The notes under the pieces: model-generated
Databases searched by the model: none
What the model was told of the DNA's origin: nothing
What the model saw: only the letters and a program-made list of their open reading frames with translations
Shown here: piece by piece, positions 1-64,000 of the stretch
Layout of the letters: the number at the start of each line of letters is the position of its first letter
Position numbering within the stretch: the first letter of the stretch is position 1
Position numbers and translations under genes: made by a program
Assembly: GCA_964603985.1 (NCBI GenBank)
Contig: CAZRXG010000024.1
Coordinates: 460-64,459, forward strand
From: an uncultured Anaerolineae bacterium
Lineage (GTDB): Bacteria > Chloroflexota > Anaerolineae > Aggregatilineales > UBA3940
DNA: 64,000 nucleotides
Direction of reading: 5' to 3'

Positions 1-196
1 CACCGCGCAGGGTGAAAACTGAATAACTGCCTGACTGTGTGTTCAGGCCGCTCAACCCCCATTCCCATGATCCACCGTCGCACCCTCTCAGGCGAAGCAT
101 CTGGTTGTTCCACCGGACGGTGCGGTACAATCACAGCCCGGTGAGCGGGTCAAAAACACCGCCGGTTGGTTCTTCTATCGCTGGAGCGAGCACCCC

Positions 197-2002
<1,806 letters not shown>

Positions 2003-2008
2003 GGCCGG

Positions 2009-3190
2009 TCACGATCCCCAGGTGAACGTCCAGGCACGGCTCTGACCACCGACGGGCGGCGCGTTGGGGTTGCTGCCGCTGATGATGGCGATCCGCCACT
2101 CGTACTCGATGGAGTGACCGGGGCCGGGCTGGAGGTCGTCGGGGAGGCGGTAGGCGTTGCTGCGGGTGGTTGCTCTGAACTCCTCCTCGGTGGCGGTGTT
2201 TTGCACGATCACCAGATAGTACTGGTCGCCAGACAGCGGCTGCACGGCGGCCCACTGCAACACGACCCGCTGGTTGCGGGGGACGGTGCTATCGTCAGTC
2301 GGGGCGAGCAGCGAGGGCGGGCCGGGCGTTGGGGTGGGCGTGGCGGTCGAATCGGGGCCGCCGGTCGGCGTCAGGGTGGGGGTGCTGGTGATCAGGATGG
2401 GGACGTAGATCAGGTCGCCGATGCTGAGTATCGGGTCGGGGGGAAGATCGTTGGCCTGGAGGATGGCGTCAACGCGGGAGTAGTATGCCCAGGCAAGTCC
2501 GGCGACTGTGTCACCCTCGACCACCTCGTGAATCCAGTACTGCCCATCAGGCGAGACGCAGCGGTTATCGGGGCCGCAGCCGCTGTAGTCCCCGGATGCC
2601 TCCGGCGCAGCCGGTGCCGGTAACGTGCCCGTCTCCTCACCTTCACTTTCACCCTCACCCCCGCCTGCTACTTCGGTGGTCTGAGGCAAGGTGGTAGAGT
2701 GCAGTGTGGGCGTCGGGCCGGGGGTGGGCGTCTGGCGTGGGATCAGCAGAACCTGGCCTGCGTACAGGTCGGCCTCATTGGCCATGTCGTTCAGGCTCAG
2801 GATCTCAGGGACGACGACCAGTTCGCGGTAGCCGAAAAGCTGGATGATGTAGTAGAGCGTATCGCCCGCCTGAACGGTGTACTGGTACGGCTCAAGCGTC
2901 GCGGTAGCCGCCGGGGTGGGCGTGTCGGTGGGTGGGCCGGGCTGCGATGGGGTGGGCGATGTGGGCAAGGTGGGCGTAAGAGTGCGTGTGACGACCGGTG
3001 TGGCCTCCGCCACCGGCTGCTCGCCTTCCTCGCCACCACCGAAGAAGATGACGAGGCCGACGACCACGCCCACAATGACCAGAACGCCACCGATGATGAT
3101 GATCAGGGTGCGGCGATCAAACGAAGAGAAATCGAACTGAATCCTGGGTCCCATATGGCTTACCTGCTGCGCCCTATCGCCGGGCGGCAC
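2009..3190 (-). CDS. membrane-anchored LysM domain protein
   Basis: N-terminal TM (LIIIIGGVLVIVGVVVGLVIFF), Pro/Thr-rich linkers and two LysM-like repeats (YTVQAGDTLYYIIQLFGY..., HEVVEGDTVAGLAWAYYSRVDAILQANDL). Convergent with mutL. Confidence 0.8.
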   Translation of the reverse strand: MPPGDRAQQVSHMGPRIQFDFSSFDRRTLIIIIGGVLVIVGVVVGLVIFFGGGEEGEQPVAEATPVVTRTLTPTLPTSPTPSQPGPPTDTPTPAATATLEPYQYTVQAGDTLYYIIQLFGYRELVVVPEILSLNDMANEADLYAGQVLLIPRQTPTPGPTPTLHSTTLPQTTEVAGGGEGESEGEETGTLPAPAAPEASGDYSGCGPDNRCVSPDGQYWIHEVVEGDTVAGLAWAYYSRVDAILQANDLPPDPILSIGDLIYVPILITSTPTLTPTGGPDSTATPTPTPGPPSLLAPTDDSTVPRNQRVVLQWAAVQPLSGDQYYLVIVQNTATEEEFRATTRSNAYRLPDDLQPGPGHSIEYEWRIAIISGSNPNAPPVGGQSRAWTFTWGS

Positions 3191-3252
3191 GGGAGCAGTA
3201 TACCGCCACCGGACGGGTTTTCCCAGGTGGCGAGGCTACGCCTGGCTGACGG

Positions 3253-3828
3253 TCAGGCACTCTCCGGTCGACCTTCCAGGCCAAGCTCGGCGGCGATGCC
3301 CTGCATGGCTCCGAGCACCAGCGGCACGTGCTCCTCCCACAGGTCGACGCCCAATTCTTCGCAGCCCCGCTCGATGTCCTCGCGGTCGGCACCCGCCGCG
3401 AAGGATTTGTCCTTCCACTTCTTCTTGATCGACTTGACCTTCACATCGTGGATGCTCTTACTGGGGCGCACAAGCGCAACGGCTACGATCAGGCCGGTCA
3501 GCTCGTCGACGGCGTAGAGCGCCTTGTCGCGCAGCGTTTCGCGCGGGACGCCGGTTCCTATCCCGTGGCTGAGGATGGTGCGGATATCTTCCTCGGATAC
3601 GCCGCGCTCACGCAGGATGGGCGCACCCTTGGCGGGGTGTTCGTCAAGGTTGGGGTGGATCTCCCAGTCGAAGTCGTGCAGCAGGCCGACCAGGCCCCAA
3701 CTATCCTCATCCTCGCCGAACCTGGGCGCATAAGCGCGCATCGCCGCTTCAACGGCGAGCATGTGCTTGATCAGGTTCTCATTCTGGGTGAATTCTCTGA
3801 CAATCGCTAAAGCTTCTTCGCGGTTCAT
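3253..3828 (-). CDS. HD-domain metal-dependent phosphohydrolase
   Basis: 191 aa with H...HD signature (IKHMLAVE..., GLLHDFDWE). 4-nt overlap with the upstream gene stop (3825-3828) suggests an operon. Confidence 0.75.
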   Translation of the reverse strand: MNREEALAIVREFTQNENLIKHMLAVEAAMRAYAPRFGEDEDSWGLVGLLHDFDWEIHPNLDEHPAKGAPILRERGVSEEDIRTILSHGIGTGVPRETLRDKALYAVDELTGLIVAVALVRPSKSIHDVKVKSIKKKWKDKSFAAGADREDIERGCEELGVDLWEEHVPLVLGAMQGIAAELGLEGRPESA

Positions 3829-4790
3829 GGGTAATCCTCGTTGATGATCTGGCCTTCAATCTTCTGCCCAGCGCCAATCCGGCGGCCCAGCACCATAGAA
3901 TCGCGGATGACGGTCTCCGGCCCGACGACGCTGCCTGTCTCGAGATAGGCGTAAGGGCCAATGTGAGCTTTGGCACGGACGACCACGCCGGGATCAATAT
4001 GCACCGGGGGGATGATCTCGACCGAGGTTGGGATGTCACTGAGCAGGCTGGGGGCCGATAACTGCGCCAGGAAGTGGCGATTGGCCTGCATCAGGTCATC
4101 CGGGTTGCGAAGGCTGATCGCCCACTCCGCTTCGGCCGCCCCCACCGTGTGCCCCTCGTCGATCATCATCTGGATGGCGGTGGTCAGGACACGCTCGCCG
4201 CTCTCCTCGGTGATGGGGACCCGCTCCAGGTAGTCGAGCACCCTGGGGGTGAAGCCGTAGACCGGTAGGGCGGTCATGTGGGCTTGGTGTGCGTCTGACG
4301 GTCTTTCGGAGATGTAGATCACGTGGCCACGCGGGTCGAGCAGCACGCTGGCAGCCTCAACGGCCTGCTCCGGCGCGTGGTGCAGACTCAGGACGGTGGC
4401 ATCGACCGGGTGACTCTCAAAGTACTGGCATAGGTTGGTGACGTGCTCCTCCGGGACAAGCGTATCACAGTGGGCAATGATGAAGGGGCCGTCGATCAGG
4501 GAGCGGGCGGCAAAGAGCGTCGAAGCCGTACCGCGCAGATGCCCCCGCAGCGCGAAGGCCAGCTTTGCATCGGGGTGCCAGCGGGCGTGCAGCCATTCGG
4601 CGACGCTGCCCTCGCCCTCGCCGACGACAACGGTGAAGCGCCGGATCCCGGCCTTGTAGTAACCATCCATCACCCGCGCGATCATGGGTTTGCCCATGAT
4701 CGGCAGCATCGCCTTCGGACGTGTCCGTGTGAGCGGCTCCATCTGCCCGGTGGGGCTTGCAGCCATGACGATGACGTGCTCAATTATCAT
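3825..4790 (-). CDS. sugar-phosphate nucleotidyltransferase with C-terminal left-handed beta-helix
   Basis: N-terminal NTP_transferase pattern (LTRTRPKAMLPIMGKPMI). C-terminal hexapeptide-like repeats (VVRAKAHIGPYAYLETGSVVGPETVIRDSMVLG). Confidence 0.8.
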   Translation of the reverse strand: MIIEHVIVMAASPTGQMEPLTRTRPKAMLPIMGKPMIARVMDGYYKAGIRRFTVVVGEGEGSVAEWLHARWHPDAKLAFALRGHLRGTASTLFAARSLIDGPFIIAHCDTLVPEEHVTNLCQYFESHPVDATVLSLHHAPEQAVEAASVLLDPRGHVIYISERPSDAHQAHMTALPVYGFTPRVLDYLERVPITEESGERVLTTAIQMMIDEGHTVGAAEAEWAISLRNPDDLMQANRHFLAQLSAPSLLSDIPTSVEIIPPVHIDPGVVVRAKAHIGPYAYLETGSVVGPETVIRDSMVLGRRIGAGQKIEGQIINEDYP

Positions 4791-4867
4791 GATTCGGACC
4801 TGCTTTGGCCGGTGGGATCCTCAGAATAGCTTCACCCGGGCACAAAACATCGCCCGGCGGTGGCCGG

Positions 4868-4897
4868 ATTTTACCATGCACACGGCAAAACTATCAA
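4868..4897 (-). promoter_or_regulatory. candidate sigma70-type promoter for the 3825-4790 operon
   Basis: Minus strand reads TTGATA, an 18-nt spacer, then (TGg)TAAAAT. It lies about 75 nt upstream of the ATG at 4790. Confidence 0.35.
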
Positions 4898-5198
4898 CGG
4901 CAAATCACGATTGAAAGTGGAGAGTGATTGGCGGGGGTGTGTGGTAGGAGAGTGATATTGAAACCCAAAGGGCCGAAGTGAACGTGAAACAGGCCACGAG
5001 GCAGTTACCCCGCGGCCCGTTCCGTTTGAGGATAAGGTGGATGTGTCCTGGGCAAATGCGGCTGGAACGTGAGTGGCCGTTATGCCCCTTACACCATTTT
5101 TCAACGTAAGTTCTGGAGAAACGTTTCAGGGGCGCGTTGTGATGCGGCTCCCCCACGTTTCCTCCACAGCCAGACCTCCACGCTCTCGGGGCCTGCGC

Positions 5199-5900
5199 TC
5201 AGGCGGCGCGGCGACTTTCAAACTGCCAGCGCGTTGCCTGCCCGTCCCCGTATTCGCGCGAGACGAGCAGGTCGATCAGTGCCTCGCGGGCATAGGCCTC
5301 CGGGATCAGCTTGAAAGCCGTCGCAAGGTGCTTACAGAGCGCCTTCTGCCGCGAAGCAAAATCGAAGAACGTGCAGTCGCAGCTCAACCTGCGCCCGGCG
5401 AGGTCGATCTCGGCGTCGTGGCCGCGCATGGTGTAAACCCAGCGCCTGGTGCCACCCTCGACCAGGACGGCGTCTCCTGCCGACACCTGATCGAGGCGGG
5501 GCTTACCGGGTCGCCCTAGACGCTGCGCGTCCTGGTGGAGCGCCATTTCCAGCAGGCCGTCCACCGTGAGCGGCCCGAAGCGTGCCGCGATCAGGTCCTG
5601 CTGCAGGCGCTTCAAATCGCTGGCGGAGAGGCGGCGCAGGATGCGCATGATCAGATCGCGTCTGGAGAGGCCGGGGATGCGGCGCAGGCCGTAGCGTTCC
5701 GCCAGCCAGATGAGGGTTGGCGCGCTGGTGTCGCGCATCAGGTTGAGCAACACCTTCGAGGCGCGCCGACCGCCGCCCCGACTGACAGTAAGGCCCTGTT
5801 TCTCTCCTATGGGGTAAAACTGTTCTTCCAGCACGGCCATATCCTTTTCAACCAATACATATACCACTCTCATCTTAAGTATATCGCAGTGTTGTGACAC
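5199..5900 (-). CDS. SWIM zinc-finger protein
   Basis: C-terminal CxCx(n)CxH motif (LSCDCTFFDFASRQKALCKHLATAF). The track start is a GTG at 5900; the true start may be an internal Met (MRVVYV... or MAVLEEQ...). Confidence 0.6.
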   Translation of the reverse strand: MSQHCDILKMRVVYVLVEKDMAVLEEQFYPIGEKQGLTVSRGGGRRASKVLLNLMRDTSAPTLIWLAERYGLRRIPGLSRRDLIMRILRRLSASDLKRLQQDLIAARFGPLTVDGLLEMALHQDAQRLGRPGKPRLDQVSAGDAVLVEGGTRRWVYTMRGHDAEIDLAGRRLSCDCTFFDFASRQKALCKHLATAFKLIPEAYAREALIDLLVSREYGDGQATRWQFESRRAA

Positions 5901-5911
5901 CTAATGTCACA
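5893..5911. promoter_or_regulatory. perfect inverted repeat TGTGACA-N5-TGTCACA in a divergent promoter region
   Basis: Read directly from the sequence. Overlaps the annotated GTG of the SWIM ORF and sits about 220 nt upstream of the PIG-L gene. Confidence 0.3.
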
Positions 5912-6129
5912 AATTAGGGCATGTTTTGGATTTGAGGGCAGCCGGGAGGACGCCGGGGAGGAGGCAGCAACCTTGCAGGTCTCTTGAGCGCTGCAGAACG
6001 CCGGGCCGCAAAGCTCAAAGAATGGGCCGGTTTGGGAGCGCCGTAGAGATGTTGCATTATGTCATCGTGCCTCAGTAAAATCCGGGCTGGCCTTCTGGAC
6101 TGTGACTGCATAGAGATTGAACAGGCAAT

Positions 6130-6864
6130 ATGGAACAAGATAACTCAACAACACCGGAACGCGTCCTCGTCATCGTGGCACATCCGGACGACATCGAATT
6201 TGGCGTGGCGGGCAGCATCGCGCGTTGGGTAAACGAGGGAGCAGAGGTTACCTACTGCATCATCACCGACGGCGCTGCGGGTAGCAACGAGCCGGGGGTC
6301 GACCCGGCGGAACTGGCCGAGCAACGCCGAGAGGAACAGATCGGGGCGGCCAGAGCCGTTGGTGTGGAGGACGTGCGTTTTCTTGGCTACAGCGATGGCT
6401 TGCTTGAGCCGACCATAGAACTGCGCCGCGAACTCACCCGCCTGATCCGCGAGGTGCGCCCTGAGCGCGTGATCTGTCAGGACCCAACCACGGTCTTCGT
6501 GCGGGGCGATTATGTCAACCATCCCGATCACCGGGCGGCGGGTGAGGCGGCGATCTACGCCGTCTTCCCCAGTGCGGGGACGCGCCCGATATTCCCGGAG
6601 CTGCTCGACGAGGGCTACAGGCCGCACGACGTCAGGGAGCTTTATATGACGTTGACGCTCAAGCCGGACGTCGCGGTGGACATTTCGGGCACGATTGAGC
6701 GCAAGCTGGAGGCGCTGCTGTGCCACGAGTCGCAGGTTGGGCCTGATGCGGCGGACAGGGTCCGGGGGTGGAACGCCGAGGCAGGCGAAGAGGTGGGTTA
6801 CGGATACGCAGAGGTGTTCCGCGTAATGTGGCTGGACAGAAGGGGCGAAGAAGCGGAGGAATAG
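6130..6864 (+). CDS. PIG-L/LmbE family deacetylase
   Basis: VIVAHPDDIEFGVAGSIA and HPDH motifs typical of the LmbE/PIG-L zinc deacetylase fold. Confidence 0.85.
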   Translation: MEQDNSTTPERVLVIVAHPDDIEFGVAGSIARWVNEGAEVTYCIITDGAAGSNEPGVDPAELAEQRREEQIGAARAVGVEDVRFLGYSDGLLEPTIELRRELTRLIREVRPERVICQDPTTVFVRGDYVNHPDHRAAGEAAIYAVFPSAGTRPIFPELLDEGYRPHDVRELYMTLTLKPDVAVDISGTIERKLEALLCHESQVGPDAADRVRGWNAEAGEEVGYGYAEVFRVMWLDRRGEEAEE

Positions 6865-7038
6865 GACATTGGCCCGGCTGTCGCCGGCCGGAGAACGGAT
6901 AGGACTGCCATCACCTCGCTCTCATCCCCGATAGAGATACACAGCGGACGGGGCATCGTGTACAATGGTATCGGGACCGATTTGTCCAAATCCACTCCGA
7001 CGCCATCGGCACGGCTGCACACAGCAATAGGAACGACC

Positions 7039-8658
7039 ATGCACGCTGAAACGGTTCTCTACAACGGCCACATCCGCACCCAGCACGACGCCCGTCCCCA
7101 CGCCCAGGCGCTTGCCGTCCGCGATGGCAGGGTGATCGCTGTGGGTGGCGACGACGAGATACGTGACCTGCTCGCCCCCGGTGGTGAGGCGATCAACCTG
7201 GAAGGCCGACTGGTCATTCCCGGCCTGACGGACGCGCACGTGCACCTTTCGTGGTATGCGCGTTTCCTGCACGGTGTCGACCTGACCATCGCGACCTCGG
7301 CCCGGCAGGCCGCCGAACTGGTCGCTGCGGGGGCGTCGCAAACTCCTCCCGGCGAGTGGGTACGCGGGCGCGGCTGGGCGCAGGATAGTTGGCCGGATCG
7401 TGCCTTCCCGACCGCCGCACAGCTTGACGCGCTGGTTCCCAGCCACCCGGTCTACCTCGACGCGCACTCCGCACACGCCGCCTGGGTCAACTCGGCGGCG
7501 CTGCGGTTGGCGGGCGTCACCGCCGACACGCCCGACCCGCCCGGCGGCCAGATCGCACGCGACGAGTCCGGCCACCCGACCGGCGTGCTCTTCGAGACCG
7601 CGATGGAGTTGGTCGCCTCGATCATCCCTGAAGCCACACCTGAGCAACTCGCCGAACAGGTCAAAACGGCCATCGCGCGAGCGCACCGGGGTGGCCTGAC
7701 CTGCATCCACGACTTCGACGGGGCGCTGGCTTTCCAGGCTTACCAGGTGCTCCGGGCACGCGGCGAGCTCAGCCTGCGCATCGTCAAAAACATCCCGGTC
7801 GGGCTGCTCGACCAGGCGATTGCGCTGGGGCTTCGCTGGGGCTTCGGAGACGATTTTCTGCGCATCGGCGGGGTGAAATCCTTCGCCGACGGTGCACTTG
7901 GCCCGCGCACCGCCTGGATGGTCGAGCCATACGTGGGCGAGCCGGACAACACCGGCATCTGCGTCACCGACCCGGAAGAGATGAAGGAGAACGTCAGCAG
8001 AGCCAGCGCCGCCGGTTTGCCCTCGACGATCCATGCCATCGGTGACCGGGCAGTGCATCACGTGTTGAACGTCTACGAGGCTGTTCGCAAAGAGGAGGCA
8101 GCGCGCGGCGTCAGGCCGGATCACATGCGCCACCGCATCGAACACGTCCAGATCATCCACCCCGACGACGCGGGGCGGCTCGGTCAACTGGGCATCGTCG
8201 CCTCGATGCAGCCCAACCATGCCATGTCCGACATGGTCATGGCCGACACCTACTGGGGCGACCGCGCTGACTATGCCTACAATTGGCGCTTGCAGCTTGA
8301 CGCGGGTGCGCCGCTCGCGTTGGGCAGCGACGCGCCGATAGAGCCTGTTGAGCCGCTGCCCAACATCCGGGCTGCCGTCACCCGCTGCCGCGCCGACGGC
8401 TCCCCCGGCCCGGAGGGATGGCGCTCCGGCAAGGACGGACGCGGGCGGCTGACGGTTGACGAGGCGGTGCGCGGTTTCACGCTCGGCGCGGCCTATGCTG
8501 CCGGGATGGAGGATCGCCTGGGACGGCTTGCGCCGGGGTATCTTGCCGACCTAGTTGTGCTGGGACAGGACATCTACACCTGCGACCCGGCGACCATCGG
8601 CGAGACGGAGGTGCCGGGCACGATGGTCGGTGGTCGGTGGGTGCATCGCGAGTTCTGA
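7039..8658 (+). CDS. amidohydrolase family (Amidohydro_3 / YtcJ-like) metallohydrolase
   Basis: PGLTDAHVHL metal motif, HAIGD, IEHVQ and a C-terminal GSDAP pattern. ATG at 7039 chosen over the upstream GTG at 6958, which sits beside a TACAAT -10-like box. Confidence 0.85.
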   Translation: MHAETVLYNGHIRTQHDARPHAQALAVRDGRVIAVGGDDEIRDLLAPGGEAINLEGRLVIPGLTDAHVHLSWYARFLHGVDLTIATSARQAAELVAAGASQTPPGEWVRGRGWAQDSWPDRAFPTAAQLDALVPSHPVYLDAHSAHAAWVNSAALRLAGVTADTPDPPGGQIARDESGHPTGVLFETAMELVASIIPEATPEQLAEQVKTAIARAHRGGLTCIHDFDGALAFQAYQVLRARGELSLRIVKNIPVGLLDQAIALGLRWGFGDDFLRIGGVKSFADGALGPRTAWMVEPYVGEPDNTGICVTDPEEMKENVSRASAAGLPSTIHAIGDRAVHHVLNVYEAVRKEEAARGVRPDHMRHRIEHVQIIHPDDAGRLGQLGIVASMQPNHAMSDMVMADTYWGDRADYAYNWRLQLDAGAPLALGSDAPIEPVEPLPNIRAAVTRCRADGSPGPEGWRSGKDGRGRLTVDEAVRGFTLGAAYAAGMEDRLGRLAPGYLADLVVLGQDIYTCDPATIGETEVPGTMVGGRWVHREF

Positions 8659-8686
8659 GCAGGTGTTCTGGTGGAGGTGACCAAAA

Positions 8687-9898
8687 ATGCGCGTGCTTAT
8701 TCCTAACCATTTTCCGCTGGAGGGATCGGGCAGCGGCATCTACGCGCAGAATGTCGCGTGGGAAGTCGTCAAGGCCGGGCACGAAGCCCTCGCCATCGTC
8801 CCCGACCACGAGCCGGTAACGGGCTTCCCTTTCCCCGTGCGGACGATCCTTTTCACCCCGGAGGATGAGGAGCCGGGCGACCGCCTGCCTTTCAACTTCC
8901 CCTGCTTCACCACCCATCCTAAGAGCCACGTCCAGTTTGGCGACCTGGATGCCGACCAGCGCGCCGCCTACGTTGCCGCCTTCCACCAGACCATCCGGGC
9001 TGCCGTCGATGAGTGGCAGCCCGACGTGATCCACGCCAACCACCTTTGGGTGACGGCCTATGTCGCCGCTCAGGTTGGCGTGCCCTACGTCGCCACCACG
9101 CACGGCACCGACCTGATGGGCTTCCGCAAATATGAGGCTTACCGGCAGATCGCGCTTGAGGGCGCGCACGATGCTCACGCCATCATCGCCATCTCCAGGC
9201 AGGTCATGCAAGATGCTCAGGAGTTGTATCGCCTGCCCGACGACAGGCTGCGCCTGATCTGGAATGGCTTCCCCGATACCATCTTCAAGGTGATACCCGG
9301 CCTGGACCGGGCCGAAGTCCTGCGCGCGCACGGCCTGCCCGAAAACCCCACCTACATCGTGACCTTTGTGGGCAAGTTCACCGACTTCAAGGGCATCGAC
9401 GTGCTAATCGATGCAGCCGCCATCTACGAAAAAGAGCTGGGCGACGTGATCACCGTTATGATGGGGGACGGGGAGTTGCGCCCTCAGATTGAGGCGCAGG
9501 CCGCCGACCTGGGTCTCAAGGGGGTGTACTTTCTGGGGCATACCCCCCAGCCTGAGGTCGCGAAGCTCTATAACCTGGCCGACTGCTCGACCGTCCCGTC
9601 GCGTGTTGAGCCGTTCGGCCTGGTCGCCATCGAGGCGCTGGCCTGCGGCACGCCCGTCGTCGCGACCAACGCCGGGGGCCTGCCGGATTTCATCAGCGAC
9701 GAGGTGGGCGCGCTCGTCCCGATGGACGACCCGCCTGCGCTGGCACAGGCCATCATCGATCAGGTGCGTGGGGGCGCAAAACAGACCAAAGGCCCGTACT
9801 GCGCCGAGTATGCGCTGGGGGGGTTCTCGTGGCGCGGGCAGGTTGGGAAGATGATCGCGCTGTATGAGGAGGCGATTCAGGCAGCCGCGGGCAAGTAA
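8687..9898 (+). CDS. GT4 (GT-B fold) glycosyltransferase
   Basis: C-terminal VPSRVEPFGLVAIEALACGTPVVATNAGGLPDFI (E-x7-E region), typical of group 1 glycosyltransferases. Confidence 0.85.
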   Translation: MRVLIPNHFPLEGSGSGIYAQNVAWEVVKAGHEALAIVPDHEPVTGFPFPVRTILFTPEDEEPGDRLPFNFPCFTTHPKSHVQFGDLDADQRAAYVAAFHQTIRAAVDEWQPDVIHANHLWVTAYVAAQVGVPYVATTHGTDLMGFRKYEAYRQIALEGAHDAHAIIAISRQVMQDAQELYRLPDDRLRLIWNGFPDTIFKVIPGLDRAEVLRAHGLPENPTYIVTFVGKFTDFKGIDVLIDAAAIYEKELGDVITVMMGDGELRPQIEAQAADLGLKGVYFLGHTPQPEVAKLYNLADCSTVPSRVEPFGLVAIEALACGTPVVATNAGGLPDFISDEVGALVPMDDPPALAQAIIDQVRGGAKQTKGPYCAEYALGGFSWRGQVGKMIALYEEAIQAAAGK

Positions 9899-9913
9899 CT
9901 GTGCCCGTCCGCC

Positions 9914-11608
9914 TCATTCCTCAAAGATCGCGTCTAACTCTTCTTCCGGTACGTCAAAAGCCGTGCCAAGCGGCGGCAGCTCCTCGCGCGTCATCCATTC
10001 CGGGATGCGGTCGTCCTCTCTGGTGAAGCCTGCCTGCCGGTTGAACTGGCGCTCCATCAGGATTGACTCACGCCCCAGCGTGGTCAGGTAATCCTCGCCT
10101 ACATTCCAGCCGTAGCGCCCGTTGACCAGGTCGCGGGCCAGCGCGGCGTTCATCACGAACCCGCCGAAGATGCACACACCCAGCGAGTCGCAGCCCGCCA
10201 TCTTGTACTGCGCCGCCCGCGAAAGCTCAGCCTGCCCCTCAGGATCGGTGTGATCGACCTTGGCCCGGATCGTCAGGCCGCTGGTGTGATCGGCCCCCTG
10301 CGGCGAGGTGGCGTAGGTGACACCCGTCCCCTTTATGGCACGCGGATCGTAGGCCGAGATCGCCTGCCCCTTGACGGCAGGGATGCGCTGCACGCCCAGC
10401 ACCTTACCGGCCAACTCCGCCCCATTCCCGATGATCCGCCCCAGCGGCGTGCCCCACCGGGCCTCTTCCATCAACTCAAGCGCGCGCTCCCCGTCGCCAA
10501 ACGCCATCAGACCCGCCTCGGCGGCGACGCCTATCGCAGCGCCGACCTCAATCGTGTCCACCCCCAGGTCGTTGGCAACGGCGTTCATCCGGGCGATTAC
10601 GTCGGGGTTGTCGATGCCCAGGTTGGAGCCCATCAGGCCGATGGTCTCGTACTCCAGCGGCGTGACGAGTTTTTCGCCGTCCGGCCCGTGATACACATTC
10701 GAGCACCCGATGATGCAGCCCGCCATGCAGGCGTGTGAGATGTCTCCGCCGCGTGACTCGTTCAGCTTGCGGATCGTCTCGCCGCTGATGGCTTCTGCCC
10801 CTTCGAAGCTGCCCGCCGAGAAGTTGCGGGTTGGTATTCCCCCCAGCGAGTTGCACAAGTTGACCATCGCCGCCGTGCCGTAGAAAGGGAAGACCTCGCC
10901 GGTCTGGGGATGGTCTTGCAGTGCCTTGAGATAGCGCTTTGAAGCATCGCGGAACAGTTCCTTGTCCACCACCTCCGGCTGGTTGGCGCGCGGGTGATCG
11001 AAGATCACTGCCCTAAGGCGCTTTGATCCCATCACCGCACCCAGCCCACCGCGCGCCGAGATACGCGTCAGGTTGCGGTCGTTATCCATGTGCGCGATGC
11101 CCGCCGAGCGGTAAAGCATCTCGCCCGCCGGGCCGATAGCCGAGACGCCGATCCGGTCATTGAAGCGTTCTCTAAGGCGCTCACCGGTCTCCTGCAGGCC
11201 CAGCCCAGTCAGGTCATCAGCCGGTTCAAAGTGCGCGCCGCCCTCACCGATATAGAGCAGCCGCCAGCCATCATCAGGGGATGGATCCCCCTCGACGATC
11301 AGCGCGGACAGCCGCAGCCACGCCATGCGCATCCCGGTGCTGCCTCCCGCATTGGCCTCCTTCGCGCCGCCGGTCAACGGACTTTTCCCCCCCACCGAGA
11401 TCCGGTCCACGCTGGAGAGCATGTGCCCCACCAGCAGCCCCGGAGCCCAGATCAGCCTGTTGTCCGGGCCAAGCGGGTCACACGCCGGTGGGACGTCGTC
11501 CAGCAGGAAACGGGCCACCAGGGCACGTCCTCCGTACCGCTTCCAACCTTCGGGGATGTCCTCGTATCGAACATCGCCGGTTCCGACATTGGCGCGTAAG
11601 ACCTGCAT
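9914..11608 (-). CDS. aldehyde:ferredoxin oxidoreductase (AOR) family tungsten/molybdopterin enzyme
   Basis: 564 aa. The N-terminus (LRANVGTGDVRYEDIPEGWKRYGGRALVARFLL...PLGPDNRLIWAPGLL) and the central and C-terminal blocks match the AOR family architecture. Confidence 0.88.
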   Translation of the reverse strand: MQVLRANVGTGDVRYEDIPEGWKRYGGRALVARFLLDDVPPACDPLGPDNRLIWAPGLLVGHMLSSVDRISVGGKSPLTGGAKEANAGGSTGMRMAWLRLSALIVEGDPSPDDGWRLLYIGEGGAHFEPADDLTGLGLQETGERLRERFNDRIGVSAIGPAGEMLYRSAGIAHMDNDRNLTRISARGGLGAVMGSKRLRAVIFDHPRANQPEVVDKELFRDASKRYLKALQDHPQTGEVFPFYGTAAMVNLCNSLGGIPTRNFSAGSFEGAEAISGETIRKLNESRGGDISHACMAGCIIGCSNVYHGPDGEKLVTPLEYETIGLMGSNLGIDNPDVIARMNAVANDLGVDTIEVGAAIGVAAEAGLMAFGDGERALELMEEARWGTPLGRIIGNGAELAGKVLGVQRIPAVKGQAISAYDPRAIKGTGVTYATSPQGADHTSGLTIRAKVDHTDPEGQAELSRAAQYKMAGCDSLGVCIFGGFVMNAALARDLVNGRYGWNVGEDYLTTLGRESILMERQFNRQAGFTREDDRIPEWMTREELPPLGTAFDVPEEELDAIFEE

Positions 11609-11767
11609 CGGGGTCCTTCCTCCTGTTCGGGGTCAATTGCGGTGTTGTGCTCTCCCTCACTCTAAGTTTAGCGTGAACTTGCCTAACTTTAAAATTACCT
11701 CTAAAGTCAGGTGAGGCGAGACACCGCACCGTGGTTTGTATCCTTGCGTAGTGGGAGAGAACAGCCA

Positions 11768-12973
11768 ATGACAGACGAGTCACTCAGCATCTACACGCTG
11801 GCCGTCCTGGCCGGCTGCGAAGCGCCAACCGGCAGCGGCGCGCCTGCCGTGCCACCGCTCACGCCCTCCGTTGGCTTCATTCATCCCACCATGGAGGCAA
11901 CCGACCAGGCGCTGGCCGACGATACAGCAGGCTACATCTACGCCCGGCACGGCGGCCCCACCCAGGCCGCCTTTGAGGAGACCGTCGCCGGCCTGGAGGG
12001 CGCGCAGGCGGCAGTCGGCTTCAGCAGCGGTATGGCTGCCCTGCACGCCGCGATCCTGGCCCTCGTGCCGCCCGGCGGTGTGATCGTCGCCGCCGAGCAA
12101 CTCTACGGGGCGACGCGCTCCCTGCTTGAATGGCTCGCGGCCAGCATGCGTGTAACCGTCCACTACGCCGATTTCCTCGACCTCGAAGCCACCCGCCAGG
12201 TCATTACCCAGTCCGGCCCGACGGTTGTCATCTGCGAGGTGCTGACCAATCCCCTGGTCCGCGTCGTGCGGGTCGACCTCATTGCCGAGATGGCGCAAAT
12301 CGCCGAGGCCGCCCTGATCGTCGATAACACCTTCTCCACGCCCTTCCTGCTGCGCCCGCTTGAGCTGGGGGCCGATCTGGTTGTACACAGCACGACCAAG
12401 TTTCTCAACGGGCACGGCGACGTGCTGGGCGGCGTCGTCGTCGGGCGCACCGACCTGGTGCAGGTGGCGCGCAGCCACCGTAAGCTCCTGGGCGCGATGC
12501 CCGGCGCATTCGAGTCCTGGCTGGCGCTGCGCGGGCTGCGCACGCTGGCCGTCCGCATGAGTCACGCCTGCTTCAGTGCGCGCCAGATCGCCGCCTGGCT
12601 GGATGGGCAGCCGGGAGTCGGGCGGGTGTACTATCCCGGGCTTGAGCCGGACGAGCAGGCTCACGCCGCCGCCCGCGTACTTTTCCGCCGCAACTACTTT
12701 GGGGCTGTGATGGCCTTCCAGATCGAGGGGCTGGATCGAGAGGGCGCTTTCGCCTTCGTCGAGCGGCTCAAGATCATCCGGCCTGTCACCAGCCTGGGCG
12801 ATGTCAACAGCCTGATCTCTCACCCGGCCACATCCTCGCACCGCAGTCTGTCGCCGGAGGAGCGCGCCGCACAGGGCATCACCGAGGGGACGCTGCGCCT
12901 CTCGGTTGGCATCGAAGATCCCACCGACCTGATGGCCGATCTCAACCAGGCGCTCGGCATAACCCGCGATTGA
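11768..12973 (+). CDS. Cys/Met-metabolism PLP enzyme (cystathionine gamma-synthase / O-acylhomoserine sulfhydrylase / Met gamma-lyase family)
   Basis: PLP-lysine motif HSTTKFLNGHGD and C-terminal LRLSVGIED. ATG at 11768 preferred over the track start at 11711. Confidence 0.85.
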   Translation: MTDESLSIYTLAVLAGCEAPTGSGAPAVPPLTPSVGFIHPTMEATDQALADDTAGYIYARHGGPTQAAFEETVAGLEGAQAAVGFSSGMAALHAAILALVPPGGVIVAAEQLYGATRSLLEWLAASMRVTVHYADFLDLEATRQVITQSGPTVVICEVLTNPLVRVVRVDLIAEMAQIAEAALIVDNTFSTPFLLRPLELGADLVVHSTTKFLNGHGDVLGGVVVGRTDLVQVARSHRKLLGAMPGAFESWLALRGLRTLAVRMSHACFSARQIAAWLDGQPGVGRVYYPGLEPDEQAHAAARVLFRRNYFGAVMAFQIEGLDREGAFAFVERLKIIRPVTSLGDVNSLISHPATSSHRSLSPEERAAQGITEGTLRLSVGIEDPTDLMADLNQALGITRD

Positions 12974-13151
12974 CACCGGTTTGCCGTGAAGTGGCACATA
13001 TTCCGATCTGTCTGCGATCTCCTCCGCGACTGAACATCGCGGAGGAGGTTTCATAAAGCCCGGCATTGATGGGTTGTTTGTGACTCGACGCGCCCCCCGG
13101 CTGTGTCTTCCTTGAGTCAACAGGCAATGTGTCAGACCACCACGCTGCCCC

Positions 13152-13180
13152 TTGACTCCGGGCAAAAGACGGTCTACACT
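13152..13180 (+). promoter_or_regulatory. candidate promoter of the fadR-like operon
   Basis: TTGACT (13152-13157), 17-nt spacer, TACACT (13175-13180). Confidence 0.45.
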
Positions 13181-13187
13181 GGGAGTA

Positions 13188-13209
13188 ACTGGTCAGACCA
13201 CTGACCAGT
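13188..13209. promoter_or_regulatory. FadR/GntR-type operator palindrome
   Basis: ACTGGTCAG-ACCA-CTGACCAGT has perfect 9-bp arms and an inner TGGTcagACCA core. It lies just downstream of the -10 box and 26 nt before the fadR ATG. The half-site GTCAGACCAC recurs at 13131-13140. Confidence 0.55.
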
Positions 13210-13234
13210 ATGCAAGAAGTGATAGGAGCGACTC

Positions 13235-13954
13235 ATGAGCCAACTCCCCGACTGGTCTGCACCCGCCAAACCCGCCGAACTCACCTACAAACGCCTGACC
13301 GAAGCCATCCTGGACGGCTCATTCCCGGCTAACAGCACGCTGCCGGGCGAGCGTCAGCTTTCCGAGATGCTGGGGGTGACGCGTTCGACGCTGCGCGAGG
13401 GATTGCAGCGGCTGGCTGCCGAAGGCTGGCTGGAGATCCGGCACGGCAAGCCAACCCGCGTGTGCGATATCTGGATCGAGGGCAACCTCAACACGCTCTC
13501 CGCGCTGGTTGAGCATCATGCCGTCATGCCTGCCGTATTTATCCCGCAACTGCTTGAGGTGCGCCTGGCGCTCGCTCCTGCTTACACTCAGGCCGCCGTC
13601 ACGCACAACGCCGACGCCGTCGCGGCGGCCCTTGGCACGCTGACCGAGGATCTGCCTGACGATCCCGGCGCGTTTGCCCATGTGGACTGGTTGCTGCACC
13701 ACCGTCTGACCGTGCTGTCTACCAACCCGGTTTACACCCTGATCCTGAACGGCTTTGCGGGGTTCTACGAGCAGATGGCAGCCCTGTACTTCAGGCTGCC
13801 GGAGTCGAGGGCTTCCTCGCGCCGGTTCTACGCAGAATTGCAGGCGGCGGCTCTCTCCGGCGAGGCCGGAAAGGCTCGCCGGATCGTCAAACGTGTGATG
13901 CGCAGCAGCATTTCCCTGTGGGAGCAGGCTGCCCGGCAGTTCGGAGAGGTGTGA
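13235..13954 (+). CDS. fadR: FadR-type GntR family transcriptional regulator
   Basis: N-terminal wHTH (LPGERQLSEMLGVTRSTLREGLQRLAAEGWLEIRHGKPTRV) and the C-terminal block NPVYTLILNGFAGFYEQMAALYF parallel E. coli FadR ([56 protein letters not shown]), as I recall that sequence. Confidence 0.75.
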   Translation: MSQLPDWSAPAKPAELTYKRLTEAILDGSFPANSTLPGERQLSEMLGVTRSTLREGLQRLAAEGWLEIRHGKPTRVCDIWIEGNLNTLSALVEHHAVMPAVFIPQLLEVRLALAPAYTQAAVTHNADAVAAALGTLTEDLPDDPGAFAHVDWLLHHRLTVLSTNPVYTLILNGFAGFYEQMAALYFRLPESRASSRRFYAELQAAALSGEAGKARRIVKRVMRSSISLWEQAARQFGEV

Positions 13955-13969
13955 GGGGAGAAAGGAATC

Positions 13970-15586
13970 ATGCGGCGCTGGAATGGCTGGGGTGATGACA
14001 GCGTAACGTATCGCGTCCCGGAGAACGCCCTGGTCTGGCTGAGGGAGGAGGTCGGCGAGGCCGCCTCGCCCCGTGACGTTTCTCTGGCCGACCTGGCCCG
14101 CGCCGTCCCCCCTTCGGAGCTTCCCGGCCATCCCCTGGTACGCGTTGATCCAGAAGACCGTATCCGGCACGCGCGCGGGCAGTCACTGCCTGACTGGGTC
14201 GCCATGCGCAGCGGGCAGGTCGCCAGGTTCACCGATGGTGTTGCCTATCCTGAAGGTGATGACGACCTGGCGGACCTGTTTGCCTACGCCAGCCGCTGCG
14301 GGGCGGTGCTGATCCCCTACGGCGGCGGCACCAGCGTCGTCGGTGGGATCAACCCGGAACCCGGTGGCTCACCGGCGCTCACGGTCGACCTCTCGCGGAT
14401 GAGCCACTTCCTTCACCTGGACGAAAAAAGCCGCCTGGCAACCTTCGGGGCAGGCATCGGGGGGCCAAATCTGGAGGCTGCCCTGCGCACGCACGGCTAC
14501 ACGCTGGGGCACTTTCCCCAATCTTTCGAGCTGTCGACTCTCGGCGGCTGGATCGCCGCCCGGTCAAGCGGGCAGCAGTCGCTGCACTACGGGCGGATCG
14601 AGCACCTCTTCGCCGGTGGGCGGTTGGTGACACCCACCGGCACGCTGGCGATGAACCCCTACCCCGCCAGCGCTGCCGGGCCGGACCTGCGCCAGCTCGT
14701 GCTCGGCTCGGAGGGCCGTCTGGGGGTCGTCAGCCGGGCGACGGTTCGCATCTCGCCGCTGCCGGAGCGCGAGGAGTTTCACGGGATCTTCTTCCCCGGT
14801 TGGGGGGCGGGCGTCGAAGCCGTCCGGGCGATGGCCCAGGCCCGGCTGCCGCTTTCGATGCTCCGTCTGAGCAACGCGGCAGAGACCGAGGCCAACCTCA
14901 CGTTGGCCGGACACGAGGATCTGGTCAGCTTCGCCCACACCGGCCTGGACTTAATCGGCTACCGGCGCGGCGAGAAGTGTATGCTGCTGCTGGGCACAAC
15001 CGGCGACGCGGCCACCGTTCGCCGCGCGCGGCGGCACGCCATCCGGATTGCCCGTAAGCACGGCGGGCTTCACACCGGGCAGTACATGGGCAAGACGTGG
15101 GCCAGGAGCCGCTTCACGACCCCATATCTACGCAACACACTGTGGGAGCACGGCTACGCCATCGACACACTGGAAACCATCGTCCCCTGGTCGGATGTGC
15201 TTCTCACCGCCGAGGCGATCATCCACGCCATCGAAGAGGCGCTGGCGGGCACCGGTGAGAAGGTATTTGTGTTCGCCCATCTCTCGCACGTCTACCCCAC
15301 CGGCTCCAGCATCTACGTCACTTTCATCTTCCGCGTGCTGCCCGACCCGGATCGGCAGCTTGAATACTGGGGCCGCATGAAGCACGCCGCCAGTCAGGCG
15401 GTTGTGGCTCACGGAGGGACGATCAGCCACCAGCATGGCGTGGGCGTCGATCATGCCCCGTACCTGGAGGCGGAAAAGGGTGAGTTGGGCATTAAGCTGA
15501 TTATCGATGCAATGCGGTGCTGTGACCCGGACGGCATCCTCAATCCGGGCAAACTGGTGCGCGCCGCCGAATTGGAAGAGGTATAG
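13970..15586 (+). CDS. FAD-linked oxidase, alkyl-DHAP synthase (AGPS)-like
   Basis: N-terminal RWNGWG motif, FAD-binding LIPYGGGTSVVGG, and C-terminal SHQHGVG aligned to the AGPS SHHHGVG loop. Confidence 0.8.
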   Translation: MRRWNGWGDDSVTYRVPENALVWLREEVGEAASPRDVSLADLARAVPPSELPGHPLVRVDPEDRIRHARGQSLPDWVAMRSGQVARFTDGVAYPEGDDDLADLFAYASRCGAVLIPYGGGTSVVGGINPEPGGSPALTVDLSRMSHFLHLDEKSRLATFGAGIGGPNLEAALRTHGYTLGHFPQSFELSTLGGWIAARSSGQQSLHYGRIEHLFAGGRLVTPTGTLAMNPYPASAAGPDLRQLVLGSEGRLGVVSRATVRISPLPEREEFHGIFFPGWGAGVEAVRAMAQARLPLSMLRLSNAAETEANLTLAGHEDLVSFAHTGLDLIGYRRGEKCMLLLGTTGDAATVRRARRHAIRIARKHGGLHTGQYMGKTWARSRFTTPYLRNTLWEHGYAIDTLETIVPWSDVLLTAEAIIHAIEEALAGTGEKVFVFAHLSHVYPTGSSIYVTFIFRVLPDPDRQLEYWGRMKHAASQAVVAHGGTISHQHGVGVDHAPYLEAEKGELGIKLIIDAMRCCDPDGILNPGKLVRAAELEEV

Positions 15587-15598
15587 GGAGTGTGTGAC

Positions 15599-17221
15599 AT
15601 GTTGTACGGCACACCTGACCGCGAGACGGCCTGGAGCTGTCTGTCCGACCACCGGGATCTGATCGTCGTCGGGGGCGGGATCACCGGCGCGGGAATCCTG
15701 CGCGAGGCCGTGCGCGTCGGCCTGAACGTGCTGCTGCTTGAGCAGAACGACTTTGCGTCGGGCACGTCCAGCCGCTCGTCCAAGCTGGTGCACGGCGGCC
15801 TGCGCTACCTGGGGAACTTCCAGTTCCGGCTGACGTGGCAGGCCGTCCACGAGCGCGAGACGCTGCTCGAAGAGGGCATCGGTCTGATCGAGCCGCTGCC
15901 TTTCCTGTATCCCACCTACGACACCGACAGGTTGTCCGGCTGGATGGTCGAGGCCGGTCTGTACATGTCCGCCTGGATGAGCGGCCGCTGGCGCGCCCAC
16001 CAGACGTATGACCGCCACGAAGTGCGCATGATGTCGCCCGGCCTGGCGGACGACCACCTGACGGGCGGCCTGCGCTTTTACGACGCGCAGACCGACGACG
16101 CGCGCCTGGTGCTGCGTGTCATCCGCGAGGGTGTGAAGACCGGTCACGCGGTCGCCATTAACCACGCTCGCGTCGAGGGCCTGCTGCGCGACAGGATCGG
16201 GCGGGTAAAGGGCGTCGTCGTGCGCGACCGCAACACCGACCGCGTGTACGAGGCGCGCGCCGCCGCCGTGGTCAACGCCACCGGTGCCTGGGCCGACCGG
16301 CTGCGTGGAAAGGTCGGCGCGGTGCGGCGCATCCGCCCGCTGCGCGGCAGCCACCTGCTCTTTCGCCAGGACCGCTTCCCTGTCTACCAGGCCATCTCCT
16401 TCCCTCACCCCGACGATGAGCGGCCTGTCTATGCCTTCCCCTGGGAGGGCGTCACGCTGCTCGGCACGACCGACCTCGACCACCCCTACGACCTCGACCG
16501 GGAACCGGCTATCACGCCCGAAGAGGTCGCCTACCTGCTGCACGCCGCGCAGGATCACTTCCCCCGTCTGGCGCTCACGGCAGACGACGTGCTCTCGACC
16601 TTCTCCGGCGTCCGCGCCGTGATCGGCAGTGGACAGGAGGTTGACCCTTCCAAGGAAAGCCGCGAGCACGCCATATGGAACGAGAACGGCCTGCTGACCG
16701 TCACCGGCGGCAAGCTGACCACCTTCCGCTGCATGGCGCTCGACGCGCTCAGGGCGCTGCGGCGGCAGCTTCCCCGCATGGCCCCGGTTGACGACCACCT
16801 GAACGCCCTCGACCCCACCCCGCCCGTCGTGGAGCCGCCGCCCGGCCTGGCCCGCGACGAAGTGCTGCGCCTGGCCGCCCGCTACGGGGCCGGTATCCTT
16901 GATTTCGCTGCCCGGGTTCCCGAAGACGAGCGTGAGCGCGTCGACGGGCTACCGGTTCACTGGTTCGAGTTTCGCTGGGCGGCCCGCCACGAGTCTGTCA
17001 TCCACCTCGACGATCTGCTGCTGCGCCGCGTGCGGATCGGCCTGCTGGCACCCAACGGCGGCAAGAAGCACCTGCCGCGCGTCCGTCACCTGGTTCAGGC
17101 GGAGCTTGGCTGGGACGATACCCGCTGGGAGCAGGAAGTGGTAAACTATCTCACCTGCTGGCGGATGCACTACAGCACGCCGGTGGACGTCCGCCCCCCC
17201 AGAGCCGCCGCCGTAGCATAA
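15599..17221 (+). CDS. glpD: FAD-dependent glycerol-3-phosphate dehydrogenase
   Basis: VVGGGITGAGILREA dinucleotide fold and SSRSSKLVHGGLRYL signature. ATG at 15599 has a GGGAG SD 8 nt upstream; the track start is a GTG at 15590. Confidence 0.85.
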   Translation: MLYGTPDRETAWSCLSDHRDLIVVGGGITGAGILREAVRVGLNVLLLEQNDFASGTSSRSSKLVHGGLRYLGNFQFRLTWQAVHERETLLEEGIGLIEPLPFLYPTYDTDRLSGWMVEAGLYMSAWMSGRWRAHQTYDRHEVRMMSPGLADDHLTGGLRFYDAQTDDARLVLRVIREGVKTGHAVAINHARVEGLLRDRIGRVKGVVVRDRNTDRVYEARAAAVVNATGAWADRLRGKVGAVRRIRPLRGSHLLFRQDRFPVYQAISFPHPDDERPVYAFPWEGVTLLGTTDLDHPYDLDREPAITPEEVAYLLHAAQDHFPRLALTADDVLSTFSGVRAVIGSGQEVDPSKESREHAIWNENGLLTVTGGKLTTFRCMALDALRALRRQLPRMAPVDDHLNALDPTPPVVEPPPGLARDEVLRLAARYGAGILDFAARVPEDERERVDGLPVHWFEFRWAARHESVIHLDDLLLRRVRIGLLAPNGGKKHLPRVRHLVQAELGWDDTRWEQEVVNYLTCWRMHYSTPVDVRPPRAAAVA

Positions 17222-17238
17222 GCTACCCGTTTGCACAG

Positions 17239-17271
17239 GAGGGGCAGTTTGAGATGGACTGTCCCTCTTTT
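17239..17271 (+). terminator. intra-operon hairpin plus U-run (partial terminator/attenuator)
   Basis: GAGGGGCAG (17239-17247) pairs with CTGTCCCTC (17259-17267) including one G-U pair, followed by TTTT. Lies between glpD and the FGGY kinase. Confidence 0.4.
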
Positions 17272-17292
17272 GCGATCCAGATCGGAGGGTGA

Positions 17293-18879
17293 ATGACCGG
17301 GGACATTCTGCTCGTGATCGACAACGGCACCCAAAGCGTGCGTGCCCTGTTGTTCGACCCGCGTGGGGAACTGCTGGGCCGCTCGCAGATCACCATCGAG
17401 CCGTATGTCTCCCCCCGCCCCGGTTGGGCGGAGCAAGATCCGGAGCTTTACTGGGGCGCGCTGTGCCGGGCCTGCCACCAACTCTGGGAGAGCACCGACA
17501 TCCCACGCGACGCGATAGCCGGGGTGGGCGTCACCACCCAGCGATCCACCGTCATCAACCTCGACCGCAGCGGGAAGCCCCTACGCCCGGCCATTGTCTG
17601 GCTCGATCAGCGCCGCACCGAAGGTCTCAGACCGGTCGGCGGGCTGTGGGGCCTGCTCTTCGCGCTGGCAGGCGAGCGCGAGACGGTGGCCTACCTCCAG
17701 GCCGAGGCTGAAGCCAACTGGATCATGACCCACCAGCCGGAGATATGGGCACAAACCCACAAGTACCTCTTCCTGTCCGGCTACCTGACCCACTGCCTGA
17801 CCGGGCGGCTGGTCGATTCGGTCGGCTGCCAAGTGGGATACGTGCCGTTTGATTACAAGGCCGGAGCTTGGGCCAGGCCCGGCAACTGGAAGTGGCAGGC
17901 CGTTCCCATACAGCCGGAAAAGCTCCCCGACCTGGTGCCCCCGGCTCAACCGCTGGGCGAGATCACCGCCCAGGCCAGCGCCGCGACGGGCATCCCCGCC
18001 GGGCTACCGCTGATCGCTGCTGCCGCCGACAAAGCCTGCGAGGTGATCGGGGCGGGCGCGCTGATGCCGCACATCGGCTGCCTGAGCTACGGCACCACCG
18101 CTACCATCAACACCACTCACAGGCGCTACGTCGAGGTCATTCCCCTCATCCCGCCCTATCCCTCCGCTGTCCCCGACGCCTACAGCCTGGAGGTCCAGGT
18201 GTATCGCGGCTTCTGGATGGTAAGCTGGTTCAAAAAAGAGTTCGGCCTGCTGGAGCAGATGCTCGCCGAGGAGCGGGGCGTGCAGGTCGAGCAACTGTTT
18301 GACGATCTGGTCGAGGATGTGCCGCCCGGCTCGATGGGCCTGGTGCTCCAGCCCTACTGGTCGCCGGGCCTGCGGGTGCCCGGCCCGGAGGCCAAGGGTG
18401 CCGTCATCGGCTGGGGCGACGTGCACACCCGCGCCCACTTCTACCGTGCCATCCTCGAAGGGCTGGCCTACGCCCTGCGTGAAGGCAAGGAGCGCACCGA
18501 GCGGCGCAGCCGTGTGCCGATCACCGAGTTGCGTGTTGCGGGCGGCGGCTCGCAGAGCGATGTGGCACTCCAGATCGCAGCCGACGTGTTCGGCCTGCCT
18601 GCCTCGCGCCCGCACACCTACGAGGCGTCGGGGCTGGGCGCGGCGATTGACGTGGCCGTCGGTCTCGGCCTGCACCCCGACTTCGAGACTGCCGTCGCCG
18701 GGATGACCCGCATTGGCCGGACGTTTGAGCCGGACCCGGCTGTGCACCGCGTCTACGACGATCTATACCAGGGCGTCTATAAGCGTATGTACCGCCAGCT
18801 TCGCCCGCTCTACGAGGCGATCCGCGAGGTCACGGACTATCCGCCCGGCCGCCTGGCCGTCAGGCAGCCGCCGGGGTAA
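17293..18879 (+). CDS. FGGY-family carbohydrate/polyol kinase
   Basis: 528 aa. N-terminal [16 protein letters not shown] and C-terminal GGGSQSD motifs of the FGGY kinase fold. Confidence 0.85.
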
Positions 18880-19021
18880 AATGCGCGCCTCTCATGCAAC
18901 GGCCATTTGGCTTGTGCATCAAATCGACTAAACTCATACCGATTCCCTGGGAGCCGCGACGCCCGGTCGCGGTGGCCCATGAATACAACATCGGAGCTAA
19001 TCATTGCAGGAGGAGACAGAC

Positions 19022-19948
19022 ATGCGTATCGCGGTAATGGGGACCGGCGGCGTCGGCGGATACTTCGGCGGCCTGCTGGCACGGGCGGGCGAGGATGTGA
19101 CGTTCATCGCGCGCGGTGAGCACCTGCGGGCCATCCAGACGGACGGGCTGCGCGTCGAGAGCGTGCACGGTGATTTCACGGTCAGGCCCGCGCAGGCAAC
19201 CGACGACCCATCGACGGTCGGGCCGGTCGACCTGGTGCTGTTCGCAACCAAGACCTACCAGATCGAGGAGGCAACCGAGGCAATGCGCCCCTTGATCGGG
19301 CCTGAGACGGTCGTCTTGCCGCTACAAAACGGCGTCGACGCCTCTGAACGCGTGGCGGCCATCCTGGGACCTGAGCACGTCCTGGGGGGCGTGTGTTATA
19401 TCGTGAGCGCCATCGCCGGGCCGGGCGTAATTCAGCAGAGGAGTGAATTTCGGAGCATCGCCCTGGGTGAACTGGATGGGCAGGTCACACCCAGGGTAGA
19501 GGCCATCACCGCCACGCTCAAGCGAACCGGCGCCCCCGTCGAGCTGTCAACCGCGATCAACAAGGTGCGCTGGACAAAGTTCCTTTTCATAGCCTCGTAC
19601 AGTGGCATGGGAGCGGTGACGCGTGCTCTGGCCGGTGAACTGATGGCCTGCGCCGAGTCGCGCCAGATGTTAGAGCGTTCCATGCGCGAGATCGAGGCGC
19701 TGGCTGCGGCCAGTGGCGTCCGGCTAGGCGACGATGCCGTGCCGGAGGCGATGGCCTTCTGCGATAACCTTGCCCCGGACGCAACCGCCTCGATGCAGCG
19801 CGACATCATGGAGGGCAGACCCTCGGAACTGGAGGCGCAAAACGGATTCGTGATGCGAAAAGGAGCGGAGCTGGGGGTACCGGTGCCGGTGAACACCTTT
19901 ATCTACAGCGTGCTGCTTCCCCAGGAGCACCGTGCACGGGCAGGCTGA
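19022..19948 (+). CDS. panE: 2-dehydropantoate 2-reductase (ApbA/PanE family)
   Basis: MRIAVMGTGGVGGYFGG Rossmann N-terminus and the family C-terminal domain (SMQRDIMEGRPSELE). ATG at 19022 is preceded by AGGAGGAG. Confidence 0.8.
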   Translation: MRIAVMGTGGVGGYFGGLLARAGEDVTFIARGEHLRAIQTDGLRVESVHGDFTVRPAQATDDPSTVGPVDLVLFATKTYQIEEATEAMRPLIGPETVVLPLQNGVDASERVAAILGPEHVLGGVCYIVSAIAGPGVIQQRSEFRSIALGELDGQVTPRVEAITATLKRTGAPVELSTAINKVRWTKFLFIASYSGMGAVTRALAGELMACAESRQMLERSMREIEALAAASGVRLGDDAVPEAMAFCDNLAPDATASMQRDIMEGRPSELEAQNGFVMRKGAELGVPVPVNTFIYSVLLPQEHRARAG

Positions 19949-19965
19949 TCTCCTGCCTCGACGGT

Positions 19966-20292
19966 TTAGCCTACCAGATCCGTGAGATCCTTTTCCCGCA
20001 GCATGCGGCGTTTCCAGCTCTCCAGCAGGGGAACGACGAAGGGCAGCAGGCGCATCGAGTAGTAGGGTGGTAAAATCGGAATGCCGAGCAGGTCGCCGAA
20101 GCTGATCAATACGAAGAGGTGCTCCCGGTCGGCCCGTTCGCGGCGCAGGGTCATATACATCTCGTAGTAGGTCACACCGAAGATGAACCCCCGCAGCCAG
20201 GAGACAAAGTGCTCCCACGCGCGCCGCAGGTGGGAAATGAGCGTTGTGCCGTCAGATTGCTCAGCCTGGTCGGTCATGATATCTACTACCAC
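19966..20292 (-). CDS. small conserved protein P1 (paralog of 23601-23912), unknown family
   Basis: 108 aa. Its C-terminal 52 residues are about 75% identical to P2 (EHLFVLISFGDLLGIPILPPYYSMRLLPFVVPLLESWKRRMLREKDLTD). Confidence 0.6.
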   Translation of the reverse strand: MVVDIMTDQAEQSDGTTLISHLRRAWEHFVSWLRGFIFGVTYYEMYMTLRRERADREHLFVLISFGDLLGIPILPPYYSMRLLPFVVPLLESWKRRMLREKDLTDLVG

Positions 20293-20310
20293 TCCTTTGG
20301 AGAGAACCCG

Positions 20311-20976
20311 ATGACACCCAGTTCACAAAGAATCCTGATTGGGCTGATCGTTTTCCTGGCCGTATGGTACGTGGTCGCCTCATTCTTCAACCGGCGGCGC
20401 GGCATCACCGTCTTTCACTGGCTGCGAAATGGCCTGGATCGCCTGGGCGGCGAAACGGCTGCCCGCTGGATCGGCTCGTCCGGATCGGGCGCTCGAATCC
20501 AGGTGCGCAAGGCCGAGCCGCCCTTCCGCGATCTCGAGATTATCTACCTGCTGGCCTCCCGCGAACTGCTGCCCCTGTTTCTCGCCGACCTGCTGCGCGG
20601 CAAACGCGACCGGGTGATCGTCAGAGCCCGGCTACGATCTGCCCCTCAGGCCGAGCTTGAGGTCGCCCCACCCAGAAGCAAGGCGGCCCGCCAGATGCAA
20701 GCCGAGAAGGATCGGCCCTGGAGCATCGAAGGCGGGCCCCGAGATCTGCTGGTGGGTGCCCGTGGCCGGGATGCCGACACACTGCGCGCGGCACTCACTC
20801 CTCTACTTGAGAAGTATGAGACGCACGTCCAGAGCATCTCGTGGAGCAGAGAAGCTCCCCACCTGATCCTCATCCTCTCGCTGGCCGGGCTTTACGAGAG
20901 GGGAGGGAATGCCGCTGAGTTGTACGACGATCTGGCGGCAGTTGCCACTGCAGCAGGTCAGGGCAGCCGATCCTAG
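20311..20976 (+). CDS. hypothetical N-terminally membrane-anchored protein
   Basis: ATG at 20311 with a GGAGAG SD. TM helix ILIGLIVFLAVWYVVASFF. No recognisable domain. The upstream part of the track ORF (from 20119) is antisense to P1. Confidence 0.5.
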   Translation: MTPSSQRILIGLIVFLAVWYVVASFFNRRRGITVFHWLRNGLDRLGGETAARWIGSSGSGARIQVRKAEPPFRDLEIIYLLASRELLPLFLADLLRGKRDRVIVRARLRSAPQAELEVAPPRSKAARQMQAEKDRPWSIEGGPRDLLVGARGRDADTLRAALTPLLEKYETHVQSISWSREAPHLILILSLAGLYERGGNAAELYDDLAAVATAAGQGSRS

Positions 20977-21461
20977 TGGCACCACCACTCCGGTACCACG
21001 CGCAGCACTTCCTCGAAGCCTTCGGGGGGACAGCGCCCGCTTAGTTCCAACCGGATGCGGCGGTCGCTCTGCTCGCAGTTATACGTTACCTCAACAAACG
21101 AGATCGTCTTGGGCCGGAACAGCCCACGCCGCCGCTGCCAGCGACGCACCTGCGCGGGATGGCCGTGCACCTCAAGCGTCTCTCCGCCCCCAGGGGGCTT
21201 GAGCTTGCGTCGTCGTTGTGGGCTGCTCTCCAGCAGCAGTTCCACAGCCCATCCTTGCTCCCGGTGGTAGAGTACGTACCACGCTCTCCCACAGGCGACC
21301 AGTTTGCGGTTGCAGCGCTCGTGCGTGGCCGCGATCTCCGGGCGACTGAGGCCAGGAGCAAGGTCCCAGCTTTCAGGCAGCCGCAACGTGATGAAGTGCG
21401 CCTGCCCATAGAGCACGTTTCTGATGGCGATATCGTGCCGTACCAGCTTGTCGTCGCACAT
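20973..21461 (-). CDS. hypothetical Cys-containing protein, last gene of the ArsA-like operon
   Basis: 162 aa. Starts 15 nt downstream of the ArsA-like gene stop. No recognisable motif. Confidence 0.5.
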   Translation of the reverse strand: MCDDKLVRHDIAIRNVLYGQAHFITLRLPESWDLAPGLSRPEIAATHERCNRKLVACGRAWYVLYHREQGWAVELLLESSPQRRRKLKPPGGGETLEVHGHPAQVRRWQRRRGLFRPKTISFVEVTYNCEQSDRRIRLELSGRCPPEGFEEVLRVVPEWWCH

Positions 21462-21475
21462 CCTTGCGTCTCACA

Positions 21476-22480
21476 TCACCCGGCCACTTCTGGTTGGCCG
21501 AACATCGCGTCGGCCACGCGTTTCAGCATGGGTACGCCGCGTACCTCGGTCTCGTAGAGCGGCACAATCGCCCGCACCAGCGCGCCAAAGGTCTCATCGA
21601 TCTCTTGCATGTACTCCTGCTGCATGGCGACGCGGTTGCGCACGAACTCCGGCGCATCGTCGCCAACGACCTCTTCCTCGATCTTCATGTTGACCACCAC
21701 CCCGCCGATCGGGATGCCGAACTCGGTGAACCAGTCGATGAAGCGGCGGATCACGGCGATGGGTAGTGCCTCCGGCAGGGTCACGAAGAAGAAAGCGGTC
21801 ATGGCGTCGTCGGTCAGGAGATCCTTGGCGTGGCCCATCCGGTCCTGGAAGGAGAGCAGGTAATCCATCAGCGGGTCTTTCTCCTGCTTCTTCTTGCTGT
21901 AAGAAAGACTGAGCCGCATCGCCTGGGCCTCTTCACGACTCTTCAGCATCTTGTTGACCCACAGCGAGTAGACGGATGACATCCCCAGCAGGCGCCGCGC
22001 GTTGGCGGTGGGGGCCGTGTCGAAGACGTACACCTCGTATTCGTCCTCAAACATCAGGTCGATCATGTTCTCAAACATGGCCGACTCTTCGAAGGCCGGG
22101 TTCATCGTGGCGCTCTCGACGAACTGCTCGGCCTGGGTGCGGATCTCCGCATATCTCAGGAACCAGTCGATCTTCTCGCGGATTTCGACCTTGCTCTTCT
22201 CGATGGTGTCTTTGGTGTCGATCTCGTAAGCCCACAGGTTATCGACACCCTCGATTGCAACGTGTCTGCCGAACACATTCTGGTCGAGCAGACCACTCAG
22301 GCTGTGGACCGGGTTGGTGCTGGCCAGCAGCGTACGGCGCCCGCGCTGGGCGAAACCCAGTGCAGCCGCGCCCGCCAGCACGGTCTTGCCAACGCCTCCC
22401 TTGCCACCGAAAAAGGTGTATTTGAGGCCGGGATGAGCCTCCACAAAATCGGTTACCGAATCGGTGATTTGCAGCGTCAT
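21476..22480 (-). CDS. ArsA/Get3-family P-loop ATPase (single domain), copy 1
   Basis: Deviant Walker A FFGGKGGVGKT. Switch II reads VFDTAPTANARRLL, where the family consensus is DTAPTGHT. Confidence 0.9.
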   Translation of the reverse strand: MTLQITDSVTDFVEAHPGLKYTFFGGKGGVGKTVLAGAAALGFAQRGRRTLLASTNPVHSLSGLLDQNVFGRHVAIEGVDNLWAYEIDTKDTIEKSKVEIREKIDWFLRYAEIRTQAEQFVESATMNPAFEESAMFENMIDLMFEDEYEVYVFDTAPTANARRLLGMSSVYSLWVNKMLKSREEAQAMRLSLSYSKKKQEKDPLMDYLLSFQDRMGHAKDLLTDDAMTAFFFVTLPEALPIAVIRRFIDWFTEFGIPIGGVVVNMKIEEEVVGDDAPEFVRNRVAMQQEYMQEIDETFGALVRAIVPLYETEVRGVPMLKRVADAMFGQPEVAG

Positions 22481-22558
22481 GGCTGTCCTCTCTTTAACGT
22501 CGTGTCAGATGGGTGGCGAGGTCACGCCAGGGTGTCACGGCGGCCCCGCTTATACCTG

Positions 22559-23536
22559 CTAGGTGCCGAACATGGCCTCCGCCATCCGTTCGATCATCTC
22601 CATGCCGGTGATGTCACGCTCAAATTCCGGAACGCGTGCCAGCACCTGGTCGCCGAACAGGTTGTCGATCTTCTCAAGGTATTCGCCCTGCATCTTATAG
22701 CGGCTGCGCAGGTAATCCGGCACCCCCGCCTCTGACATGATCAGGTCGGGTAGCACGCGGTTGACGATGTAACCTGAGAGTGGGACATCAAACTTCAAAA
22801 AGAGCTCGGCTGCATTCTGGGTGTCGATCAGGATCATCTCCTCTGGCACCAGTACAAAGAAGAAGGCGGTCTTGACCTTGTCGGTCAGGATGCTGGCCGA
22901 GGTGGAGATGCGATCCTTGATGTATTGGAGCTCGTTCAGGATCAGATCCTCATTGAGCTGCCTGCTGCGCTGGATCCGCGCCGCCATCTGCTCGTATTCG
23001 CGCATCTCTTCGCGCAGCCCGGTGATGCGGCCGATCCACTCGTCGTACACCGAGGCCATGCTCAGGTAGTAGAGCGCGTGGCCGAGCGGGACCAGATCGT
23101 AGATGTAGTAATCAAATCCCCCGGCCACGACGATGTCAACCACCTGGTCAAAGATGGCGCTCTCCTCCATGGCCGGTTCGGCGGCAGCCGCCTGGATGTA
23201 GCTCTCGATCTCGTCGGGAATCTTGTCCAGGTGGTACATGTCAAAGATCTTTTGGCGGATCTCCTCCTGGTACTCCTTGATCCGCTGGTCGGCGTCGATC
23301 TCCTGGGCATACAGGTTTGGGGCGATCTCAACCACGCCCTTGCCGAAGATGTCGCGCTGGAAGATGTCGGACAGCGATGCCTGTGGGTCCACCGAGAAGA
23401 CAAGTACACGGTGTCCCTGGGAAGCCAGATAATGCGCGGTGGCAGCGCTGAAGGTTGTTTTACCGAGGCCCCCCTTGCCGCCAAACATGATGTAGCGGCG
23501 TTCGGGGTGCTCCTCGAAGATTTTCGCCAGTGACAT
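22559..23536 (-). CDS. ArsA/Get3-family P-loop ATPase (single domain), copy 2, degenerate switch II
   Basis: Walker A MFGGKGGLGKT. Switch II is replaced by IYDLVPLGHALYYL. Collinear with copy 1 overall. Confidence 0.88.
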   Translation of the reverse strand: MSLAKIFEEHPERRYIMFGGKGGLGKTTFSAATAHYLASQGHRVLVFSVDPQASLSDIFQRDIFGKGVVEIAPNLYAQEIDADQRIKEYQEEIRQKIFDMYHLDKIPDEIESYIQAAAAEPAMEESAIFDQVVDIVVAGGFDYYIYDLVPLGHALYYLSMASVYDEWIGRITGLREEMREYEQMAARIQRSRQLNEDLILNELQYIKDRISTSASILTDKVKTAFFFVLVPEEMILIDTQNAAELFLKFDVPLSGYIVNRVLPDLIMSEAGVPDYLRSRYKMQGEYLEKIDNLFGDQVLARVPEFERDITGMEMIERMAEAMFGT

Positions 23537-23600
23537 TTACGATTTCTCCTCACACATTCGATGGGGGAGCAGATTTCCCTTGATGGTAAAAAAGCCGGTT

Positions 23601-23912
23601 CTAGGCCAGGGCGTCGGTCAGGTCCTTCTCGCGCAGCATGCGGCGCTTCCAGGTGCTGATCTGCGGGACAACGTAGGGAAGTAAGCGCAGGGAGTAGTAA
23701 GGAGGCAAGATGGGGACGCCCAGCAGGTCGCCCATGGTGATCAGAATAAACAGGTGCTCCATGCTGCCGCGCGTCTTGAGCGCCTGGCGAGTCATCTCGT
23801 GGGCGGCCATGCCGTAGATGTAGTCGCTGAACGCGCGCTTGGCCTTTTGGAAGAAACTTTCTTTCGCTTCTTCTTCGGGCTGTGTGGCCTCGGGATTTAC
23901 GTTCTCGCTCAT
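23601..23912 (-). CDS. small conserved protein P2 (paralog of 19966-20292), unknown family
   Basis: 103 aa, first gene of the ArsA-like operon. C-terminal block EHLFILITMGDLLGVPILPPYYSLRLLPYVVPQISTWKRRMLREKDLTD. Confidence 0.65.
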   Translation of the reverse strand: MSENVNPEATQPEEEAKESFFQKAKRAFSDYIYGMAAHEMTRQALKTRGSMEHLFILITMGDLLGVPILPPYYSLRLLPYVVPQISTWKRRMLREKDLTDALA

Positions 23913-24395
23913 GAGTATTCCTCTCTTGTCGTATTGGTTTTGACACCACTATCTTTGCACTTTTTGTTTTTTGCGTCTGCTCGGAGGGAGTCAGTCTCTC
24001 CGGCGCACGCGCGAAATTGTAAAATCTGCAAAGACAGAGGACACTTTCCCTGCTCAGGCAGGGAAACTTCGCTCCACTGCGACACGTCTCCCTTGAGGGG
24101 CCAATGTCGCATCGCGAGCGTTTATCGTCTCTAGTTGCCCGGTGATCGCGTTGTGAGTTTCATGTGTCGGTGGGCTTGTTTCGCTTCTCTAACTGTGGAA
24201 CACGTCCTGAACATTCGATCTGAGCGTGGCAGTCGCTGCATGTGTATGGCCCGGTGAATATGTGGCTCGTAATAAGGAACCCAACCGTCCGTTTCTCGCC
24301 TAAGCCAGGATACTAACGCAAAGCATCTGGCGCGGCAAGTTGCCGAATAATTACGCGATATATGACAGCCGGGCGCGATCAGGCAGGAGTATCTA

Positions 24396-24764
24396 TCACA
24401 CCACCTGCTCCAGAGCCTGCCCGACGGCTCCTACGAATTCACTGAGGGACATGTCCAACGGGTGGCACTGCCCGCCGATCACCAGGCATGGGAACTCACG
24501 CAGCCGGTGGCGGGCGCAAAACACAAGCCCCCTGGGTGTCCAGAGGTTCAGTATGCGTATCGCTACCCGGCCCCCAAACTCGCGCTCCAGCGCGCGCCGC
24601 AGTATTCGCACTCGCTGCCAGAAGGTGAACGGTGGTCCCGCATCGGTCAGGTCGCGCAGACCGGCTTCCTCAAACACCTCACTCACGTACCGGAAGCCGC
24701 GGGGTGCCTGGAGGTCCAGATCATCGCCCCGCACCACAATGGTAACGACCAGTTCTATGCCCAC
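24396..24764 (-). CDS. glutaredoxin-like fold protein lacking CxxC (paralog of 24778-25188)
   Basis: 122 aa. The block AIRILNLWTPRGL...REFPCLVIGGQ aligns with VIRITDAQSLRGL...RRYPTFIVGGR of the neighbouring gene. Confidence 0.45.
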   Translation of the reverse strand: MGIELVVTIVVRGDDLDLQAPRGFRYVSEVFEEAGLRDLTDAGPPFTFWQRVRILRRALEREFGGRVAIRILNLWTPRGLVFCARHRLREFPCLVIGGQCHPLDMSLSEFVGAVGQALEQVV

Positions 24765-24777
24765 CTGCCTGCCCCTG

Positions 24778-25188
24778 TCAGCCCTCCGCTGCGGAAAGAT
24801 GTTGCCGGATCATCCCGTTGAGGTGCTCCCGGTCCCAGCCGTGATACGTCTCCCTGCCGCCGACGATGAAAGTCGGGTACCTGCGAACTCCTCTGGTCAG
24901 CGACTTCCACAGCCCGCGCAGGGACTGGGCATCGGTGATGCGGATCACGAGCTGCCCCGGAAAGGTCGCAGCCAGATCCAGCACCCACCCGGACACGCGC
25001 TCCCAGTCGTGGGTGAACTCTTCGGGGTAAGATTGCAGGTTCTCCTGGTGGACCCGGCCCCCGACACCTGCGCGGTCAACGAAGACCTGGCAGTGTCGGC
25101 AGTGGATCATGCTCCCCGTGACGTGCGTCACGACCTCGATGTCAAGCGGCTGATGCTCCATTGTCTTCTCCGGCTCTGTATGCCGCAT
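24778..25188 (-). CDS. glutaredoxin/thioredoxin-like protein with CRHC motif
   Basis: 136 aa with CxxC (IHCRHCQVF) and a Grx-like C-terminus (RRYPTFIVGGRETYHGWDREHL). The start may instead be the internal Met at MEHQPLD. Confidence 0.5.
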   Translation of the reverse strand: MRHTEPEKTMEHQPLDIEVVTHVTGSMIHCRHCQVFVDRAGVGGRVHQENLQSYPEEFTHDWERVSGWVLDLAATFPGQLVIRITDAQSLRGLWKSLTRGVRRYPTFIVGGRETYHGWDREHLNGMIRQHLSAAEG

Positions 25189-25291
25189 TGTCTGCCAGTC
25201 GACCCACCCAGGTTCGCAAAAAGCCCGGTAACGAGAGAGGGAGAGGCGGACACCGGTCTGCCTCTCCCTGCATATAGTATCTCGTGCGTGA

Positions 25292-27094
25292 CTAGTCGCC
25301 GGCCGCTGCCCCTGCTGGCGCTTCGGCCTGGGCCTTGTTGAAGGCCTTTAGAGCGTCGATGCCCAGCAGGATCGCTGCTACCGCCATGTAGAGGCCAAAC
25401 AGGGCCGAGATTGCGTTGCCGATGTAGAACACGACCCCCGTGCCAGGCTTGGCATTGACGATGCCCATGATCAGCGCGTTGCGGATGGACACCCACAGCA
25501 AGGCGGCTATGGTGGTCACGTACATGAAGATGGCCGGGATGCCCACCCAGGCGTGGCGCTTCTTCTGACCGGCCAGCCAGATGGTGACCAGCAGCAACGC
25601 CAGGCTCGCAAAGAGCTGGTTGGAGCCGCCGAACAGCACCCAGATCCACTGCCAGTAGCCCGTGAAGACGATGAGCAGTGTCAGCAGTAGGGCCACGATG
25701 CTGCCCACATGCGGGTTCTTGAGGGCCGGGATCGCGTCGCCCAGCAGTTCCGCGCTGGCAATGCGCATGAAGCGGACCACCAGCTGCATGATGGTGATGC
25801 CCATCACGACCAGGAAGATCGAACCTACCGCACTACCCAGGCTCGTGGGGACACCGACCACGTTCATGAAGCGGGCCATGCCGCCCGCGAACACCCCGGC
25901 GGCGCCGGCCACCAGCTTGTAGTCCTGGGCCGCGTCATAGATGGCGGTGCCGTCCGCTTTGGCGATCAGGGTCACGCCCATGATCAACGCCAGCACCGCC
26001 AACACACCCTCCAGGAACATCGCGCCGCCGCCCACCGGCAGGGTGTCGGTCTCCTTCTCAAGCTGGCGCGCCGTGCCTGAGGTGCTTACCAGGCTGTGCC
26101 AGCCCGAGATCGCGCCGCACGCAATGGTCACGAACAGGAGCGGCCACATTGGCCCCAGATGCGGCTGGTTGAACTTGACGTAGGCCGGGATCTTGAAGCT
26201 GGTGCTGACCGGGTCGGTGAAGGTGGCAATGGTGATGCCCAGTACCGAGAGCACCATGCTGATCGCCACGAACCAGAACGAGGTGTAGTTGACCGGCTGG
26301 GCGAAGCGCCAGATGGGCAGCACCGACCCCAGGTAGCAGAAGAGCATCATCATGATTGCCCAGAAGACGAAGCTCCACGTCACGGGAGCGCCGAACTGGG
26401 TCGCGTACAGGACGCCGCCCTCACCGCCCGCCAGGCCGTTGATCCAGGCCACGACACCGTTCGGGCCGGCGAAGAGCGGCAGCGTGCCCACCCAGGCGCC
26501 GACCAGCGCGATCAAGACGGTGATGACAGTCGTCAGCAGCAGGTCTTGCTTCCAGCGGTAGGTCATCTGCCCCGCCAGCACACCGGCCAGCACGATGATC
26601 AGGAAGCCGAAAGGCACCACCGGGTTAGCCAACAGGGGCGAGATGATGGCACCAAAGGCACCCATGATCAGCAGCAGGTAGATATACAGGAAGGACAGCA
26701 GCAGGCCGCGCGAGCGGGGCGAGATGAGCTTGTAGCTCAGGCCGCCCATCGTCATGCCCTCGTTGCGCATGGACAGCAGGGCTGATGCGTAGTCCTGCAC
26801 CCACCCGATGAAGAACGTGCCGATGATGATCCACAACAGCGCGGGCAGCCATCCGTACTGGAGGGCCGTGATCGGGCCAACGATCGGCCCCAGTGCTGCA
26901 ATTGACTTGAACTGATAGCCAAACAGCACACTGGCCGAGGCAGGCATGAAGTCCACGCCGTCCTGGTACATGGTGGCAGGCGTAGCACGCTCAGGATCCG
27001 CCTCCATGACATCGCGGTCCATCTTGCGTGCGTAGACCTGGTAGCCCACCACGAAGAGCAAGACTACTGAAATAACAAGAACAGCAAGTGACAT
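25292..27094 (-). CDS. cstA: carbon starvation protein A family transporter
   Basis: 600-aa polytopic membrane protein. N-terminal CstA signature (LFGYQFKSIAALGPIVGPITALQYGWLPALLWIIIGTFFIGWVQDY). Confidence 0.9.
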   Translation of the reverse strand: MSLAVLVISVVLLFVVGYQVYARKMDRDVMEADPERATPATMYQDGVDFMPASASVLFGYQFKSIAALGPIVGPITALQYGWLPALLWIIIGTFFIGWVQDYASALLSMRNEGMTMGGLSYKLISPRSRGLLLSFLYIYLLLIMGAFGAIISPLLANPVVPFGFLIIVLAGVLAGQMTYRWKQDLLLTTVITVLIALVGAWVGTLPLFAGPNGVVAWINGLAGGEGGVLYATQFGAPVTWSFVFWAIMMMLFCYLGSVLPIWRFAQPVNYTSFWFVAISMVLSVLGITIATFTDPVSTSFKIPAYVKFNQPHLGPMWPLLFVTIACGAISGWHSLVSTSGTARQLEKETDTLPVGGGAMFLEGVLAVLALIMGVTLIAKADGTAIYDAAQDYKLVAGAAGVFAGGMARFMNVVGVPTSLGSAVGSIFLVVMGITIMQLVVRFMRIASAELLGDAIPALKNPHVGSIVALLLTLLIVFTGYWQWIWVLFGGSNQLFASLALLLVTIWLAGQKKRHAWVGIPAIFMYVTTIAALLWVSIRNALIMGIVNAKPGTGVVFYIGNAISALFGLYMAVAAILLGIDALKAFNKAQAEAPAGAAAGD

Positions 27095-27563
27095 CGCTCT
27101 CTCTCCTTATATGATATGTTTAGGTGAGCAAAAGAGACTTCACGCATACGCGTGTTGATTATGAAGGGTCGATGTCTGCGTCAGCGATGAATGAAGCTGG
27201 ATGAAGCTGCGCGAATCCCCGCTAAGGGGGCGAGCCTCCTCACGAAGTGACAGGTCTCACCTCCTCTCCCACACCATAGTGTTGCACACGCAACAACCCA
27301 TCATATAAAACCCTGTTGACGGGTTGAGGATACGGTTATTCTTGATGTTGGTGATAATTATTCGACCAGGGTTGTTACAGGCCTGACCGCCAGGAGATAC
27401 CTCCATTGTACAAGAGGAAACGAAGCACGTAAAGACCATCTGGGCGAATGGAAGCATGAAAAAGTTGAGGAAAACCGCGAGATAGCTGTGAAGTACATTG
27501 AAGTGAGGCTGACGTACAGAACCTCTCCTCTACTTTCTCGTCCTGCCGAGTGAGTGCGTTCTT

Positions 27564-27592
27564 TTGACACGAGGCCATGATGGGGATATACT
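27564..27592 (+). promoter_or_regulatory. his operon promoter
   Basis: TTGACA (27564-27569), 17-nt spacer, TATACT (27587-27592). The predicted TSS is only a few nt before the leader ATG. Confidence 0.55.
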
Positions 27593-27601
27593 CCCTGCGC
27601 G

Positions 27602-27700
27602 ATGCTGAACAAAACTGTGTCTATCCACGTCCATCATCACCATCATCATGACGCCAATTGGCTGCTGGCCCGGTGGCGGCGATGGTGCTTGGCTGGATAA
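27602..27700 (+). CDS. hisL: histidine operon leader peptide
   Basis: 32-codon ORF MLNKTVSIHVHHHHHHDANWLLARWRRWCLAG, with 7 His in 8 consecutive codons (27626-27649). Too short for the ORF track. It sits between the promoter and a terminator, directly upstream of hisG. Confidence 0.7.
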   Translation: MLNKTVSIHVHHHHHHDANWLLARWRRWCLAG

Positions 27701-27740
27701 AAAGCATCAACGATACCAAAAAGTGACTGAGAGTTCACTG

Positions 27741-27770
27741 GCCTCCCCGGAGCAGCGGGGAGGCTTTTTT
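27741..27770 (+). terminator. rho-independent terminator (his attenuator)
   Basis: GCCTCCCCG (27741-27749) pairs with CGGGGAGGC (27756-27764) around a 6-nt loop, followed by TTTTTT (27765-27770). Located 31 nt before the hisG ATG. Confidence 0.7.
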
Positions 27771-27800
27771 GATTGATCGACAGGATCGGGAGAGTATGCT

Positions 27801-28820
27801 ATGGACTCCTCACCCCAGGTTCGGCTGGCACTGCCGAGTAAGGGCCACCTGGAAGACGAAACGTTCCGCTTCTTGAGAGACTGCGGTCTGCGAGTTAACA
27901 AGACCAACCCCCGCCAGTACAGCGCGCGCATCCCGGCCCTGCCGGAGGTGCTGGTGCTGTTCCAGCGCGCACGCGACATTGCTAAAAGCGTTGCCGCCGG
28001 GGATGTCGACCTGGGCATTACCGGCTACGATACGGTCTACGAGTCGCTGGGCGACGCATTCGACGAGGTTGTGCTGGTCCACGAGTCGCTGGGCTACGGG
28101 GAATGCGACCTGGTCGTGGCCGTACCCGACGAGTGGGACACGGTCGATGACCTGGCCGGACTGGCCGCCAGGGCAGAAAGCGAGAGAGGGCTTCGTGCCG
28201 CCACCAAGCACACCCATTCGGCGCGCCGTTTCTTCGATGAGCACGGAGTCGAAGGAATACGCATCGTCAGTGCGGACGGCGCGCTGGAGGCCGCCCCGAC
28301 GGTTGGCTATGCGGACTTCATCGTTGACATCACCACCACCGGCACGACGCTGCGGGATAACCATCTGAAGCCGCTGCCGGACGGCACCATTGTCGAGGCG
28401 CAGGCGGTGCTGATCGGCAACCGGGAGTCGCTTGAGCGCCGCCAGGCGGTGCTGTCCGCCACGTGCCACATGCTGGAATTCATCGAGGCCCACCTCCAGG
28501 CACGCGATAAATACCTGGTGTTTGCCAACATGCGGGGCGGGTCGGCGGAGGAAGTTGCCGGGCGCATGTTCACCCAGACCGAACTGGGCGGGCTGCAAGG
28601 CCCCACGATCTCGCCGATCATCTCCCCCTCACAGGAAGGCGGCTGGTGGGCGGTAAACATCGTGGTTTCGTCTGAGAAGCTGTACCGTGCCATCCAGCAG
28701 TTGCGCGCCATTGGCGGGAGCGGCGTGGTTGCGACCCCGGCCACCTACATTTTCGAGGAGCGCCCCGCCCGCTACCAGCGTCTGCTGGCCGACCTGGGCA
28801 AAGAGGAGATAAACGCATGA
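27801..28820 (+). CDS. hisG: ATP phosphoribosyltransferase, long form with C-terminal regulatory domain
   Basis: RLALPSKGHLEDETFRFL N-terminus, GITGYD, and a C-terminal HisG_C-like region. No hisZ is needed for a long-form enzyme. Confidence 0.92.
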   Translation: MDSSPQVRLALPSKGHLEDETFRFLRDCGLRVNKTNPRQYSARIPALPEVLVLFQRARDIAKSVAAGDVDLGITGYDTVYESLGDAFDEVVLVHESLGYGECDLVVAVPDEWDTVDDLAGLAARAESERGLRAATKHTHSARRFFDEHGVEGIRIVSADGALEAAPTVGYADFIVDITTTGTTLRDNHLKPLPDGTIVEAQAVLIGNRESLERRQAVLSATCHMLEFIEAHLQARDKYLVFANMRGGSAEEVAGRMFTQTELGGLQGPTISPIISPSQEGGWWAVNIVVSSEKLYRAIQQLRAIGGSGVVATPATYIFEERPARYQRLLADLGKEEINA

Positions 28821-30154
28821 GCGGTCTGCTGCGTATCTACGAACTCGAGGAAGCCCGGCAGGGCATCCTGCGGCGCGTTCCGCCCGACGAGCTTGAGGTG
28901 ACCGAAAGCGTCAGGAAAAGCATCGAGGCTATCTTCGGCGAGCCGCTGACGCCGGAGCAGGCGGTTCGACGGGTGATCGGCGACGTGCGGGCAGGCGGCG
29001 ACAACGCACTGCGCGCCTGGATGGAGCGCATCGACCGGGTGGCACTTGACGCGCTGTCCGCTTCGCCGGAGGAGATCACGGCGGGGGTTGAGGCCACACC
29101 GCCGGAGGTCATCGACGCGCTGAGACTGTCCGCACAGCGGATCGAGCGCTTCTACCGGCAGCAGCCGCTCACCTCATGGCTGGATGTGGGCGAAGAAGGC
29201 GTCCTGGGCCAGGTCATCCTGCCGGTTGACCGGGTGGGCGTTTACGTGCCGGGCGGCACCGCCCCGCTTCCATCCTCGCTGCTGATGAGCGCGATCCCCG
29301 CCCAGGTGGCCGGGGTTAAGGGGATCATCGCCTGCACGCCGCCGGGGCGCGATGGCTCGTTGCCGCCCGTGATTCTGGCGGCAGCGCACGTCGCCGGGGT
29401 CGAGCGGGTGTACAAGCTCGGCGGGGCGCAGGCCATCGCAGCGATGGCCTACGGCACCGAGAGCGTCCCCCGCGTGGACAAGATCGTCGGGCCGGGCAAC
29501 CTGTTCGTGACGCTCGCCAAGCGGCAGGTGTACGGCGCGGTGGGCATCGAGGGGCTGCTGGGGCCGACCGAGACGCTGATCATCGCCGACGAGCACGCCA
29601 ACCCGGCCTACGTCGCCGCCGACCTGCTGGCGCAGGCCGAGCACGACGTGCTGGCCCAGGCGATCCTCGTCACGCCCAGCCGCGACCTGGCAGGGGCAGT
29701 CGCCGCCGAGGTCGAGGCGCAGGCCGCCGACCTGAGCCGCAGGGCGATCTTCCGGGAGTCGCTGGCACACCGGGGCGGCGTGATCATCGTGCCCGACCTT
29801 GAGACCGCCTTCGATCTGGCCGACGAGTATGCCGCCGAACACCTGCAGCTCTCGGTCGAAGAGCCGTTCAACTGGCTGGGCAAGGTCAGGCATGCCGGTG
29901 CGATCTTCCTCGGTGAACACTCATTTGAGGTGCTGGGCGACTACGTGGCCGGGCCGAGCCACAGCCTGCCCACCGGCGGCACGGCCCGCTTTGCGTCAGG
30001 GCTGAACGTGCTGGACTTTGTCAAAGTGACGGGTGTGATCGGGTTGCAGCCGCAAACCACCGCCCGACTGAGCGCCCCGGCTGCCACGCTGGCCCGTGCC
30101 GAGGAATTGACGGCCCACGCCGCCGCCGCCGATGCGAGGAGTGAGGCCCAATGA
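28817..30154 (+). CDS. hisD: histidinol dehydrogenase
   Basis: 445 aa with the family blocks ([38 protein letters not shown]). ATGA overlap with hisG. Confidence 0.95.
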
Positions 30155-31275
30155 GTGATATAAAGCTCCACATCAAGGCAGCCGGGCTGGTCCGGGATGA
30201 CATCCTGCGGATGGAGCCTTATACGCCCATCCTGCCCTTCGAGGTGCTGAGCGAGCAGTTAGGCCGCCCGCCGGAGCAGATCGTCAAGCTGGACGCCAAC
30301 GAGAACCCCTACGGGCCATCCCCCAGGGCGCTGGCCGCGCTCAGGCAGATCGACGCCAGAGCGCCCATCTACCCCGACCCGGAGGCACGTAAGCTGCGCG
30401 CGATGCTGTCCGAATACCTGGGCGTCGATGCCGCGTATATTCTGGCCGGGGCGGGGGCCGACGAGCTGATCGACCTGATCATGCGGCTGTTCCTGAACCC
30501 CGGCGATGCCATCATCAACTGCCCACCGACCTTTGGCATGTACGCCTTCGACGCTGCACTGTCGGGGGCGCGGATGGTGAGCGTGCCGCGCCGGGCGGAT
30601 TTCACCCTCGACGTTGAGGGGATCGAGCAGGCGGCCTGCCGGGAGAACGCCAGGCTGCTGTTCGTCGCGACGCCCAACAATCCCGACGGCGGCCTACTCG
30701 ACCCCGCCGACCTGGATCGCCTGCTGAGGCTCCCATTGGTGGTGGTGGCCGACGAGGCTTACATTGAGTTCAGCGGCGCGGAGAGCGCAGTGCAGCGCGT
30801 CCCTGAAGCGCCCAACCTGATCGTGCTGCGCACCTTCAGCAAGTGGGCCGGGCTGGCCGGGCTGCGGGTCGGCTACGGCGTGTTCCCGCTGGCACTGATG
30901 GAGCACCTGTGGAAGATCAAGCAGCCGTACAACCTGAACGTCGCGGCGGACGCGGCAGCGCAGGCATCGCTGGCAGATTTATCCACGTTGCAGGCGCGCG
31001 TGCGGCAGGTGATCGCCGAGCGCGAGCGCCTGGAGCGCGAATTGGCAAACATCCCCTACCTGGAGCCCTACCCCAGCCGCAGCAACTTTGTGCTGTGCCG
31101 GGTGGTCGGCGTGGATGCCGCCCGGCTCAAGCGGCGGCTGGCCGAGGAGGAGGGCATCCTCATCCGGTACTTCGACAAGCCGGGGCTGCGCGACCACATC
31201 CGCATATCGGCGGGTAAGCCGGAGCACACCGACGCGCTGCTGGCCGCACTCAGGAGAATAGGAGCACAAGCATGA
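30151..31275 (+). CDS. hisC: histidinol-phosphate aminotransferase
   Basis: Class II aminotransferase pattern ([32 protein letters not shown]-Lys). ATGA overlap with hisD. Confidence 0.93.
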
Positions 31276-31868
31276 GCGAGCGCCGGGCAACGGTTAAACG
31301 GGTCACCAACGAGACGCAGATCGAGTTAACGCTCGATCTGGATGGGAGCGGCCAGGCTGACATCGACACGGGCGTCGGCTTCTTTGACCACATGCTGCAC
31401 CACGTGGCAGTGCACGGCCTGTTCGACCTGAGCGTCAGGGCCACCGGCGACCTGCACATCGACGCCCACCACACCGTCGAGGACGTGGCTATCGCCTTCG
31501 GGCAGGCGCTGGCGCAGGCGCTCGGCGACCGCAGGGGCATCGTGCGCATGGGGGCGACCTACGTCCCGATGGATGAGGCACTGGCGCGGGTGGTCATCGA
31601 CCTGAGTGGCCGTCCCTACGTGGTGATCGAGGCCACCTTCGACGCGCCGATGCTGGGCACCATGCCCACCTCGCTGGTGGCGCACGTCTTCGAGTCCATC
31701 GCCTTCAACGGGGAGCTGAACCTGCACGCTCACGTGCTCTATGGGCGCGACGATCACCACAAGGCGGAGGCATTGTTTAAGGCACTGGGACGCGCGCTGG
31801 ACGCTGCCACCCGGATCGACGGGCGGTGGGGCGGTATCCCCAGCACGAAAGGGACGCTGACGGCATGA
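31272..31868 (+). CDS. hisB: imidazoleglycerol-phosphate dehydratase (monofunctional)
   Basis: 198 aa with [11 protein letters not shown] and [14 protein letters not shown] motifs. There is no fused phosphatase domain. Confidence 0.95.
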
Positions 31869-32482
31869 CCATCGCAATCATTGACTACGGAGCCGGGAAC
31901 TTGCGCAGCGTGCGCAATACGCTGACCCACCTCGGCGTGCAGGTGATCACCGCCAGCACGCCCGACCAACTCGACGGCGCGGACAAGATCGTGCTGCCGG
32001 GCGTGGGCGCGTTCGGCGCGGGGATAGCCCGTCTGCGCGACGCGGGCTTTGAAGCACCTATCAGGACAGCCGTCGAGGCGGGCACGCCCCTGCTGGGCAT
32101 CTGCCTGGGGCTGCAATACCTTTTTGAGAGCAGCGACGAGATGGGCCTCCACGAGGGTTTGGGCCTGCTGCCGGGGTGCGTCACCCGTTTCCCGCCCGAC
32201 GGCCCCAAGGTGCCCCACATCGGCTGGAACGGGCTGCACATCCAATGCAACAGCCCCCTGCTGGCCGGTGTGCCGGACGGCGCGTATGCCTACTTCGTGC
32301 ATTCGTACTACGCCCGGCCCGACAACGCCGACAGCGTGCTTGCCACCACAGAGTACGGCATCGCCTTCGCCTCGGTGGTGGGGCAGGGCAATATCTTCGG
32401 CATCCAATGCCACCCGGAGAAGAGCCAGCGCGTCGGGCTGCGTATTCTCGAGAACTTCATCGAGATGGGCGGTGCATCATGA
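31865..32482 (+). CDS. hisH: imidazole glycerol phosphate synthase, glutamine amidotransferase subunit
   Basis: [24 protein letters not shown] (catalytic Cys) and QCHPEKS. ATG at 31865 overlaps the hisB stop (ATGA). Confidence 0.95.
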
Positions 32483-33210
32483 TCGTCTATCCTGCCATCG
32501 ACCTGCGCGGCGGGCGCGTCGTGCGGCTGGTTCAGGGCGACCCGGCGCGGGAAACCGTCCACAGCGACGACCCGCTGGCGACTGCGCAGCGCTGGCGAGA
32601 CGCCGGGGCCGGATGGCTGCACGTCATCAACCTGGACGGTGCACTGGGCGAGGCATCGTCGAACCTGGCGATCCTCTCACAGTTGGCACAGGTCGGGCTT
32701 CCGATCCAGTTCGGCGGCGGCCTGCGCTCGCCGGAGGATGCACAGCAGGCACTTGAGGCCGGGGCGGCGCGGGTCATACTTGGCACGCTGGCCGTGAGGC
32801 AGCCTGACGCGGCGGGCGAGGCTGTGAGGCACTTCGGTCCGGAGGCGGTGGCCGTCGCCCTCGACGCGCAAGGGAACAGAGTGGCGACGCACGGCTGGCA
32901 GGAACAAAGCGACTGGACGCCAGTCGGGCTGGGCAGACGCTTCGCAGATATGGGCGTCAGGCACGCGCTGTACACCGACATCAGCCGCGACGGCGGGCTG
33001 ACGGGCGTCAACGTCGAGGCGACGGCCCGACTGGCCCGCGAAACCGGCCTGAGCGTGATTGCGTCCGGGGGCGTTGCCTCGCTGGACGACGTGCGGGCGC
33101 TGGCGGCAGCAAAGGCCAGGATCGCCGGGGTGGTGATCGGCAAGGCGCTGTACACGGGAGCGTTCACGCTGGAGGACGCCATCCGCGCGAACTGCGAATC
33201 CGAAAACTGA
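32479..33210 (+). CDS. hisA: ProFAR isomerase
   Basis: [18 protein letters not shown]-terminus. ATG at 32479 overlaps the hisH stop. The upstream part of the track ORF (from 32176) is out-of-frame read-through of hisH. Confidence 0.93.
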   Translation: MIVYPAIDLRGGRVVRLVQGDPARETVHSDDPLATAQRWRDAGAGWLHVINLDGALGEASSNLAILSQLAQVGLPIQFGGGLRSPEDAQQALEAGAARVILGTLAVRQPDAAGEAVRHFGPEAVAVALDAQGNRVATHGWQEQSDWTPVGLGRRFADMGVRHALYTDISRDGGLTGVNVEATARLARETGLSVIASGGVASLDDVRALAAAKARIAGVVIGKALYTGAFTLEDAIRANCESEN

Positions 33211-33222
33211 GAGGAGACCATA

Positions 33223-33999
33223 ATGCTGGCAAAGCGCATCATACCCTGCCTGGACGTACACGCCGGGCGCGTGGTCAAGGGCGTCAACTTCGTCAACCTG
33301 CGTGACGCAGGCGACCCGGTTGAGCACGCCCAGGTCTACGATGCCGAGGGCGCGGACGAATTGACTTTCCTCGACATCACGGCCACCCACGAAGCCCGCG
33401 AGACCATGCTCGACGTGGTGCGTGGGGTGGCGGACTCGATCTTCATCCCCTTTGCGGTGGGCGGCGGCATCCGCAGCGTGGACGACATGCGTGATACGCT
33501 GCTGGCCGGTGCGGATAAAATCTCGATCAACAGCGCCGCCGTGCGCACCCCGGATCTGATCGCCGAGGGGGCGAAGCGCTTCGGCAGCCAGTGCATCGTG
33601 GTTGCCGTCGATGCCCGGTGGGACGGGTCGATGTACGAGGTGTACATCAACGGCGGGCGCATTCCGACCGGGATCGACGCGGTCGAGTGGGCCAAAGAAG
33701 TTGAGGCGCGGGGCGCGGGCGAGATCCTGCTGACCAGCATGGATCGCGACGGCACGCAGGTCGGTTACGAGCTGCGACTGACCCGCACCATCGCCGAGGC
33801 GGTTGACATCCCGGTGATCGCCTCTGGCGGCGCGGGCAAAAAAGAACACTTCTACGACGCGCTGACCGAGGGCAAAGCCGACGCAGCACTGGCCGCCAGC
33901 CTCTTTCACTTCCGCGACCTGAGCATTGGCGACCTGAAGTGCTACCTCATCGGGCGCGGCGTCCCGGTCAGGCCGTTTGAGGAGGCGTCGCTTGACTGA
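33223..33999 (+). CDS. hisF: imidazole glycerol phosphate synthase, cyclase subunit
   Basis: [12 protein letters not shown]..., [10 protein letters not shown] and SGGAG motifs. Confidence 0.95.
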
Positions 34000-34348
34000 A
34001 CGCATAGCCATCAAGTGGAACGCGCAGGGGCTTGCCCCGGCCATCGTGCAGGATGCCGACAGCGGCGAGGTGCTGATGATGGCCTGGATGAACGCCGAAT
34101 CGCTGCGCCAGACGCAGCAGACGGGCGAGACGCACTTCTGGAGTCGCAGCCGCCGGGAGCTGTGGCACAAAGGCGCGACCAGCGGTAACGTGCAGCAGGT
34201 GGTCAGCATCCACGTCGACTGCGACGCCGACACGCTGCTGGTCAGGGTGCATCCCGCCGGGCCTGCCTGCCACACCGGTGAGAGAAGCTGCTTCTTCCGC
34301 CAACTGCCCCCCGTCGGCGATGAGTCACCACCCCAGGAGGCCCAATGA
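33992..34348 (+). CDS. hisI: phosphoribosyl-AMP cyclohydrolase
   Basis: Blocks [25 protein letters not shown] and [21 protein letters not shown] at 33992 has a GAGGAGG SD 7 nt upstream and is preferred over the TTG at 33977. Confidence 0.88.
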
Positions 34349-34626
34349 CCGGTATACTGAGCCGGATTTTTGAAGTCATCAGGGACCGGCAGGCCAATCC
34401 AAAAGAGGGGTCGTACACCAATCGCCTCCTCGCAGCAGGCGAGGACGAGATCTTGAAGAAGATCGGCGAGGAGATCGCGGAGGTGATCGTCGCCGCCAAA
34501 GGGCAGGGCGACGAGCGGCTGGTCAGCGAGCTGGCCGATCTTGCCTATCACAGTCTGGTGCTGCTCGCGGCGCGCGGGCTGACGCCGGACGATGTTGCAG
34601 CCGAACTTGAAAGGCGGTTTAAATGA
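34345..34626 (+). CDS. hisE: phosphoribosyl-ATP pyrophosphatase
   Basis: 93 aa, MazG-like ([30 protein letters not shown]). ATGA overlap with hisI. Confidence 0.92.
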
Positions 34627-36131
34627 CACGTGCATTACTCAGCGTCTACGACAAATCCGGGTTGGTCGATTTTGCGCACAGCCTGAGTGAGCTTGGCGTC
34701 GAGCTGGTCGCCAGCGGCGGGACGGGGAACGCCCTGCGCGAGGCGGGCCTCGACGTGACGACGGTCGAAGACCTCACCGGCCTGCCGAGCGTGCTGGGCG
34801 GGCGCGTCAAGACACTCCACCCGGCAATACACGGCGGCATCCTGGCCCAGGAGACGGGCGACGACCGCGCCACGCTGGACGCGCAGGGCTGGTCACCCAT
34901 CGACCTGGTGGTCGTCAACCTGTACCCCTTCGTCGAAACGGTCTCCCGCCCCGGCGTCACCCTCGACCAGGCCGTCGAGCAGATCGACATCGGCGGCGTG
35001 GCGCTGATCCGCGCGGCGGCCAAGAACTTCGGGCGCGTGACGGTCGTCACCACACCGGACGACTACGACGCCGTGCTGTCCGAGTTCCAGGCACACGGCG
35101 ATACCACGCCGGAGGCGCGCCAACGGCTGGCCATGAAGGCGTTCGGCGTGACGGCGGCCTACGACGAGGCCATCACCGCCTACCTGACCGGCGAGGCGGA
35201 AGCTGCACTGCCGCAGGCATTGGCCCTCACGCTGCCGCAGGCGCAGGTTCTGCGCTACGGCGAGAACCCTCACCAGCAGGCCGCGCTTTACGCGCCGCCG
35301 GGCGTGGGGCCGCTGGGTGGCGACCTGCTCCAGGGCAAACCGCTGTCCTACAACAACCTGCTCGACCTCGATGCGGCCTGGACGGCAGCGGAGGACTTCG
35401 ACGCGCCGACGGTCGTGATCGTCAAGCACCTCAGCCCGTGCGGGATCGCCTGCGGCGACGACCTGGCCGCGACCTTTCGCGCCGCACTCGCCTCCGACCC
35501 GGTGTCGGCTTTCGGCGGGGTGATCGCCTGCAACCGGCCCTTCGACGAGACGATTGCCGGGGCGCTTGGCGACCTGTTCGTCGAGGCGATTGCCGCGCCG
35601 GGCTTCACCGACGCAGCCCGCGAGATTCTATCGGCGCGTAAGAACTGCCGCCTGCTCCAGATGATGCCGGAAGCCGATCGCGGCTACATCCTGCGCAGCG
35701 TGCGCGGCGGGCTGCTGGCCCAGACGCCTGACCGGGGTGACGTCGTTGAGTGGAAGGTTGTGACGCAGCGCGCCCCGACCGGCGAAGAAATGGCCGCCCT
35801 GCGCTTTGCGTGGTGGGTCGTGAAACACGTCAAGAGCAACGCCATCGTGTTCGCGCGCGGGCAGGCGACGGTTGGCATCGGCGGGGGGCTACCCAGCCGC
35901 GTCGATGCGGTGAAGCACGCCGCCTACAAGGCCGGGGAGCAGGCGCAGGGTGCGGTGATGGCATCGGACGCCTTCTTCCCCTTCCCCGATGGGCCAGAAG
36001 CCGCCGCCGAAGTTGGGATCACCGCCATTGTGCAGCCGGGCGGCTCGGTCCGCGACGAGCAGGTGATCGCCGCCGCCGACCGGCTGGGGCTGGCGATGTG
36101 CTTCACCGGGATGCGACACTTCCGCCACTAG
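34623..36131 (+). CDS. purH: bifunctional AICAR formyltransferase / IMP cyclohydrolase
   Basis: 502 aa with [29 protein letters not shown] and the C-terminal [13 protein letters not shown] overlap with hisE. Confidence 0.95.
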
Positions 36132-36182
36132 GAAAGGCGTCCCAAAACACCCATCTTCATTAACGCGAGAGGAGAACGCCCC

Positions 36183-37364
36183 TTGACCAAGCACACCCTG
36201 CTGCTGTTTGACATCGACGGCGTGCTCGTCTATCCCAAGGGTTACAAGGAGTCACTGCGCGCGACTGTTGACTACTTCGCGGCGCAGATGGGCCAGTCCC
36301 CCGTCGGGCTGACCTACGAGGAAAACGCCTTCTTCGAGGCGTGCGGCATGACAAACGAGTGGATCTCCGGGCCGATGGTCGTCGCGGCCGTGCTGGTAGA
36401 CGCCGTCTCGCAGCGCCCCGATCTGGCACGCCCCACGCTCGACGAGACGCTGGCGGCGATCAGGGAAAGCGGGATCCGCATCAGACGGCCCGATCTGATC
36501 GGCCTGAGCCGCGAGGTGTTGGCCCGCAACCCTGAGGGCGTTCACACGGAGGAGCCGGTACTGGCCTATCTGGCCGAGCGCGCCGTCCCGGCACTCCACG
36601 CGGTGCTGTCCGAGCTACTGGAGGACATCCACCCGCCCGACGCACCGGTCGCCCGCATCTTCCAGCACTACACGCTGGGGCACGAGCTTTTCGCCAAGAC
36701 CTATGGTATGCCCCCTGAGTTCGAGACCGAGAGCTTTCTGGTAAAAGAGGATCGCTCAGCTCTCACCCCCGAAATCAAAAGGCGCCTGCAAGACCTGATT
36801 GCCGCCGACAACTATGGGATGGTCGCTCTTACGGCCCGGCCCAGCCTGCCCCCCGCCGACCTCTCGCCTGAAGAGCAGGCAGCGTTAGACAGGGGACGGT
36901 ACCCACCGGAGGGCGAGCTGGCGTTGGAGCTGCTTGGCCTTGAGGCTGACCTCCCCTTGATCGCTTCCGGGCGCATGATATGGCTCTCCACCCAACGCAA
37001 CCAAGGCTCACACACTTACGTCAAGCCGTCGCCGGTGCACGCCCTGGCCGCAATTGGAGCAGCACGCACCGGCCACGAGAAAGCCGCGCTTGAAGCGGCA
37101 GCGACGCTGGTCGAAGAGGGGGGGCTGGAGGAGCCGCTGGCCCGGCTTGAGGGGGAGATAACACGCGTCGTTGTCTTCGAAGACGCAACAGGCGGCATCC
37201 AGGCCGGTCGCCGGGCCGTCGAGATGCTCAACGCGGCGGGAATTGAGGCGGGCTTTGAGGCAGTCGGAGTGGCCCCCGAAGAGTCAAAGCGGGAGGCGCT
37301 GAGTAAAGCTGCCGACCGGGTCGCACGCGACGTTAACGAGGCGCTGGAGCCGTACCTTGCCTGA
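36183..37364 (+). CDS. HAD-superfamily hydrolase with large cap insertion
   Basis: Motif I LLLFDIDGVLV and a late motif VVVFEDATGGIQAG. TTG start has a GAGGAG SD 8 nt upstream. Lies 51 nt after purH with no terminator seen between them. Confidence 0.7.
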   Translation: MTKHTLLLFDIDGVLVYPKGYKESLRATVDYFAAQMGQSPVGLTYEENAFFEACGMTNEWISGPMVVAAVLVDAVSQRPDLARPTLDETLAAIRESGIRIRRPDLIGLSREVLARNPEGVHTEEPVLAYLAERAVPALHAVLSELLEDIHPPDAPVARIFQHYTLGHELFAKTYGMPPEFETESFLVKEDRSALTPEIKRRLQDLIAADNYGMVALTARPSLPPADLSPEEQAALDRGRYPPEGELALELLGLEADLPLIASGRMIWLSTQRNQGSHTYVKPSPVHALAAIGAARTGHEKAALEAAATLVEEGGLEEPLARLEGEITRVVVFEDATGGIQAGRRAVEMLNAAGIEAGFEAVGVAPEESKREALSKAADRVARDVNEALEPYLA

Positions 37365-37469
37365 CTCACAGGGTCTGCACGTGTGGGGGCGGGGCAAAAG
37401 CGTCTTGTGACGAACCATAAGGTGCTGTAAAATGGCGGCTGGAATTACCGGTGTAAAGGGATGTAACCG

Positions 37470-37916
37470 ATGCTGGACAGCAGTTCCCTGCCCGACGAGC
37501 CGCCGCCGCTTCACGAGCGGTTGGCCGTGTCGGAGCAGCAGGTAGAGAAGACGCAGACGATCCTCGATGGCCTGAGCCAGGCCTTGGATACCCTGCCGGC
37601 GGTGCTCTCGCAGGACGGCGATGTCATCAGCTACGCCGGGACGGATAATCCCGCCGTCGTCGAGCATATCGCCAAGCTGGCGGGCCGGATCTGGAACGAG
37701 GGCGCAACCCGCCCGGCGCGCGAATTGATCCGCTTCGAAGAGGAGACCATCGACGACGAAGAGACGGCGGAGCGCGCCAATCTCCTGCTTTACTCGGCCC
37801 ACATCGAGGGCGCGATCACCCTGACCGTCGGCTGGGAGATGTCGATCTCACTGACGCAGATCCGGGCCGAGGTGGTCAACGTGAAGGGCAAACTGGCGCG
37901 CGTGTTCCAGGAGTGA
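37470..37916 (+). CDS. hypothetical protein
   Basis: 148-aa ORF with coding-like composition and no antisense competitor. No motif I can name. Confidence 0.5.
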   Translation: MLDSSSLPDEPPPLHERLAVSEQQVEKTQTILDGLSQALDTLPAVLSQDGDVISYAGTDNPAVVEHIAKLAGRIWNEGATRPARELIRFEEETIDDEETAERANLLLYSAHIEGAITLTVGWEMSISLTQIRAEVVNVKGKLARVFQE

Positions 37917-37999
37917 GCAGGACGGGAGACCTGTTGCCATAACCGGGAGTCCGCTTTGCAGATGCGTCGTCATCATCTTACGAGGACTTAAGAAGACTG

Positions 38000-38815
38000 T
38001 TGGAAGACGAAAAGACACGTCCGTCTCTTTCCCCTGACCTGTATACCGAGGAGTACTTCCTCACGGCCTGTGAGGGGTACGAGGAGTGGCTGGCGAGCGA
38101 GGGCGAACACCTCTCGCGGCGGCTTGCGGCTGCGTTCCAGGTCACCGAGATCGAGCCGGGCATGATGGCGCTCGACGTGGGCTGTGGGCGCGGCGAGATC
38201 GTCCAGCACTGCGCGCGGCTGGGTGCGCACGCCTTCGGGATCGACTACGCCCCGGTAGCCGCGCGGATGACTCGCGACCTGATCGGAGACGAGGCCCGCA
38301 GCAGCCCACCTGGTAAGATGGGTGTATGCCGGGCGGATGCCAAATATCTGCCATTCGCCGACCAGACCTTTGACCGCGTCTTGATGTTCGACATTGTGGA
38401 GCACCTCTACCCCTGGGAGCTGCACCAGGCGCTTTTGGAGGTCCGGCGGGTGCTCAAGCCGGACGGGCGGCTGATTGTACACACTGCGCCAAACCGGTCC
38501 TACGACCGGTACGCCTATCCCCTGGTGCGGCTGGTGCGGACGTTGATGGGGCAGGGCACAAACTACCCTAGGAACCCGCGCCAGTTCGGCGTATCCGTCA
38601 ACGAGCAGGTCCACGTCAACGAGCAGGATATGTTCAGCATGCGCCGGACCCTGTCGCGGGCCGGGTTCAAGAGCCGGGTCTGGCTCGACACGCCGCCTCA
38701 GAGCCGCGACGAAGGGCCTGTGCTGGCCACGTTGCGCCATGTGGCCTTCCACTGGGTCCCCTTTAGCTGGTTTTTTGAGCGCGAGGTCTTCGCAGTTGCG
38801 TCCAAGAAGGACTGA
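38000..38815 (+). CDS. class I SAM-dependent methyltransferase
   Basis: SAM motif I ALDVGCGRGEI, post-I DY, and RVLKPDGRLIV. TTG start. Confidence 0.8.
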   Translation: MEDEKTRPSLSPDLYTEEYFLTACEGYEEWLASEGEHLSRRLAAAFQVTEIEPGMMALDVGCGRGEIVQHCARLGAHAFGIDYAPVAARMTRDLIGDEARSSPPGKMGVCRADAKYLPFADQTFDRVLMFDIVEHLYPWELHQALLEVRRVLKPDGRLIVHTAPNRSYDRYAYPLVRLVRTLMGQGTNYPRNPRQFGVSVNEQVHVNEQDMFSMRRTLSRAGFKSRVWLDTPPQSRDEGPVLATLRHVAFHWVPFSWFFEREVFAVASKKD

Positions 38816-38841
38816 GATCTAAGCGGCTGCCAGCGTATGAC

Positions 38842-38875
38842 GCAGATGCACGCCGGGGGGCGACATCTGCTTTTT
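38842..38875 (+). terminator. rho-independent terminator after the methyltransferase
   Basis: GCAGATG...CATCTGC stem with an inner CGCC/GGCG extension, followed by TTTTT (38871-38875). Confidence 0.6.
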
Positions 38876-38933
38876 ATCGTCGGTCGGGCTGCTCGGCCAG
38901 CCGCTTCACGAGACGAACGCCTCGATAAGTGGT

Positions 38934-39959
38934 ATGATCCGGTGCGCCGGACAGCAGAGGGAACCGGGGATAAGCGATTTACACAGTCGAGATGAGGGTG
39001 CAAGGGTGCGTGATCGCCGGTCGGTAGACGACCTGTCAATCGAAGAATTGGAGCAAATCCTCCGCACCAGAAAGCTCCAGGCGAGGATGGAGCGCCTGCG
39101 ACGCTACGAGGATCAAGGGCGGCGGCGGGGGGATCTCCCCCTGCCGGGTGAAGCTTCACCTCCCTCACCAGGGCACCAGGGCGACGCCGACCCTGCCCGC
39201 AGGTCGGTTGTGCAGGAATCGGAGCCTGACGACCGGGCGGCACGCGGGCGGGGGAAACGCACCCTGCGCGATAATCTGTTATTCGCCATCGAGGTGCTCG
39301 CCGCGCTTGGCCTGGTCGCCATAATGGTATTTGGGGCTGCGACCCTGCGCGACATAAACCGCGAGGCTGCTGCTGCCCAGGCCAGCGTCATTGCCGAACT
39401 GCCCACGCCGACCGCGACCCCGATCATCAGCGCGGTCGTCCTGCCCGGCGGGCACACACCGCCTACCTCGCCCGGCGGCTCACAGCCTAACTACGACGAA
39501 GTTCCGCAGCATCTCAAGCCCCTCGTCGAGCAGCAGTTCGCTGGCCCGGCCATCGCCCCGACGCCCGGCCCCGGCAACGCCATCCGGCTGCGCATCCCCG
39601 CCATCGGCGTCGACGCGCCGATTGTGCAGGGCGATGGTTGGGAACAGCTCAAGAAGGGCGTCGGGCAGCACATCGGGACGCCCGATCCAGGCGAGCCGGG
39701 GAACATCGTGCTCTCGGCTCACAACGACATCTTCGGCGGGATCTTCCGCCGCCTCGAGGATCTACAGGAAGGCGACCAGGTCGTCGTGCAGACGCTGAAC
39801 CGCGAGTACGTATACCGCGTCGCCTACTGGCGCATCACCGAGCCGACCGAGGTCAGCGTGATGGCCCCGACGCAGGAACCTATCGTGACCCTGATCTCGT
39901 GCTATCCCTACATGGTCGATTCCGACCGGATCGTCGTCGTTGGCGAGTTGGTCGAATAA
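38934..39959 (+). CDS. sortase family transpeptidase, membrane anchored
   Basis: Catalytic His region IVLSAHNDIFGG, TLISCYP (TLxTC) and a TM helix LLFAIEVLAALGLVAIMVF. The start is uncertain (ATG 38934 or GTG 39006). Confidence 0.8.
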   Translation: MIRCAGQQREPGISDLHSRDEGARVRDRRSVDDLSIEELEQILRTRKLQARMERLRRYEDQGRRRGDLPLPGEASPPSPGHQGDADPARRSVVQESEPDDRAARGRGKRTLRDNLLFAIEVLAALGLVAIMVFGAATLRDINREAAAAQASVIAELPTPTATPIISAVVLPGGHTPPTSPGGSQPNYDEVPQHLKPLVEQQFAGPAIAPTPGPGNAIRLRIPAIGVDAPIVQGDGWEQLKKGVGQHIGTPDPGEPGNIVLSAHNDIFGGIFRRLEDLQEGDQVVVQTLNREYVYRVAYWRITEPTEVSVMAPTQEPIVTLISCYPYMVDSDRIVVVGELVE

Positions 39960-40010
39960 TCTGCCGCCCGCAATGGGTGGTGACTTGTAACACATAGAGG
40001 ATGAAATCAG

Positions 40011-40223
40011 ATGGCAAAACGCAGTTCACGCAGCAGTCGCAGCCGTAAAACGACAAGACGCAGAGTGCCCGCCAGCAAGACCGGCGCGTCTCCGAAGGCC
40101 AGGGCCGACAAGCAGGTCGATCTGGCGACCGAATACCGCTACGTGGCCGAGGACCTGGGGCGTATCGGCATCATTGCCGCCGTGCTGATCGGCGCGCTGG
40201 TTGTCCTGTCGTTCTTTTTGTAG
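40011..40223 (+). CDS. small basic protein with extreme C-terminal TM helix (tail-anchor topology)
   Basis: 70 aa. Arg/Ser/Lys-rich N-terminus; the last 19 residues are IGIIAAVLIGALVVLSFFL. GAGGA SD upstream. Confidence 0.55.
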   Translation: MAKRSSRSSRSRKTTRRRVPASKTGASPKARADKQVDLATEYRYVAEDLGRIGIIAAVLIGALVVLSFFL

Positions 40224-40232
40224 ATGCAAAAC

Positions 40233-40260
40233 CGGCTGGCTCACAGATGTGAGCCAGCCG
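40233..40260. terminator. 12-bp perfect hairpin between convergent units
   Basis: CGGCTGGCTCAC-AGAT-GTGAGCCAGCCG. No U-run. Lies between the small protein stop and the tRNA-Pro 3' end. Confidence 0.4.
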
Positions 40261-40277
40261 CGTCTCTTCCTGTCCAG

Positions 40278-40351
40278 TCGGGGCGGCCGGACTTGAACCG
40301 GCGACCTCTGCGTCCCAAACGCAGCGCGCTATCCGACTGCGCCACGCCCCG
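40278..40351 (-). tRNA. tRNA-Pro (anticodon UGG)
   Basis: Hand-folded 74-nt cloverleaf: CGGGGCG/CGCCCCG acceptor stem, GCGC D-stem, CTGCG-TTTGGGA-CGCAG anticodon arm, and GCCGG-TTCAAGT-CCGGC T-arm. CCA is not encoded. Confidence 0.9.
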
Positions 40352-40388
40352 CATCACGCCAGAAGTATACCGGTCTCCACTGTAAACA

Positions 40389-41417
40389 TCAAGGGATGTT
40401 CCCCAGAGGCGTTTTCGTCGGCGTCGGGCCGGGTGTGACCTCCGGGGTCACCGTCGCGGTGAGCGTTGGGTGGGCGCAGGCGCTGGCTGCGGTTTCGTAT
40501 TTCTCTTGCAGCACGCTGTCCTCCCGTATCTCCAGAGCGGTTGAATACTGCTCGGCGGCCCCGCATTGTGACCCCTGTGCGGCCAGTTGATCGCCGTATT
40601 TGACGCGTGCCTCCCACAGGCGCTCTGCCACGTCCCGGTAAGCCGGGACCGTATCGTAAATAACCTGCAAATTCTGGATGACGACCGGCCAGTTCAGGCT
40701 CCAATAAGTACGGCCTGTGACGTAGAGCGTGGCAAGGTGGCGTTCGCCCTCGATCTGGTCCTCCAGGGGCCGGATAACGGCGGCCTGGTCGAGGAGGAAC
40801 AGCCCCTCCTCGATCCGGTCCCCACGAATGTAGATCAGCCCCAGCGACGTAAGGGACTCATAGAGCATCTCCTTGACTTCGATCTCCTGGTAGCGCGGGT
40901 CGAGTGCCTGTAGCTCCTGCAGGCGCGTGATGGCATTCTCCCACTGCTGATCGTCGAAGTAGCTCTGAGCCTCGGCGAATAACTCGTCGGGGTTTTCGGT
41001 ATCGCTGGGCGGGAGCGTTGGTACAGCCGTGCCCCCACCCGCCTCGGTTATGCGGCGCTCGGCTTCGGCCAGCCGCTCGGCGGCGGAGGGGTAGTCGGGG
41101 TCGCGTTCAAGAATCCAGCGGAATCGCTGGGCAGCCAACTCGTAGCGCTCCCCTTCGAGGTCGGAGAGGCCGAGGCCGAATTGCAGGTCGAGACCGGCAG
41201 TCGTGGTCTGGGTGGCACGGAAGCCGCGCTCCTTTTGCCCGGCCATCGCCCCCCCAAAAGCGCCGATGCCAATGGATGCCAGCAGCACACAGACGATGAT
41301 GCCCACCAGCAGAACGGTGGATGAAAGAATCCGCCTGATCCTTGAAGGCCGCCTTGACCGGGGTGGCGGGGCCGGTGAGGGAGATGTGCCGTAATAAGGA
41401 GGTTGTGTCTGGCTCAT
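40389..41417 (-). CDS. membrane-anchored TPR-repeat protein
   Basis: N-terminal TM (VLLVGIIVCVLLASIGIGAFGGA) followed by TPR-like repeats (YELAAQRFRWILERDPDY, WENAITRLQELQALDPRY). Confidence 0.7.
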   Translation of the reverse strand: MSQTQPPYYGTSPSPAPPPRSRRPSRIRRILSSTVLLVGIIVCVLLASIGIGAFGGAMAGQKERGFRATQTTTAGLDLQFGLGLSDLEGERYELAAQRFRWILERDPDYPSAAERLAEAERRITEAGGGTAVPTLPPSDTENPDELFAEAQSYFDDQQWENAITRLQELQALDPRYQEIEVKEMLYESLTSLGLIYIRGDRIEEGLFLLDQAAVIRPLEDQIEGERHLATLYVTGRTYWSLNWPVVIQNLQVIYDTVPAYRDVAERLWEARVKYGDQLAAQGSQCGAAEQYSTALEIREDSVLQEKYETAASACAHPTLTATVTPEVTPGPTPTKTPLGNIP

Positions 41418-41537
41418 AGCATCACAAGTCGTCTGTTTCGGTGTGCTCTATCCTGTGGCGGCCCGTGGAGGCCGCGCCGCATTATAGCGAGTCCCCCCGG
41501 GGTTGTCCATAGGGCATTTTTCGAGCTTTCTGCGAGT

Positions 41538-41565
41538 TTGACAAAGCTTTTCAAAACCCTATAAT
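41538..41565 (+). promoter_or_regulatory. near-consensus promoter for the DUF4013 gene
   Basis: TTGACA (41538-41543), 16-nt spacer, TATAAT (41560-41565). This argues against the track ATG at 41564 as the start. Confidence 0.55.
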
Positions 41566-41617
41566 GAGGCTGCCTTGTGGTTTCATCAGTTCCGAACTTA
41601 TGGAGGAGGTTCTCTAC

Positions 41618-42289
41618 ATGGATTTCATGAAAGCATTTTCATTCCCCTTCGAGGACGAAGAGTGGTTGAAGAAGCTGGGGCTGGGTGTTCTGATACAGTT
41701 TATTCCTATTGCCGGTGCGCTTGCCTTGTACGGCTGGTCTTTTGAGATCTCCAAGCGTGTCAAGAACAACGACCCGGAGCCGCTGCCGGACTGGAGCGAT
41801 TTTGGCGGCCACATAGGAAAGGGCTTCATGCTCTTCCTGGCAATGCTTGTTTACCAGATACCGACGCTTCTCTTCGTCTGTGTAATCCTTGCAACTCAGG
41901 GCGTGTTATTCGGCGGGGCCGATAGCGAAGATCTTACAGCTATGGGTGGCGTCGCCGGTGTGCTCACGATCTGCTGCAGTTGCCTGTGGATCATCTATTA
42001 CATTGTTGCAATGGTGGTGTTCATGGCCGGGTACACTCGCTACATCGACGTTGAGGAGTTCAGCACGTTCATGCAGTTCGGCACGAACTTTTCGCTGGTG
42101 CGTGAAAACCTCGGCGACTTTGGCATGGTCATCCTGTACTCTATCCTGGCCTCGCTGATCGTCAGCGTGGCATCGAGCATTACTCTTGGATTGGGCACCT
42201 TGGTGGCAACGCCGGTGCTCATGTACTTCCTCGGGCATCTGCTGGGGCAGTTGGCCGCGAAACTGCCTGGAACCAGCCTGGCGGAGTAA
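41618..42289 (+). CDS. DUF4013-like integral membrane protein
   Basis: MDFMKAFSFPFEDEEWLKKLGLGVLIQFIPI... followed by several TM helices. GGAGGAGG SD lies 8 nt upstream of ATG 41618. Confidence 0.7.
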   Translation: MDFMKAFSFPFEDEEWLKKLGLGVLIQFIPIAGALALYGWSFEISKRVKNNDPEPLPDWSDFGGHIGKGFMLFLAMLVYQIPTLLFVCVILATQGVLFGGADSEDLTAMGGVAGVLTICCSCLWIIYYIVAMVVFMAGYTRYIDVEEFSTFMQFGTNFSLVRENLGDFGMVILYSILASLIVSVASSITLGLGTLVATPVLMYFLGHLLGQLAAKLPGTSLAE

Positions 42290-42317
42290 GCATAGCCAGA
42301 TACTGAAGCAAAGTATA

Positions 42318-42348
42318 AGAGCGCAATCCCATTGTTGGATTGCGCTCT
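42318..42348. terminator. 12-bp perfect hairpin between convergent genes
   Basis: AGAGCGCAATCC-CATTGTT-GGATTGCGCTCT. Confidence 0.45.
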
Positions 42349-42378
42349 CGTCGTCTCTAAGGGCGGGGCGTAGGAAAG

Positions 42379-42759
42379 CTACGTCTCCAGCTTGTCAAGA
42401 ATGGCCTCCAGGTGGTCGATGTCTATCGGCTTGACCAGGTAATCCGATGCGCCTGCGTTGAGGGCCGCCTGCTTGACCGAGGGGGCGTCCTCAGCCGTCA
42501 CGAAAACGACGGGGATCGGGCCGGCGATCGGGTCACGCTTGATGAAGCGGCAAACTTCCATCCCATCGACGCCGGGCATGTTGAGGTCGAGCAGGATCAG
42601 GGCCGGGGGATTGCTCTGTATGGCCTGTATCGCCGGGCGCGGGCCATGCGCGATCTGGGTTTCCCAGTCGAACAGGCTGACCATATCCGCAATGGCTTCC
42701 GCCATGACTTTATCGTCGTCGACAATCAATACGTAGGACATGATAACCTCAATACTCAC
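42379..42759 (-). CDS. stand-alone response-regulator receiver domain (CheY-like)
   Basis: 126 aa with VLIVDDD, ILLDLNMPGVDG and a conserved Lys (DYLVKP). Confidence 0.85.
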   Translation of the reverse strand: MSIEVIMSYVLIVDDDKVMAEAIADMVSLFDWETQIAHGPRPAIQAIQSNPPALILLDLNMPGVDGMEVCRFIKRDPIAGPIPVVFVTAEDAPSVKQAALNAGASDYLVKPIDIDHLEAILDKLET

Positions 42760-42824
42760 GTCTGTGGCCTGTCGGATATGCTAATTATACTACGTACTGG
42801 CGATCTTCTAAAAACAACCCGGAA

Positions 42825-44063
42825 TCAATCCCGGTCCTGATCGTCGTAGAACCCGTCGCTCCAATCGGGTAGCTGGCTGAGCGCCTCGTAGGCCGGCCTG
42901 AGGGTCGCCTCCGGCCACCCAGGGAAGGTGAGACTCCACCAGTACTCCTCGTCCTCCGGCGTCCAGTACGGGTCAGAAATGTAGATGGTGGTCATGATGC
43001 CGATCCAGGGCTGCCAGTGTTCGCGTGCCCACCAATAGGCTCTGACCAGATAATCGGCCTGCTGCTCCTCGGTGACGGCGAACCACGAGTATTCCGGGTG
43101 AATGGGATCGGTCGTCCAGCCCATCTCCAGGACGGCGATCTGCTTATGTCCATCACCGTACTGCACCATGATCTCACGCATGTCCTCGACGTGGCGGAAG
43201 GCGTTCCAGCGATGTCCCCCGTACTCCGGCGTGTCGGCGGCCTCTTCAGGTGACGTTTCGGGCGGGGCCGCGTAGCCCGGCGCGTTGAGGCCCAGCATAT
43301 CGAAGTAGGCCGCTCCCCCCGCCTCGTACATTCCCCGCAGGAATTCGTCGTCAGGGATGGCAACCGGCAGACCGGTGCCGGTCGGAGCCAGCCCCGCCGA
43401 GATCGTGATCGCGTCCGGGTCGGCAGCCTTGATGCCCATGTAGCAGTGCTTCAGCAGCTCGACGTACTCCGCCGGGTCGGGCGGCTGATCGCCCCACTCG
43501 CGGGCCAGGTTTGGCTCGTTCCATATCTGGTAGGCTTTGATGCGCCCCCGGTAGCGGTCGGCGACGGTGTAGCAGAAGTCTTGGAAGTCCTCCAGGTCGG
43601 CGGGTGGAGCGTTCTCAAGGGGATGCGCGCCACCGTCGGCCTGCGCCCAGAAGGGCTGGCGATCCAGCCGCACGATGAGGAATAACCCGAACTCCTCGGC
43701 GTCCTCCACGATGCGGTCGGCACGCCACCAGTCGTAGCGACCCTTCTCGATGGTCTCAAGATCGCGCCAGGCGAAAGCCTGCTTGACCCAGCGAAAGCCC
43801 ATATCCTGCACCAGTTCAAGGTCGCGGCGGGCCATGTGCTCGTGCCACCACAGCGACACGTGCACGGCTGGCGCGGGGGCAGGCACCAGTTGGGCGACCT
43901 CCGGCGTTGGCCCCGGCGGCGGGGTGGGCGTTGACGTGGGGGCGGGTGTGTTCTGGGGGTCGGGTGTGCCGGTGATGGAAGCCTGTCGGCAGCCGGCCAG
44001 GCCGACGACCAGCAGCAGAGCGACCATCTTGTTCCGCGTGTGTTTTCGGGATCGTGGGTTCAT
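42825..44063 (-). CDS. lipoprotein, clan GH-A (GH5-like) glycoside hydrolase
   Basis: Start at ATG 44063 gives a signal peptide with lipobox (MVALLLVVGLAGC). Acid/base motif IWNEPN; nucleophile motif IAVLEMGW. The track start at 44222 would overlap the upstream gene. Confidence 0.75.
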   Translation of the reverse strand: MNPRSRKHTRNKMVALLLVVGLAGCRQASITGTPDPQNTPAPTSTPTPPPGPTPEVAQLVPAPAPAVHVSLWWHEHMARRDLELVQDMGFRWVKQAFAWRDLETIEKGRYDWWRADRIVEDAEEFGLFLIVRLDRQPFWAQADGGAHPLENAPPADLEDFQDFCYTVADRYRGRIKAYQIWNEPNLAREWGDQPPDPAEYVELLKHCYMGIKAADPDAITISAGLAPTGTGLPVAIPDDEFLRGMYEAGGAAYFDMLGLNAPGYAAPPETSPEEAADTPEYGGHRWNAFRHVEDMREIMVQYGDGHKQIAVLEMGWTTDPIHPEYSWFAVTEEQQADYLVRAYWWAREHWQPWIGIMTTIYISDPYWTPEDEEYWWSLTFPGWPEATLRPAYEALSQLPDWSDGFYDDQDRD

Positions 44064-44187
44064 AAGCAAACGAAAAAGCGAATCGTCTTTGAGCCAACAG
44101 ATAGACACGTAAACGCCCCGGGCCCGGTCGGAAGGTAGCCCGGGGCGTGGTGCCTGCTTACGCTGCGCGTGCCTCACGGCTGCCGGT

Positions 44188-45528
44188 TTAGGGCGGCTTG
44201 GGCATATCACGCAGGGCTTCAAAAGCCGGTCGCGGTGAGCCGTCAGGCATCACGATGCTGAACATGGTTGAGTCAGCCTTGGGATCTCCGCCGTTCTTGG
44301 GCGAGTAGTCGAGGTTGAACAGGATGGCGAACCACACGAAACCCCAATCGTGCATGGACTGGAAGGCATTCACAATGTTGTCGGCTTGCTCTTCCAGGGA
44401 GTTGTCGTAGGCGAAGTCGAAGTCGGGGCGCAGAGGCTCGCCTTCCATGCCTTCGAGCGTTGCCCAGCCGAACTCGGTGACGCATACGGGCGTGTCCCCC
44501 CCGGCGGCGACGATCAGGTCGTGGTAGCCCCGCAGGGTGGAGTAGAACGACCAGCTATGATGCGGGTTGTCGAACGGGCCGCGAAAGATGGCCGTCGGGT
44601 CGTTGTAGCCCGCATCGTAGGCTACGTCAGGCGGCAGATTGATGCCGTTGGCGTGCGCGCCCACGCAGTCCACGTAATCCAGCAGCCCGACGTCGATCAT
44701 CTGCTGCGTGTAGACGAAGTCGTCTATGGCAATGACGCCGTCATTGACGCCGGTGGGAGCCAGCGCCGCGCTGACGATGATGATGTTAGGGTCGGCCTCG
44801 CGGATGGCCTGCGCGGTCGGGGCCAGGAGGTCGATGTAATCCTGTGCATTCAACGTCCCGCCGGTGTACCAGCCGCGCTCGGATAGATTCGGCTCGTTCC
44901 ACACCTCGATGGCGTGAATCATGCCGGGATAACGCTGGATAAGTCGCGAGATGTAATTGGCGAACGTCTGGGGATCGTCGGGCGGCCCGACCTTACCGTC
45001 GCCCGTCACCGAGCGCGCCCAATCCGGCGCAGCGACGACACTCGCCAGAACCTTGATGTTGTGCTTCGAGGTGGCGGTGAACAGTGCGTCGAGCGCGTCC
45101 CAGTTGGGCGACCCCTGCACCGGCTCCAGGTCGGCCCACCGGATCTGCTGTTTGATCCAGTTCATACCCAGTTGCTCAACCTGGCCCAGCGTCGGATCGG
45201 TGTTCCTTTCAAACTGCGACTGGATGCCGTATCCAAAAGACCGATCCTGGCGGGGCGGGATGGTAGGCTGCGGGAGGGGGGTGTCGAGCACCTGAGTGGC
45301 CGCAGCGTCGCCCGGCGCAAGGGGCTGTGTGGGTGTTGTCTGTGCGCCCTGCGGGACGATGGGCTGGTCACCCTCTGCCGGGGAGGCCGCTTCCTCGTTG
45401 GAGGACCTCAGCGCCCACAGGATGCCCAGGAATGTGCAGACCCCGACCAGCACCACCACGCCGACCCAGACTCCTGCCAGGATGCGAATTTGTTTCGAAG
45501 TGAGACGTGTTTTGCCGGTTCCCGTCAT
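44188..45528 (-). CDS. membrane-anchored clan GH-A (GH5-like) glycoside hydrolase
   Basis: N-terminal TM (ILAGVWVGVVVLVGVCTFLGILWAL). IEVWNEPN acid/base and VCVTEFGW nucleophile motifs. Confidence 0.78.
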   Translation of the reverse strand: MTGTGKTRLTSKQIRILAGVWVGVVVLVGVCTFLGILWALRSSNEEAASPAEGDQPIVPQGAQTTPTQPLAPGDAAATQVLDTPLPQPTIPPRQDRSFGYGIQSQFERNTDPTLGQVEQLGMNWIKQQIRWADLEPVQGSPNWDALDALFTATSKHNIKVLASVVAAPDWARSVTGDGKVGPPDDPQTFANYISRLIQRYPGMIHAIEVWNEPNLSERGWYTGGTLNAQDYIDLLAPTAQAIREADPNIIIVSAALAPTGVNDGVIAIDDFVYTQQMIDVGLLDYVDCVGAHANGINLPPDVAYDAGYNDPTAIFRGPFDNPHHSWSFYSTLRGYHDLIVAAGGDTPVCVTEFGWATLEGMEGEPLRPDFDFAYDNSLEEQADNIVNAFQSMHDWGFVWFAILFNLDYSPKNGGDPKADSTMFSIVMPDGSPRPAFEALRDMPKPP

Positions 45529-45542
45529 CGTGCTCGGCCTCC

Positions 45543-48287
45543 TTAGTACATCACATTATGCAGTGCATCGCAGGCAGGGCATACGCCGCCGGGCCGGACG
45601 ATGGCGTAACCGGCCTGCGGGTCATCCCCCCAACTGGTGAAGTCAACGTTCCAGATGATCGCCAGCCGAACGTAGCCCAACCCCCGCGCGATCTGCACGC
45701 CTTCGGCCAGCCAGGCCGCCTGATCGGCGACCGTGATGGCGGACCCCCAACTCCAGTTGGTAGGCAGCGCGCCGTATCCCTCCCCGGTGACGTAGCCAAA
45801 CTCGGTCAGGCACACTGGCAGCGCGCCGCCCAGACCGTAGTAGTAAACGTCGATGGTCGGCTTGAAGTACCAGCTATGATGCCCACCCCCGCCGTCTGCC
45901 GGATGGCCGGTCGTGGCCGAAGGCGAGGTCGCCCCGGCGTTGTGGTGCGCGCCCACGCAGTTCGCATAGTTTGCCGCACCGGCCGCAGCCAGCCCTTGCA
46001 GGTAGCGGTAGTCGGCCATGGCGATGTCCATGTCGTCCACGCCGGTGGGAGCCAGCGCGCCGATGATGACCATCGTGTTGGGGCTGACCGACTTGATCGC
46101 GTTGAAGCTGGGGGCCAGCATGTTGTTGACGTAATCGGTGGGGCTGTACTGCCCGCGCGGCCACTCCGTGTACAGGTTCATCTCGTTCCAGATCTCAATC
46201 GCATCGGGCTGGTAGCTCGCCACGCCGCGTATGAACTCAACGTAGTTGTTATAGTCAATGCTGGCTGGCGAGAACGGGCCGGGGGTGCTGATCAGCACCT
46301 TGAAGCCCGCTGCCTTGCCCCCTGCGATGAAGCCACCGGCCACGCTGGGATCCAGGCCCGGACTCCACTTGACCTGGAACTTGACCCACGACATACCGGC
46401 GTGCACCATCTCGTTGACGTGGCCCAGCGAACCCGGAACCTGCCCCCCCAGCTCAAATCCGCCGCCGTCCGCCCCGGCCACACCGGCGGAGGGTGGCGGT
46501 GTGGACTCGGTCGGAGCCGGGGTGTCTGTAGGCGGCGGGTTGTCGCCTGCCGAGGCCGGATTGCTGGCCGGGGCCTGGGTCGGTTCGGGAGTGTCCTCCT
46601 CCTCGTCCTCCCCGGACTTGACCTTCACCGACACCGATCCTCGGTCGGAGACCCGCCCGCCAACCACCCGGCCCTGCACAGTGTATTCGCCCGCCTTGGC
46701 AGCCTTCCACACAAACGGCGTGCCGAGGCCGGTGCTCTCGTCCAAAACCGCGCCGCTCGCGTCGCTGACCACCCACTCCATCACCATCTGACTTGGCACA
46801 GATGACACACTGGTGGCCTTGAATTCGTTGATGGCCGTCAGCATACCGGCATCGTTGCCCTCGGCCAGTAGGCCATTGACAACCATGCCGCCGATGTTGT
46901 AGGCAGATGCCATATCGAGGCGCGCCCGGACGGTGTTGGCCATGACGATCCAGACACGGCGCGTGCCCTCGGCGTCCTCCAGCTTGTAGGAGTAAGTACC
47001 GGTGTCCTCCTGGGGCTTCAGTTTGACTGCCGGGCCATCCAGCACGAACGTCAGTTCCTTGCCCGGTTTGTAGCCCCCTTTCGGTTTTTCGGTCTCCAGG
47101 CTCACGGCCCCAAGTCCCGCCAGCGCCTCGTCGTAGCTAATAAGGTTATAAGTCTCGTCTACGGCCTTGATGACGCTCAGCGACGAGAAGGCCACATGTA
47201 TCTTCAGGCGGCTGACCCTGTTCACCGCCCAGGCCAACAGGCTGAGAGCATTGCCGTCGATGGCAAAGTTGCGCGGATCGTTGCTGGTCATGACTACGAC
47301 GGCATCGGCAGCCGCGCCGATACCCTGCCAGTCATACCCGCCGGGGTCCCAGGCAGGAGATTCACCTGCCGGTTGTGGCAGAAAAACGACCAGCAGCTTG
47401 TTGTACTCATCCAGGGCTGCGGCCAGGTCAACGATGAACTGGGTGAACGCCTCGCGGTCGGTGAGGGCGATGCCCTGGTAGTCGATGGCAACGCCGTTGT
47501 AATCGCCGCTGACGACAAATGTCTGCAAATCCTGGATGTGCAGCGCCAGGCTGGCCTCGTTGTTGATCACACTGCTGATCGCGAGACCATTGGCACGAAT
47601 GAGCGGCACAACCGCGTACCCCACACCGAGTTGCCAGCCACTCGCCAGGACTCCGTTCAGAGAGCCATCGGCCTGCACCTGCAACCCGGCCGGGAACACC
47701 ATGTTGAGTGACGAGGCTACCTCGCCGGTCAGCACCTGATCCGCCTCCAGCACGGTGCTGATCAGCGGCGTGACGGCTCTGCTCTGGAAGACGGCGACGT
47801 TGTCCGGAAATTCGTCGGTGTATATCTTCCCGGCTTCAGCATCGACGCGCCCCGGCACGAAGATCCATTTATCTTCTTCGGTGTCCCAACGGTAGAGATC
47901 GAGTGTGTTGTATGGCTGTGAATCGTTGGGGATCAGGATCTCCACCAGAGTCTGGACATCCTCGCTGCGCCGCTCAAGGGTATAGAGCGGGCTTTTCATT
48001 GCCAGATAGGACGGCAGGGCTTCCATGGCTGCCCGGGACTCGCCCTTCTTCTCTCCGGACAGGAATAACTCACGGGGGATGGACCCCAGGCTCACGCGTG
48101 TTGATCCTTCGCCCACCAGGATGATGCTGATACCGTCAGGGTGTGAAGCGGTGGGGTTCTCACTGTCGATCTTCTCAGAGATGGGATGAGCCGCACGGGC
48201 CAGGCCGCCGGATGCGCCGCAGGAAACCAGTACACCGGCCAACACAAGCCCAATAACCGGCAGAAGCAGCTTTTTCGGTTTGAACAT
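45543..48287 (-). CDS. large envelope protein, paralog 1: lipoprotein signal, GH18-like barrel, Ig-like domain, acidic/Pro linker, GH5-like domain
   Basis: Start ATG 48287 has a GGAGA SD and gives MFKPKKLLLPVIGLVLAGVLVSC; ATG 48311 or 48383 are alternatives. GH18-like YNGVAIDYQGI ... AYNIGGMVVNGLL. GH5-like IEIWNEMN and VCLTEFGY. Ends CPACDALHNVMY. Confidence 0.75.
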   Translation of the reverse strand: MFKPKKLLLPVIGLVLAGVLVSCGASGGLARAAHPISEKIDSENPTASHPDGISIILVGEGSTRVSLGSIPRELFLSGEKKGESRAAMEALPSYLAMKSPLYTLERRSEDVQTLVEILIPNDSQPYNTLDLYRWDTEEDKWIFVPGRVDAEAGKIYTDEFPDNVAVFQSRAVTPLISTVLEADQVLTGEVASSLNMVFPAGLQVQADGSLNGVLASGWQLGVGYAVVPLIRANGLAISSVINNEASLALHIQDLQTFVVSGDYNGVAIDYQGIALTDREAFTQFIVDLAAALDEYNKLLVVFLPQPAGESPAWDPGGYDWQGIGAAADAVVVMTSNDPRNFAIDGNALSLLAWAVNRVSRLKIHVAFSSLSVIKAVDETYNLISYDEALAGLGAVSLETEKPKGGYKPGKELTFVLDGPAVKLKPQEDTGTYSYKLEDAEGTRRVWIVMANTVRARLDMASAYNIGGMVVNGLLAEGNDAGMLTAINEFKATSVSSVPSQMVMEWVVSDASGAVLDESTGLGTPFVWKAAKAGEYTVQGRVVGGRVSDRGSVSVKVKSGEDEEEDTPEPTQAPASNPASAGDNPPPTDTPAPTESTPPPSAGVAGADGGGFELGGQVPGSLGHVNEMVHAGMSWVKFQVKWSPGLDPSVAGGFIAGGKAAGFKVLISTPGPFSPASIDYNNYVEFIRGVASYQPDAIEIWNEMNLYTEWPRGQYSPTDYVNNMLAPSFNAIKSVSPNTMVIIGALAPTGVDDMDIAMADYRYLQGLAAAGAANYANCVGAHHNAGATSPSATTGHPADGGGGHHSWYFKPTIDVYYYGLGGALPVCLTEFGYVTGEGYGALPTNWSWGSAITVADQAAWLAEGVQIARGLGYVRLAIIWNVDFTSWGDDPQAGYAIVRPGGVCPACDALHNVMY

Positions 48288-48369
48288 ACGTGTTCTCCGT
48301 GCCATTCTCATGATACTCGCGCCACGATTTGGGTGGACTCGGCCACCCGGAAATCCCTCTGATAGTACC

Positions 48370-51198
48370 TCAGTGCATAACATTACCCAAGGCAGTGCAA
48401 GCCGGGCAACTGCCGTTGGGTCGTATAATGGCGTACCCGGCCATCGGATCGTCGCCCCAATAGGTGAAGTCGACGTTCCACACGATCATCAGGCGCACCT
48501 GGCCGCTTTCCTTGCATAACTGCGCCGCCTCGGCCAGCCAGGCAGCCTGCTGAGCAACGATTGTATTGGCAGCCCAGCTAAAGCGCTCCGGCACGCCGCC
48601 GTAGCCCTCCCCACTGAGATACCCCAGTTCGGTGAAGCAGACGGGCCGGGCAAATGTGCCCCCGTACAGTTGGAGCATGCCCTTGAAGTACCAGCTATAG
48701 TGCTGGTAACCGGGGTCGGCGGGGTGGCCGGTCCCCCACGAGGGCGGCGTCGCGCCGGAGTTGTAGTGTGCGCCCACACAGTCCATGTAGTTGACCGCGC
48801 CCGCCTCGGCCATCTGCTGCAGATAGAGCCAGTCGTCGCAGCCGTAACCCTGCAAGGAGCATCCCCCCTCGCCGAAGTACGCGCCGGTCGGCGCGGGAGC
48901 AGCCGAGATCACCATGATGTTCGGGTTAACGCTCTTAATGGCGTTGTAGGCCGGGGCGAGCAACTCGCGCGTGTAGCGCCCGCCGTCGATCTGGCCACGC
49001 GGCCACTCACGGTCGATGTTGACCTCGTTCCACACCTCGATGGCATCCGGCCCGTAGTATGCCACGCCCCGCAGGAAGTCGAGATAGGCTTCTACGTCGA
49101 TCTCCGTCGGGTACTTGGCCTGGCCGGTGATGCTGAGCAGCACCTTGAAATTTTCGCTCCGCCCACGGTCGATCAGGTCCCAAGCGACGCGCGGGTCCAT
49201 GTCTTCGCCCCAGGCCAGTTGGAACTTGACCCAATCCATGCCCGCCTCGCGCATCCAGTCGGGGTTGCGGATGACGTGGTTGGTCTGGCCGCCCAGTTCG
49301 AAGTTGCCGAATGCTCCCGCTGGCACGAGAGGCGGCGGCAGATCGTCAGGGATGGGCACCTCCTGGTCGGAGGCCTGGGCGGGCATCTCGTCCGGTGCGC
49401 CGACCACGACGGCCTCCTGGCTGGGCACGACGCCCACCGTCTCGCCGCCAACGATGAGCGCCATCGCGCCGCGCTCAGAGATGTCCCCTCCGACCAGATC
49501 CGCGCTGACGACGTACTCACCTTCCGATTCCGGCGTCCACTCCAGCCCCGTGCCCAGGTCGGTGATTGCCTCGGACAGGACCGCACCGCTGGCATCCTGC
49601 ACCGTCCACTGCAAAGATAGGGTCGGGTTCAGGGTGGAGGGCTGGCCGACTTTGAACTCCTGCACTGCGATGAGCATCCCGGCGGCGTTGTCCTCGGCGA
49701 GCAGATCCTCGATGATGATGCCGCCGACGTGATGGGCCGCAACCCAGTCGAGGCGCTCACGTAGCGCAGCCGCCGTCATCAACCAGATGCGGTGTTCGCC
49801 GCCCCCGGCGGAGATCTCGTAGTAATAAATACCGCTCTGCCGGTCACGGGTGACGTTACCGGCCTCTCCCACCAGGTCAAAGGCAAACGTCTGGCCCGAC
49901 TCCGGGTGAAGCGCAGTGCCGGGAGACTCCGGACTGACATCGACCTCACCCAGCGGCGTGAGCGCATACTCGTAGGTGATGGGATTGAGCTGACCGGCCC
50001 ACTCATCAATGCTCAGGGTGGAGAACGCGACGTAAAGCTTGATGCCGCTCACCTCGCCGCTGGCCCACGTCAGAAACCGGTCGGTCAGCCCGCCGGGAAC
50101 GTACTCGCCGGGGCTGCCCGGCGGCGTGACGATCAGAATGTCGGCCAGTTCCCCTAGTTTCCCCCAGTCATATGGGCCGCCATCCCAGCCGGAGTCGGTC
50201 TGAACCGGCGTAGGCAGGCGCAGAGCAAGCAGCTTGTCCTTCCCACCCAGTTCTGACGCGAGATCCTTGGCCAGCGCGTGGAAAGCCGCTTGGTGGGCGT
50301 CGTCTATCTCTCCGTAATCGAGCGCCACCCCCGCGAATTCCTGCCCGGCGAGCAGGGCCGAGACGCTTTCAACGTGCGCTTTCCGGGCGCTGTTGCTTCC
50401 GAGCAATTCGCCAAGCGCCACCGGGTCGGACGGGCGGATGAGCGGCAGAACAGTGTAGCTGCCGACCGGCAGGTTGTCTGTATCCAGGGCCCCGGTATCG
50501 AGCGTGCCGTCGGCCTGTGCCTCGGCCCCCTCGACGAGCAGCAGGTTGATGGCCGCTGCGTATGTCCCGTCGAGTGACTGATCCCCGGTTAAGATCGTGC
50601 CGATCAGGGGGGCAACTGCGCCGTGCCAGAAGAGGGCAACCGGCCCCTTAACCGGCTGCGCCCGAAGTGCGCCCGCCTCGGCATCGATCTGTGCCGGGAC
50701 GAAGCGCCACTGACCGGCCTGTGCATCCCACCGGTAGAGGGCATAAGCAGCCGCGTCCTCGCCGAGGCCAAAGACCAGCCGCACGTCTGCGCTGCGTGTG
50801 GTGATCTCGTAGATCGGGCTGATTGGCTTGAGATAGGCCGGTAGGGCCTCCGCGGCAGCCAGCCACCGGCGTTCTATGTCCCCCCCGAAGACGTTATCCG
50901 CCGGGGTTACCTCGACACGCACGCGGGCAGCCCGCTTACCCTCAAGCGTAACGTTCAGGTACTCGTCAACGCGCATGCTTGGCTCCCCGCCCGTGAGGCG
51001 GGTAGATCGCCCGCTCCCCACCACCAGCAGCCCGGCGACGACCAGCACAATGCCGGCCAGGGCAATCACTCCCCACTTCGTAGGAACGCCCCTGAACAGG
51101 CTGATGGCCCGCGCGAGCCAGGTGGGTTGCTCCTGCCGGGGAGTGGATGGGCGAGCGTCCGGCGCAGTCGGAGCCAGCTTGGTTGGTTCCTCAAACAT
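48370..51198 (-). CDS. large envelope protein, paralog 2 (same architecture, TM anchored)
   Basis: TM helix WGVIALAGIVLVVAGLLVV. FAGVALDYGEI; IEVWNEVN; VCFTELGY. Ends CPACTALGNVMH. Confidence 0.78.
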   Translation of the reverse strand: MFEEPTKLAPTAPDARPSTPRQEQPTWLARAISLFRGVPTKWGVIALAGIVLVVAGLLVVGSGRSTRLTGGEPSMRVDEYLNVTLEGKRAARVRVEVTPADNVFGGDIERRWLAAAEALPAYLKPISPIYEITTRSADVRLVFGLGEDAAAYALYRWDAQAGQWRFVPAQIDAEAGALRAQPVKGPVALFWHGAVAPLIGTILTGDQSLDGTYAAAINLLLVEGAEAQADGTLDTGALDTDNLPVGSYTVLPLIRPSDPVALGELLGSNSARKAHVESVSALLAGQEFAGVALDYGEIDDAHQAAFHALAKDLASELGGKDKLLALRLPTPVQTDSGWDGGPYDWGKLGELADILIVTPPGSPGEYVPGGLTDRFLTWASGEVSGIKLYVAFSTLSIDEWAGQLNPITYEYALTPLGEVDVSPESPGTALHPESGQTFAFDLVGEAGNVTRDRQSGIYYYEISAGGGEHRIWLMTAAALRERLDWVAAHHVGGIIIEDLLAEDNAAGMLIAVQEFKVGQPSTLNPTLSLQWTVQDASGAVLSEAITDLGTGLEWTPESEGEYVVSADLVGGDISERGAMALIVGGETVGVVPSQEAVVVGAPDEMPAQASDQEVPIPDDLPPPLVPAGAFGNFELGGQTNHVIRNPDWMREAGMDWVKFQLAWGEDMDPRVAWDLIDRGRSENFKVLLSITGQAKYPTEIDVEAYLDFLRGVAYYGPDAIEVWNEVNIDREWPRGQIDGGRYTRELLAPAYNAIKSVNPNIMVISAAPAPTGAYFGEGGCSLQGYGCDDWLYLQQMAEAGAVNYMDCVGAHYNSGATPPSWGTGHPADPGYQHYSWYFKGMLQLYGGTFARPVCFTELGYLSGEGYGGVPERFSWAANTIVAQQAAWLAEAAQLCKESGQVRLMIVWNVDFTYWGDDPMAGYAIIRPNGSCPACTALGNVMH

Positions 51199-51218
51199 GA
51201 AGCGTCTACGACCTCATC

Positions 51219-53897
51219 TCAAGGCTGCACTGCGTGCAGGGTATCGCAGGCCGGGCAGCCCCCGCCAGGGCGGATGATCGCGTAGCCGCCCTGCGGGTCC
51301 GAGCCGTAGACGGTGAAGTCCACGTTGAAGATGATCATCAGGCGCACTTTGCCACTCTGCGACGAGAGCACCGCCGCCTCGGCCAGCCAGGCGGCCTGCT
51401 CGGCGACGGACGTGTTCTGCGCCCAGGAGAAAGCCTGCGGCAGCGCACCGTAGCCTTCGGGCGAGAGATAACCCAGTTCGGTGAAGCACAGCGGCTTGCC
51501 GAAAGTCCCGTAGTACAGGTCTAGCATGCCGAAGAAGTAGCGTGTGTAGTGCTCGCTGCGCGGGTCGCCGCTGGTCTGGGACGGTGGGATGATGCCCTCG
51601 TTGTAGTGGATGCCAACGCAGTCCAGGTGATTGGCGGCCCCCGCATCACGCATCTGCGCGAGGTAGAACCAGTCGTCGCAGCCCTCAGGCGCACACCCAC
51701 CCCAGTAACCGGTAGGCGATGGTGCGCCGGAGATGACCATCACGTTTGGATTCGCAGCTTTAATGGCCTGGTAAGCGGGCGCAAGCATGTTGTTGACGTA
51801 GTTCGCGCCGTCGATCTGCCCGTAAGGCCACTCGCGGTCGAGGTTCATCTCGTTCCAAACCTCGATGGCATCCGGCCCCAGCGCGGCGACCCCGGCCAGG
51901 TATTTGACGTAGGCGTTGTAGTCGATGGCGTCGGGGTGATCGCCGCCGGGGATGCTCAAAAGCACCTTGAACCCCAGCGAGTGCGCCTGAGAGATGCGCC
52001 CGCCGACCGATCCACTGGGATCGTCACCGCGGCCCCACTTATGCTGGAACTTGACCCAGGTCATGCCCGCCTGTCGCATCGCGTCCGGGTGTTCGAGCGT
52101 GTGTGTCTGGCCGCCCAGTTCAAACGCGCCGGGCGCAATTGCGTCGCCGACCGGGGCCTGGGTGGGTTCCGCGGCGGGCGCCGATGTCTCGTCCGGGTTG
52201 GGCGTGGCTCCCGGATCGGGTGTGGCGGTCGGCGTCGGCTGGTCGGCGTTGGGAGGGGCCGCGCCCACCTCGACGACCACCTGCCCGCGCCCGCTCTCGC
52301 CCGACTGGCCGCTGATCCCGGCGCTGACGACGTACAGGCCCGGTTCGGCGACGGCCTGCCACAGGTATTGCAGCAGCGTGAGGTCGCCCTGGGCCTGGCT
52401 CAGGCTGGCCCCGGACGAGGTTTGCGTGCGCCACACAATCGCCAACGGTTCCGGGTCGCTGATAGGCTGCTGGTTGAGAAAGGCGCTGATGCCATCCCCC
52501 AGGCGATGAGGCGCATCCGGGTGGACGAGGCCATGCACAACGACGGTTCTCAGGCCGTAGTAGCGGGCCCAGGCCAGCTTACGCTTCAAGTTTTGGGCCG
52601 AACCAAAATAGACGTGATGCAACTGCGTGGCTTCGTCGTGATAGGTCAGGTAATTCATGCCAAGCGGTACGTCGAAGCCCATCGAGTCGATCTGGCCGGT
52701 GAGACGGAAGGGGACGGGGTTGCCCGGCACTATCGGGACGGTGGGGTCAATGTAACCCTCGATCGGCTGGATGCTCCCGAAAAGTGCCATCGCGTCTTCC
52801 GTCTGGATGGGTGTCACGCTCTCGCCGCTCACGTCGACGTTCAGGCCGCTGACCAGCAGGCCGAGTTTGTTGCGGTCGACCATGTCTACCAATCCGGCCA
52901 GCATCTCCTGGGCGGGGCCGTTGGGCAGGTAAACCGTCGGGTTGTCGCCAGGGGCGACCAGGATGTGGTCTGCATGGCGGGCCAGCGTGGCGGGGTCGTA
53001 GGCCGATGGAGAGAGACCGCGCAGGACAATGTCCAGGCGTTTGCCGTGCGCGTGAACCTCTTCGGCCAGCCTGGCGACGAGTTCGGCATAGCCCTCACCG
53101 GGGTCGAAGTCGAGCACCAGGCCATCGTAGGGGGTGAGGAGCGGCATCAGGTAGTTAACGATGGTATCCTGCCGGGCGGGATCGGTATAAGTGGTCAGCC
53201 CGCCCAGCCGATTTTCGATCAGCGGCATCACGGTTGAGCCGTCACCGCTGACCGGTTCGCCGACGAACTCACCTTCGGCGGAGATATAGACGCCCTCCAG
53301 AATGGCGAGGCCATAGTTGGGGTCGAGATCGGGGCTCCCTACGCTGAAGATCACGCCCACGGCCGGCGACTGCGGTTCGACGCGCCCGGCGAGCACGCTG
53401 ATCGGCAGGCTCTCCGGCTGGAAGACAATCACCTGGCGGGCCTGATCCTGATCGCCGGGCACGAAGACCCAGGCACCGGTTTCCTCGTCCCACCGGTAGA
53501 GGTCAAGCAGCGCCAGAGGGTCCGCCTCGTTGGGGATCGCCATCTCCGCGACGATCTGTCCCTCATCGCGCCCTCTCACAGTGTAGATCGGGCTGAGCGG
53601 GGTCAGGTAGGCGGGCAGAGCTTCGCGTGCCGCGCGCCACGATTTATCTGCCTGGCCGGTGAGGAAAGTCTCGCGCGGAATGCTCTCGATCTCGACCTGT
53701 GCCGCTTCGGTTCCCTCGGCCAGCCTGACAACCAGGCCGTCGGGGTGGGACGTGGTCGGGTTGGCCGCGTCGAGCCTGACATATGCCCCATCTCGACCCG
53801 GCACCAGCACCACGATCAGTACTACCACGACGGCGGCGATCAGCACGCCACCACCGATCATGATCCAGGTTCGTTTAGGTAGGCTGCCGAGGCGCAT
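51219..53897 (-). CDS. large envelope protein, paralog 3 (same architecture, TM anchored)
   Basis: Start moved to ATG 53897 (MRLGSLPKRTWIMIGGGVLIAAVVVVLIVVLV) by alignment with the paralogs; the longer track ORF overlaps the divergent DUF1624 gene. IEVWNEMN; LCFTELGY. Ends CPACDTLHAVQP. Confidence 0.78.
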   Translation of the reverse strand: MRLGSLPKRTWIMIGGGVLIAAVVVVLIVVLVPGRDGAYVRLDAANPTTSHPDGLVVRLAEGTEAAQVEIESIPRETFLTGQADKSWRAAREALPAYLTPLSPIYTVRGRDEGQIVAEMAIPNEADPLALLDLYRWDEETGAWVFVPGDQDQARQVIVFQPESLPISVLAGRVEPQSPAVGVIFSVGSPDLDPNYGLAILEGVYISAEGEFVGEPVSGDGSTVMPLIENRLGGLTTYTDPARQDTIVNYLMPLLTPYDGLVLDFDPGEGYAELVARLAEEVHAHGKRLDIVLRGLSPSAYDPATLARHADHILVAPGDNPTVYLPNGPAQEMLAGLVDMVDRNKLGLLVSGLNVDVSGESVTPIQTEDAMALFGSIQPIEGYIDPTVPIVPGNPVPFRLTGQIDSMGFDVPLGMNYLTYHDEATQLHHVYFGSAQNLKRKLAWARYYGLRTVVVHGLVHPDAPHRLGDGISAFLNQQPISDPEPLAIVWRTQTSSGASLSQAQGDLTLLQYLWQAVAEPGLYVVSAGISGQSGESGRGQVVVEVGAAPPNADQPTPTATPDPGATPNPDETSAPAAEPTQAPVGDAIAPGAFELGGQTHTLEHPDAMRQAGMTWVKFQHKWGRGDDPSGSVGGRISQAHSLGFKVLLSIPGGDHPDAIDYNAYVKYLAGVAALGPDAIEVWNEMNLDREWPYGQIDGANYVNNMLAPAYQAIKAANPNVMVISGAPSPTGYWGGCAPEGCDDWFYLAQMRDAGAANHLDCVGIHYNEGIIPPSQTSGDPRSEHYTRYFFGMLDLYYGTFGKPLCFTELGYLSPEGYGALPQAFSWAQNTSVAEQAAWLAEAAVLSSQSGKVRLMIIFNVDFTVYGSDPQGGYAIIRPGGGCPACDTLHAVQP

Positions 53898-54122
53898 CCT
53901 GATTTGCGCCAGTATGCCCGTGATCGTCTCCAAATGATCAGATCCTTGTACAGCGAAAAGGCGGCCCGACTGCTTTTGCCGCCCCCTGTCTGGACTTTGC
54001 GAGTGTACCTCATGTGGGCTGCATTCTACCGTGCGCCCCTTGAATCTGCAATAAAGCCAATCGTGTATAATGGCCCTGCCCGACCCTGGCGCACACACGC
54101 CAGATGAGGCGGTAAACGCACT

Positions 54123-55274
54123 ATGAAACAACCCCCCAATCCGGCAAATGAGCCTGTGCCCCGTCTGCCGTTTATCGACTTTGGGCGTGGCCTCGTGATG
54201 GTGCTGATGGCATGGGATCACGCTTCGGCATTCTGGAACCCCGGTCGGCGGGCCAACGAAGGGCTGATGGGGATGCAGCCCGCGTTCCCGAGCCTGACAC
54301 AGTTCCTGCTGCGCTTTGTGACCCACTTTGTCGCGCCGACGTTCATCTTCCTGGCGGGTACGTCACTGGCGCTCTCGGCGGCCAGGCGTCTGGCACGGGG
54401 ACAGTCCCAGGCCAGCCTATCACTGCATATGGTCGTCCGTGGAATGGTGCTTCTGGCGTTTGAGGCGCTGCTCGTTGCCCCGGCATTCGATCTGCCGCGG
54501 CTTTACTTCGGTGTGATCGCCTGCATCGGCGTGTGTCTGGTGCTGTTCAGTGCCCTGCGCTTCCTGCCCCCGCCCGTCATCCTGGCCCTCTCGGCGGTCA
54601 TTATCCTCGGCCACCCCCTCCTGAACCTCGACTTCATCCCCGACGGCCGTACCGCGCCCCTGGGTCATTATCTGCACGTCATCACGCACGAGCCACGCTT
54701 TGATTTCTACCCATATGTCGGTCTCTACCCCATCATTCCCTGGCTGGGCGTGATGGGTCTCGGCTGGTGCTTTGGCATTTTCCTGCATCGCTTCGATTGG
54801 TCGCAGCCCCGGCGGCTGGCATTGGGGCTGGCCGGGACAGGGGGCGTGTTGTATGCCGCGTGGTTTGTCGTGCGGCTGCTGAACGGCTACGGCAACCTCC
54901 TGCCGCGCCAGGGCAGCGCCCTTGTCGACTGGCTGTACGTCTCAAAGTACCCGCCAAGTCCGGCTTTTCTGCTGTTCACGCTGGGGGGGATGTGCTTCAT
55001 CCTGGCGCTGGGGGTCGCGCTGCAGGATCGACTGGATTTCAAGCGCGGCCTTACGGGGGCTATCGCGACGATGGGGCGCGTGCCGCTCTTCTTCTACCTG
55101 TCTCACCTGTGGCTGTATAAGGTCGCCCCGCGTCCATTCGCGGGCCTGTTTGATGCCAGATTACTCGCGACGGCGATCTTCTGGGCAGCCGGGCTGGCGC
55201 TCCTGTGGCAGTTGTGCGCCCTATACGGGGAGTTGAAGCGACGCCATCCGGGGTCGGTGCTGCGGTACGTGTGA
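54123..55274 (+). CDS. DUF1624 / heparan-alpha-glucosaminide N-acetyltransferase-like membrane protein
   Basis: FIDFGRGLVMVLMAWDHASAFW N-terminal signature followed by about 10 TM helices. Confidence 0.75.
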   Translation: MKQPPNPANEPVPRLPFIDFGRGLVMVLMAWDHASAFWNPGRRANEGLMGMQPAFPSLTQFLLRFVTHFVAPTFIFLAGTSLALSAARRLARGQSQASLSLHMVVRGMVLLAFEALLVAPAFDLPRLYFGVIACIGVCLVLFSALRFLPPPVILALSAVIILGHPLLNLDFIPDGRTAPLGHYLHVITHEPRFDFYPYVGLYPIIPWLGVMGLGWCFGIFLHRFDWSQPRRLALGLAGTGGVLYAAWFVVRLLNGYGNLLPRQGSALVDWLYVSKYPPSPAFLLFTLGGMCFILALGVALQDRLDFKRGLTGAIATMGRVPLFFYLSHLWLYKVAPRPFAGLFDARLLATAIFWAAGLALLWQLCALYGELKRRHPGSVLRYV

Positions 55275-55298
55275 GGCTTCAGTTGGTGAGGCTGCGAC

Positions 55299-55784
55299 CT
55301 ATTTTTTGCGCCCGCTGGGCAGTTCGCCCCTGATGATCAGCTCTTCGGCCAGCGTGCGGGCCAGCTTTTTGTACAGGATGGCAGCGCCGCGAGCTTCCTT
55401 CTCCTCAAGGGCTTCCAACGTCGCAGGCGTCACCTTGAGCACCCGGATATCGGTTCCGGCCAGGACGGTCGCCAGGCGAGGCTGCTGCACCAGCAGGGCC
55501 AGCTCCCCGAACGACTGCCCCGCCGCGATGATGCTGAGCGTCTGCTCGGTGCCGGTTCGCCGGTCGATGCCGACCACGAGCGCGTATCCCTCCATTACCA
55601 GGTACATGGCGTCGCCTTCGTCGCCCTCTTTGAAGATCGTGGATTGCGCCTTGTAGGTCAGTTCCTCACCCATCGAGCGCACGGCCTCAAATGCCTCGCC
55701 CTCAAACTGCCACGAGACTTCCCAGAAATCGGGTTCGACGGTCATGCTGATTCCCTCGCTACTCGTTGAGACGGCTTCTATCAC
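55299..55784 (-). CDS. cyclic-nucleotide-binding domain protein (no DNA-binding domain)
   Basis: 161 aa with FKEGDEGDAMYLVMEGYALV, GQSFGELALL and PRLATV. Confidence 0.8.
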   Translation of the reverse strand: MIEAVSTSSEGISMTVEPDFWEVSWQFEGEAFEAVRSMGEELTYKAQSTIFKEGDEGDAMYLVMEGYALVVGIDRRTGTEQTLSIIAAGQSFGELALLVQQPRLATVLAGTDIRVLKVTPATLEALEEKEARGAAILYKKLARTLAEELIIRGELPSGRKK

Positions 55785-55960
55785 CCGCTACTCCTCAGTA
55801 GCCTACAACAAGGGCGGCGATCAGACAAGTCGGGCGATAGAGACCGCCCCCCTACTCCGCCGGGCATGACAAGCTCGCTCCTGTCAGGTGCATCCTCCCC
55901 GGGGAGTGTTCGCGGGACCGTGCGGGCGGGTCATCGTTGGGGGGCCGTAGGGGCCGCGCA

Positions 55961-55989
55961 TTGCTGACCACCCCTACACGGGCTATAAT
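55961..55989 (+). promoter_or_regulatory. candidate promoter for the PBP gene
   Basis: TTGCTG (55961-55966), 17-nt spacer, TATAAT (55984-55989). Confidence 0.45.
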
Positions 55990-56097
55990 CTGGCCCGCTT
56001 TTGAAGGACCACGCAGGGGCCGGAAGCGCAGAGCCGGAGACCGGCCCCTTGAGTTGTATTTGCATAACAGGTTGTAAAAGCAGGCTTTACAGGAGTT

Positions 56098-58356
56098 ATG
56101 GTGAAAAAACAACTTGTTTCTCTGTTCCTTCTCGTCAGTGTGCTGTTGAGTGCGTGCGCCTTCCTGCCGTCTTCCTCACCCACCTCATCGCCCTCGACCA
56201 GCGCTCAGGCCACTCCCACCGCCGTCGATGTCACGCAGGACCCCGACGGTGTCGCCAACGCCTTTTTGAGTGCCTGGATGGCGGGCGATTACGCGGGCAT
56301 GTACAGTTTGCTCTCGCCAAATAGCCAACTCGAGTACAGCCTCGAAGAATTCACCGACACCTATGCCACCACGGCGGGGACGATGACACAGGTCGGCGTT
56401 GAGGCGACGCCGCTGTCCGCCCTCCAGTCCACCGGGACGACGGCGCAACTGGTCTTCCACGTGAAGTATACGACCCACGCGCTGGGTGAGATCGAACAAG
56501 AGACGACCATGAACCTGGTCTTCGACGACGAGCGCTGGGGCGTCGCCTGGACACCGGCGTTGATCTTCCCTGAGTTGGCCGGAGGCAATACTCTCCAGCT
56601 TGAGGTCGAGACACCCGCCCGCGCCAACATCTACGACCGCAACGGCCAGTGGCTGGTGGCGGCCAACGCCGAGGCGTTCACCGTCCAGATCGTTCCTGGC
56701 GAGATCAGCTCGGACTACGAAGGCCGGATGCTCAATCTGCTCAGCCAGGTCCTGCGCATCCCACCCGACGAGATCCGGCAGAACTATGCGGGTCTGCCCG
56801 AAGATCAGTACTGGGCACTTGGTGACGCCGACGCCGAGACTATCCAGGCCAACTGGAGCGCTCTCAGCAGCTACCCCGGCCTTTACTTCGCCGAGAAAAC
56901 CGGGCGTCGCTACTTCAACCTGCTTGCCCCCCACGTCCTGGGCTACACCAGCTTCATCCCCGAAGAGCAGTTGGATGCCTACAAGGGCCGTGGCTACCGG
57001 GGTGACGAGATCGTCGGGTTGAGCGGGTTGGAGCTGTGGGGCGAGACTTACCTGGCCGGAACGGCGGGCGGCATCTTAAGCGCCTACACACCCAGTGGCG
57101 AGTACTTCGCCGAGGTTGCCCGGCGCAGTCCCGAGCCTGCCCAGGGCGTCTATACTACCATCGATAAAGAGTTGCAGGCTATCGTCCAGGACGCGATTGA
57201 GGAAGCCTACCGCGTTTCGACCGAGACGTGGGCGCCCACCTCAGGCGGCGCAGCGGTAGTCGTTCTGGATGTCAATAGCGGCGATGTCCTGGCTATGGCC
57301 AGCTACCCGTACTTCGACCCCAATGTGCTGCATCCCTACAACAACCACCCCCAGGCTACCCCGGAGTACCTGAGCAACCTGTTTAACGACCCTCGCAAGC
57401 CCTTCCTGAACCGCGCGACGCAGGGCCTATACCCCGCTGGCTCGATCTTCAAGATCATCTCGGCGGCGACCGCGCTGGGGAGTGGCCTCTACGATCCCGA
57501 CACCACGTACACCTGCACCGGTGTGTGGGATGGGCTTGGCAGCGACCCCGAAAACCTGCGCTACGACTGGTACGAAGAGGGACACGGCACGCTCAACCTT
57601 CCGCAGGCTCTGACGGCCTCGTGCAACCCCTATTTCTATCAGGTTGGCTTTGTCACCGGCAAGGAGGACTTCAGCCTGCTTGCGGATTACGCCCGCCAGT
57701 TCGGGTTAGGGCAGGAGCTAGGCATCCAGATCGCAGAGGAAGCCGGGCAGGTCCCCGATCCCGACTGGCTGTGGCAGGAGCGCGGTGAGCAGTGGGACAT
57801 CGCGGACAGCGTCAATGTCGCCATCGGGCAGGGGCCTATTCAGGTCACGCCGCTCCAGATGGCCGTTATGGTGGCCACCATCGCCAACGGCGGGACGGTC
57901 TACCAGCCCCAGCTTGTGGATCGCATCGGCCTGATCGGCGAGGAGCCGATCCTCGTCTTTGAGCCGGTCGTGCTCAATACGGTTCCGCTTGAGCCGGAGC
58001 ATTTTGAGGCCATCCGCGAGGGCATGCGCGGAGTGGTAAACAATCCGACGATCGGCACTGCCCAGTACCGGCTGGGCAGCATGGGAATCTCCGCCGCCGG
58101 GAAGACCGGCACGGCCCAGGTCTCCAAGCCGGGCGCTCCACCCATCGCCTGGTTTATCGGCTTCGTCCCTTACGAGGAGCCCGAGCTTGCCATCGCGGTG
58201 ATGGTTGAGAACAGTGGACAGGGATCCGGCGTAGCCGCGCCGATCTTCCGCCGCATCGTCGAGCGTTGGTACGGGCTGAGTGTGCTCCCCTACCCAGGAG
58301 ACTGGAGCGACCCGGAGCTTTTCGACTTCGTCACGGACGAGGTCCTCGGCGAGTAG
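56098..58356 (+). CDS. class B penicillin-binding protein (PBP2-like transpeptidase) with N-terminal NTF2-like domain
   Basis: Lipoprotein-like signal (LLVSVLLSAC). SxxK (GSIFKII), SxN (TASCNPYF) and KTGT motifs. AGGAG SD. Confidence 0.9.
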   Translation: MVKKQLVSLFLLVSVLLSACAFLPSSSPTSSPSTSAQATPTAVDVTQDPDGVANAFLSAWMAGDYAGMYSLLSPNSQLEYSLEEFTDTYATTAGTMTQVGVEATPLSALQSTGTTAQLVFHVKYTTHALGEIEQETTMNLVFDDERWGVAWTPALIFPELAGGNTLQLEVETPARANIYDRNGQWLVAANAEAFTVQIVPGEISSDYEGRMLNLLSQVLRIPPDEIRQNYAGLPEDQYWALGDADAETIQANWSALSSYPGLYFAEKTGRRYFNLLAPHVLGYTSFIPEEQLDAYKGRGYRGDEIVGLSGLELWGETYLAGTAGGILSAYTPSGEYFAEVARRSPEPAQGVYTTIDKELQAIVQDAIEEAYRVSTETWAPTSGGAAVVVLDVNSGDVLAMASYPYFDPNVLHPYNNHPQATPEYLSNLFNDPRKPFLNRATQGLYPAGSIFKIISAATALGSGLYDPDTTYTCTGVWDGLGSDPENLRYDWYEEGHGTLNLPQALTASCNPYFYQVGFVTGKEDFSLLADYARQFGLGQELGIQIAEEAGQVPDPDWLWQERGEQWDIADSVNVAIGQGPIQVTPLQMAVMVATIANGGTVYQPQLVDRIGLIGEEPILVFEPVVLNTVPLEPEHFEAIREGMRGVVNNPTIGTAQYRLGSMGISAAGKTGTAQVSKPGAPPIAWFIGFVPYEEPELAIAVMVENSGQGSGVAAPIFRRIVERWYGLSVLPYPGDWSDPELFDFVTDEVLGE

Positions 58357-58380
58357 CTCTCACGCTGTGGCCGTGAATCA

Positions 58381-58419
58381 GACACCCCCCGGCTGGCGAG
58401 ACCTATGCCGGGGGGTGTC
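58381..58419. terminator. 13-bp perfect hairpin between convergent PBP and VWA genes
   Basis: GACACCCCCCGGC, a 13-nt loop, then GCCGGGGGGTGTC. No U-run on either side. Confidence 0.5.
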
Positions 58420-58437
58420 ATCATGCCCGGTGGAAAT

Positions 58438-59415
58438 CTAGGCCTGCCCGACCTTCATCTCCTCGCGCACGGTGTGGTACAGCAGATCCGCCCGCAACTC
58501 TTGCAGTGTGTAGCACGGGCCGTCCAACCGGTCGGCCAGTTGCTTGGCTAAGCCCTGGTCAAAGCTGGCGTGCTCCATGTTGATCACGACCGACCGGATG
58601 TCCGTCTCGCGGATCTGGTCGGCGATCAGGTGCGCCTCCTCCTGGGGGGGCAGGTTGCCCATCGAGACGTTGCCCGCCCCGTCGGTCAGCAGGATCAGCA
58701 GCGGCATGGCATCCGGGTGCGAGAGTTTATCGCGCTTGAAGACCTCCAGGGTCAGCGCCAGCCCGGCCGAGAGCGGCGTTTTCCCGCCCACAGGAATATC
58801 GACCAGTGCCTTCCTGGCTAGCTCCACCGAGTTGGTCGGCGGCAGGACGAGCTGCGCCCGGTCCTTCTGGAAGACGACCAGCCCGACCCGGTCCCGCCGC
58901 TGGTAGGCGTCGGTCAGCAGCGACATGATCGCGCCTTTGGTAGCCGACATACGCTCGGCCACGGCCATGCTCCACGAAGCATCGACCACGAACACCACTA
59001 GGTTGGCCTGCTTCTTGACGCGCACCTTGCGCTGCAAATCGTGCTTCCGGATGGCAAAGGCGAGATCCCCCCTGTCGCGCTCTATCTGGTAGGGTGCTGC
59101 TGCCCGTATCGTGGCGTCGAAGGCAATGTCGCTTGTGCCATCGTGGGCCGGGCGTGCCTGGATGTAGCGCCCGCGCTTGAGATCGGTGGGCGATTGGCTG
59201 CGCCGACCGCTCTGCCGCCGCGTGAGCCGGTCGAGTTTGGTATCCAGCTGTCGTGTGATTTTGAACTCTTCGCCGGGCTGAACTTCCTGCCCGCCTTCCC
59301 ACCAGTGCGCGTCCTGGGTCTGGAAGACTACCTGCTGGCGGGCGGCCTCGGTGGGGGTCGCCTCCGGCGTCTCGTCAACGGGGGCGCTCTCGTCTAATAC
59401 GTCATGTTTTTTTTT
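58438..59415 (-). CDS. VWA-domain reading frame (ChlD-like C-terminal half), reachable only by a frame change from the upstream gene
   Basis: VWA MIDAS motif VVFVVDASWSM. The track start is a TTG at 59037, but the frame is open and protein-like up to 59442 with no ATG/GTG/TTG in those 135 codons. It joins the ChlI-like frame at the A9 run. Confidence 0.6.
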   Translation of the reverse strand, partial: KKKHDVLDESAPVDETPEATPTEAARQQVVFQTQDAHWWEGGQEVQPGEEFKITRQLDTKLDRLTRRQSGRRSQSPTDLKRGRYIQARPAHDGTSDIAFDATIRAAAPYQIERDRGDLAFAIRKHDLQRKVRVKKQANLVVFVVDASWSMAVAERMSATKGAIMSLLTDAYQRRDRVGLVVFQKDRAQLVLPPTNSVELARKALVDIPVGGKTPLSAGLALTLEVFKRDKLSHPDAMPLLILLTDGAGNVSMGNLPPQEEAHLIADQIRETDIRSVVINMEHASFDQGLAKQLADRLDGPCYTLQELRADLLYHTVREEMKVGQA

Positions 59416-60500
59416 ACTTCCAGGCCCTCGTCGGCCATCTGCTCATCGGCCATCCCAGACGACTCATCCCCGCTGCGAGCCTGCTCGAGGCGTTCTTCGA
59501 GGTCATGCAGGCTGACCGGAGTCTCATCGAGGGGGCTGCGTTTGAGGCGATGCGGCAGCGCCAGTTCGGCTGCCAGCAGGATGTCGTGCTCGGTGATGGT
59601 GCTTCGCCCGTCGAAGGCGGCGTGTGCCCGTGCCGTCTTGAGAATGACCAGGTCGGCGCGGTGCCCATCCACGTGCAGGCTGGCCGTCAGGTTGGCGATG
59701 GTGGACAGGTCGCGGCGCGTGTAGGTGACTTGGTCAACGATCTGCTTTGCGTGGGCTACCGTCCGTGAGAGTTGTTCCTCCTGGGGAAGCCATTCCTCAC
59801 GGAAGACGACCGGATCTTCCTCAAACTCGATGCACCGCTCCAACACGGCCATGCGTTCGGCTGAGTGAATCAGGCCACGCACATCGACGCACAGCGCGAA
59901 CCGGTCCAGCAGTTGGGGCCGCAGGTCACCTTCTTCCGGGTTCATCGTCCCGATCAACATGAAGCGCGCCGGGTGGGTGAAGCTGATTCCCTCCCGCTCA
60001 ACCACGTTGATGCCCATCGCCGCCGAGTCGAGCAGCAGGTCAACGACGTGATCGTCCAGCAGGTTCACCTCATCCACGTAAAGGATGCCCCGGTTGGCCG
60101 CCGCCAGCACCCCCGGCTCGAAGTGGCGCTCCCCGCGCTGGATGGCCTTCTCAATGTCCAACGTCCCGACCACACGGTCCTCGGTGGCGCTGACCGGCAG
60201 ATCCACCAGCCGGATGCGCCGGGTCGTGATGGGGAGATCCTCTCCCAGGGCAGAACGCTCGCGGCACTCGTCGCACCACGTCTCGGGGCGTTCGGGGTCG
60301 CAGCTAAACCGGCAGTCGGCCACGACCCGGATCTCCGGCAGCAAGGCTGCCAGCGCACGCGCAGCAGTGCTTTTCGCCGTGCCACGTTCTCCGCGAATCA
60401 GCACTCCCCCGATTCGCGGGTCAACGGCATTAAGAATCAGAGCGCGCATCATGCGCGCCTGCCCGACGATGGCTGTAAATGGGAAAATGACTGCGGACAT
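59394..60500 (-). CDS. ChlI/BchI-like AAA+ ATPase (Mg-chelatase I family)
   Basis: FPFTAIVGQARMMRALILNAVDPRIGGVLIRGERGTAKST (Walker A), ILYVDEVNLLDDH (Walker B), and the C-terminal helical domain. Confidence 0.88.
   Translation of the reverse strand: MSAVIFPFTAIVGQARMMRALILNAVDPRIGGVLIRGERGTAKSTAARALAALLPEIRVVADCRFSCDPERPETWCDECRERSALGEDLPITTRRIRLVDLPVSATEDRVVGTLDIEKAIQRGERHFEPGVLAAANRGILYVDEVNLLDDHVVDLLLDSAAMGINVVEREGISFTHPARFMLIGTMNPEEGDLRPQLLDRFALCVDVRGLIHSAERMAVLERCIEFEEDPVVFREEWLPQEEQLSRTVAHAKQIVDQVTYTRRDLSTIANLTASLHVDGHRADLVILKTARAHAAFDGRSTITEHDILLAAELALPHRLKRSPLDETPVSLHDLEERLEQARSGDESSGMADEQMADEGLEVKKNMTY
59407..59415 (-). other. A9 homopolymer / A_AAA_AAC slippery heptamer at the ChlI-VWA junction
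   Basis: T9 on the plus strand. In the ChlI frame the minus strand reads GTA AAA AAA AAC ATG ACG TAT TAG. The -1 frame reads AAA AAA AAA CAT GAC..., which is the VWA frame. Confidence 0.6.
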
Positions 60501-60565
60501 GAGATATCTCGTCTCGTGATGTCAATAAAGCGTTGGTCTGTTCTGTTTGGGTATTTCCCGGTGGG

Positions 60566-60595
60566 ATTATACCGCAGCCGCAGAAGCCGTAACAA
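60566..60595 (-). promoter_or_regulatory. candidate promoter for the ChlI-like gene
   Basis: Minus strand reads TTGTTA (60595-60590), 18-nt spacer, TATAAT (60571-60566). Confidence 0.4.
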
Positions 60596-60599
60596 GCGA

Positions 60600-61388
60600 C
60601 TAGAGAAGCAAGGTGGTCTCGCCTGCGTTCAGCCGGTGACGCTGGCCGGTATCATCGCGCAGCCACAGCGCGCCGCTTGGGTCAATATCCTCCGCCAGCC
60701 CCTCAAGTGACCCGCCCGGCACCCCGGCCCGGACCCGCTGTCCGATGGTCACGCAGCGCGCTCGCCACGCTTCGGGCAGCGCGTCGTCGCCCAAACGCGC
60801 GTACCAGCCACTCAACCGCGTCATGATCTCCGCCAGCAGGGCCGCCCGGTCGTGCTCACTGCCGGTCGCCACCCGCAGGCTGGTGGCCGTCTCGCCCAGA
60901 GGGTCGCCCGCTTCAAAGATCTGGTTCACGTTGATGCCCATCCCCACCACGATCCACAGCAGGTCTTCGCCCACAACGGCGCTCTCCGGCAGTATCCCGG
61001 CGAATTTCTTCCCGCCGATCTGTAAGTCATTCGGCCACTTCACCACGACCTGCACGTCCGCCAGTGCTTCGCACGCCTCGGCAATTGCCAGCCCGCAGGC
61101 CGTCACAACCCGGTAGGCTATCCCCGGCGGTATCCCCGGACGGAAGATCACCGACATCAGCAGGCTGGTGTTGGGTGGCGCTTCCCACACCCGGCCCATG
61201 CGACCCCGCCCGGCGGTCTGCTCGTCCGTGATGACCAGTGTGCCCTCCGGCGCGTGGTTGGCGGCCAGCTCGCGGGCCAGGCCGTTCGTCGAGCCAATGC
61301 GCGGGTGATAGTGCACGTTGGCTCCAAAAGGGCCGGTCTCCCGCCCACATAGGACGTTCCAGATAAGGCGCGTCGAAAGTGGTCGCAT
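60600..61388 (-). CDS. birA: biotin--[acetyl-CoA-carboxylase] ligase (group I, no HTH)
   Basis: GRGRMGRVWEAPP biotin-binding loop and KWPNDL. At 262 aa there is no N-terminal repressor domain. Confidence 0.9.
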   Translation of the reverse strand: MRPLSTRLIWNVLCGRETGPFGANVHYHPRIGSTNGLARELAANHAPEGTLVITDEQTAGRGRMGRVWEAPPNTSLLMSVIFRPGIPPGIAYRVVTACGLAIAEACEALADVQVVVKWPNDLQIGGKKFAGILPESAVVGEDLLWIVVGMGINVNQIFEAGDPLGETATSLRVATGSEHDRAALLAEIMTRLSGWYARLGDDALPEAWRARCVTIGQRVRAGVPGGSLEGLAEDIDPSGALWLRDDTGQRHRLNAGETTLLL

Positions 61389-61403
61389 GATCTCCCTTCG
61401 CCG

Positions 61404-63098
61404 CTACAGTGATGTGCTCATGTAGAGCCTGCCCAGCTCGAAACCCTGCCGCCGATAATACTCCCGTGTCCCGACGGCGGCAATGACGGCCAGCCGCGTG
61501 TAGCCCGCTGCCTGCGCTCGCCTGCGCGCCTCCTCAATCAGCCGCCCGCCGATGCCCTGGTGCTGCGCCTGCCCATCGGACTCGTCATCCAGCGCCAGCG
61601 CCGGGCCGTAGACCTGCACCTGCCGGATGATCGCCTGTCCGTTGACCTCCTCGATGGGGGCCGGGGCCGTCGGCAGCGAGAGGCGCAGGAAGCCCGCCAG
61701 CCGGTCGCCCGGCGTGACGGCGCTGATGAACACCTCGCGGCTGTGGTCGGTGTCATAGGGAATCGCTGCAATGCGGATCTCCGCCGGGTCGACCCGCTCA
61801 CCGCGCACTTCGCGGCAGCGGATGCAGCGGCAGGGTGTCCCGGCCTCGACGAGCCTGCGCTGTACGATCTGCCGCAGGTTGGAGGTGACCACCCCATCGA
61901 CGATCTCCGGCGCAGGGATGTCGCGCATCACCCGATTGAGGCGGCAGTATTCCGGCACCAGCCTCTTGCAGGCCGCCAGCAGCCCGGTAAGCTCTTCCTC
62001 ACTGTAGGGGTGATACTCGCCGTGCAGGTAGTGATCGTACAGTTCGGTGCCGCGCAGCAGGCCGGTAGGATAGAGCTTCATCTCATCCGGGCGGAGGGCC
62101 GGGTCATCCCAGAAGCGCCGGAAATCGGCCAGGTCGGACTCCGGCGTCGCGCCGAGCAGATTCGGCATCCAGTGCAGGGCCACTTTGAACCCCGCGCCCC
62201 GCAGCAGTCGTACTGCCCGCCGGGCGTCGGCGACGGTCTCACCGCGCCTGTTGCGCGCCAGGATCTGATCGTCGAGGCTCTGGACGCCCAGTTGCACGCG
62301 CGTGACGCCCAACCGACGCAGGCGGCGTGTCTCCTCCAGGGTGATATAGTCAGGGCGGGTTTCGACGGTCAGGCCGACGTTGCGGTGGGACGCGCGCTCA
62401 TTGAGGCAGTGCGCCTCTTCGAGCGTTGCCGCCTCGACGCCGTTCATCGCATCGAAGCAGCGCCGGACAAACCACTCCTGGTAGTCATGCGGGTAGCTCG
62501 ACCACGTGCCGCCCAGGATCAGCAGCTCGACCTTGTCGGTCGTGTGGCCGATGTTGCCCATCGCCCCCAGGCGGAAGGCGACCTGCTGGTAGGGGTCAAA
62601 CTCCAGCATCAGCGCGCGCATCGCGCCTGGCTCGTTGCTGAGGTAGCTTTTGGGCATGCGGAGGTCGTCCGGGCAGAAGATACACGTGCCGGGGCAGGGG
62701 ACGGGCTTAGTGAGCACGGTGACGGGCGCTACCCCGCTCAGCGTGCGGGTGGGCTTCATCGTCAGGCGGCGCAGGACAAGCTCGTCCGCCTCAACGGCTC
62801 CGACCTCAACCAATGCCAGGTAGCCGCGCCGCAGGTTAGCCTTGCTGGTTTGCGGGTGGCCCGCGCGCGCCATGCGGCGCGAGATGTGGTTATACGACTC
62901 GCCGTCCCAGTCCGGCTCGGCCCGGATCGCTTCCACATAAGCCAGGATGTGCTTCCGCTCGGCATCCAGGTCGACCGGGCGAGCGTTGCGGGCGCGCCAC
63001 CGGGCCTGCTGCTGTGGCGACGTGCCTTTGGCGCGTGGCACGAATGCGTGTCCGGGGCGGCGCTGCCTGTGCGGTGCAGTGTTGAATTGCTCGCTCAC
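61404..63098 (-). CDS. elp3: bacterial Elp3-like radical SAM / GNAT enzyme
   Basis: Radical SAM cluster motif CPGTCIFCP, the central Elp3 region, and a C-terminal GNAT motif QHQGIGGRLIEEA. Confidence 0.85.
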   Translation of the reverse strand: MSEQFNTAPHRQRRPGHAFVPRAKGTSPQQQARWRARNARPVDLDAERKHILAYVEAIRAEPDWDGESYNHISRRMARAGHPQTSKANLRRGYLALVEVGAVEADELVLRRLTMKPTRTLSGVAPVTVLTKPVPCPGTCIFCPDDLRMPKSYLSNEPGAMRALMLEFDPYQQVAFRLGAMGNIGHTTDKVELLILGGTWSSYPHDYQEWFVRRCFDAMNGVEAATLEEAHCLNERASHRNVGLTVETRPDYITLEETRRLRRLGVTRVQLGVQSLDDQILARNRRGETVADARRAVRLLRGAGFKVALHWMPNLLGATPESDLADFRRFWDDPALRPDEMKLYPTGLLRGTELYDHYLHGEYHPYSEEELTGLLAACKRLVPEYCRLNRVMRDIPAPEIVDGVVTSNLRQIVQRRLVEAGTPCRCIRCREVRGERVDPAEIRIAAIPYDTDHSREVFISAVTPGDRLAGFLRLSLPTAPAPIEEVNGQAIIRQVQVYGPALALDDESDGQAQHQGIGGRLIEEARRRAQAAGYTRLAVIAAVGTREYYRRQGFELGRLYMSTSL

Positions 63099-63207
63099 CG
63101 TGAGTCCCGACTCTGAGAGTTACAGTGGTGTTGGGGTGATAATACCGGAGATGGAGGTGGGGGGCAATCGGACTGTTCGCGCGCCGTCGCGGCGTCATTC
63201 TCCTTAT

Positions 63208-64000
63208 CTACCACACCCCACCCTGCGCGCGACGCAGCTTGGTCAGGATGTCCTCCAGGCCCACCGGCAGCGGCGCGTCAAAGCGCAGCCGCTCGCCCGT
63301 CGAGGGCGAGTCAACGTGCAGCTCGGCAGCATGCAGGAACAACCGCTTCATCTTGATGCGCTGCCTGCGGTAGCCGTACACCCGGTCCCCGACGACGGGA
63401 TGCCCCAACCAGGCCAGATGTACGCGGATCTGGTGCGTGCGCCCGGTCTGCGGTTCGACCTTGAGCAGGGTGTGGGTGGTCAGGTCTTCGAGCACATCAT
63501 AGCGCGTGGCGGATGGACGCCCATCGTGCACCACGGCCATGCGTTTGCGCTGTTTGGGATCGCGCCCGATGGGTGCTTCGATGATGCCCTCGCTGCTGGC
63601 GGGCACCCCCTCAACCAGGGCGAGGTAGCGCTTGTAGATCGTGCGTGCCTTGAACTGCGCCTGCAAAGCGGCCAGCGCGTCGGGGGTTTTAGCCAGGACG
63701 ACCACGCCGGAGGTTCCCTTATCCAGCCGGTGCACGATCCCCGCCCGCTCCTCCCCACCAACCCCACGCATCTGCGGCCAGCGCGCCAGCGCCGCGTTGA
63801 CCAGCGTGCCGCTCCAGTTGCCGAAAGCGGGATGCACTACCATGCCCGCCGGTTTATTGACGGCAACCAGGTCGGCGTCTTCATACAGCACGTCCAGTGG
63901 GATGTCTTCGGGGAGAACTTCCTGTGCTTCGGGGGGCGGTATTGCGATGGTGATCTCGTCACCCGCCGAGAGCCGGTAGGCAGGCTTAGCCGGGTGCGCG
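63208..64000 (-). CDS. rluD: RluA/RluD-family pseudouridine synthase (5' end outside the window)
   Basis: HRLDKGTSGVVVLAKT catalytic motif. The frame stays open upstream of the track GTG (63891) to the window edge (…KPAYRLSAGDEITIAIPPPEAQEVLPEDIPLDVLYED…). Confidence 0.85.
   Translation of the reverse strand, partial: AHPAKPAYRLSAGDEITIAIPPPEAQEVLPEDIPLDVLYEDADLVAVNKPAGMVVHPAFGNWSGTLVNAALARWPQMRGVGGEERAGIVHRLDKGTSGVVVLAKTPDALAALQAQFKARTIYKRYLALVEGVPASSEGIIEAPIGRDPKQRKRMAVVHDGRPSATRYDVLEDLTTHTLLKVEPQTGRTHQIRVHLAWLGHPVVGDRVYGYRRQRIKMKRLFLHAAELHVDSPSTGERLRFDAPLPVGLEDILTKLRRAQGGVW

Follow-up and report, generated by a model that had tools for sequence, protein, structure and literature searches.

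Two diverged Get3/ArsA-type ATPases and two DUF7990 proteins in a conserved gene cluster with CstA

Genes of the cluster

What do two tandem ArsA/Get3-like ATPases do beside two copies of a small conserved protein? All six open reading frames behind the original prediction were found in the window (the whole stretch of 64,000 nucleotides that was analysed) with unchanged positions and strands (Table 1), but the operon does not start at P2 as had been assumed. Here cstA and two thioredoxin-like genes, T and T', precede P2 on the same strand, with a 483-nt gap and a good ribosome-binding site between cstA-T-T' and P2-A-B. The lack of an arsenic context was confirmed, with no arsR/B/C/D or acr3 gene in the neighbourhood and no ars gene within about 10 kb of the cluster. 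On a near-identical contig (L083) there are His-operon genes, CstA, PanE, FGGY, DAO, an FAD oxidase and GntR. For comparison we used 80 loci in GTDB relatives, and as these are the best matches to P2, the conservation figures taken from them are biased upward. GlpD was present in 1 and FGGY in none of the 80 loci; the neighbouring glycerol genes, for which a relation had been left undecided, are thus unrelated to the cluster.

Table 1. Genes of the cstA cluster in the window and the basis of each assignment
Product	Position	Strand	Basis or remark
CstA-family permease, 600 aa	25292..27094	-	PF02554 CstA, E 6.9e-115; first gene of the conserved cluster
T, thioredoxin-fold protein, 136 aa, CxxC (HCRHCQ)	24778..25188	-	Predicted fold and Foldseek
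T', degenerate T paralogue, 122 aa, without CxxC	24396..24764	-	BLASTP against T
P2, X2-type DUF7990 protein, 103 aa	23601..23912	-	Homologues carry PF25952; NF041419, E 1.2e-8
ATPase A, 325 aa, Get3/ArsA fold, SVDPQAS	22559..23536	-	PF02374, E 3e-69
ATPase B, 334 aa, Get3/ArsA fold, STNPVHS	21476..22480	-	PF02374, E 1e-64
162-aa protein, accessory in some lineages	20973..21461	-	Orthologues only; no Pfam or NCBIfam match
Y, single-pass membrane protein, 221 aa, TM residues 8-26	20311..20976	+	Kyte-Doolittle
P1, X1-type DUF7990 protein, 108 aa as given	19966..20292	-	NF041419, E 9.5e-9

The permease shares 26% identity with E. coli CstA (E 2e-49). For T, the AlphaFold2 model (pLDDT 78.6, pTM 0.71) has a beta-alpha-beta-alpha-beta-beta-alpha topology for which every top Foldseek match in the PDB is a thioredoxin (E from 2e-4), and the profile search also finds thioredoxins (E 0.003). 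By tblastn T is located after CstA in 31 of the 80 loci, and in three of its orthologues a TGA lies in frame at the redox motif, with a hairpin after it. T' matches T across the C-terminal half (BLASTP E 5e-6) and has orthologues in 8 loci, all from the close lineage of the window. Y reaches its Kyte-Doolittle maximum (19-residue) of 2.65 in the membrane segment. Its orthologues (37/80 loci) lie on the opposite strand downstream, or upstream of cstA, and conserve WY..G...NRRRG, W[IL]GS, RE and PH; family and PDB searches with Y gave no significant match, and it probably corresponds to CstY in Castillo and Saier. Orthologues of the 162-aa protein (11 of the 80 GTDB loci, 24-65% identity) are all inside the cluster, and in the Armatimonadota and Desulfobacterales loci the gene comes after T.

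The ATPase pair and the DUF7990 proteins

Both ATPases have the ArsA/Get3 fold that was proposed for them, as seen from their PF02374 matches. They share 35% identity (E 2e-57), both score above the TIGR00345 cut-off (223 and 209 bits vs 135), and the best PDB match of each is the archaeal Get3 3UG6 (E 2.5e-58 for A and 2e-53 for B), with 3ZQ6 also among the closest archaeal Get3 structures. The translations of A and B contain no Cys, and therefore neither has the Get3 CxxC, as had been noted, or the metalloid-binding Cys of ArsA. The ATPase motifs quoted earlier are correct. A retains the switch I Asp (SVDPQAS) and has a non-canonical switch II, YDLVPLGHALYYL, while B has Asn for Asp in switch I (STNPVHS) and in its switch II, FDTAPTANARRLL, DTAPT is present and GH is lost. 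These motifs are invariant in 77 sequences of A and 68 of B, so that the substitutions are selected and not decaying, and the non-canonical motifs of the two subunits are complementary. The switch I Asp is required for catalysis and Mg binding, as known from the Get3 D57N and ArsA D45 mutants. A heterodimer with one degenerate site had been predicted. The pair is indeed obligate, A and B being both present in 66 of 67 loci, but a single degenerate site is too simple a description, since the DTAPT subunit B carries Asn and the "degenerate" A keeps the Asp.

P1 and P2 are related as had been supposed, being paralogues with 49/106 identities (BLASTP E 5e-35). Their shared block EHLF...DLTD does contain 39 identities, though over 49 positions on recounting instead of 52. 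The block was earlier considered unplaceable, but homologues carry Pfam PF25952, which is DUF7990. Also, both proteins match NCBIfam NF041419 (cory-CC-star) weakly, at E about 1e-8 and below the cut-off; this name derives from a terminal Cys-Cys in relatives. P2 has 6060 homologues at E<=1e-3. For P1 the ATG at 20277 is the probable start, giving 103 aa, because its 97%-identical homologue (P0272, which carries PF25952) and the L083 gene call both have 103 aa, and in that case its spacing to the 221-aa gene is 33 nt and not 18 nt as first reported. The invariant positions of these proteins (collectively X) include G61, D62, G65, P67, P70, P71, Y73, R76, P79, P83 and W88, and the most conserved part is the hydrophobic segment itself, with the pattern GDxxGxPxLPPYYxxRLLP, a conservation that, judged from the alignment, is unlike that of a simple membrane anchor. 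P2 alone gave no confident fold in AlphaFold2 (pLDDT 61), as expected of a subunit that folds only on its partner. DUF7990 probably corresponds to CstX in Castillo and Saier, on the basis of size, position, hydropathy and paralogy and not of sequence, since no accessions for CstX are given in that paper.

Gene order, co-variation and a possible module around CstA

The order CstA, T, X1, X2, A, B, plus Y, recurs in GTDB relatives from at least 6 phyla (Chloroflexota, Methylomirabilota, Desulfobacterota, Armatimonadota, Spirochaetota and Actinomycetota). ATPase A is immediately 3' of the P2 orthologue (X2) in 73 of 73 loci, and this, together with the A-B pairing given above, supports the original view of the small proteins as functionally tied to the ATPase pair, with which P-like genes co-occur in these other genomes. 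CstA is no more than 8 kb from the P2 orthologue in 57 of the 67 loci with enough flank, and its order and orientation are the same in 85% of loci across phyla. In the other 10 of 67, mostly Methylomirabilota, no CstA was found within 8 kb, so that the X-A-B core can exist apart from cstA. Of the 48 loci with enough flank for it, 41 have a second DUF7990 copy, usually immediately upstream of X2, and it is from this site that the X1 of the window (P1) is displaced downstream. Median identity over the 80 P2-selected loci, from several phyla, is 78% for X2, 74 and 72% for the two ATPases and 53% for CstA, so that P2 is the best conserved of the cluster's proteins. Partial correlations of the distance matrices are 0.36-0.39 for X1-A and 0.39-0.44 for X2-B as against 0.06-0.13 for the cross pairs, a pattern seen in 98% of bootstrap resamples and opposite to gene adjacency; for X2-CstA the value is 0.27. 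The flanks of a distant DUF7990 clade contain no ATPase and no CstA (0/13, plus 0/12 where only the downstream flank was available), and KpsF-like and NikR-like genes are its neighbours.

We consider it about an even chance that the ATPases and small proteins are part of a conserved membrane-associated module around CstA, and are just as evenly divided on its composition and working, namely CstA, T, X1/X2, an asymmetric A/B heterodimer and Y, with X coupling the ATPase to CstA. Each X would bind one ATPase protomer (P1-type with A, P2-type with B) through the Gly/Pro/Tyr-rich hydrophobic hairpin and a basic WKRRMLRE helix, and such binding would keep the ATPase dimer at the membrane beside CstA. 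ATP binding would lead to dimer closure, and hydrolysis would probably take place at the subunit A site only, where the switch I Asp remains, and subunit B (Asn) would sense the nucleotide without hydrolysing it. The nucleotide cycle could then act through the X proteins on the gating, energising or assembly of CstA, in analogy to ArsA on ArsB. ArsA, which energises ArsB, is a pseudo-dimer whose two halves are not equivalent.

It is unlikely, though worth weighing, that P1 and P2 are clients of Get3-type targeting, with the hairpin shielded in a closed A/B groove until ATP hydrolysis releases it to the membrane, where they would become CstA or Y subunits. TM domains of clients normally vary, whereas the segment here is the most conserved part of X, and one Asp, one Arg and five Pro in it are invariant. 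Unless the segment forms a re-entrant hairpin, the highly charged tail, KRRMLREKDLTD, would have to pass through the membrane; it would be unusual for two such small clients to have a two-ATPase machine to themselves, the Get3 CxxC is missing, and the groove segments of A and B have 5 and 9 Met vs 13-14 in archaeal Get3. Yet the closest structures are archaeal Get3, and A and B match these in the hydrophobicity of their helical subdomains (0.43-0.49 vs 0.44-0.49), which leaves room for a client-binding groove. Also, the P1/P2 segment lies near the C-terminus (no more than about 30-50 residues from it) and is a borderline TM helix (Kyte-Doolittle 1.6), and Castillo and Saier scored CstX with one TMS (PMC2963123).

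We regard as improbable a stand-alone stress or chaperone module, in which X-A-B works without CstA, either as a protective ATPase pair like BagAB or as a redox-linked holdase, and the adjacency to cstA reflects starvation co-regulation only. The 10 loci lacking a nearby cstA, the 483-nt gap with its ribosome-binding site and the precedent of BagAB, a pair of Get3-like ATPases for which a stress phenotype is known (PMC10597346), are consistent with this, but the conserved order and orientation of cstA, the X2-CstA correlation, the CstA/ArsA-homologue co-evolution of Castillo and Saier (PMC2963123) and the poor scores against the BagA/BagB models (34-48 bits vs cut-offs of 400 and 521) argue against it. 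Metal or redox trafficking, whereby a SIMIBI-class ATPase pair, the CxxC/UxxC protein T and X deliver or sense a metal or thiol-reactive ligand, is very doubtful. The CxxC of T with its TGA in three loci, the His-rich C-terminal tail of some X1-type relatives (DHEHHLHGL and similar), the Cys-Cys of cory-CC-star relatives and the orphan DUF7990 genes upstream of NikR-like regulators (8/13 loci, plus 7/12 for the downstream flank only) point to it; against this, P1, P2, A and B of the window have neither Cys nor a His-rich tail, many loci have no T or none that was detected, and the cluster has no conserved metal transporter. The cluster is not an arsenic pump, and an ArsA split over two genes is scarcely credible, since the PF02374 and weak ArsA-model matches are annotation-level only, TIGR04291 gives 84 and 107 bits vs a cut-off of 650, the metalloid-binding triad is absent along with all Cys, ars genes are missing from the neighbourhood, and Castillo and Saier report none in any cstA cluster (PMC2963123).

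Comparison with known systems

E. coli CstA-YbdD and BtsT-YjiX (DUF466) resemble the cluster in that a small conserved protein is encoded beside a CstA-family permease, and YbdD ends in Cys-Cys as do the cory-CC-star relatives of DUF7990. Homology of DUF7990 to YbdD was undetectable by hhalign (probability 0.15%), YbdD is without a hydrophobic segment (Kyte-Doolittle 0.44), unlike P1 and P2, and these systems have no ATPase partner. To our knowledge BagAB (Rv3679/Rv3680) has no linkage to CstA or DUF7990. Its ATPases are adjacent, interacting and Get3-like with no arsenic role (PMC10597346), and the parallel drawn originally holds for the fold and no further, since the similarity to A/B is P-loop-level only and glycerol genes are not conserved neighbours of this cluster type.

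Get3/TRC40 (3UG6, 3ZQ6, 2WOJ) are the best structural relatives, with the same single-domain size and a helical subdomain of similar hydrophobicity. They are homodimers with a CxxC zinc clasp, whereas A/B is a predicted heterodimer of diverged paralogues that lacks the clasp, has Asn for the catalytic Asp in B and an altered switch II in both subunits, and for which no Get1/2-like receptor was recognised. ArsAB (E. coli R773) shares the ATPase fold, the two non-equivalent nucleotide-binding halves and, if our proposal holds, the docking of a soluble ATPase on a secondary transporter. ArsA is however fused (about 580 aa) and not encoded by two genes, it has metalloid-binding Cys/His that A/B do not have, its equivalog cut-off is far above the A/B scores, and its partner is ArsB, while here it would be CstA, unrelated to ArsB, plus small adaptor proteins.

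The closest systems are the cstA-cstX-(cstY)-arsA-homologue clusters described computationally by Castillo and Saier (2010, Int J Microbiol 2010:187373; PMC2963123), who proposed CstX as the coupler of the ATPase to CstA. There CstX has about 90 aa and one hydrophobic segment, sometimes as two paralogues; the ArsA homologues, one or two, are adjacent and single-domain (about 330 aa), with 25% identity within the pair in Symbiobacterium and 31% in Pyrobaculum; CstY has about 210 aa and a single TMS; ars genes including arsR are absent, and CstX evolves slower than the ATPase (PMC2963123). CstA, the small protein, the ATPase pair, the single-TMS protein, the lack of ars genes and an X slower than the ATPase are thus common to both. 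CstY was archaeal only in that work, whereas the Y-type gene is present here in bacterial loci, and the statement that CstX never occurs without CstA (PMC2963123) fails at the neighbourhood level in Methylomirabilota and in the orphan DUF7990 clade. Therefore the cluster type, the co-evolution and the coupling idea were already described (PMC2963123), while the complementary switch motifs, the X1-A/X2-B pairing and the CxxC protein T with its TGA, of which that paper makes no mention, are new here, as is the ATPase-less DUF7990 clade.

Gene content and conserved order of the cluster

All ORFs of the original prediction were recovered in the window's ORF list at the same coordinates (see table); the start of the small protein P1 is probably the ATG at 20277, giving 103 aa, as judged from its homologue P0272 and from the gene call on L083, a contig near-identical to the window. 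The small protein P2 had been taken as the start of the operon, which is wrong, as genes for a CstA-family permease, a CxxC thioredoxin-like protein (T) and a degenerate paralogue of T (T′) precede it on the minus strand. A non-coding gap of 483 nt lies between cstA-T-T′ and the genes for P2, the two ATPases (A and B) and a 162-aa protein, and P2 has a strong ribosome-binding site (GAGAGGA). Scans with Rfam and for promoters and terminators over 19-28 kb of the window were uninformative, and in the gap neither an Rfam family nor a convincing promoter or terminator was recognised; the cluster in this lineage may consist of two transcription units. It may be added that a PanE/ApbA-family gene adjoins P1 and has homologues of 47-75% identity next to the cluster in 9 of 80 related loci, an arrangement that is probably lineage synteny and not function, and that a histidine biosynthesis operon runs divergently from cstA, for which L083 additionally carries hisC/B/H/A/F-type genes.

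Features of the cluster and its surroundings in the window
Feature	Coordinates	Strand	Assignment
PanE/ApbA-family gene	19004-19948	+	2-dehydropantoate reductase
P1	19966-20292	-	X1-type DUF7990 protein
Y, 221 aa	20311-20976	+	TM segment at residues 8-26 (Kyte-Doolittle)
162-aa protein	20973-21461	-	accessory member, seen in 11 loci
ATPase B, 334 aa	21476-22480	-	PF02374, E 1e-64; TIGR00345, 209 bits
ATPase A, 325 aa	22559-23536	-	PF02374, E 3e-69; TIGR00345, 223 bits
P2	23601-23912	-	X2-type DUF7990 protein
Gap	23913-24395		non-coding
T′, 122 aa	24396-24764	-	weak paralogue of T
T, 136 aa	24778-25188	-	thioredoxin fold predicted; conserved CxxC
CstA-family permease, 600 aa	25292-27094	-	PF02554, E 7e-115; 26% identity to E. 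coli CstA
Histidine operon (hisG, hisD)	27801-30154 and beyond	+	histidine biosynthesis

When one genome of each GTDB species was scanned, 583 confirmed relatives were obtained, and the best 80 of these 583 loci were analysed by tblastn with the window proteins. They come from Anaerolineae and other Chloroflexota, Methylomirabilota (NC10), Desulfobacterota, Armatimonadota, Spirochaetota and Actinomycetota, and the recurring order is CstA, T, X1 (P1-type), X2 (P2-type), ATPase A and ATPase B, with homologues of the single-pass membrane protein Y placed downstream on the opposite strand or upstream of cstA. The proposed co-occurrence of P-like genes with a pair of ArsA-like ATPases was borne out among these best-matching loci, ATPase A directly following X2 in each of the 73 loci whose flank extends to 1.1 kb or more and both ATPases being present in 66 of 67; a second DUF7990 copy was found in 41 of 48. 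CstA lies within 8 kb in 57 of 67 loci, and the ten with no cstA nearby are mostly from Methylomirabilota. In the window's lineage X1 has been shifted to a position downstream of Y, with T′ standing where X1 is usually found, while the 162-aa gene is an accessory member seen in 11 loci. A tie to the GlpD/FGGY genes, earlier left as a possibility, is rejected, since GlpD occurs in 1 and FGGY in 0 of the 80 related loci. Median identities to the window proteins were 78% for X2, 74% for A, 72% for B, 53% for CstA and 39% each for T and Y, values that are biased upward because the loci were picked by similarity to X2.

The DUF7990 proteins, T and Y

P1 and P2 had been described as unplaceable, which does not hold, as they belong to PF25952 (DUF7990) and also match the cory-CC-star profile (NCBIfam NF041419) at E about 1e-8. 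PF25952 is assigned to every homologue listed for P2 and P1, among them P0003 with 99% identity to P2 and P0272 with 97% identity to P1, and the L083 genes at both positions carry the same label; a local Pfam copy, which lacks the DUF7990 model, gave no match for P2 and only weak unrelated matches for P1. Their predicted kinship stands, as they are paralogues (BLASTP E 5e-35, 46% identity), with the correction that the shared EHLF...DLTD block has 39/49 identities and not 39/52. The cory-CC-star scores are 35.2 and 34.8 bits over profile positions 14-71 of 80, against an equivalog cut-off of 80, and P1 ends in LVG and P2 in ALA with no terminal Cys-Cys; judged by these profile scores and termini, P1 and P2 are homologous to cory-CC-star proteins yet not members of that family. 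At E<=1e-3 the family comprises 6060 sequences with P2 as query and 2338 with P1, in 442 clusters at the 50% level, and the P2-type proteins are typically 92 aa long and very conserved. Protein-cluster look-ups placed distant members also in Planctomycetaceae, Deltaproteobacteria, Spirochaetota and Armatimonadota, with no archaeal genome and no genome of Castillo and Saier among them.

In 131 P1/P2-type sequences, G34, E52, L54, F55, L57, G61, D62, G65, P67, L69, P70, P71, Y73, R76, L77, L78, P79, P83, W88, R94, E95 and D97 are invariant, and these residues fall in the hydrophobic segment and the helix after it. This "hydrophobic" stretch, whose Kyte-Doolittle maximum is 1.6, includes one Asp, one Arg and five Pro that never vary, which disfavours a plain membrane anchor and fits a specific interface. 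AlphaFold2 with 131 sequences modelled P2 as a helix (19-63), a loop (64-70, GVPILPP) and further helices (71-102) at low confidence (pLDDT 61, pTM 0.28), as would be expected if P2 were a subunit that needs a partner in order to fold. PDB searches with the CstA sequence and with the DUF7990 profile gave no match and no solved structure, and P2 had no match among plasmid records. It may also be noted that many X1-type proteins (examples are among P0141, P0154, P0160, P0162, P0172, P0176-P0178, P0222, P0237 and others) carry a conserved acidic, His-rich C-terminal tail (DHEHHLHGL, DEHDYHLHGL, EEYDLHGV) and that other subtypes end in DQEIG or LIEGID, the window's P1 and P2 having no such tails. 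Double-DUF7990 fusions (P0001, P0002, P0004) were rejected as Rosetta-stone evidence, being singletons of which P0002 has a first-domain tail frameshifted relative to its relatives, and so was a 690-aa double ArsA in L001, a singleton with a frame change in ATPase B at about 12105-12133; for both kinds of apparent fusion (L001:10001-12622 and the singleton proteins) an artefact of assembly or gene calling is probable. The idea of modelling a tandem X in place of the heterodimer was dropped, all single-domain sequences aligning to its second half only. P0165 and P0271, in which T is fused to X1 (two members, on contigs of up to 24 kb), may be real fusions.

For the more distant DUF7990 proteins, alignment A5 was too divergent to seed a metagenome scan, and a scan seeded with a P0194-like clade (40-55% identical to P1/P2) returned 80 loci. 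No ArsA-like ATPase or CstA was found in the flanks of this clade, either in the 13 loci with both flanks or in the 12 with only the downstream flank, so that DUF7990 is not always encoded beside ATPases. A divergent KpsF/SIS-domain-like gene flanks it in 11 of the 13, and a NikR-like ribbon-helix-helix regulator lies downstream in 8 of the 13 and in 7 of the 12 downstream-only loci. The loci concerned are L085-L137 (e.g. L121:5923-6742, L112:6004-6742 and L126:5908-6764), and in L112 CbiM/CbiN-like genes come next.

The protein T was modelled by AlphaFold2 with 34 sequences as a thioredoxin fold (pLDDT 78.6, pTM 0.71), and the top Foldseek matches of this model in the PDB were all thioredoxins. 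In three T orthologues an in-frame TGA falls right in the redox motif (L075:7199-7603, +; L053:10988-11356, -; L058:11177-11701, -), L075 reading Q-TGA-T-H-C-E where L046 reads Q-C-K-H-C-E, and the two Desulfobacterales loci among the three reading F-C-N-TGA; a hairpin (fold z-scores -1.7 to -2.4) follows 11-23 nt after the TGA. T may thus be a selenoprotein in some lineages. YbdD, the small CstA partner of E. coli K-12 (PF04328; ybdD at L082:4183-4380), ends in Arg-Cys-Cys, and the name of the cory-CC-star relatives of DUF7990 suggests a Cys-Cys end for them as well. Homology of DUF7990 to YbdD/YjiX (DUF466, PF04328) was rejected, hhalign of alignment A1 against E. coli YbdD giving a probability of 0.15%. 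As YbdD, cory-CC-star and T are three unrelated small proteins with Cys, or possibly Sec, beside CstA-type systems or DUF7990 relatives, a thiol-based function may be indicated. The Y family gave only non-significant matches against Pfam and the PDB; that to CCDC47, a subunit of the eukaryotic PAT chaperone complex (E 0.35, 2 of 23 members in alignment A4), is not significant and is recorded only because a role in membrane-protein biogenesis would fit.

Asymmetry of the ATPase pair

ATPases A and B share 35% identity and are full-length members of the Get3/ArsA fold family, exceeding the TIGR00345 (TRC40/GET3/ArsA) cut-off of 135 and scoring 234 and 219 bits with PF02374 (cut-off 24.3). Their nearest PDB structures are archaeal Get3, namely 3UG6 (E 2.5e-58 for A, 2e-53 for B) and also 3ZQ6. 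Both have a deviant Walker A with the signature Lys (GGKGGLGKTT for A, GGKGGVGKTV for B), which does not vary among the orthologues. Canonical Get3/ArsA has STDPAHS as switch I and DTAPTGH as switch II; on alignment to the archaeal structures A has SVDPQAS and YDLVPLGHALYYL, and B has STNPVHS and FDTAPTANARRLL. Within switch II the core DLVPLGH of A keeps D, P, G and H, and DTAPTAN in B has lost the GH, so that a different half is kept in each. Within switch I the Asp is kept in A, and B has Asn at this catalytic/Mg-ligand position (aligned to STDPAHS of 3UG6), which is that of Get3 D57 and ArsA D45. The original prediction of a heterodimer with one degenerate site oversimplifies these motifs: the ATPase regarded as intact (B) has the Asn and no Gly-His, and the one regarded as degenerate (A) keeps the Asp. 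As the switch residues are invariant across 77 A-type and 68 B-type sequences, the asymmetry is selected and not a result of decay. The most economical reading of these motifs is that A would provide one hydrolytic site and B one site that binds nucleotide and does not hydrolyse it. The translations contain no Cys in either ATPase, in agreement with the earlier statement that the Get3 CxxC is absent, and therefore both this motif and the ArsA metalloid site are missing; where 3UG6 has its CDFC zinc clasp, the alignment shows PDYLRS for A and PEFVRN for B.

Matrices of pairwise distances, computed over 47-56 loci for X1, X2, A, B and CstA, were correlated in every pair of proteins, in line with phylogeny. 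The partial correlations were 0.57 for A-B, 0.36-0.39 for X1-A, 0.39-0.44 for X2-B and 0.27 for X2-CstA, and low (0.06-0.13) for X1-B, X2-A and X1-X2. The X1-A/X2-B pattern was kept in 98% of bootstrap resamples of loci and runs contrary to gene adjacency, X2 adjoining A, which makes a simple linkage artefact unlikely. This suggests, but does not prove, that P1 pairs one-to-one with ATPase A and P2 with ATPase B.

Possible working of the module and known systems

Get3/ArsA-fold ATPases are widespread in bacteria and archaea and to our knowledge have hardly any established role beyond arsenic resistance and eukaryote-style tail-anchor targeting. CstA-family permeases serve pyruvate and peptide uptake in starvation, and we know of no established regulator for them. 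With moderate confidence we propose, as the best-supported reading, that P1 and P2 would be CstX-type partner subunits of an asymmetric Get3-fold A/B heterodimer, which would work at the membrane with CstA by an ArsA/ArsB-like logic. A more novel reading, which we offer only tentatively and consider rather doubtful, is an uncharacterised bacterial machine in which the asymmetric ATPase, with one catalytic and one sensing site, would dock via the hairpin adaptors X1 and X2 on a secondary transporter, and would either make CstA ATP-gated or ATP-driven or insert and assemble its small subunits, under redox control by the thioredoxin-like protein, possibly selenocysteine-containing in some lineages. 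If true, this docking machine would give non-arsenic ArsA/Get3 homologues their first mechanistic role in bacteria.

The main rival, which is plausible, is that the X hairpins would be delivered into the membrane in the manner of Get3. X has its hydrophobic segment near the C-terminus and, in a sequence-only comparison, the helical subdomains of A and B equal those of archaeal Get3 in hydrophobicity (fraction 0.43-0.49) but are poorer in Met (5 and 9 in A and B, against 13-14). A stress module that is independent of CstA is less likely. A role in metal or redox trafficking is also less likely, although it would agree with the CxxC/UxxC motif in T, with the His-rich tails that some relatives of X1 carry and with the NikR adjacency. 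An arsenic pump is effectively excluded, as detailed in the following comparison.

ArsA proper is a fused two-domain protein of about 580 aa with a metalloid-binding Cys triad, encoded in an ars operon, whereas A and B are single-domain proteins with no Cys and no ars genes. The scores are far below the cut-offs, both for ArsA proper (TIGR04291, 84 and 107 bits against 650) and for BagA/BagB (NF053622/NF053621, 43-48 and 34-36 bits against 400 and 521, over the P-loop region only), and so A and B are neither arsenic pumps nor BagAB orthologues. The earlier remark on the lack of an arsenic-gene context was upheld on the near-identical contig, where ars genes were not found in the surroundings. 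The proposed asymmetry of sites would resemble the non-equivalent halves of ArsA. A many-phyla cluster with a small protein at about 80% identity offers a compact, testable system for ATPase-transporter communication, to which the present analysis adds a probable hydrolysing subunit, a probable X/ATPase pairing and a putative redox-active partner in T. The system is real, strongly conserved and experimentally uncharacterised, and is worth biochemical study.

The closest precedent is that of Castillo and Saier (2010; PMC2963123), the only report found in a literature search on DUF7990, cory-CC-star, CstX and CstA with Get3, which also gave no experimental follow-up. They described 26 bacterial and archaeal operons that join cstA and cstX to a single-domain ArsA homologue of about 330 aa, or to two adjacent ones, with no ars genes; cstX is a small one-TMS gene of about 90 aa, sometimes duplicated, and cstY a one-TMS gene of about 210 aa in five archaea. 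Co-evolution was shown, with CstX evolving more slowly than the ATPase, and CstX was put forward as the linker through which the ArsA homologue would energise CstA. The window cluster, with its CstA permease, small hydrophobic protein, ArsA homologues of about 330 aa and no ars or arsR genes, agrees with this description, and we hold with high confidence that it is an instance of the CstA-CstX-ArsA-homologue type. P1 and P2 fit CstX by size, position, duplication and hydropathy, and Y fits CstY, both being matched by description and not by sequence. Since the association dates from a 2010 publication and Pfam already lists the small protein as a DUF, this is a known but uncharacterised system and not a new kind.

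Follow-up and report, generated by a model that had tools for sequence, protein, structure and literature searches.

The his operon examined here is preceded by an element that we interpret as a ribosome-mediated transcription attenuator that senses histidine by means of a leaderless or near-leaderless leader open reading frame (ORF). From its sequence, we give this reading a probability of roughly 80 per cent. The elements of the attenuator are present in the window (the whole 64,000-nt stretch of DNA that was analyzed, which has a G+C content of ~65 per cent) and are conserved in 32 related loci. Both alternative pairings exist, and the geometry fits the attenuation model. The element is real, well supported, and uncatalogued, and it represents a known mechanism rather than a new one. 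Its features, and those of the operon that follows, are listed below with the evidence for each.

27564..27569, + strand: -35 hexamer TTGACA (sequence and promoter consensus scan).
27587..27592, + strand: -10 hexamer TATACT, separated from the -35 hexamer by a 17-nt spacer (sequence and consensus scan).
27599..27602, + strand: putative transcription start zone, with a resulting 5′ UTR of 0–3 nt (-10-to-ATG spacing).
27602..27700, + strand: leader ORF of 32 codons plus TAA, MLNKTVSIHVHHHHHHDANWLLARWRRWCLAG (sequence; homologous mini-ORFs in 32 loci).
27626..27649, + strand: regulatory His tract, or region 1, CAC GTC CAT CAT CAC CAT CAT CAT (sequence).
27652..27678, + strand: inner hairpin between regions 1 and 2 in the untranslated state, pairing 27652–56 with 27674–78 and 27660–63 with 27667–70 (minimum free energy [MFE] fold).
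27662..27687, + strand: region 2, of which 27681–27687 pairs with His codons 27638–44 and 27662–27680 is the 5′ strand of the antiterminator (folds and duplex energy).
27683..27709, + strand: local helix of 27683–90 with 27702–09, enclosed by the antiterminator (folds).
27722..27739, + strand: small hairpin AGUGA/UCACU, 27722–27726 with 27735–27739 (MFE).
27741..27755, + strand: region 3, comprising the 5′ arm and loop of the terminator and serving as the antiterminator's 3′ strand, which forms 14 bp with 27662–27680 (folds and alignments).
27740..27770, + strand: intrinsic terminator with a 10-bp stem, the 6-nt loop GAGCAG, and a T-run (T6) (MFE, terminator scan, and alignment).
27788..27794, + strand: hisG Shine–Dalgarno (SD) sequence GGGAGAG (sequence).
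27801..34626, + strand: regulated operon of hisG (long form), hisD, hisC, hisB, hisH, hisA, hisF, hisI, and hisE (NCBIfam equivalog hits).
34623..36131, + strand: purH, whose start overlaps the hisE stop (annotation of the window genes).

In a scan of one genome per species, the closest homolog of the window's HisG came from a metagenome-assembled genome of Aggregatilinea sp. (61 per cent identity), a member of the class Anaerolineae of the phylum Chloroflexota. When metagenomes were scanned with an alignment of four HisG sequences, 65 loci were returned. Besides the window, the same design lies upstream of hisG in 32 loci (three from genomes and 29 from metagenomes) that encode HisG proteins of 55–76 per cent identity, and these leader-bearing relatives belong in or near Anaerolineae. 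An additional, truncated copy is found in L048, whose contig starts inside such a leader. In the relatives, the element is always situated immediately upstream of hisG, in the same orientation, and with no separate promoter in between. It is absent upstream of hisG in loci L041–44, L046, and L049 (HisG ~50–59 per cent identical) and in the examined loci of Dehalococcoidia, whose HisG proteins are 41–43 per cent identical to that of the window.

The promoter matches the consensus at 11 of 12 positions, and its composite pattern is found a single time in the 64-kb window (0.02 occurrences expected by chance). Each of the 32 related loci has TTGACA (TTGACG in one lineage) in the equivalent position, followed, after a spacer of 17 nt (18 nt in a few loci), by a -10 hexamer that reads TATACT or TATATT, or, in L003 and L004, TATGCT or TATTCT. 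As in leaderless small ORFs (sORFs), the -10 box is located directly upstream of a start codon and an SD is missing: the 9 nt between the -10 box and the leader ATG of the window (CCCTGCGCG) contain none, and the gap is likewise free of an SD in the 32 relatives. This gap is 7 nt long in 24 of the 33 loci and 9–10 nt long in nine, the window among these. Because an SD precedes most genes of the window (including hisG, hisD, hisC, hisB, and hisF), the leader ORF is exceptional for its host organism. Elsewhere in the window, we noted a second promoter-like site at 27088–27115 and a weak leaderless-gene candidate at 3190 on the minus strand; across its whole length, no other regulatory mini-ORF or promoter-fused ATG was convincing.

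The best-supported interpretation of the promoter–ATG spacing and the missing SD is that the leader ORF has a leaderless or near-leaderless start. In the window, the 9-nt gap makes a 5′ UTR of 1–3 nt as likely as a strictly leaderless start. We consider it rather unlikely that the same attenuator works with a leader ORF that is not leaderless, either because transcription starts further upstream or because ribosomes initiate internally, and independently of an SD, on a longer 5′ UTR. Such an arrangement would agree with the distance of the window's ATG from the -10 box (9 nt instead of the usual 7), with the second promoter-like site, and with the low number of leaderless genes predicted in Chloroflexi, which amount to ~4.7 per cent of genes in those genomes (4 of 12) with any detected (PMC3160421). 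It is at odds, however, with the near-consensus promoter that is found in 33 of 33 loci with an ATG 7–10 nt behind it, and with a gap that holds nothing SD-like, whereas most window genes have clear SDs. Moreover, a short spacing between the -10 box and the ATG is the very signature used for calling leaderless genes (PMC3160421).

The attenuator reading, with a leaderless or near-leaderless leader ORF, draws further support from the ORF itself. In all 33 loci, a short ORF carries codons for the end product of the pathway, and only that run of codons is conserved. In the window, His occupies 7 of 8 codons, and the His tract ends 152 nt before hisG. Six of the codons form an uninterrupted CAY run (27632–27649) that is unique in the window (0.00 expected), and the 64 kb contain no second His-rich mini-ORF that is preceded by a promoter. 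The mini-ORFs of the related loci encode 17–33 amino acids with 4–7 His, often arranged as HAHAHHHH, and the frame set by their promoter-proximal ATG is always that of the His run. Outside of this run, the leader peptides are unrelated (e.g. MNTQAQFHAHHHGITPG and MVTHLSRPHHHHHHHLSSG), and apparent C-terminal motifs such as RRSGG and RPGG result from translation of a conserved RNA segment, CGGUCCGGUGG. The His run of the relatives varies only by CAC/CAT, and the rare codon CAT is enriched in the leaders: it accounts for five of the seven His codons of the window's leader (CAT:CAC of 5:2), and the leaders pooled contain 88 CAT and 78 CAC, compared to 3 CAT and 54 CAC in seven genes of the window.

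Several of these elements had been pointed out in a preliminary description of the DNA, which was made from its letters alone. It placed a TTGACA-17-TATACT promoter at 27564–27592, an SD-less leader ATG about 10 nt past the -10 box (9 nt when measured), and a 32-codon ORF with His at 7 of 8 consecutive codons at 27602–27700, and re-reading returned the same promoter coordinates and the same ORF. All of the elements that it named stand at the stated positions, and its interpretation is borne out in essence; the antiterminator, the conservation in 32 further loci, the taxonomic placement, and the codon bias are additions of the present analysis. It also suggested a search of related genomes for poly-His mini-ORFs upstream of hisG, which were found in the 32 loci described above. 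Two small pairings that it named, CACCATC (27638–27644) with GATGGTG (27681–27687) and the AGTGA/TCACT hairpin at 27722–27739, both reappear in the MFE fold considered next.

In the MFE fold of 27595–27780 (z = -2.7 versus shuffles), CACCAUC at 27638–27644 is paired with GAUGGUG at 27681–27687. The regulatory codons can therefore pair with region 2, which provides the 5′ strand of the antiterminator, as is expected of the anti-antiterminator of an attenuator. The duplex of regions 1 and 2 (1:2) in the window has a z-score of -3.55 versus shuffles, and its energy beats that of composition shuffles in 22 of 27 sequences (mean z of -2.5). A column-based test for 1:2 covariation is not significant (62 per cent paired; 53 of 500 shuffles), because the register of the pairing differs between subgroups. 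In place of column-based covariation, the 1:2 pairing was judged by per-sequence duplex energies versus shuffles. Hairpins comparable to the inner hairpin (27652–27678) are present in relatives, and we only infer that it might serve as a pause hairpin. The small hairpin at 27722–27739 is present in both folding states, and its sequence is not conserved in relatives.

An intrinsic terminator lies between the leader ORF and hisG, the first structural gene of the operon. Its stem (27740–27765) consists of 10 pairs, eight of them G-C, and its T-run reaches 27770, which leaves 31 nt before the hisG start; the strong, T6-tailed terminator of the preliminary description was reported at this same distance from hisG, and its stem and T-run could be mapped to these positions. 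Relatives also have a GC-rich hairpin and a U-run after the leader ORF. Across 27 sequences, the terminator stem is 94.6 per cent paired, with compensatory changes at six pairs, and the terminator is the only structure that RNAalifold returns from the full alignment.

An antiterminator that is mutually exclusive with this terminator was found between 27662–27680 and 27741–27755. The preliminary description had proposed a search for such exclusive structures by folding and had itself named no antiterminator. The stalled state was modeled by masking the RNA up to a point 10 nt downstream of the final His codon and folding it only as far as the terminator loop. In this state, single-sequence folds recover the antiterminator in nearly all of 31 sequences, at energies of -20 to -37 kcal/mol; the antiterminator fold of the window has -32.5 kcal/mol before the 3′ arm of the terminator is made. 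If the ribosome is instead positioned on the stop codon, the fold energies are -2 to -5 kcal/mol in most sequences (up to -24 kcal/mol in a few), and the 5′ arm of the terminator is essentially free. In nearly all sequences, a segment of the form CGG-U-CCGG-U-GG in region 2 pairs with CC-U-CCGG-U-CCG of the terminator 5′ arm and loop. The atypical loop of the window, GAGCAG, is matched by an upstream CUGCU, just as the UCCG loop of the relatives is matched by an upstream CGG.

We counted nine core pairs between regions 2 and 3 (2:3) on two MAFFT alignments, neither of which was fitted to the structure. In register, these pairs are 89.2 and 89.4 per cent paired, and sliding the partner strand by at least one column lowers the pairing to at most 77 and at most 68 per cent, respectively. 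The 2:3 covariation score beats 500 of 500 shuffles on both alignments, with two-sided changes concentrated in three pairs that involve the terminator loop; on alignment A3, the count of 2:3 pairs with such two-sided changes does not reach significance (201 of 500 shuffles). The CCGG/GG core of the helix is invariant and therefore yields no covariation signal. Cognate 2:3 pairs are more stable than swapped ones (permutation test; P-value = 0.0008). In this swap test, the window, L003, L004, and L040, which are the four sequences that diverge the most, all reach rank 1 of 27. Region 2 is G-rich, and its composition-matched shuffles are on average about equally good partners for the C-rich arm (-16.3 versus -17.5 kcal/mol); the arguments for a specific 2:3 pairing come solely from the swap and register tests. 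Covariation in the alternative helices is limited and modest. When the alignment is truncated before the 3′ arm, RNAalifold recovers no pairs de novo and hence no consensus antiterminator; the case for the antiterminator is therefore made by single-sequence folds and by counts on named structures.

These data also bear on the possibility that the leader RNA is a constitutive terminator, or a structure regulated in some other way (e.g. by a bound protein or tRNA), in which the ORF is untranslated and the CAY repeats are kept only for pairing with GGUGAUGG. The modest covariation of the alternative helices would allow for this, and so would the variation of the His codons: since C/U changes at their third positions also keep G-C/G-U pairing, CAC/CAT variation alone is no proof of translation. 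We nevertheless regard this possibility as very improbable, for the ATG, the frame, and the in-frame stop are fixed relative to region 2 in 33 of 33 loci despite diverged flanking codons, the element always precedes hisG, and no Rfam family, T-box included, is found in the window or in 26 related loci. That the mini-ORF instead encodes a functional small His-rich peptide (e.g. a metal-binding one), with the hairpin merely as its terminator, would suit the position of the terminator directly after the ORF but is extremely improbable, given that neither sequence nor length is conserved outside of the His run, that RRSGG and RPGG are by-products of an RNA segment, and that the element always directly precedes hisG in the same orientation without an intervening promoter.

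Under the attenuator reading, in which the leader ORF is presumably translated, the spacing of the elements is such that a stalled ribosome would free region 2 and an unstalled one would cover it. The median distance from the last His codon to the core of region 2 is 22 nt (16–25 nt in 25 of 27 sequences), which slightly exceeds a ribosome footprint, so that a ribosome stalled on the His codons would leave region 2 free. The stop codon of the leader ORF is located either 4–7 nt before region 2 or 7–33 nt after its start. In five related loci, it directly precedes region 2, and the ORF of most members, that of the window included, runs through region 2 and stops 23–33 nt beyond. Given these positions, an unstalled ribosome would always be on region 2 while region 3 is made. 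Once the transcript is complete, the terminator state is favored over the antiterminator state (-45.1 versus -37.3 kcal/mol), and antitermination would therefore have to be under kinetic control, like that of classic attenuators.

The sequence of events may then be as follows. RNA polymerase would initiate at the near-consensus promoter, 0–3 nt upstream of the AUG, and a ribosome would load independently of an SD on this 5′-terminal AUG and trail the polymerase. When His-tRNA is scarce, the ribosome would stall on 27626–27649 and cover region 1 and the inner hairpin. Free region 2 (27662–27680) could then pair with 27741–27755 as soon as the latter is made, which would block the terminator and allow hisGDCBHAFIE(-purH) to be transcribed. 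When His-tRNA is plentiful, the ribosome would pass region 2 and reach the stop codon at 27698. Once the ribosome is gone, or if there is no translation, region 1 would re-pair with region 2, and the terminator and U-run (27740–27770) would stop transcription 31 nt before hisG.

The SD of hisG lies outside of the terminator hairpin. HisG itself, which starts at 27801, is of the long form that the preliminary description had assigned to it, as it carries a HisG_C domain. The gene order hisGDCBHAFIE, described there as the enteric order, was confirmed, but the operon departs from the enteric one in having a monofunctional hisB, separate hisI and hisE genes, and an appended purH. Because its start overlaps the hisE stop, purH is probably co-transcribed with the his operon.

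Rfam scans at gathering thresholds gave no hit in the window, in 16 leader-bearing loci, or in 10 leader-less loci. E-value scans of 27450–27850 and 27080–27600 gave only a sub-threshold match to the His_leader family (RF00514; 19.7 bits, E = 0.55, versus a gathering score of 49). With the window at 19.7 bits and none of the 16 relatives scanned reaching the cut-off of 49 bits, the element is not a member of RF00514. A T-box leader, the other RNA-based control known for his genes, was also considered and rejected, as no Rfam match to one was found in the window (gathering threshold; E ≤ 10 over 27450–27850) or in 26 related loci.

In enteric bacteria, the ORF of the his leader is translated from an SD, and the leader has a six-segment (A–F) topology. 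The element described here resembles enterobacterial hisL in its short ORF with tandem His codons directly upstream of hisG and the rest of the his operon, in the proposed selection of antiterminator or terminator by stalling, in the operon order hisGDCBHAFIE, and in the long-form HisG. Unlike hisL, with which it has no detectable homology, it has a leader ORF without an SD, a four-segment arrangement (1:2, 2:3, and 3:4), and an antiterminator that makes use of the terminator loop. The term "enterobacterial-style", used in the preliminary description, is thus apt for the mechanism but not for the family, in view of the RF00514 score, or for the layout, which is trp-like rather than six-segment. 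The leader of the Escherichia coli trp operon is the classic four-region attenuator, in which the anti-antiterminator, antiterminator, and terminator are formed by 1:2, 2:3, and 3:4, respectively. The element shares this logic, with the regulatory codons in region 1, and five related loci also share with trpL a stop codon just before region 2; it differs from the trp leader in the amino acid, in its putatively leaderless start, and in that most of its ORFs read through region 2.

Leader peptides encoded by leaderless mRNAs have precedents in other phyla. In Corynebacterium glutamicum, the ilvBNC operon is preceded by a leader peptide from a leaderless mRNA, for which a three-hairpin termination model was proposed (PMC11857589). 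Our element would resemble it in the leaderless leader peptide, in the set of anti-antiterminator, antiterminator, and terminator, and in regulation by transcription termination, but the ilvBNC leader belongs to Actinomycetota, responds to Ile/Val/Leu, and has no sequence relationship to the element. Polycysteine leaderless sORFs of mycobacteria sense Cys and act translationally (bioRxiv 10.1101/834739; PMC4633059). Like the putatively leaderless leader ORF of our element, they are unannotated and have a run of codons for one amino acid upstream of the matching biosynthetic genes, whereas the conserved intrinsic terminator of our element points to transcriptional control, and its hairpin leaves out the hisG SD. 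Candidate His leaders that do not belong to RF00514 have been reported in the Bacillus cereus group, Peptostreptococcaceae, and Erysipelotrichales (PMC9413887). Like the element in the window, they are lineage-specific, and the comparative logic (3–5 His codons, a terminator, and an antiterminator) is the same; they differ in coming from another phylum, Firmicutes, and are not described as leaderless (PMC9413887). The preliminary description had called such an element unusual outside of Proteobacteria. It is indeed uncommon there, but it is not without precedent, considering the predicted Firmicutes leaders (PMC9413887) and the leaderless leaders of Actinobacteria (PMC11857589; bioRxiv 10.1101/834739). 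In the searchable open-access literature, we found no description of a his attenuator in Chloroflexi.

The element would extend ribosome-mediated amino-acid attenuation, in a leaderless form, to Chloroflexota. Its 33 diverse examples are a ready seed for a new RNA family and annotate the regulation of the his operon in many environmental Anaerolineae genomes, and the element may offer a natural system in which to study both transcription–translation coupling in this phylum and the regulatory use of leaderless initiation. Taking the evidence a step further, we see about an even chance that these loci represent an uncatalogued family of His-leader attenuators, strictly leaderless and widespread in a clade of Anaerolineae, that evolved independently of the proteobacterial his leader. 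If so, a 70S ribosome would load on the 5′-terminal AUG as soon as this AUG leaves RNA polymerase, obligatory transcription–translation coupling in Chloroflexota would become directly testable, and sensory ORFs fused to their promoters would be suggested as a general design outside of Actinobacteria.

Histidine codons in seven genes of the window are strongly biased (54 CAC versus 3 CAT). The His tract of the predicted leader mini-ORF (27626-27649) has two CAC versus five CAT, and the 31 leaders taken together have 88 CAT versus 78 CAC. This codon bias of the leader may lead to slower decoding; alternatively, it may be imposed by pairing of the His codons with GGUGAUGG. Downstream of the mini-ORF, the small hairpin that the preliminary description placed at 27722-27739 is predicted to form whether the transcript adopts the terminated or the antiterminated fold. 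Its sequence is not kept among relatives, many of which have some hairpin in the equivalent spacer.

Locus L004 lies on a 5.6-kb contig binned as 'Candidatus Fermentibacteria' (JAAYTY010000183.1), and its hisG and leader are nearly identical in design to those of locus L003 and the Anaerolineae group. This contig is therefore probably either mis-binned or transferred. In locus L048 (L048:1-241), the contig starts within the leader, with region 2 (the 5' strand of the antiterminator) and the terminator retained, and approximately 150 nt that are absent from other loci separate the terminator from hisG.

No His mini-ORF was found upstream of hisG in L041, L042, L044, L043, L046, L049 and L006-L013. 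These loci belong to more distant HisG relatives (50-59 per cent identity, plus Dehalococcoidia at 41-43 per cent). In place of the leader, a strong promoter-like site, either TTGACA...TACAAT/TAGAAT or TTTACT...TAGAAT, is followed by a short 5' UTR that is conserved in part and for which Rfam gives no match.

In the window, a cstA-like gene on the minus strand (25292-27094) is divergent from the his promoter, and upstream of that gene lie two neighbouring GET3/ArsA-family ATPase paralogues of 334 and 325 aa (21476-23536, minus strand). The approximately 470 nt between the cstA-like gene and the his promoter (27095-27563) have a reduced G+C content (~58 per cent) and no Rfam match, and the following features were located there:

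27141-27154, small palindrome
27088-27115, promoter-like site

Elsewhere, a 408-codon ORF at 3190 (minus strand) begins with GTG, has TATACT 6 nt upstream with merely a weak -35 element, and lacks an SD before its start; it is possibly a second leaderless gene.

The his gene order is enteric-like, but the genes themselves show the following differences:

31272-31868, plus strand, hisB, 198 aa, IGP dehydratase alone, phosphatase domain absent
33977-34626, plus strand, hisI and hisE, two overlapping but separate genes, with no hisIE fusion
34623-36131, plus strand, purH

The hisE stop overlaps the purH start in an ATGA (34623-34626), so that the his operon appears to include purH as a tenth gene. 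Such an arrangement would be metabolically sensible, because AICAR, which is released by HisH/HisF, is the substrate of PurH.

Follow-up and report, generated by a model that had tools for sequence, protein, structure and literature searches.

Genes in which a ChlI-like AAA+ ORF and a VWA ORF overlap in a -1 relation at a poly-A run, with a zero-frame stop just past the run, form the fs-chlD recoding family, whose two products are counterparts of the small and the medium subunit of chelatase. A 2020 study by Antonov (MBE) reportedly treats this family. The underlying Mg-chelatase frameshift cluster was defined, with experimental support, by Antonov et al. (2013, NAR, PMC3711429), and the original set includes Chloroflexi (Herpetosiphon). 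When cassettes were assayed in E. coli, shifting rose with run length, from 10% for A7 to 40% for A9 and 63% for A11, although these reporter figures do not separate slipping of RNA polymerase from slipping of the ribosome (PMC3711429). The cluster is also covered in the review by Atkins et al. (2016), and efficient in vivo slippage of RNA polymerase at runs of 9 A/T as well as the 9-10-bp hybrid are established (PMC5009743). Described Anaerolineae with fs-chlD genes are Brevefilum, Anaerolinea, Ornatilinea, Longilinea, and Levilinea, and some of these genomes are without a large subunit. Kuznetsov et al. (2022, PMC9227772) listed fs-chlD genes in Anaerolineae without any large subunit, and already raised the function of such a pair as a question.

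Here, we analyzed a 64-kb stretch of DNA (64,000 nt, referred to as the window; GC 64.3%) from an uncultured Anaerolineae (Chloroflexota) bacterium. The gene described below is most likely a further example of the published fs-chlD family, i.e., of a phenomenon that is already known, and its anatomy, the conservation of this anatomy, and the family assignment are established here. We consider it highly probable that the gene acts as a single transcription unit from which a ChlI-like and a ChlD-like protein are produced through a slip at a run of nine A's. A -1 recoding event of this kind, ribosomal or transcriptional, had been proposed from the sequence-only reading of the window, which also mentioned reports of A-run recoding in chelatase frames. 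Such reports do exist (PMC3711429, PMC5009743, PMC9227772), and literature and conservation both support the proposal. The coordinates of all features are compiled in Table 1.

Table 1. Features of the fs-chlD locus and its borders, given as positions in the window.
Feature	Coordinates	Strand	Remarks
Whole recoded fs-chlD gene (zero-frame ORF plus -1 continuation)	58438..60500	-	Conceptual product of 687 aa
Zero-frame ORF, ChlI/BchI-like AAA+ ATPase, "small subunit" product, 368 aa	59394..60500	-	C-terminus ...GLEVKKNMTY*
Walker A GERGTAKS, MCM-like variant with Ala preceding Lys	60369..60392	-	Motif
Walker B ILYVDEVN	60063..60086	-	Motif
A9 slippery run, passage point to the -1 frame	59407..59415	-	GTA AAA AAA AAC
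Zero-frame stop TAG, starting 10 nt past the A9 run	59394..59396	-	Sequence
+1-frame stop TGA, starting 2 nt past the A9 run	59402..59404	-	Sequence
Acidic, Pro-rich linker HDVLDESAPVDETPEATPTEAARQQVVFQTQDAH, read in the -1 frame	59305..59406	-	Translation
Conserved pre-VWA region, WWEGG to AFDATIRAAAP	58999..59304	-	Invariant alignment columns W36 to R130
VWA (integrin I-like) domain with MIDAS DASWS (58969-58983), GGKTPL, and LTDGAGN	58543..58998	-	Pfam VWA_2, VWA; PDB BchD 2x31_A
Sigma-70-like promoter match TTGTTA-18 nt-TATAAT, in the interval separating birA from the chelatase start codon	60566..60595	-	Consensus match only
Perfect 13-bp inverted repeat with 13-nt loop, GACACCCCCCGGC...GCCGGGGGGTGTC	58381..58419	.	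Read directly from the sequence

The run comprises exactly nine A's and reads GTA AAA AAA AAC ATG ACG TAT TAG in the zero frame. It is the sole A or T homopolymer of at least 7 bases in the 64-kb window, and only 0.01 A9/T9 runs were expected from dinucleotide shuffles. We could reproduce the ChlI-like ORF, the overlap of both frames at these nine A's, and the open VWA frame, all noted in the sequence-only reading. The VWA frame is open from 59442, directly past a TGA at 59445-59443, to a stop at 58440-58438; it reads ADGRRGPGSKKKHDVLDES... for 135 codons without any ATG, GTG, or TTG, up to a TTG at 59037, which is the first such codon in the ORF listing. The canonical heptamer A_AAA_AAC, which had been put forward as the shift site, is indeed in phase (A4 to C), but it is not the only one, as A_AAA_AAA (A1-A7) lies in phase as well. 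Addition of one A at the run results in a conceptual fusion of 687 aa, close to the previously estimated size of about 700 aa. The fusion reads ...LEVKKKHDVLDES... at its junction, and the predicted junction peptide of a shifted product is LEVKKKHDVLDESAPVDETPEATPTEAAR, or HDVLDESAPVDETPEATPTEAAR with ...LEVKKK before it.

Homology searches assigned the zero-frame ORF to Pfam Mg_chelatase, AAA_lid_2, and AAA_5, and the -1 frame to VWA_2 and VWA (residues 149-300). In the PDB, the N-terminal part matched ChlI (8osf, E = 8e-105) and BchI (1g8p), and the C-terminal part matched BchD (2x31_A). The fused translation is colinear with positions 1-640 of the 641 in the NCBIfam model TIGR02442 (putative cobaltochelatase, ChlI/ChlD fusion type), with a score of 777.4 bits (E = 1e-233) that falls about 2 bits short of the curated cut-off of 779.45. 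It also matches the BchD-ChlD model TIGR02031 over positions 4-604 of 608, with a score of 426 compared to a curated equivalog cut-off of 500. These colinear matches bear out the D-type architecture suggested for the fusion, comprising an AAA+ module, an acidic/Pro-rich linker (DESAPVDETPEATPTE), and a C-terminal VWA domain with MIDAS. Walker A, Walker B, and MIDAS are intact in the window product and conserved in relatives, where GERGTAKS or GEKGTAKS account for 67 of the 73 Walker A matches. By sequence, the locus appears to be a homologue of class I chelatase I/D subunits, and the name "chelatase" is used by homology only.

We compared the locus with 79 species-level relatives, all of them Chloroflexota MAGs from many projects. 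A -1 arrangement with a pure A-run (A7-A10) at the equivalent place was found in 75 relatives, resulting in 76 -1 loci with the window included. Most of these loci carry A9 (52) or A10 (18), i.e., 70 of the 76, followed by A8 (four) and A7 (two). The frame relation stays -1 while run length and codon phase differ among relatives, and per-position conservation amounts to 100% in the run but only to 33-50% at flanking positions. As a whole, the A-run and the lack of a VWA start, two features that the sequence-only reading had suggested comparing among orthologs, were conserved in 75/79 loci together with the -1 relation, whereas the flanking nucleotides were not. That the signal is kept in so many of the sampled Chloroflexota species shows how strongly it is maintained. 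In 73/76 loci, the zero frame is closed by a stop no more than 15 nt past the run, and all 76 have an open -1 frame, with a linker sequence that varies between relatives. The +1-frame stop has a median distance of 14 nt from the run. Such +1-frame stops were considered as a decisive sign of transcriptional slippage and rejected in this role, since the GA-rich acidic linker could create them as a by-product.

Conservation across species bears directly on the concern that the split might be an artefact. If the nine A's reflected a homopolymer miscounted in sequencing or assembly, the true gene would carry A10 and encode an ordinary in-frame ChlD-like fusion. Against this speaks the fact that the -1 split is the consensus among species from many projects, with runs of 7 to 10 and a constant frame relation, and a plain fused gene would have no reason to keep a zero-frame stop so close to the run. 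Furthermore, the identical A9 is present in a JGI metagenome contig, which differs at 27/2063 positions and represents a distinct strain, and in a Logan assembly, which shows no difference over 1695 nt; both are independent of the window assembly. Homopolymers are nevertheless error-prone, and four of the 79 relatives deviate: two show a +1 relation (L029 and L050, of which at least L029 lies on a long contig of an MFD-named assembly), one is an in-frame A11 fusion (L056), and one is degraded (L023). In addition, two partial fusions among the protein homologues (P0104 and P0105) read through the KKK junction. The run is therefore genuinely subject to some length variation in the DNA or to some noise in assembly, but an error at the window locus itself appears highly improbable.

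Equally improbable is phase variation, in which replication slippage would turn production of the D-like protein on and off, or a decaying gene with a VWA pseudogene remnant. Poly-A tracts also slip during replication, and lengths from A7 to A11 across species as well as one in-frame variant could be read in this way; however, phase variation predicts mixed frame states between genomes, and nearly all relatives are found in one state. A cytoplasmic product and housekeeping surroundings are also not typical of a contingency locus. Concerning decay, the VWA part shows 66-99% identity among the best 120 matches, with about 135 invariant alignment columns and a MIDAS that is intact throughout, and because of this strong purifying selection it is not a pseudogene.

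A further explanation would be two ordinary genes: the VWA part would be translated alone, using a non-canonical start or else reinitiation or coupling once the chlI stop has been reached, and there would be no fusion. Gene callers indeed give relatives separate VWA proteins of about 300 aa: all of the best 120 homologues of the VWA part were called as separate 266-334-aa proteins, except for the two partial fusions, but their N-termini are inconsistent. The sole possible VWA start codon of the window locus, the TTG at 59037, lies behind more than 40 invariant residues, and the region from WWEGG to AFDATIRAAAP was stated to lie entirely upstream of it (Table 1 lists this region down to 58999). 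No ATG, GTG, or TTG occurs ahead of the conserved WWEGG in 46/76 loci; 29/76 have one or more between run and WWEGG, at positions that scatter from +3 to +84. For some of the other clusters, Antonov et al. (2013, PMC3711429) saw evidence that initiation downstream accompanies frameshifting. Separate translation would, however, leave a perfectly conserved A-run amid unconserved flanks unexplained, and the fused product is colinear with full-length ChlD-type models, which makes this explanation very unlikely. Given the conserved -1 arrangement and the many loci without a start before WWEGG, none of the three alternatives (sequencing error, separate initiation, or phase variation) is a good explanation.

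Recoding at the A9 run, our preferred reading, would proceed as follows. By default, decoding would stop at the TAG past the run and yield the ChlI-like AAA+ ATPase. A -1 shift at A9, occurring in a sizeable share of events, would instead lead to the 687-aa ChlD-like protein, which would combine the shared AAA+ module with the acidic/Pro-rich linker and the VWA/MIDAS domain. The shift could take place by either of two routes, i.e., slipping of RNA polymerase on the T9 template, by which the mRNA would gain one A, or -1 slipping of the ribosome on A_AAA_AAA or A_AAA_AAC, and both routes would yield an identical protein. Transcripts one A short or two A's longer would also end early, at the +1-frame TGA, and give I-like proteins. 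By analogy with Mg-/Co-chelatase, the 368-aa and 687-aa products would assemble as an I/D AAA+ motor complex, with the efficiency of slippage setting the I:D subunit ratio. We infer that both proteins are made, as well as their ratio, the slipping polymerase, and the I/D complex.

With respect to the slipping machinery, we lean slightly towards RNA polymerase as the larger contributor at the window locus, because the run has the length of the RNA:DNA hybrid, no stimulator or SD-like element was found, and both non-productive frames close at once. A run of at least 9 A/T bases, the length of the hybrid, is one mark of transcriptional realignment, and A9 reaches it, as do the runs of the 70 A9 or A10 loci that dominate the set of 76. 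RNA was folded over 70 nt downstream of the run, 60 nt upstream, and 104 nt across it, and none of the three folds surpassed its shuffles (z = +0.5, +0.4, and 0.0; downstream +0.5, overall 0.0). SD-like motifs upstream of the run showed no positional enrichment across the 76 loci, and Rfam, frameshift elements included, gave no match at E ≤ 1 within 58300-60700. Relatives with A9 or A10 generally lack a stimulatory structure as well (mean z about 0). A hairpin was found only in the A8 clade and in one further relative (L010); in the A8 clade it is a conserved 8-bp hairpin located 8 nt downstream of the run, a typical feature of ribosomal frameshifting. A_AAA_AAA is in phase in every A7 and A8 relative. 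The in-phase heptamers and the A8-clade hairpin thus oppose a purely transcriptional mechanism, and the family clearly can use the ribosome.

Regarding the surroundings of the gene, a Pfam scan of 42 window ORFs, including all three of at least 900 aa, revealed no CobN/ChlH-like large subunit, in agreement with the sequence-only reading, and no tetrapyrrole genes. This large, porphyrin-binding subunit would normally be the client of an I/D pair. The scanned ORFs represent housekeeping functions, including MutL, the his operon, PurH, ArsA-like ATPases, PBP2, BirA, an Elp3-like radical SAM protein, and RluA. When ORFs from the ±4-kb flanks of 80 relatives were clustered, only the gene itself and antisense shadow ORFs came out as conserved, with no conserved neighbor, and no CobN/ChlH was present in these flanks. 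A promoter scan returned one sigma-70-like site, compared to 0.3 expected in shuffles. The chelatase gene and the PBP2 gene converge on the inverted repeat, which probably forms a terminator hairpin that serves both directions and lacks a U tract; it was missed by a simple terminator scan because it has no T run.

For annotation, the locus is better entered as one recoded gene with two products; gene callers render it as chlI followed by a VWA ORF truncated to 199 aa, and place a spurious antisense ORF in the gap. Our comparison further extends a known recoding family by a clade with dense sampling. It sharpens two questions, namely which of the two, RNA polymerase or ribosome, does the slipping in the absence of a stimulator, and what role a ChlI/ChlD pair plays where the large chelatase subunit is missing. 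Neither of them amounts to a new discovery, and the finding is real, well-supported biology. In Anaerolineae without ChlH/CobN, the I/D pair may act on a client other than a tetrapyrrole chelatase subunit, e.g., in metal-centre maturation in the manner of NorQD/CbbQO, and the family may have switched its mechanism, with ribosomal frameshifting in the A8 clade that carries the hairpin and RNA polymerase slippage, unaided by a stimulator, in the A9/A10 clades. A stand-alone I/D AAA+/VWA machine with another client and a within-family switch, taken together, are a tentative and rather doubtful proposal; if true, its novelty would be confined to the mechanism switch and to what the client is.

Compared to known systems, the locus differs in nothing essential from the fs-chlD family, the window being part of an uncultured Anaerolineae genome absent from the lists of the papers cited above. 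The -1 overlap, the conserved A-rich site, the early zero-frame stop with a 368-aa product, and the full-length homology of the fusion are all present. The usual, though not obligatory, fs-chlD signal combines a slippery site with a downstream RNA structure (Kuznetsov et al. 2022, PMC9227772), whereas the window and most A9/A10 relatives lack the structure. The TIGR02442 fusion, which works with CobN, and BchD/ChlD (TIGR02031) share the colinear, full-length match of the conceptual fusion, but they are encoded by single uninterrupted ORFs, while the window gene is split by the frameshift. Members of TIGR02442 usually adjoin cobN or B12/cobalt genes; the window gene, in contrast, is a solitary gene with a promoter-like site of its own, and the scanned ORFs of the window include no tetrapyrrole genes. 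In NorQ/NorD, CbbQ/CbbO, CoxD/CoxE, and RavA/ViaA, an AAA+ ATPase and a VWA/MIDAS partner act on a client metalloprotein. These pairs provide a plausible model for an I/D pair without CobN or ChlH, but they differ in having MoxR-type rather than ChlI-type ATPases, separate genes, and no recoding. The dnaX gene of T. thermophilus, with transcriptional slippage at A9, resembles the window locus in its nine A's and in the immediate closure of the non-productive frames. The run also holds the in-phase X_XXY_YYZ pattern of E. coli dnaX, where -1 ribosomal frameshifting at A_AAA_AAG is accompanied by an SD-like element and a hairpin, neither of which is found at the window locus. Both dnaX genes have in common with it two products that share an N-terminal AAA+ module and whose ratio depends on A-run slippage; however, the polarity is reversed, as the window locus would need the slip for its long product and give the short one by default.

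The VWA frame follows the ChlI-like AAA+ ORF (zero frame) at −1 on the minus strand. Re-translation showed that the sequence-only reading had described the locus correctly with regard to the ORF ends, the startless VWA frame and the overlap of both frames at nine adenines. The VWA frame runs for 135 codons before its earliest ATG, GTG or TTG, the TTG at 59037. The A9/T9 run occurs only once in the window (shuffled sequences: 0.01 expected) and is the sole A/T homopolymer of at least seven bases across the 64 kb, which have a GC content of 64%. The same A9 was present in an independent Logan assembly and in a JGI contig (L081) with 27 differences over 2063 positions. Gene callers cut the VWA gene to 199 aa by starting it at the TTG, and place a 118-aa antisense ORF without Pfam match in the startless linker region of the window, of L081 (6613–6969) and of L082 (1292–1648). 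Both calls are annotation artefacts of the recoding site, and our analysis corrects the annotation of the locus accordingly.

Features of the chelatase locus and its surroundings (window positions)
Feature	Position	Strand	Remark
Zero-frame ORF, 368 aa	60500 (ATG) to 59394	−	C-terminus ...GLEVKKNMTY, then stop; translation
−1 (VWA) frame	upstream TGA 59445–59443, open down to 58438	−	translation
A9 run	59407–59415	−	overlap of both frames; zero frame reads GTA AAA AAA AAC
Walker A, GERGTAKS	60369–60392	−	Ala before Lys
Promoter-like TTGTTA-18-TATAAT	60595–60566		between birA and chelatase start codon
Perfect 13-bp GC-rich inverted repeat, 13-nt loop, no U tract	58381–58419		between chelatase gene and convergent PBP2 gene
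Antisense ORF, 118 aa	59041–59397	+	gene-caller product
Elp3-like radical SAM gene, 564 aa	61404–63098	−	upstream of birA and chelatase gene
Two adjoining ArsA/Get3-like ATPase genes	21476–23536	−	334 and 325 aa
Three large ORFs in a row	45543–54326	−	946, 942 and 1035 aa

The best 120 database homologues of the VWA part (66–99% identity) are called as separate proteins of 266–334 aa with inconsistent N-termini, except for two partial read-through fragments. Scanning one genome per species yielded 80 loci. All stem from MAGs, and nearly all bear an Anaerolineae or Chloroflexota label; the upstream AAA+ ORF is contained in 79, and counts refer to these or to the 76 loci in −1 relation, window included. 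The orthologue alignment called for by the sequence-only reading revealed a VWA frame at −1 and a pure A-run in the overlap in 75 of the 79 relatives, which adds dense conservation evidence across species and argues against phase variation as the main explanation. Run lengths are A9 (52 loci), A10 (18), A8 (4), and A7 (2), in codon phase 0, 1 or 2. The run is invariant, whereas the 12 bases on each side are only 33–50% conserved, except for a G that immediately follows the run in 84% of loci. A zero-frame stop lies within 15 nt past the run in 73 of the 76 loci, and the −1 frame is free of stops over 58 nt past the run in all of them. From the upstream stop of the −1 frame to WWEGG, an invariant motif before the VWA domain, 46 of the 76 loci contain no start codon at all; 29 loci have one between run and motif, at positions scattered from +3 to +84. 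Startless loci and scattered starts both speak against independent initiation of the VWA protein, and the window's only start codon comes after more than 40 invariant residues (W36 to R130 in the protein alignment A1). Together with the recurrence of the window's A9 in the JGI contig and the Logan assembly, these comparative data leave neither sequencing error nor independent initiation nor phase variation as the main explanation.

Four of the 79 relatives deviate, i.e., L029 and L050 (+1 relation with A9), L056 (in-frame A11 fusion, ...TVEKKKGLSQE..., about 500–530), and the degraded locus L023. We suspect homopolymer errors in L029 and L050; at least L029 lies on a long contig from an assembly with an MFD name. 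The partial database proteins P0104 and P0105 read through with a KKK junction. These two, L056, L029, and L050 may reflect either genuine differences in run length at the DNA level or assembly errors in the homopolymer.

Pfam matches were Mg_chelatase, AAA_lid_2, and AAA_5 for the zero-frame ORF, and VWA and VWA_2 for the −1 frame (residues 149–300 of that frame). Conceptual addition of one A yields a 687-aa protein with the junction ...LEVKKKHDVLDES..., which covers positions 1–640 of 641 of NCBIfam TIGR02442 ('putative cobaltochelatase', the unsplit ChlI-ChlD type; 777.4 bits, 2 bits below the curated cut-off) and positions 4–604 of 608 of the BchD-ChlD model TIGR02031. Among solved structures, residues 3–326 of the fusion resemble ChlI (8osf, 6l8d) and BchI (1g8p), and residues 500–641 resemble BchD (2x31). 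Walker B (ILYVDEVN) and the MIDAS residues (DASWS, GGKTPL, LTDGAGN) are present. Walker A carries Ala, an MCM-helicase feature, in place of the Gly of ChlI/BchI and the P-loop consensus; among 73 motif matches in relatives, 67 read GERGTAKS or GEKGTAKS and the other 6 GERGTGKS.

The identical protein would result whether the mRNA gains one A or the ribosome slips by −1. Judging from sequence features, we lean towards RNA polymerase slippage for the window locus. In 70 of the 76 loci the run is A9 or A10, as long as the RNA:DNA hybrid, and polymerase slippage in vivo is efficient at such lengths (PMC5009743). RNA structure up- or downstream of the run did not exceed shuffled expectation in the window or the A9/A10 relatives, upstream SD-like motifs were not enriched across loci, and no Rfam element matched at the locus. 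As TAG at +10 and TGA at +2 close both non-productive frames in the window, an mRNA with an incorrect A count would still give an I-like protein, a situation like that of Thermus thermophilus dnaX. Ribosomal −1 frameshifting, somewhat less probable here, is favoured by two in-phase heptamers in the window, A_AAA_AAA (A1–A7) and A_AAA_AAC, by the in-phase A_AAA_AAA of every A7 and A8 relative, and by an 8-bp GC-rich hairpin with varying loops, located 8 nt past the run in one clade (L011, L012, L031, and L040 with A8; L010 with A9). The stem, GCTGACCG-loop-CGGTCAGC (junctions, about 50 nt after the run), contains the zero-frame TGA, and L040 shows one compensatory C-G to U-A change. The hairpin resembles a stimulator of ribosomal frameshifting, and the A9/A10 loci lack it; the lack of any stimulator in most A9/A10 members and the hairpin in one A8 clade are what our analysis adds. 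In E. coli reporters, shifting grows with run length (10% for A7, 40% for A9, 63% for A11; PMC3711429), and these figures do not tell the two mechanisms apart.

The chelatase gene is preceded by birA, the Elp3-like gene (Radical_SAM and Radical_SAM_C), and a pseudouridine synthase gene; L081 has the same order of Elp3-like gene, birA, and chelatase gene. The inverted repeat at the other end is probably a bidirectional terminator hairpin. No conserved neighbour gene was found in the ±4-kb flanks of the 80 relatives. The 30 further window ORFs scanned against Pfam were housekeeping or without match, including MutL, hisG/D/C, purH, and the two ArsA-like ATPases, and CobN/ChlH or tetrapyrrole genes were absent from the scanned ORFs. 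The three window ORFs of at least 900 aa gave no CobN-type match. As for the large ORFs in a row, two lack any Pfam match and one has a weak sub-threshold GH18 match.

The window locus belongs to the Mg-chelatase recoding family (frameshifted chlD, fs-chlD) and shows all of its structural features except the optional downstream structure. Antonov et al. (2013) defined a 23-gene cluster, including the Chloroflexi genus Herpetosiphon, and validated the frameshifting experimentally (PMC3711429); a section of the review by Atkins et al. (2016) covers the family (PMC5009743), which Antonov (2020, MBE), according to citing papers, extended to more than 1,200 genomes. Kuznetsov et al. (2022) listed fs-chlD in Brevefilum, Anaerolinea, Ornatilinea, Longilinea, and Levilinea, described Brevefilum and Spirochaeta thermophila as being without chlorophyll pathway, B12 pathway, and large subunit, and called the function of I/D pairs without a large subunit unknown (PMC9227772). 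The phenomenon is already in the literature for the same class, Anaerolineae, and the 2013, 2016, and 2022 papers bear out what the sequence-only reading said of reports of A-run recoding in chelatase genes; −1 recoding into I-like and D-like products, as proposed from the sequence alone, is supported by conservation and by the family match. By analogy with established Mg-/Co-chelatase biology (PMC7689651), the I-like ATPase would combine with the D-like protein, which has the AAA+ module in common with it, into an I/D motor complex, whose client would be contacted by the VWA/MIDAS domain. No large subunit was seen among the scanned ORFs of the window. In TIGR02442-type systems the client is CobN.
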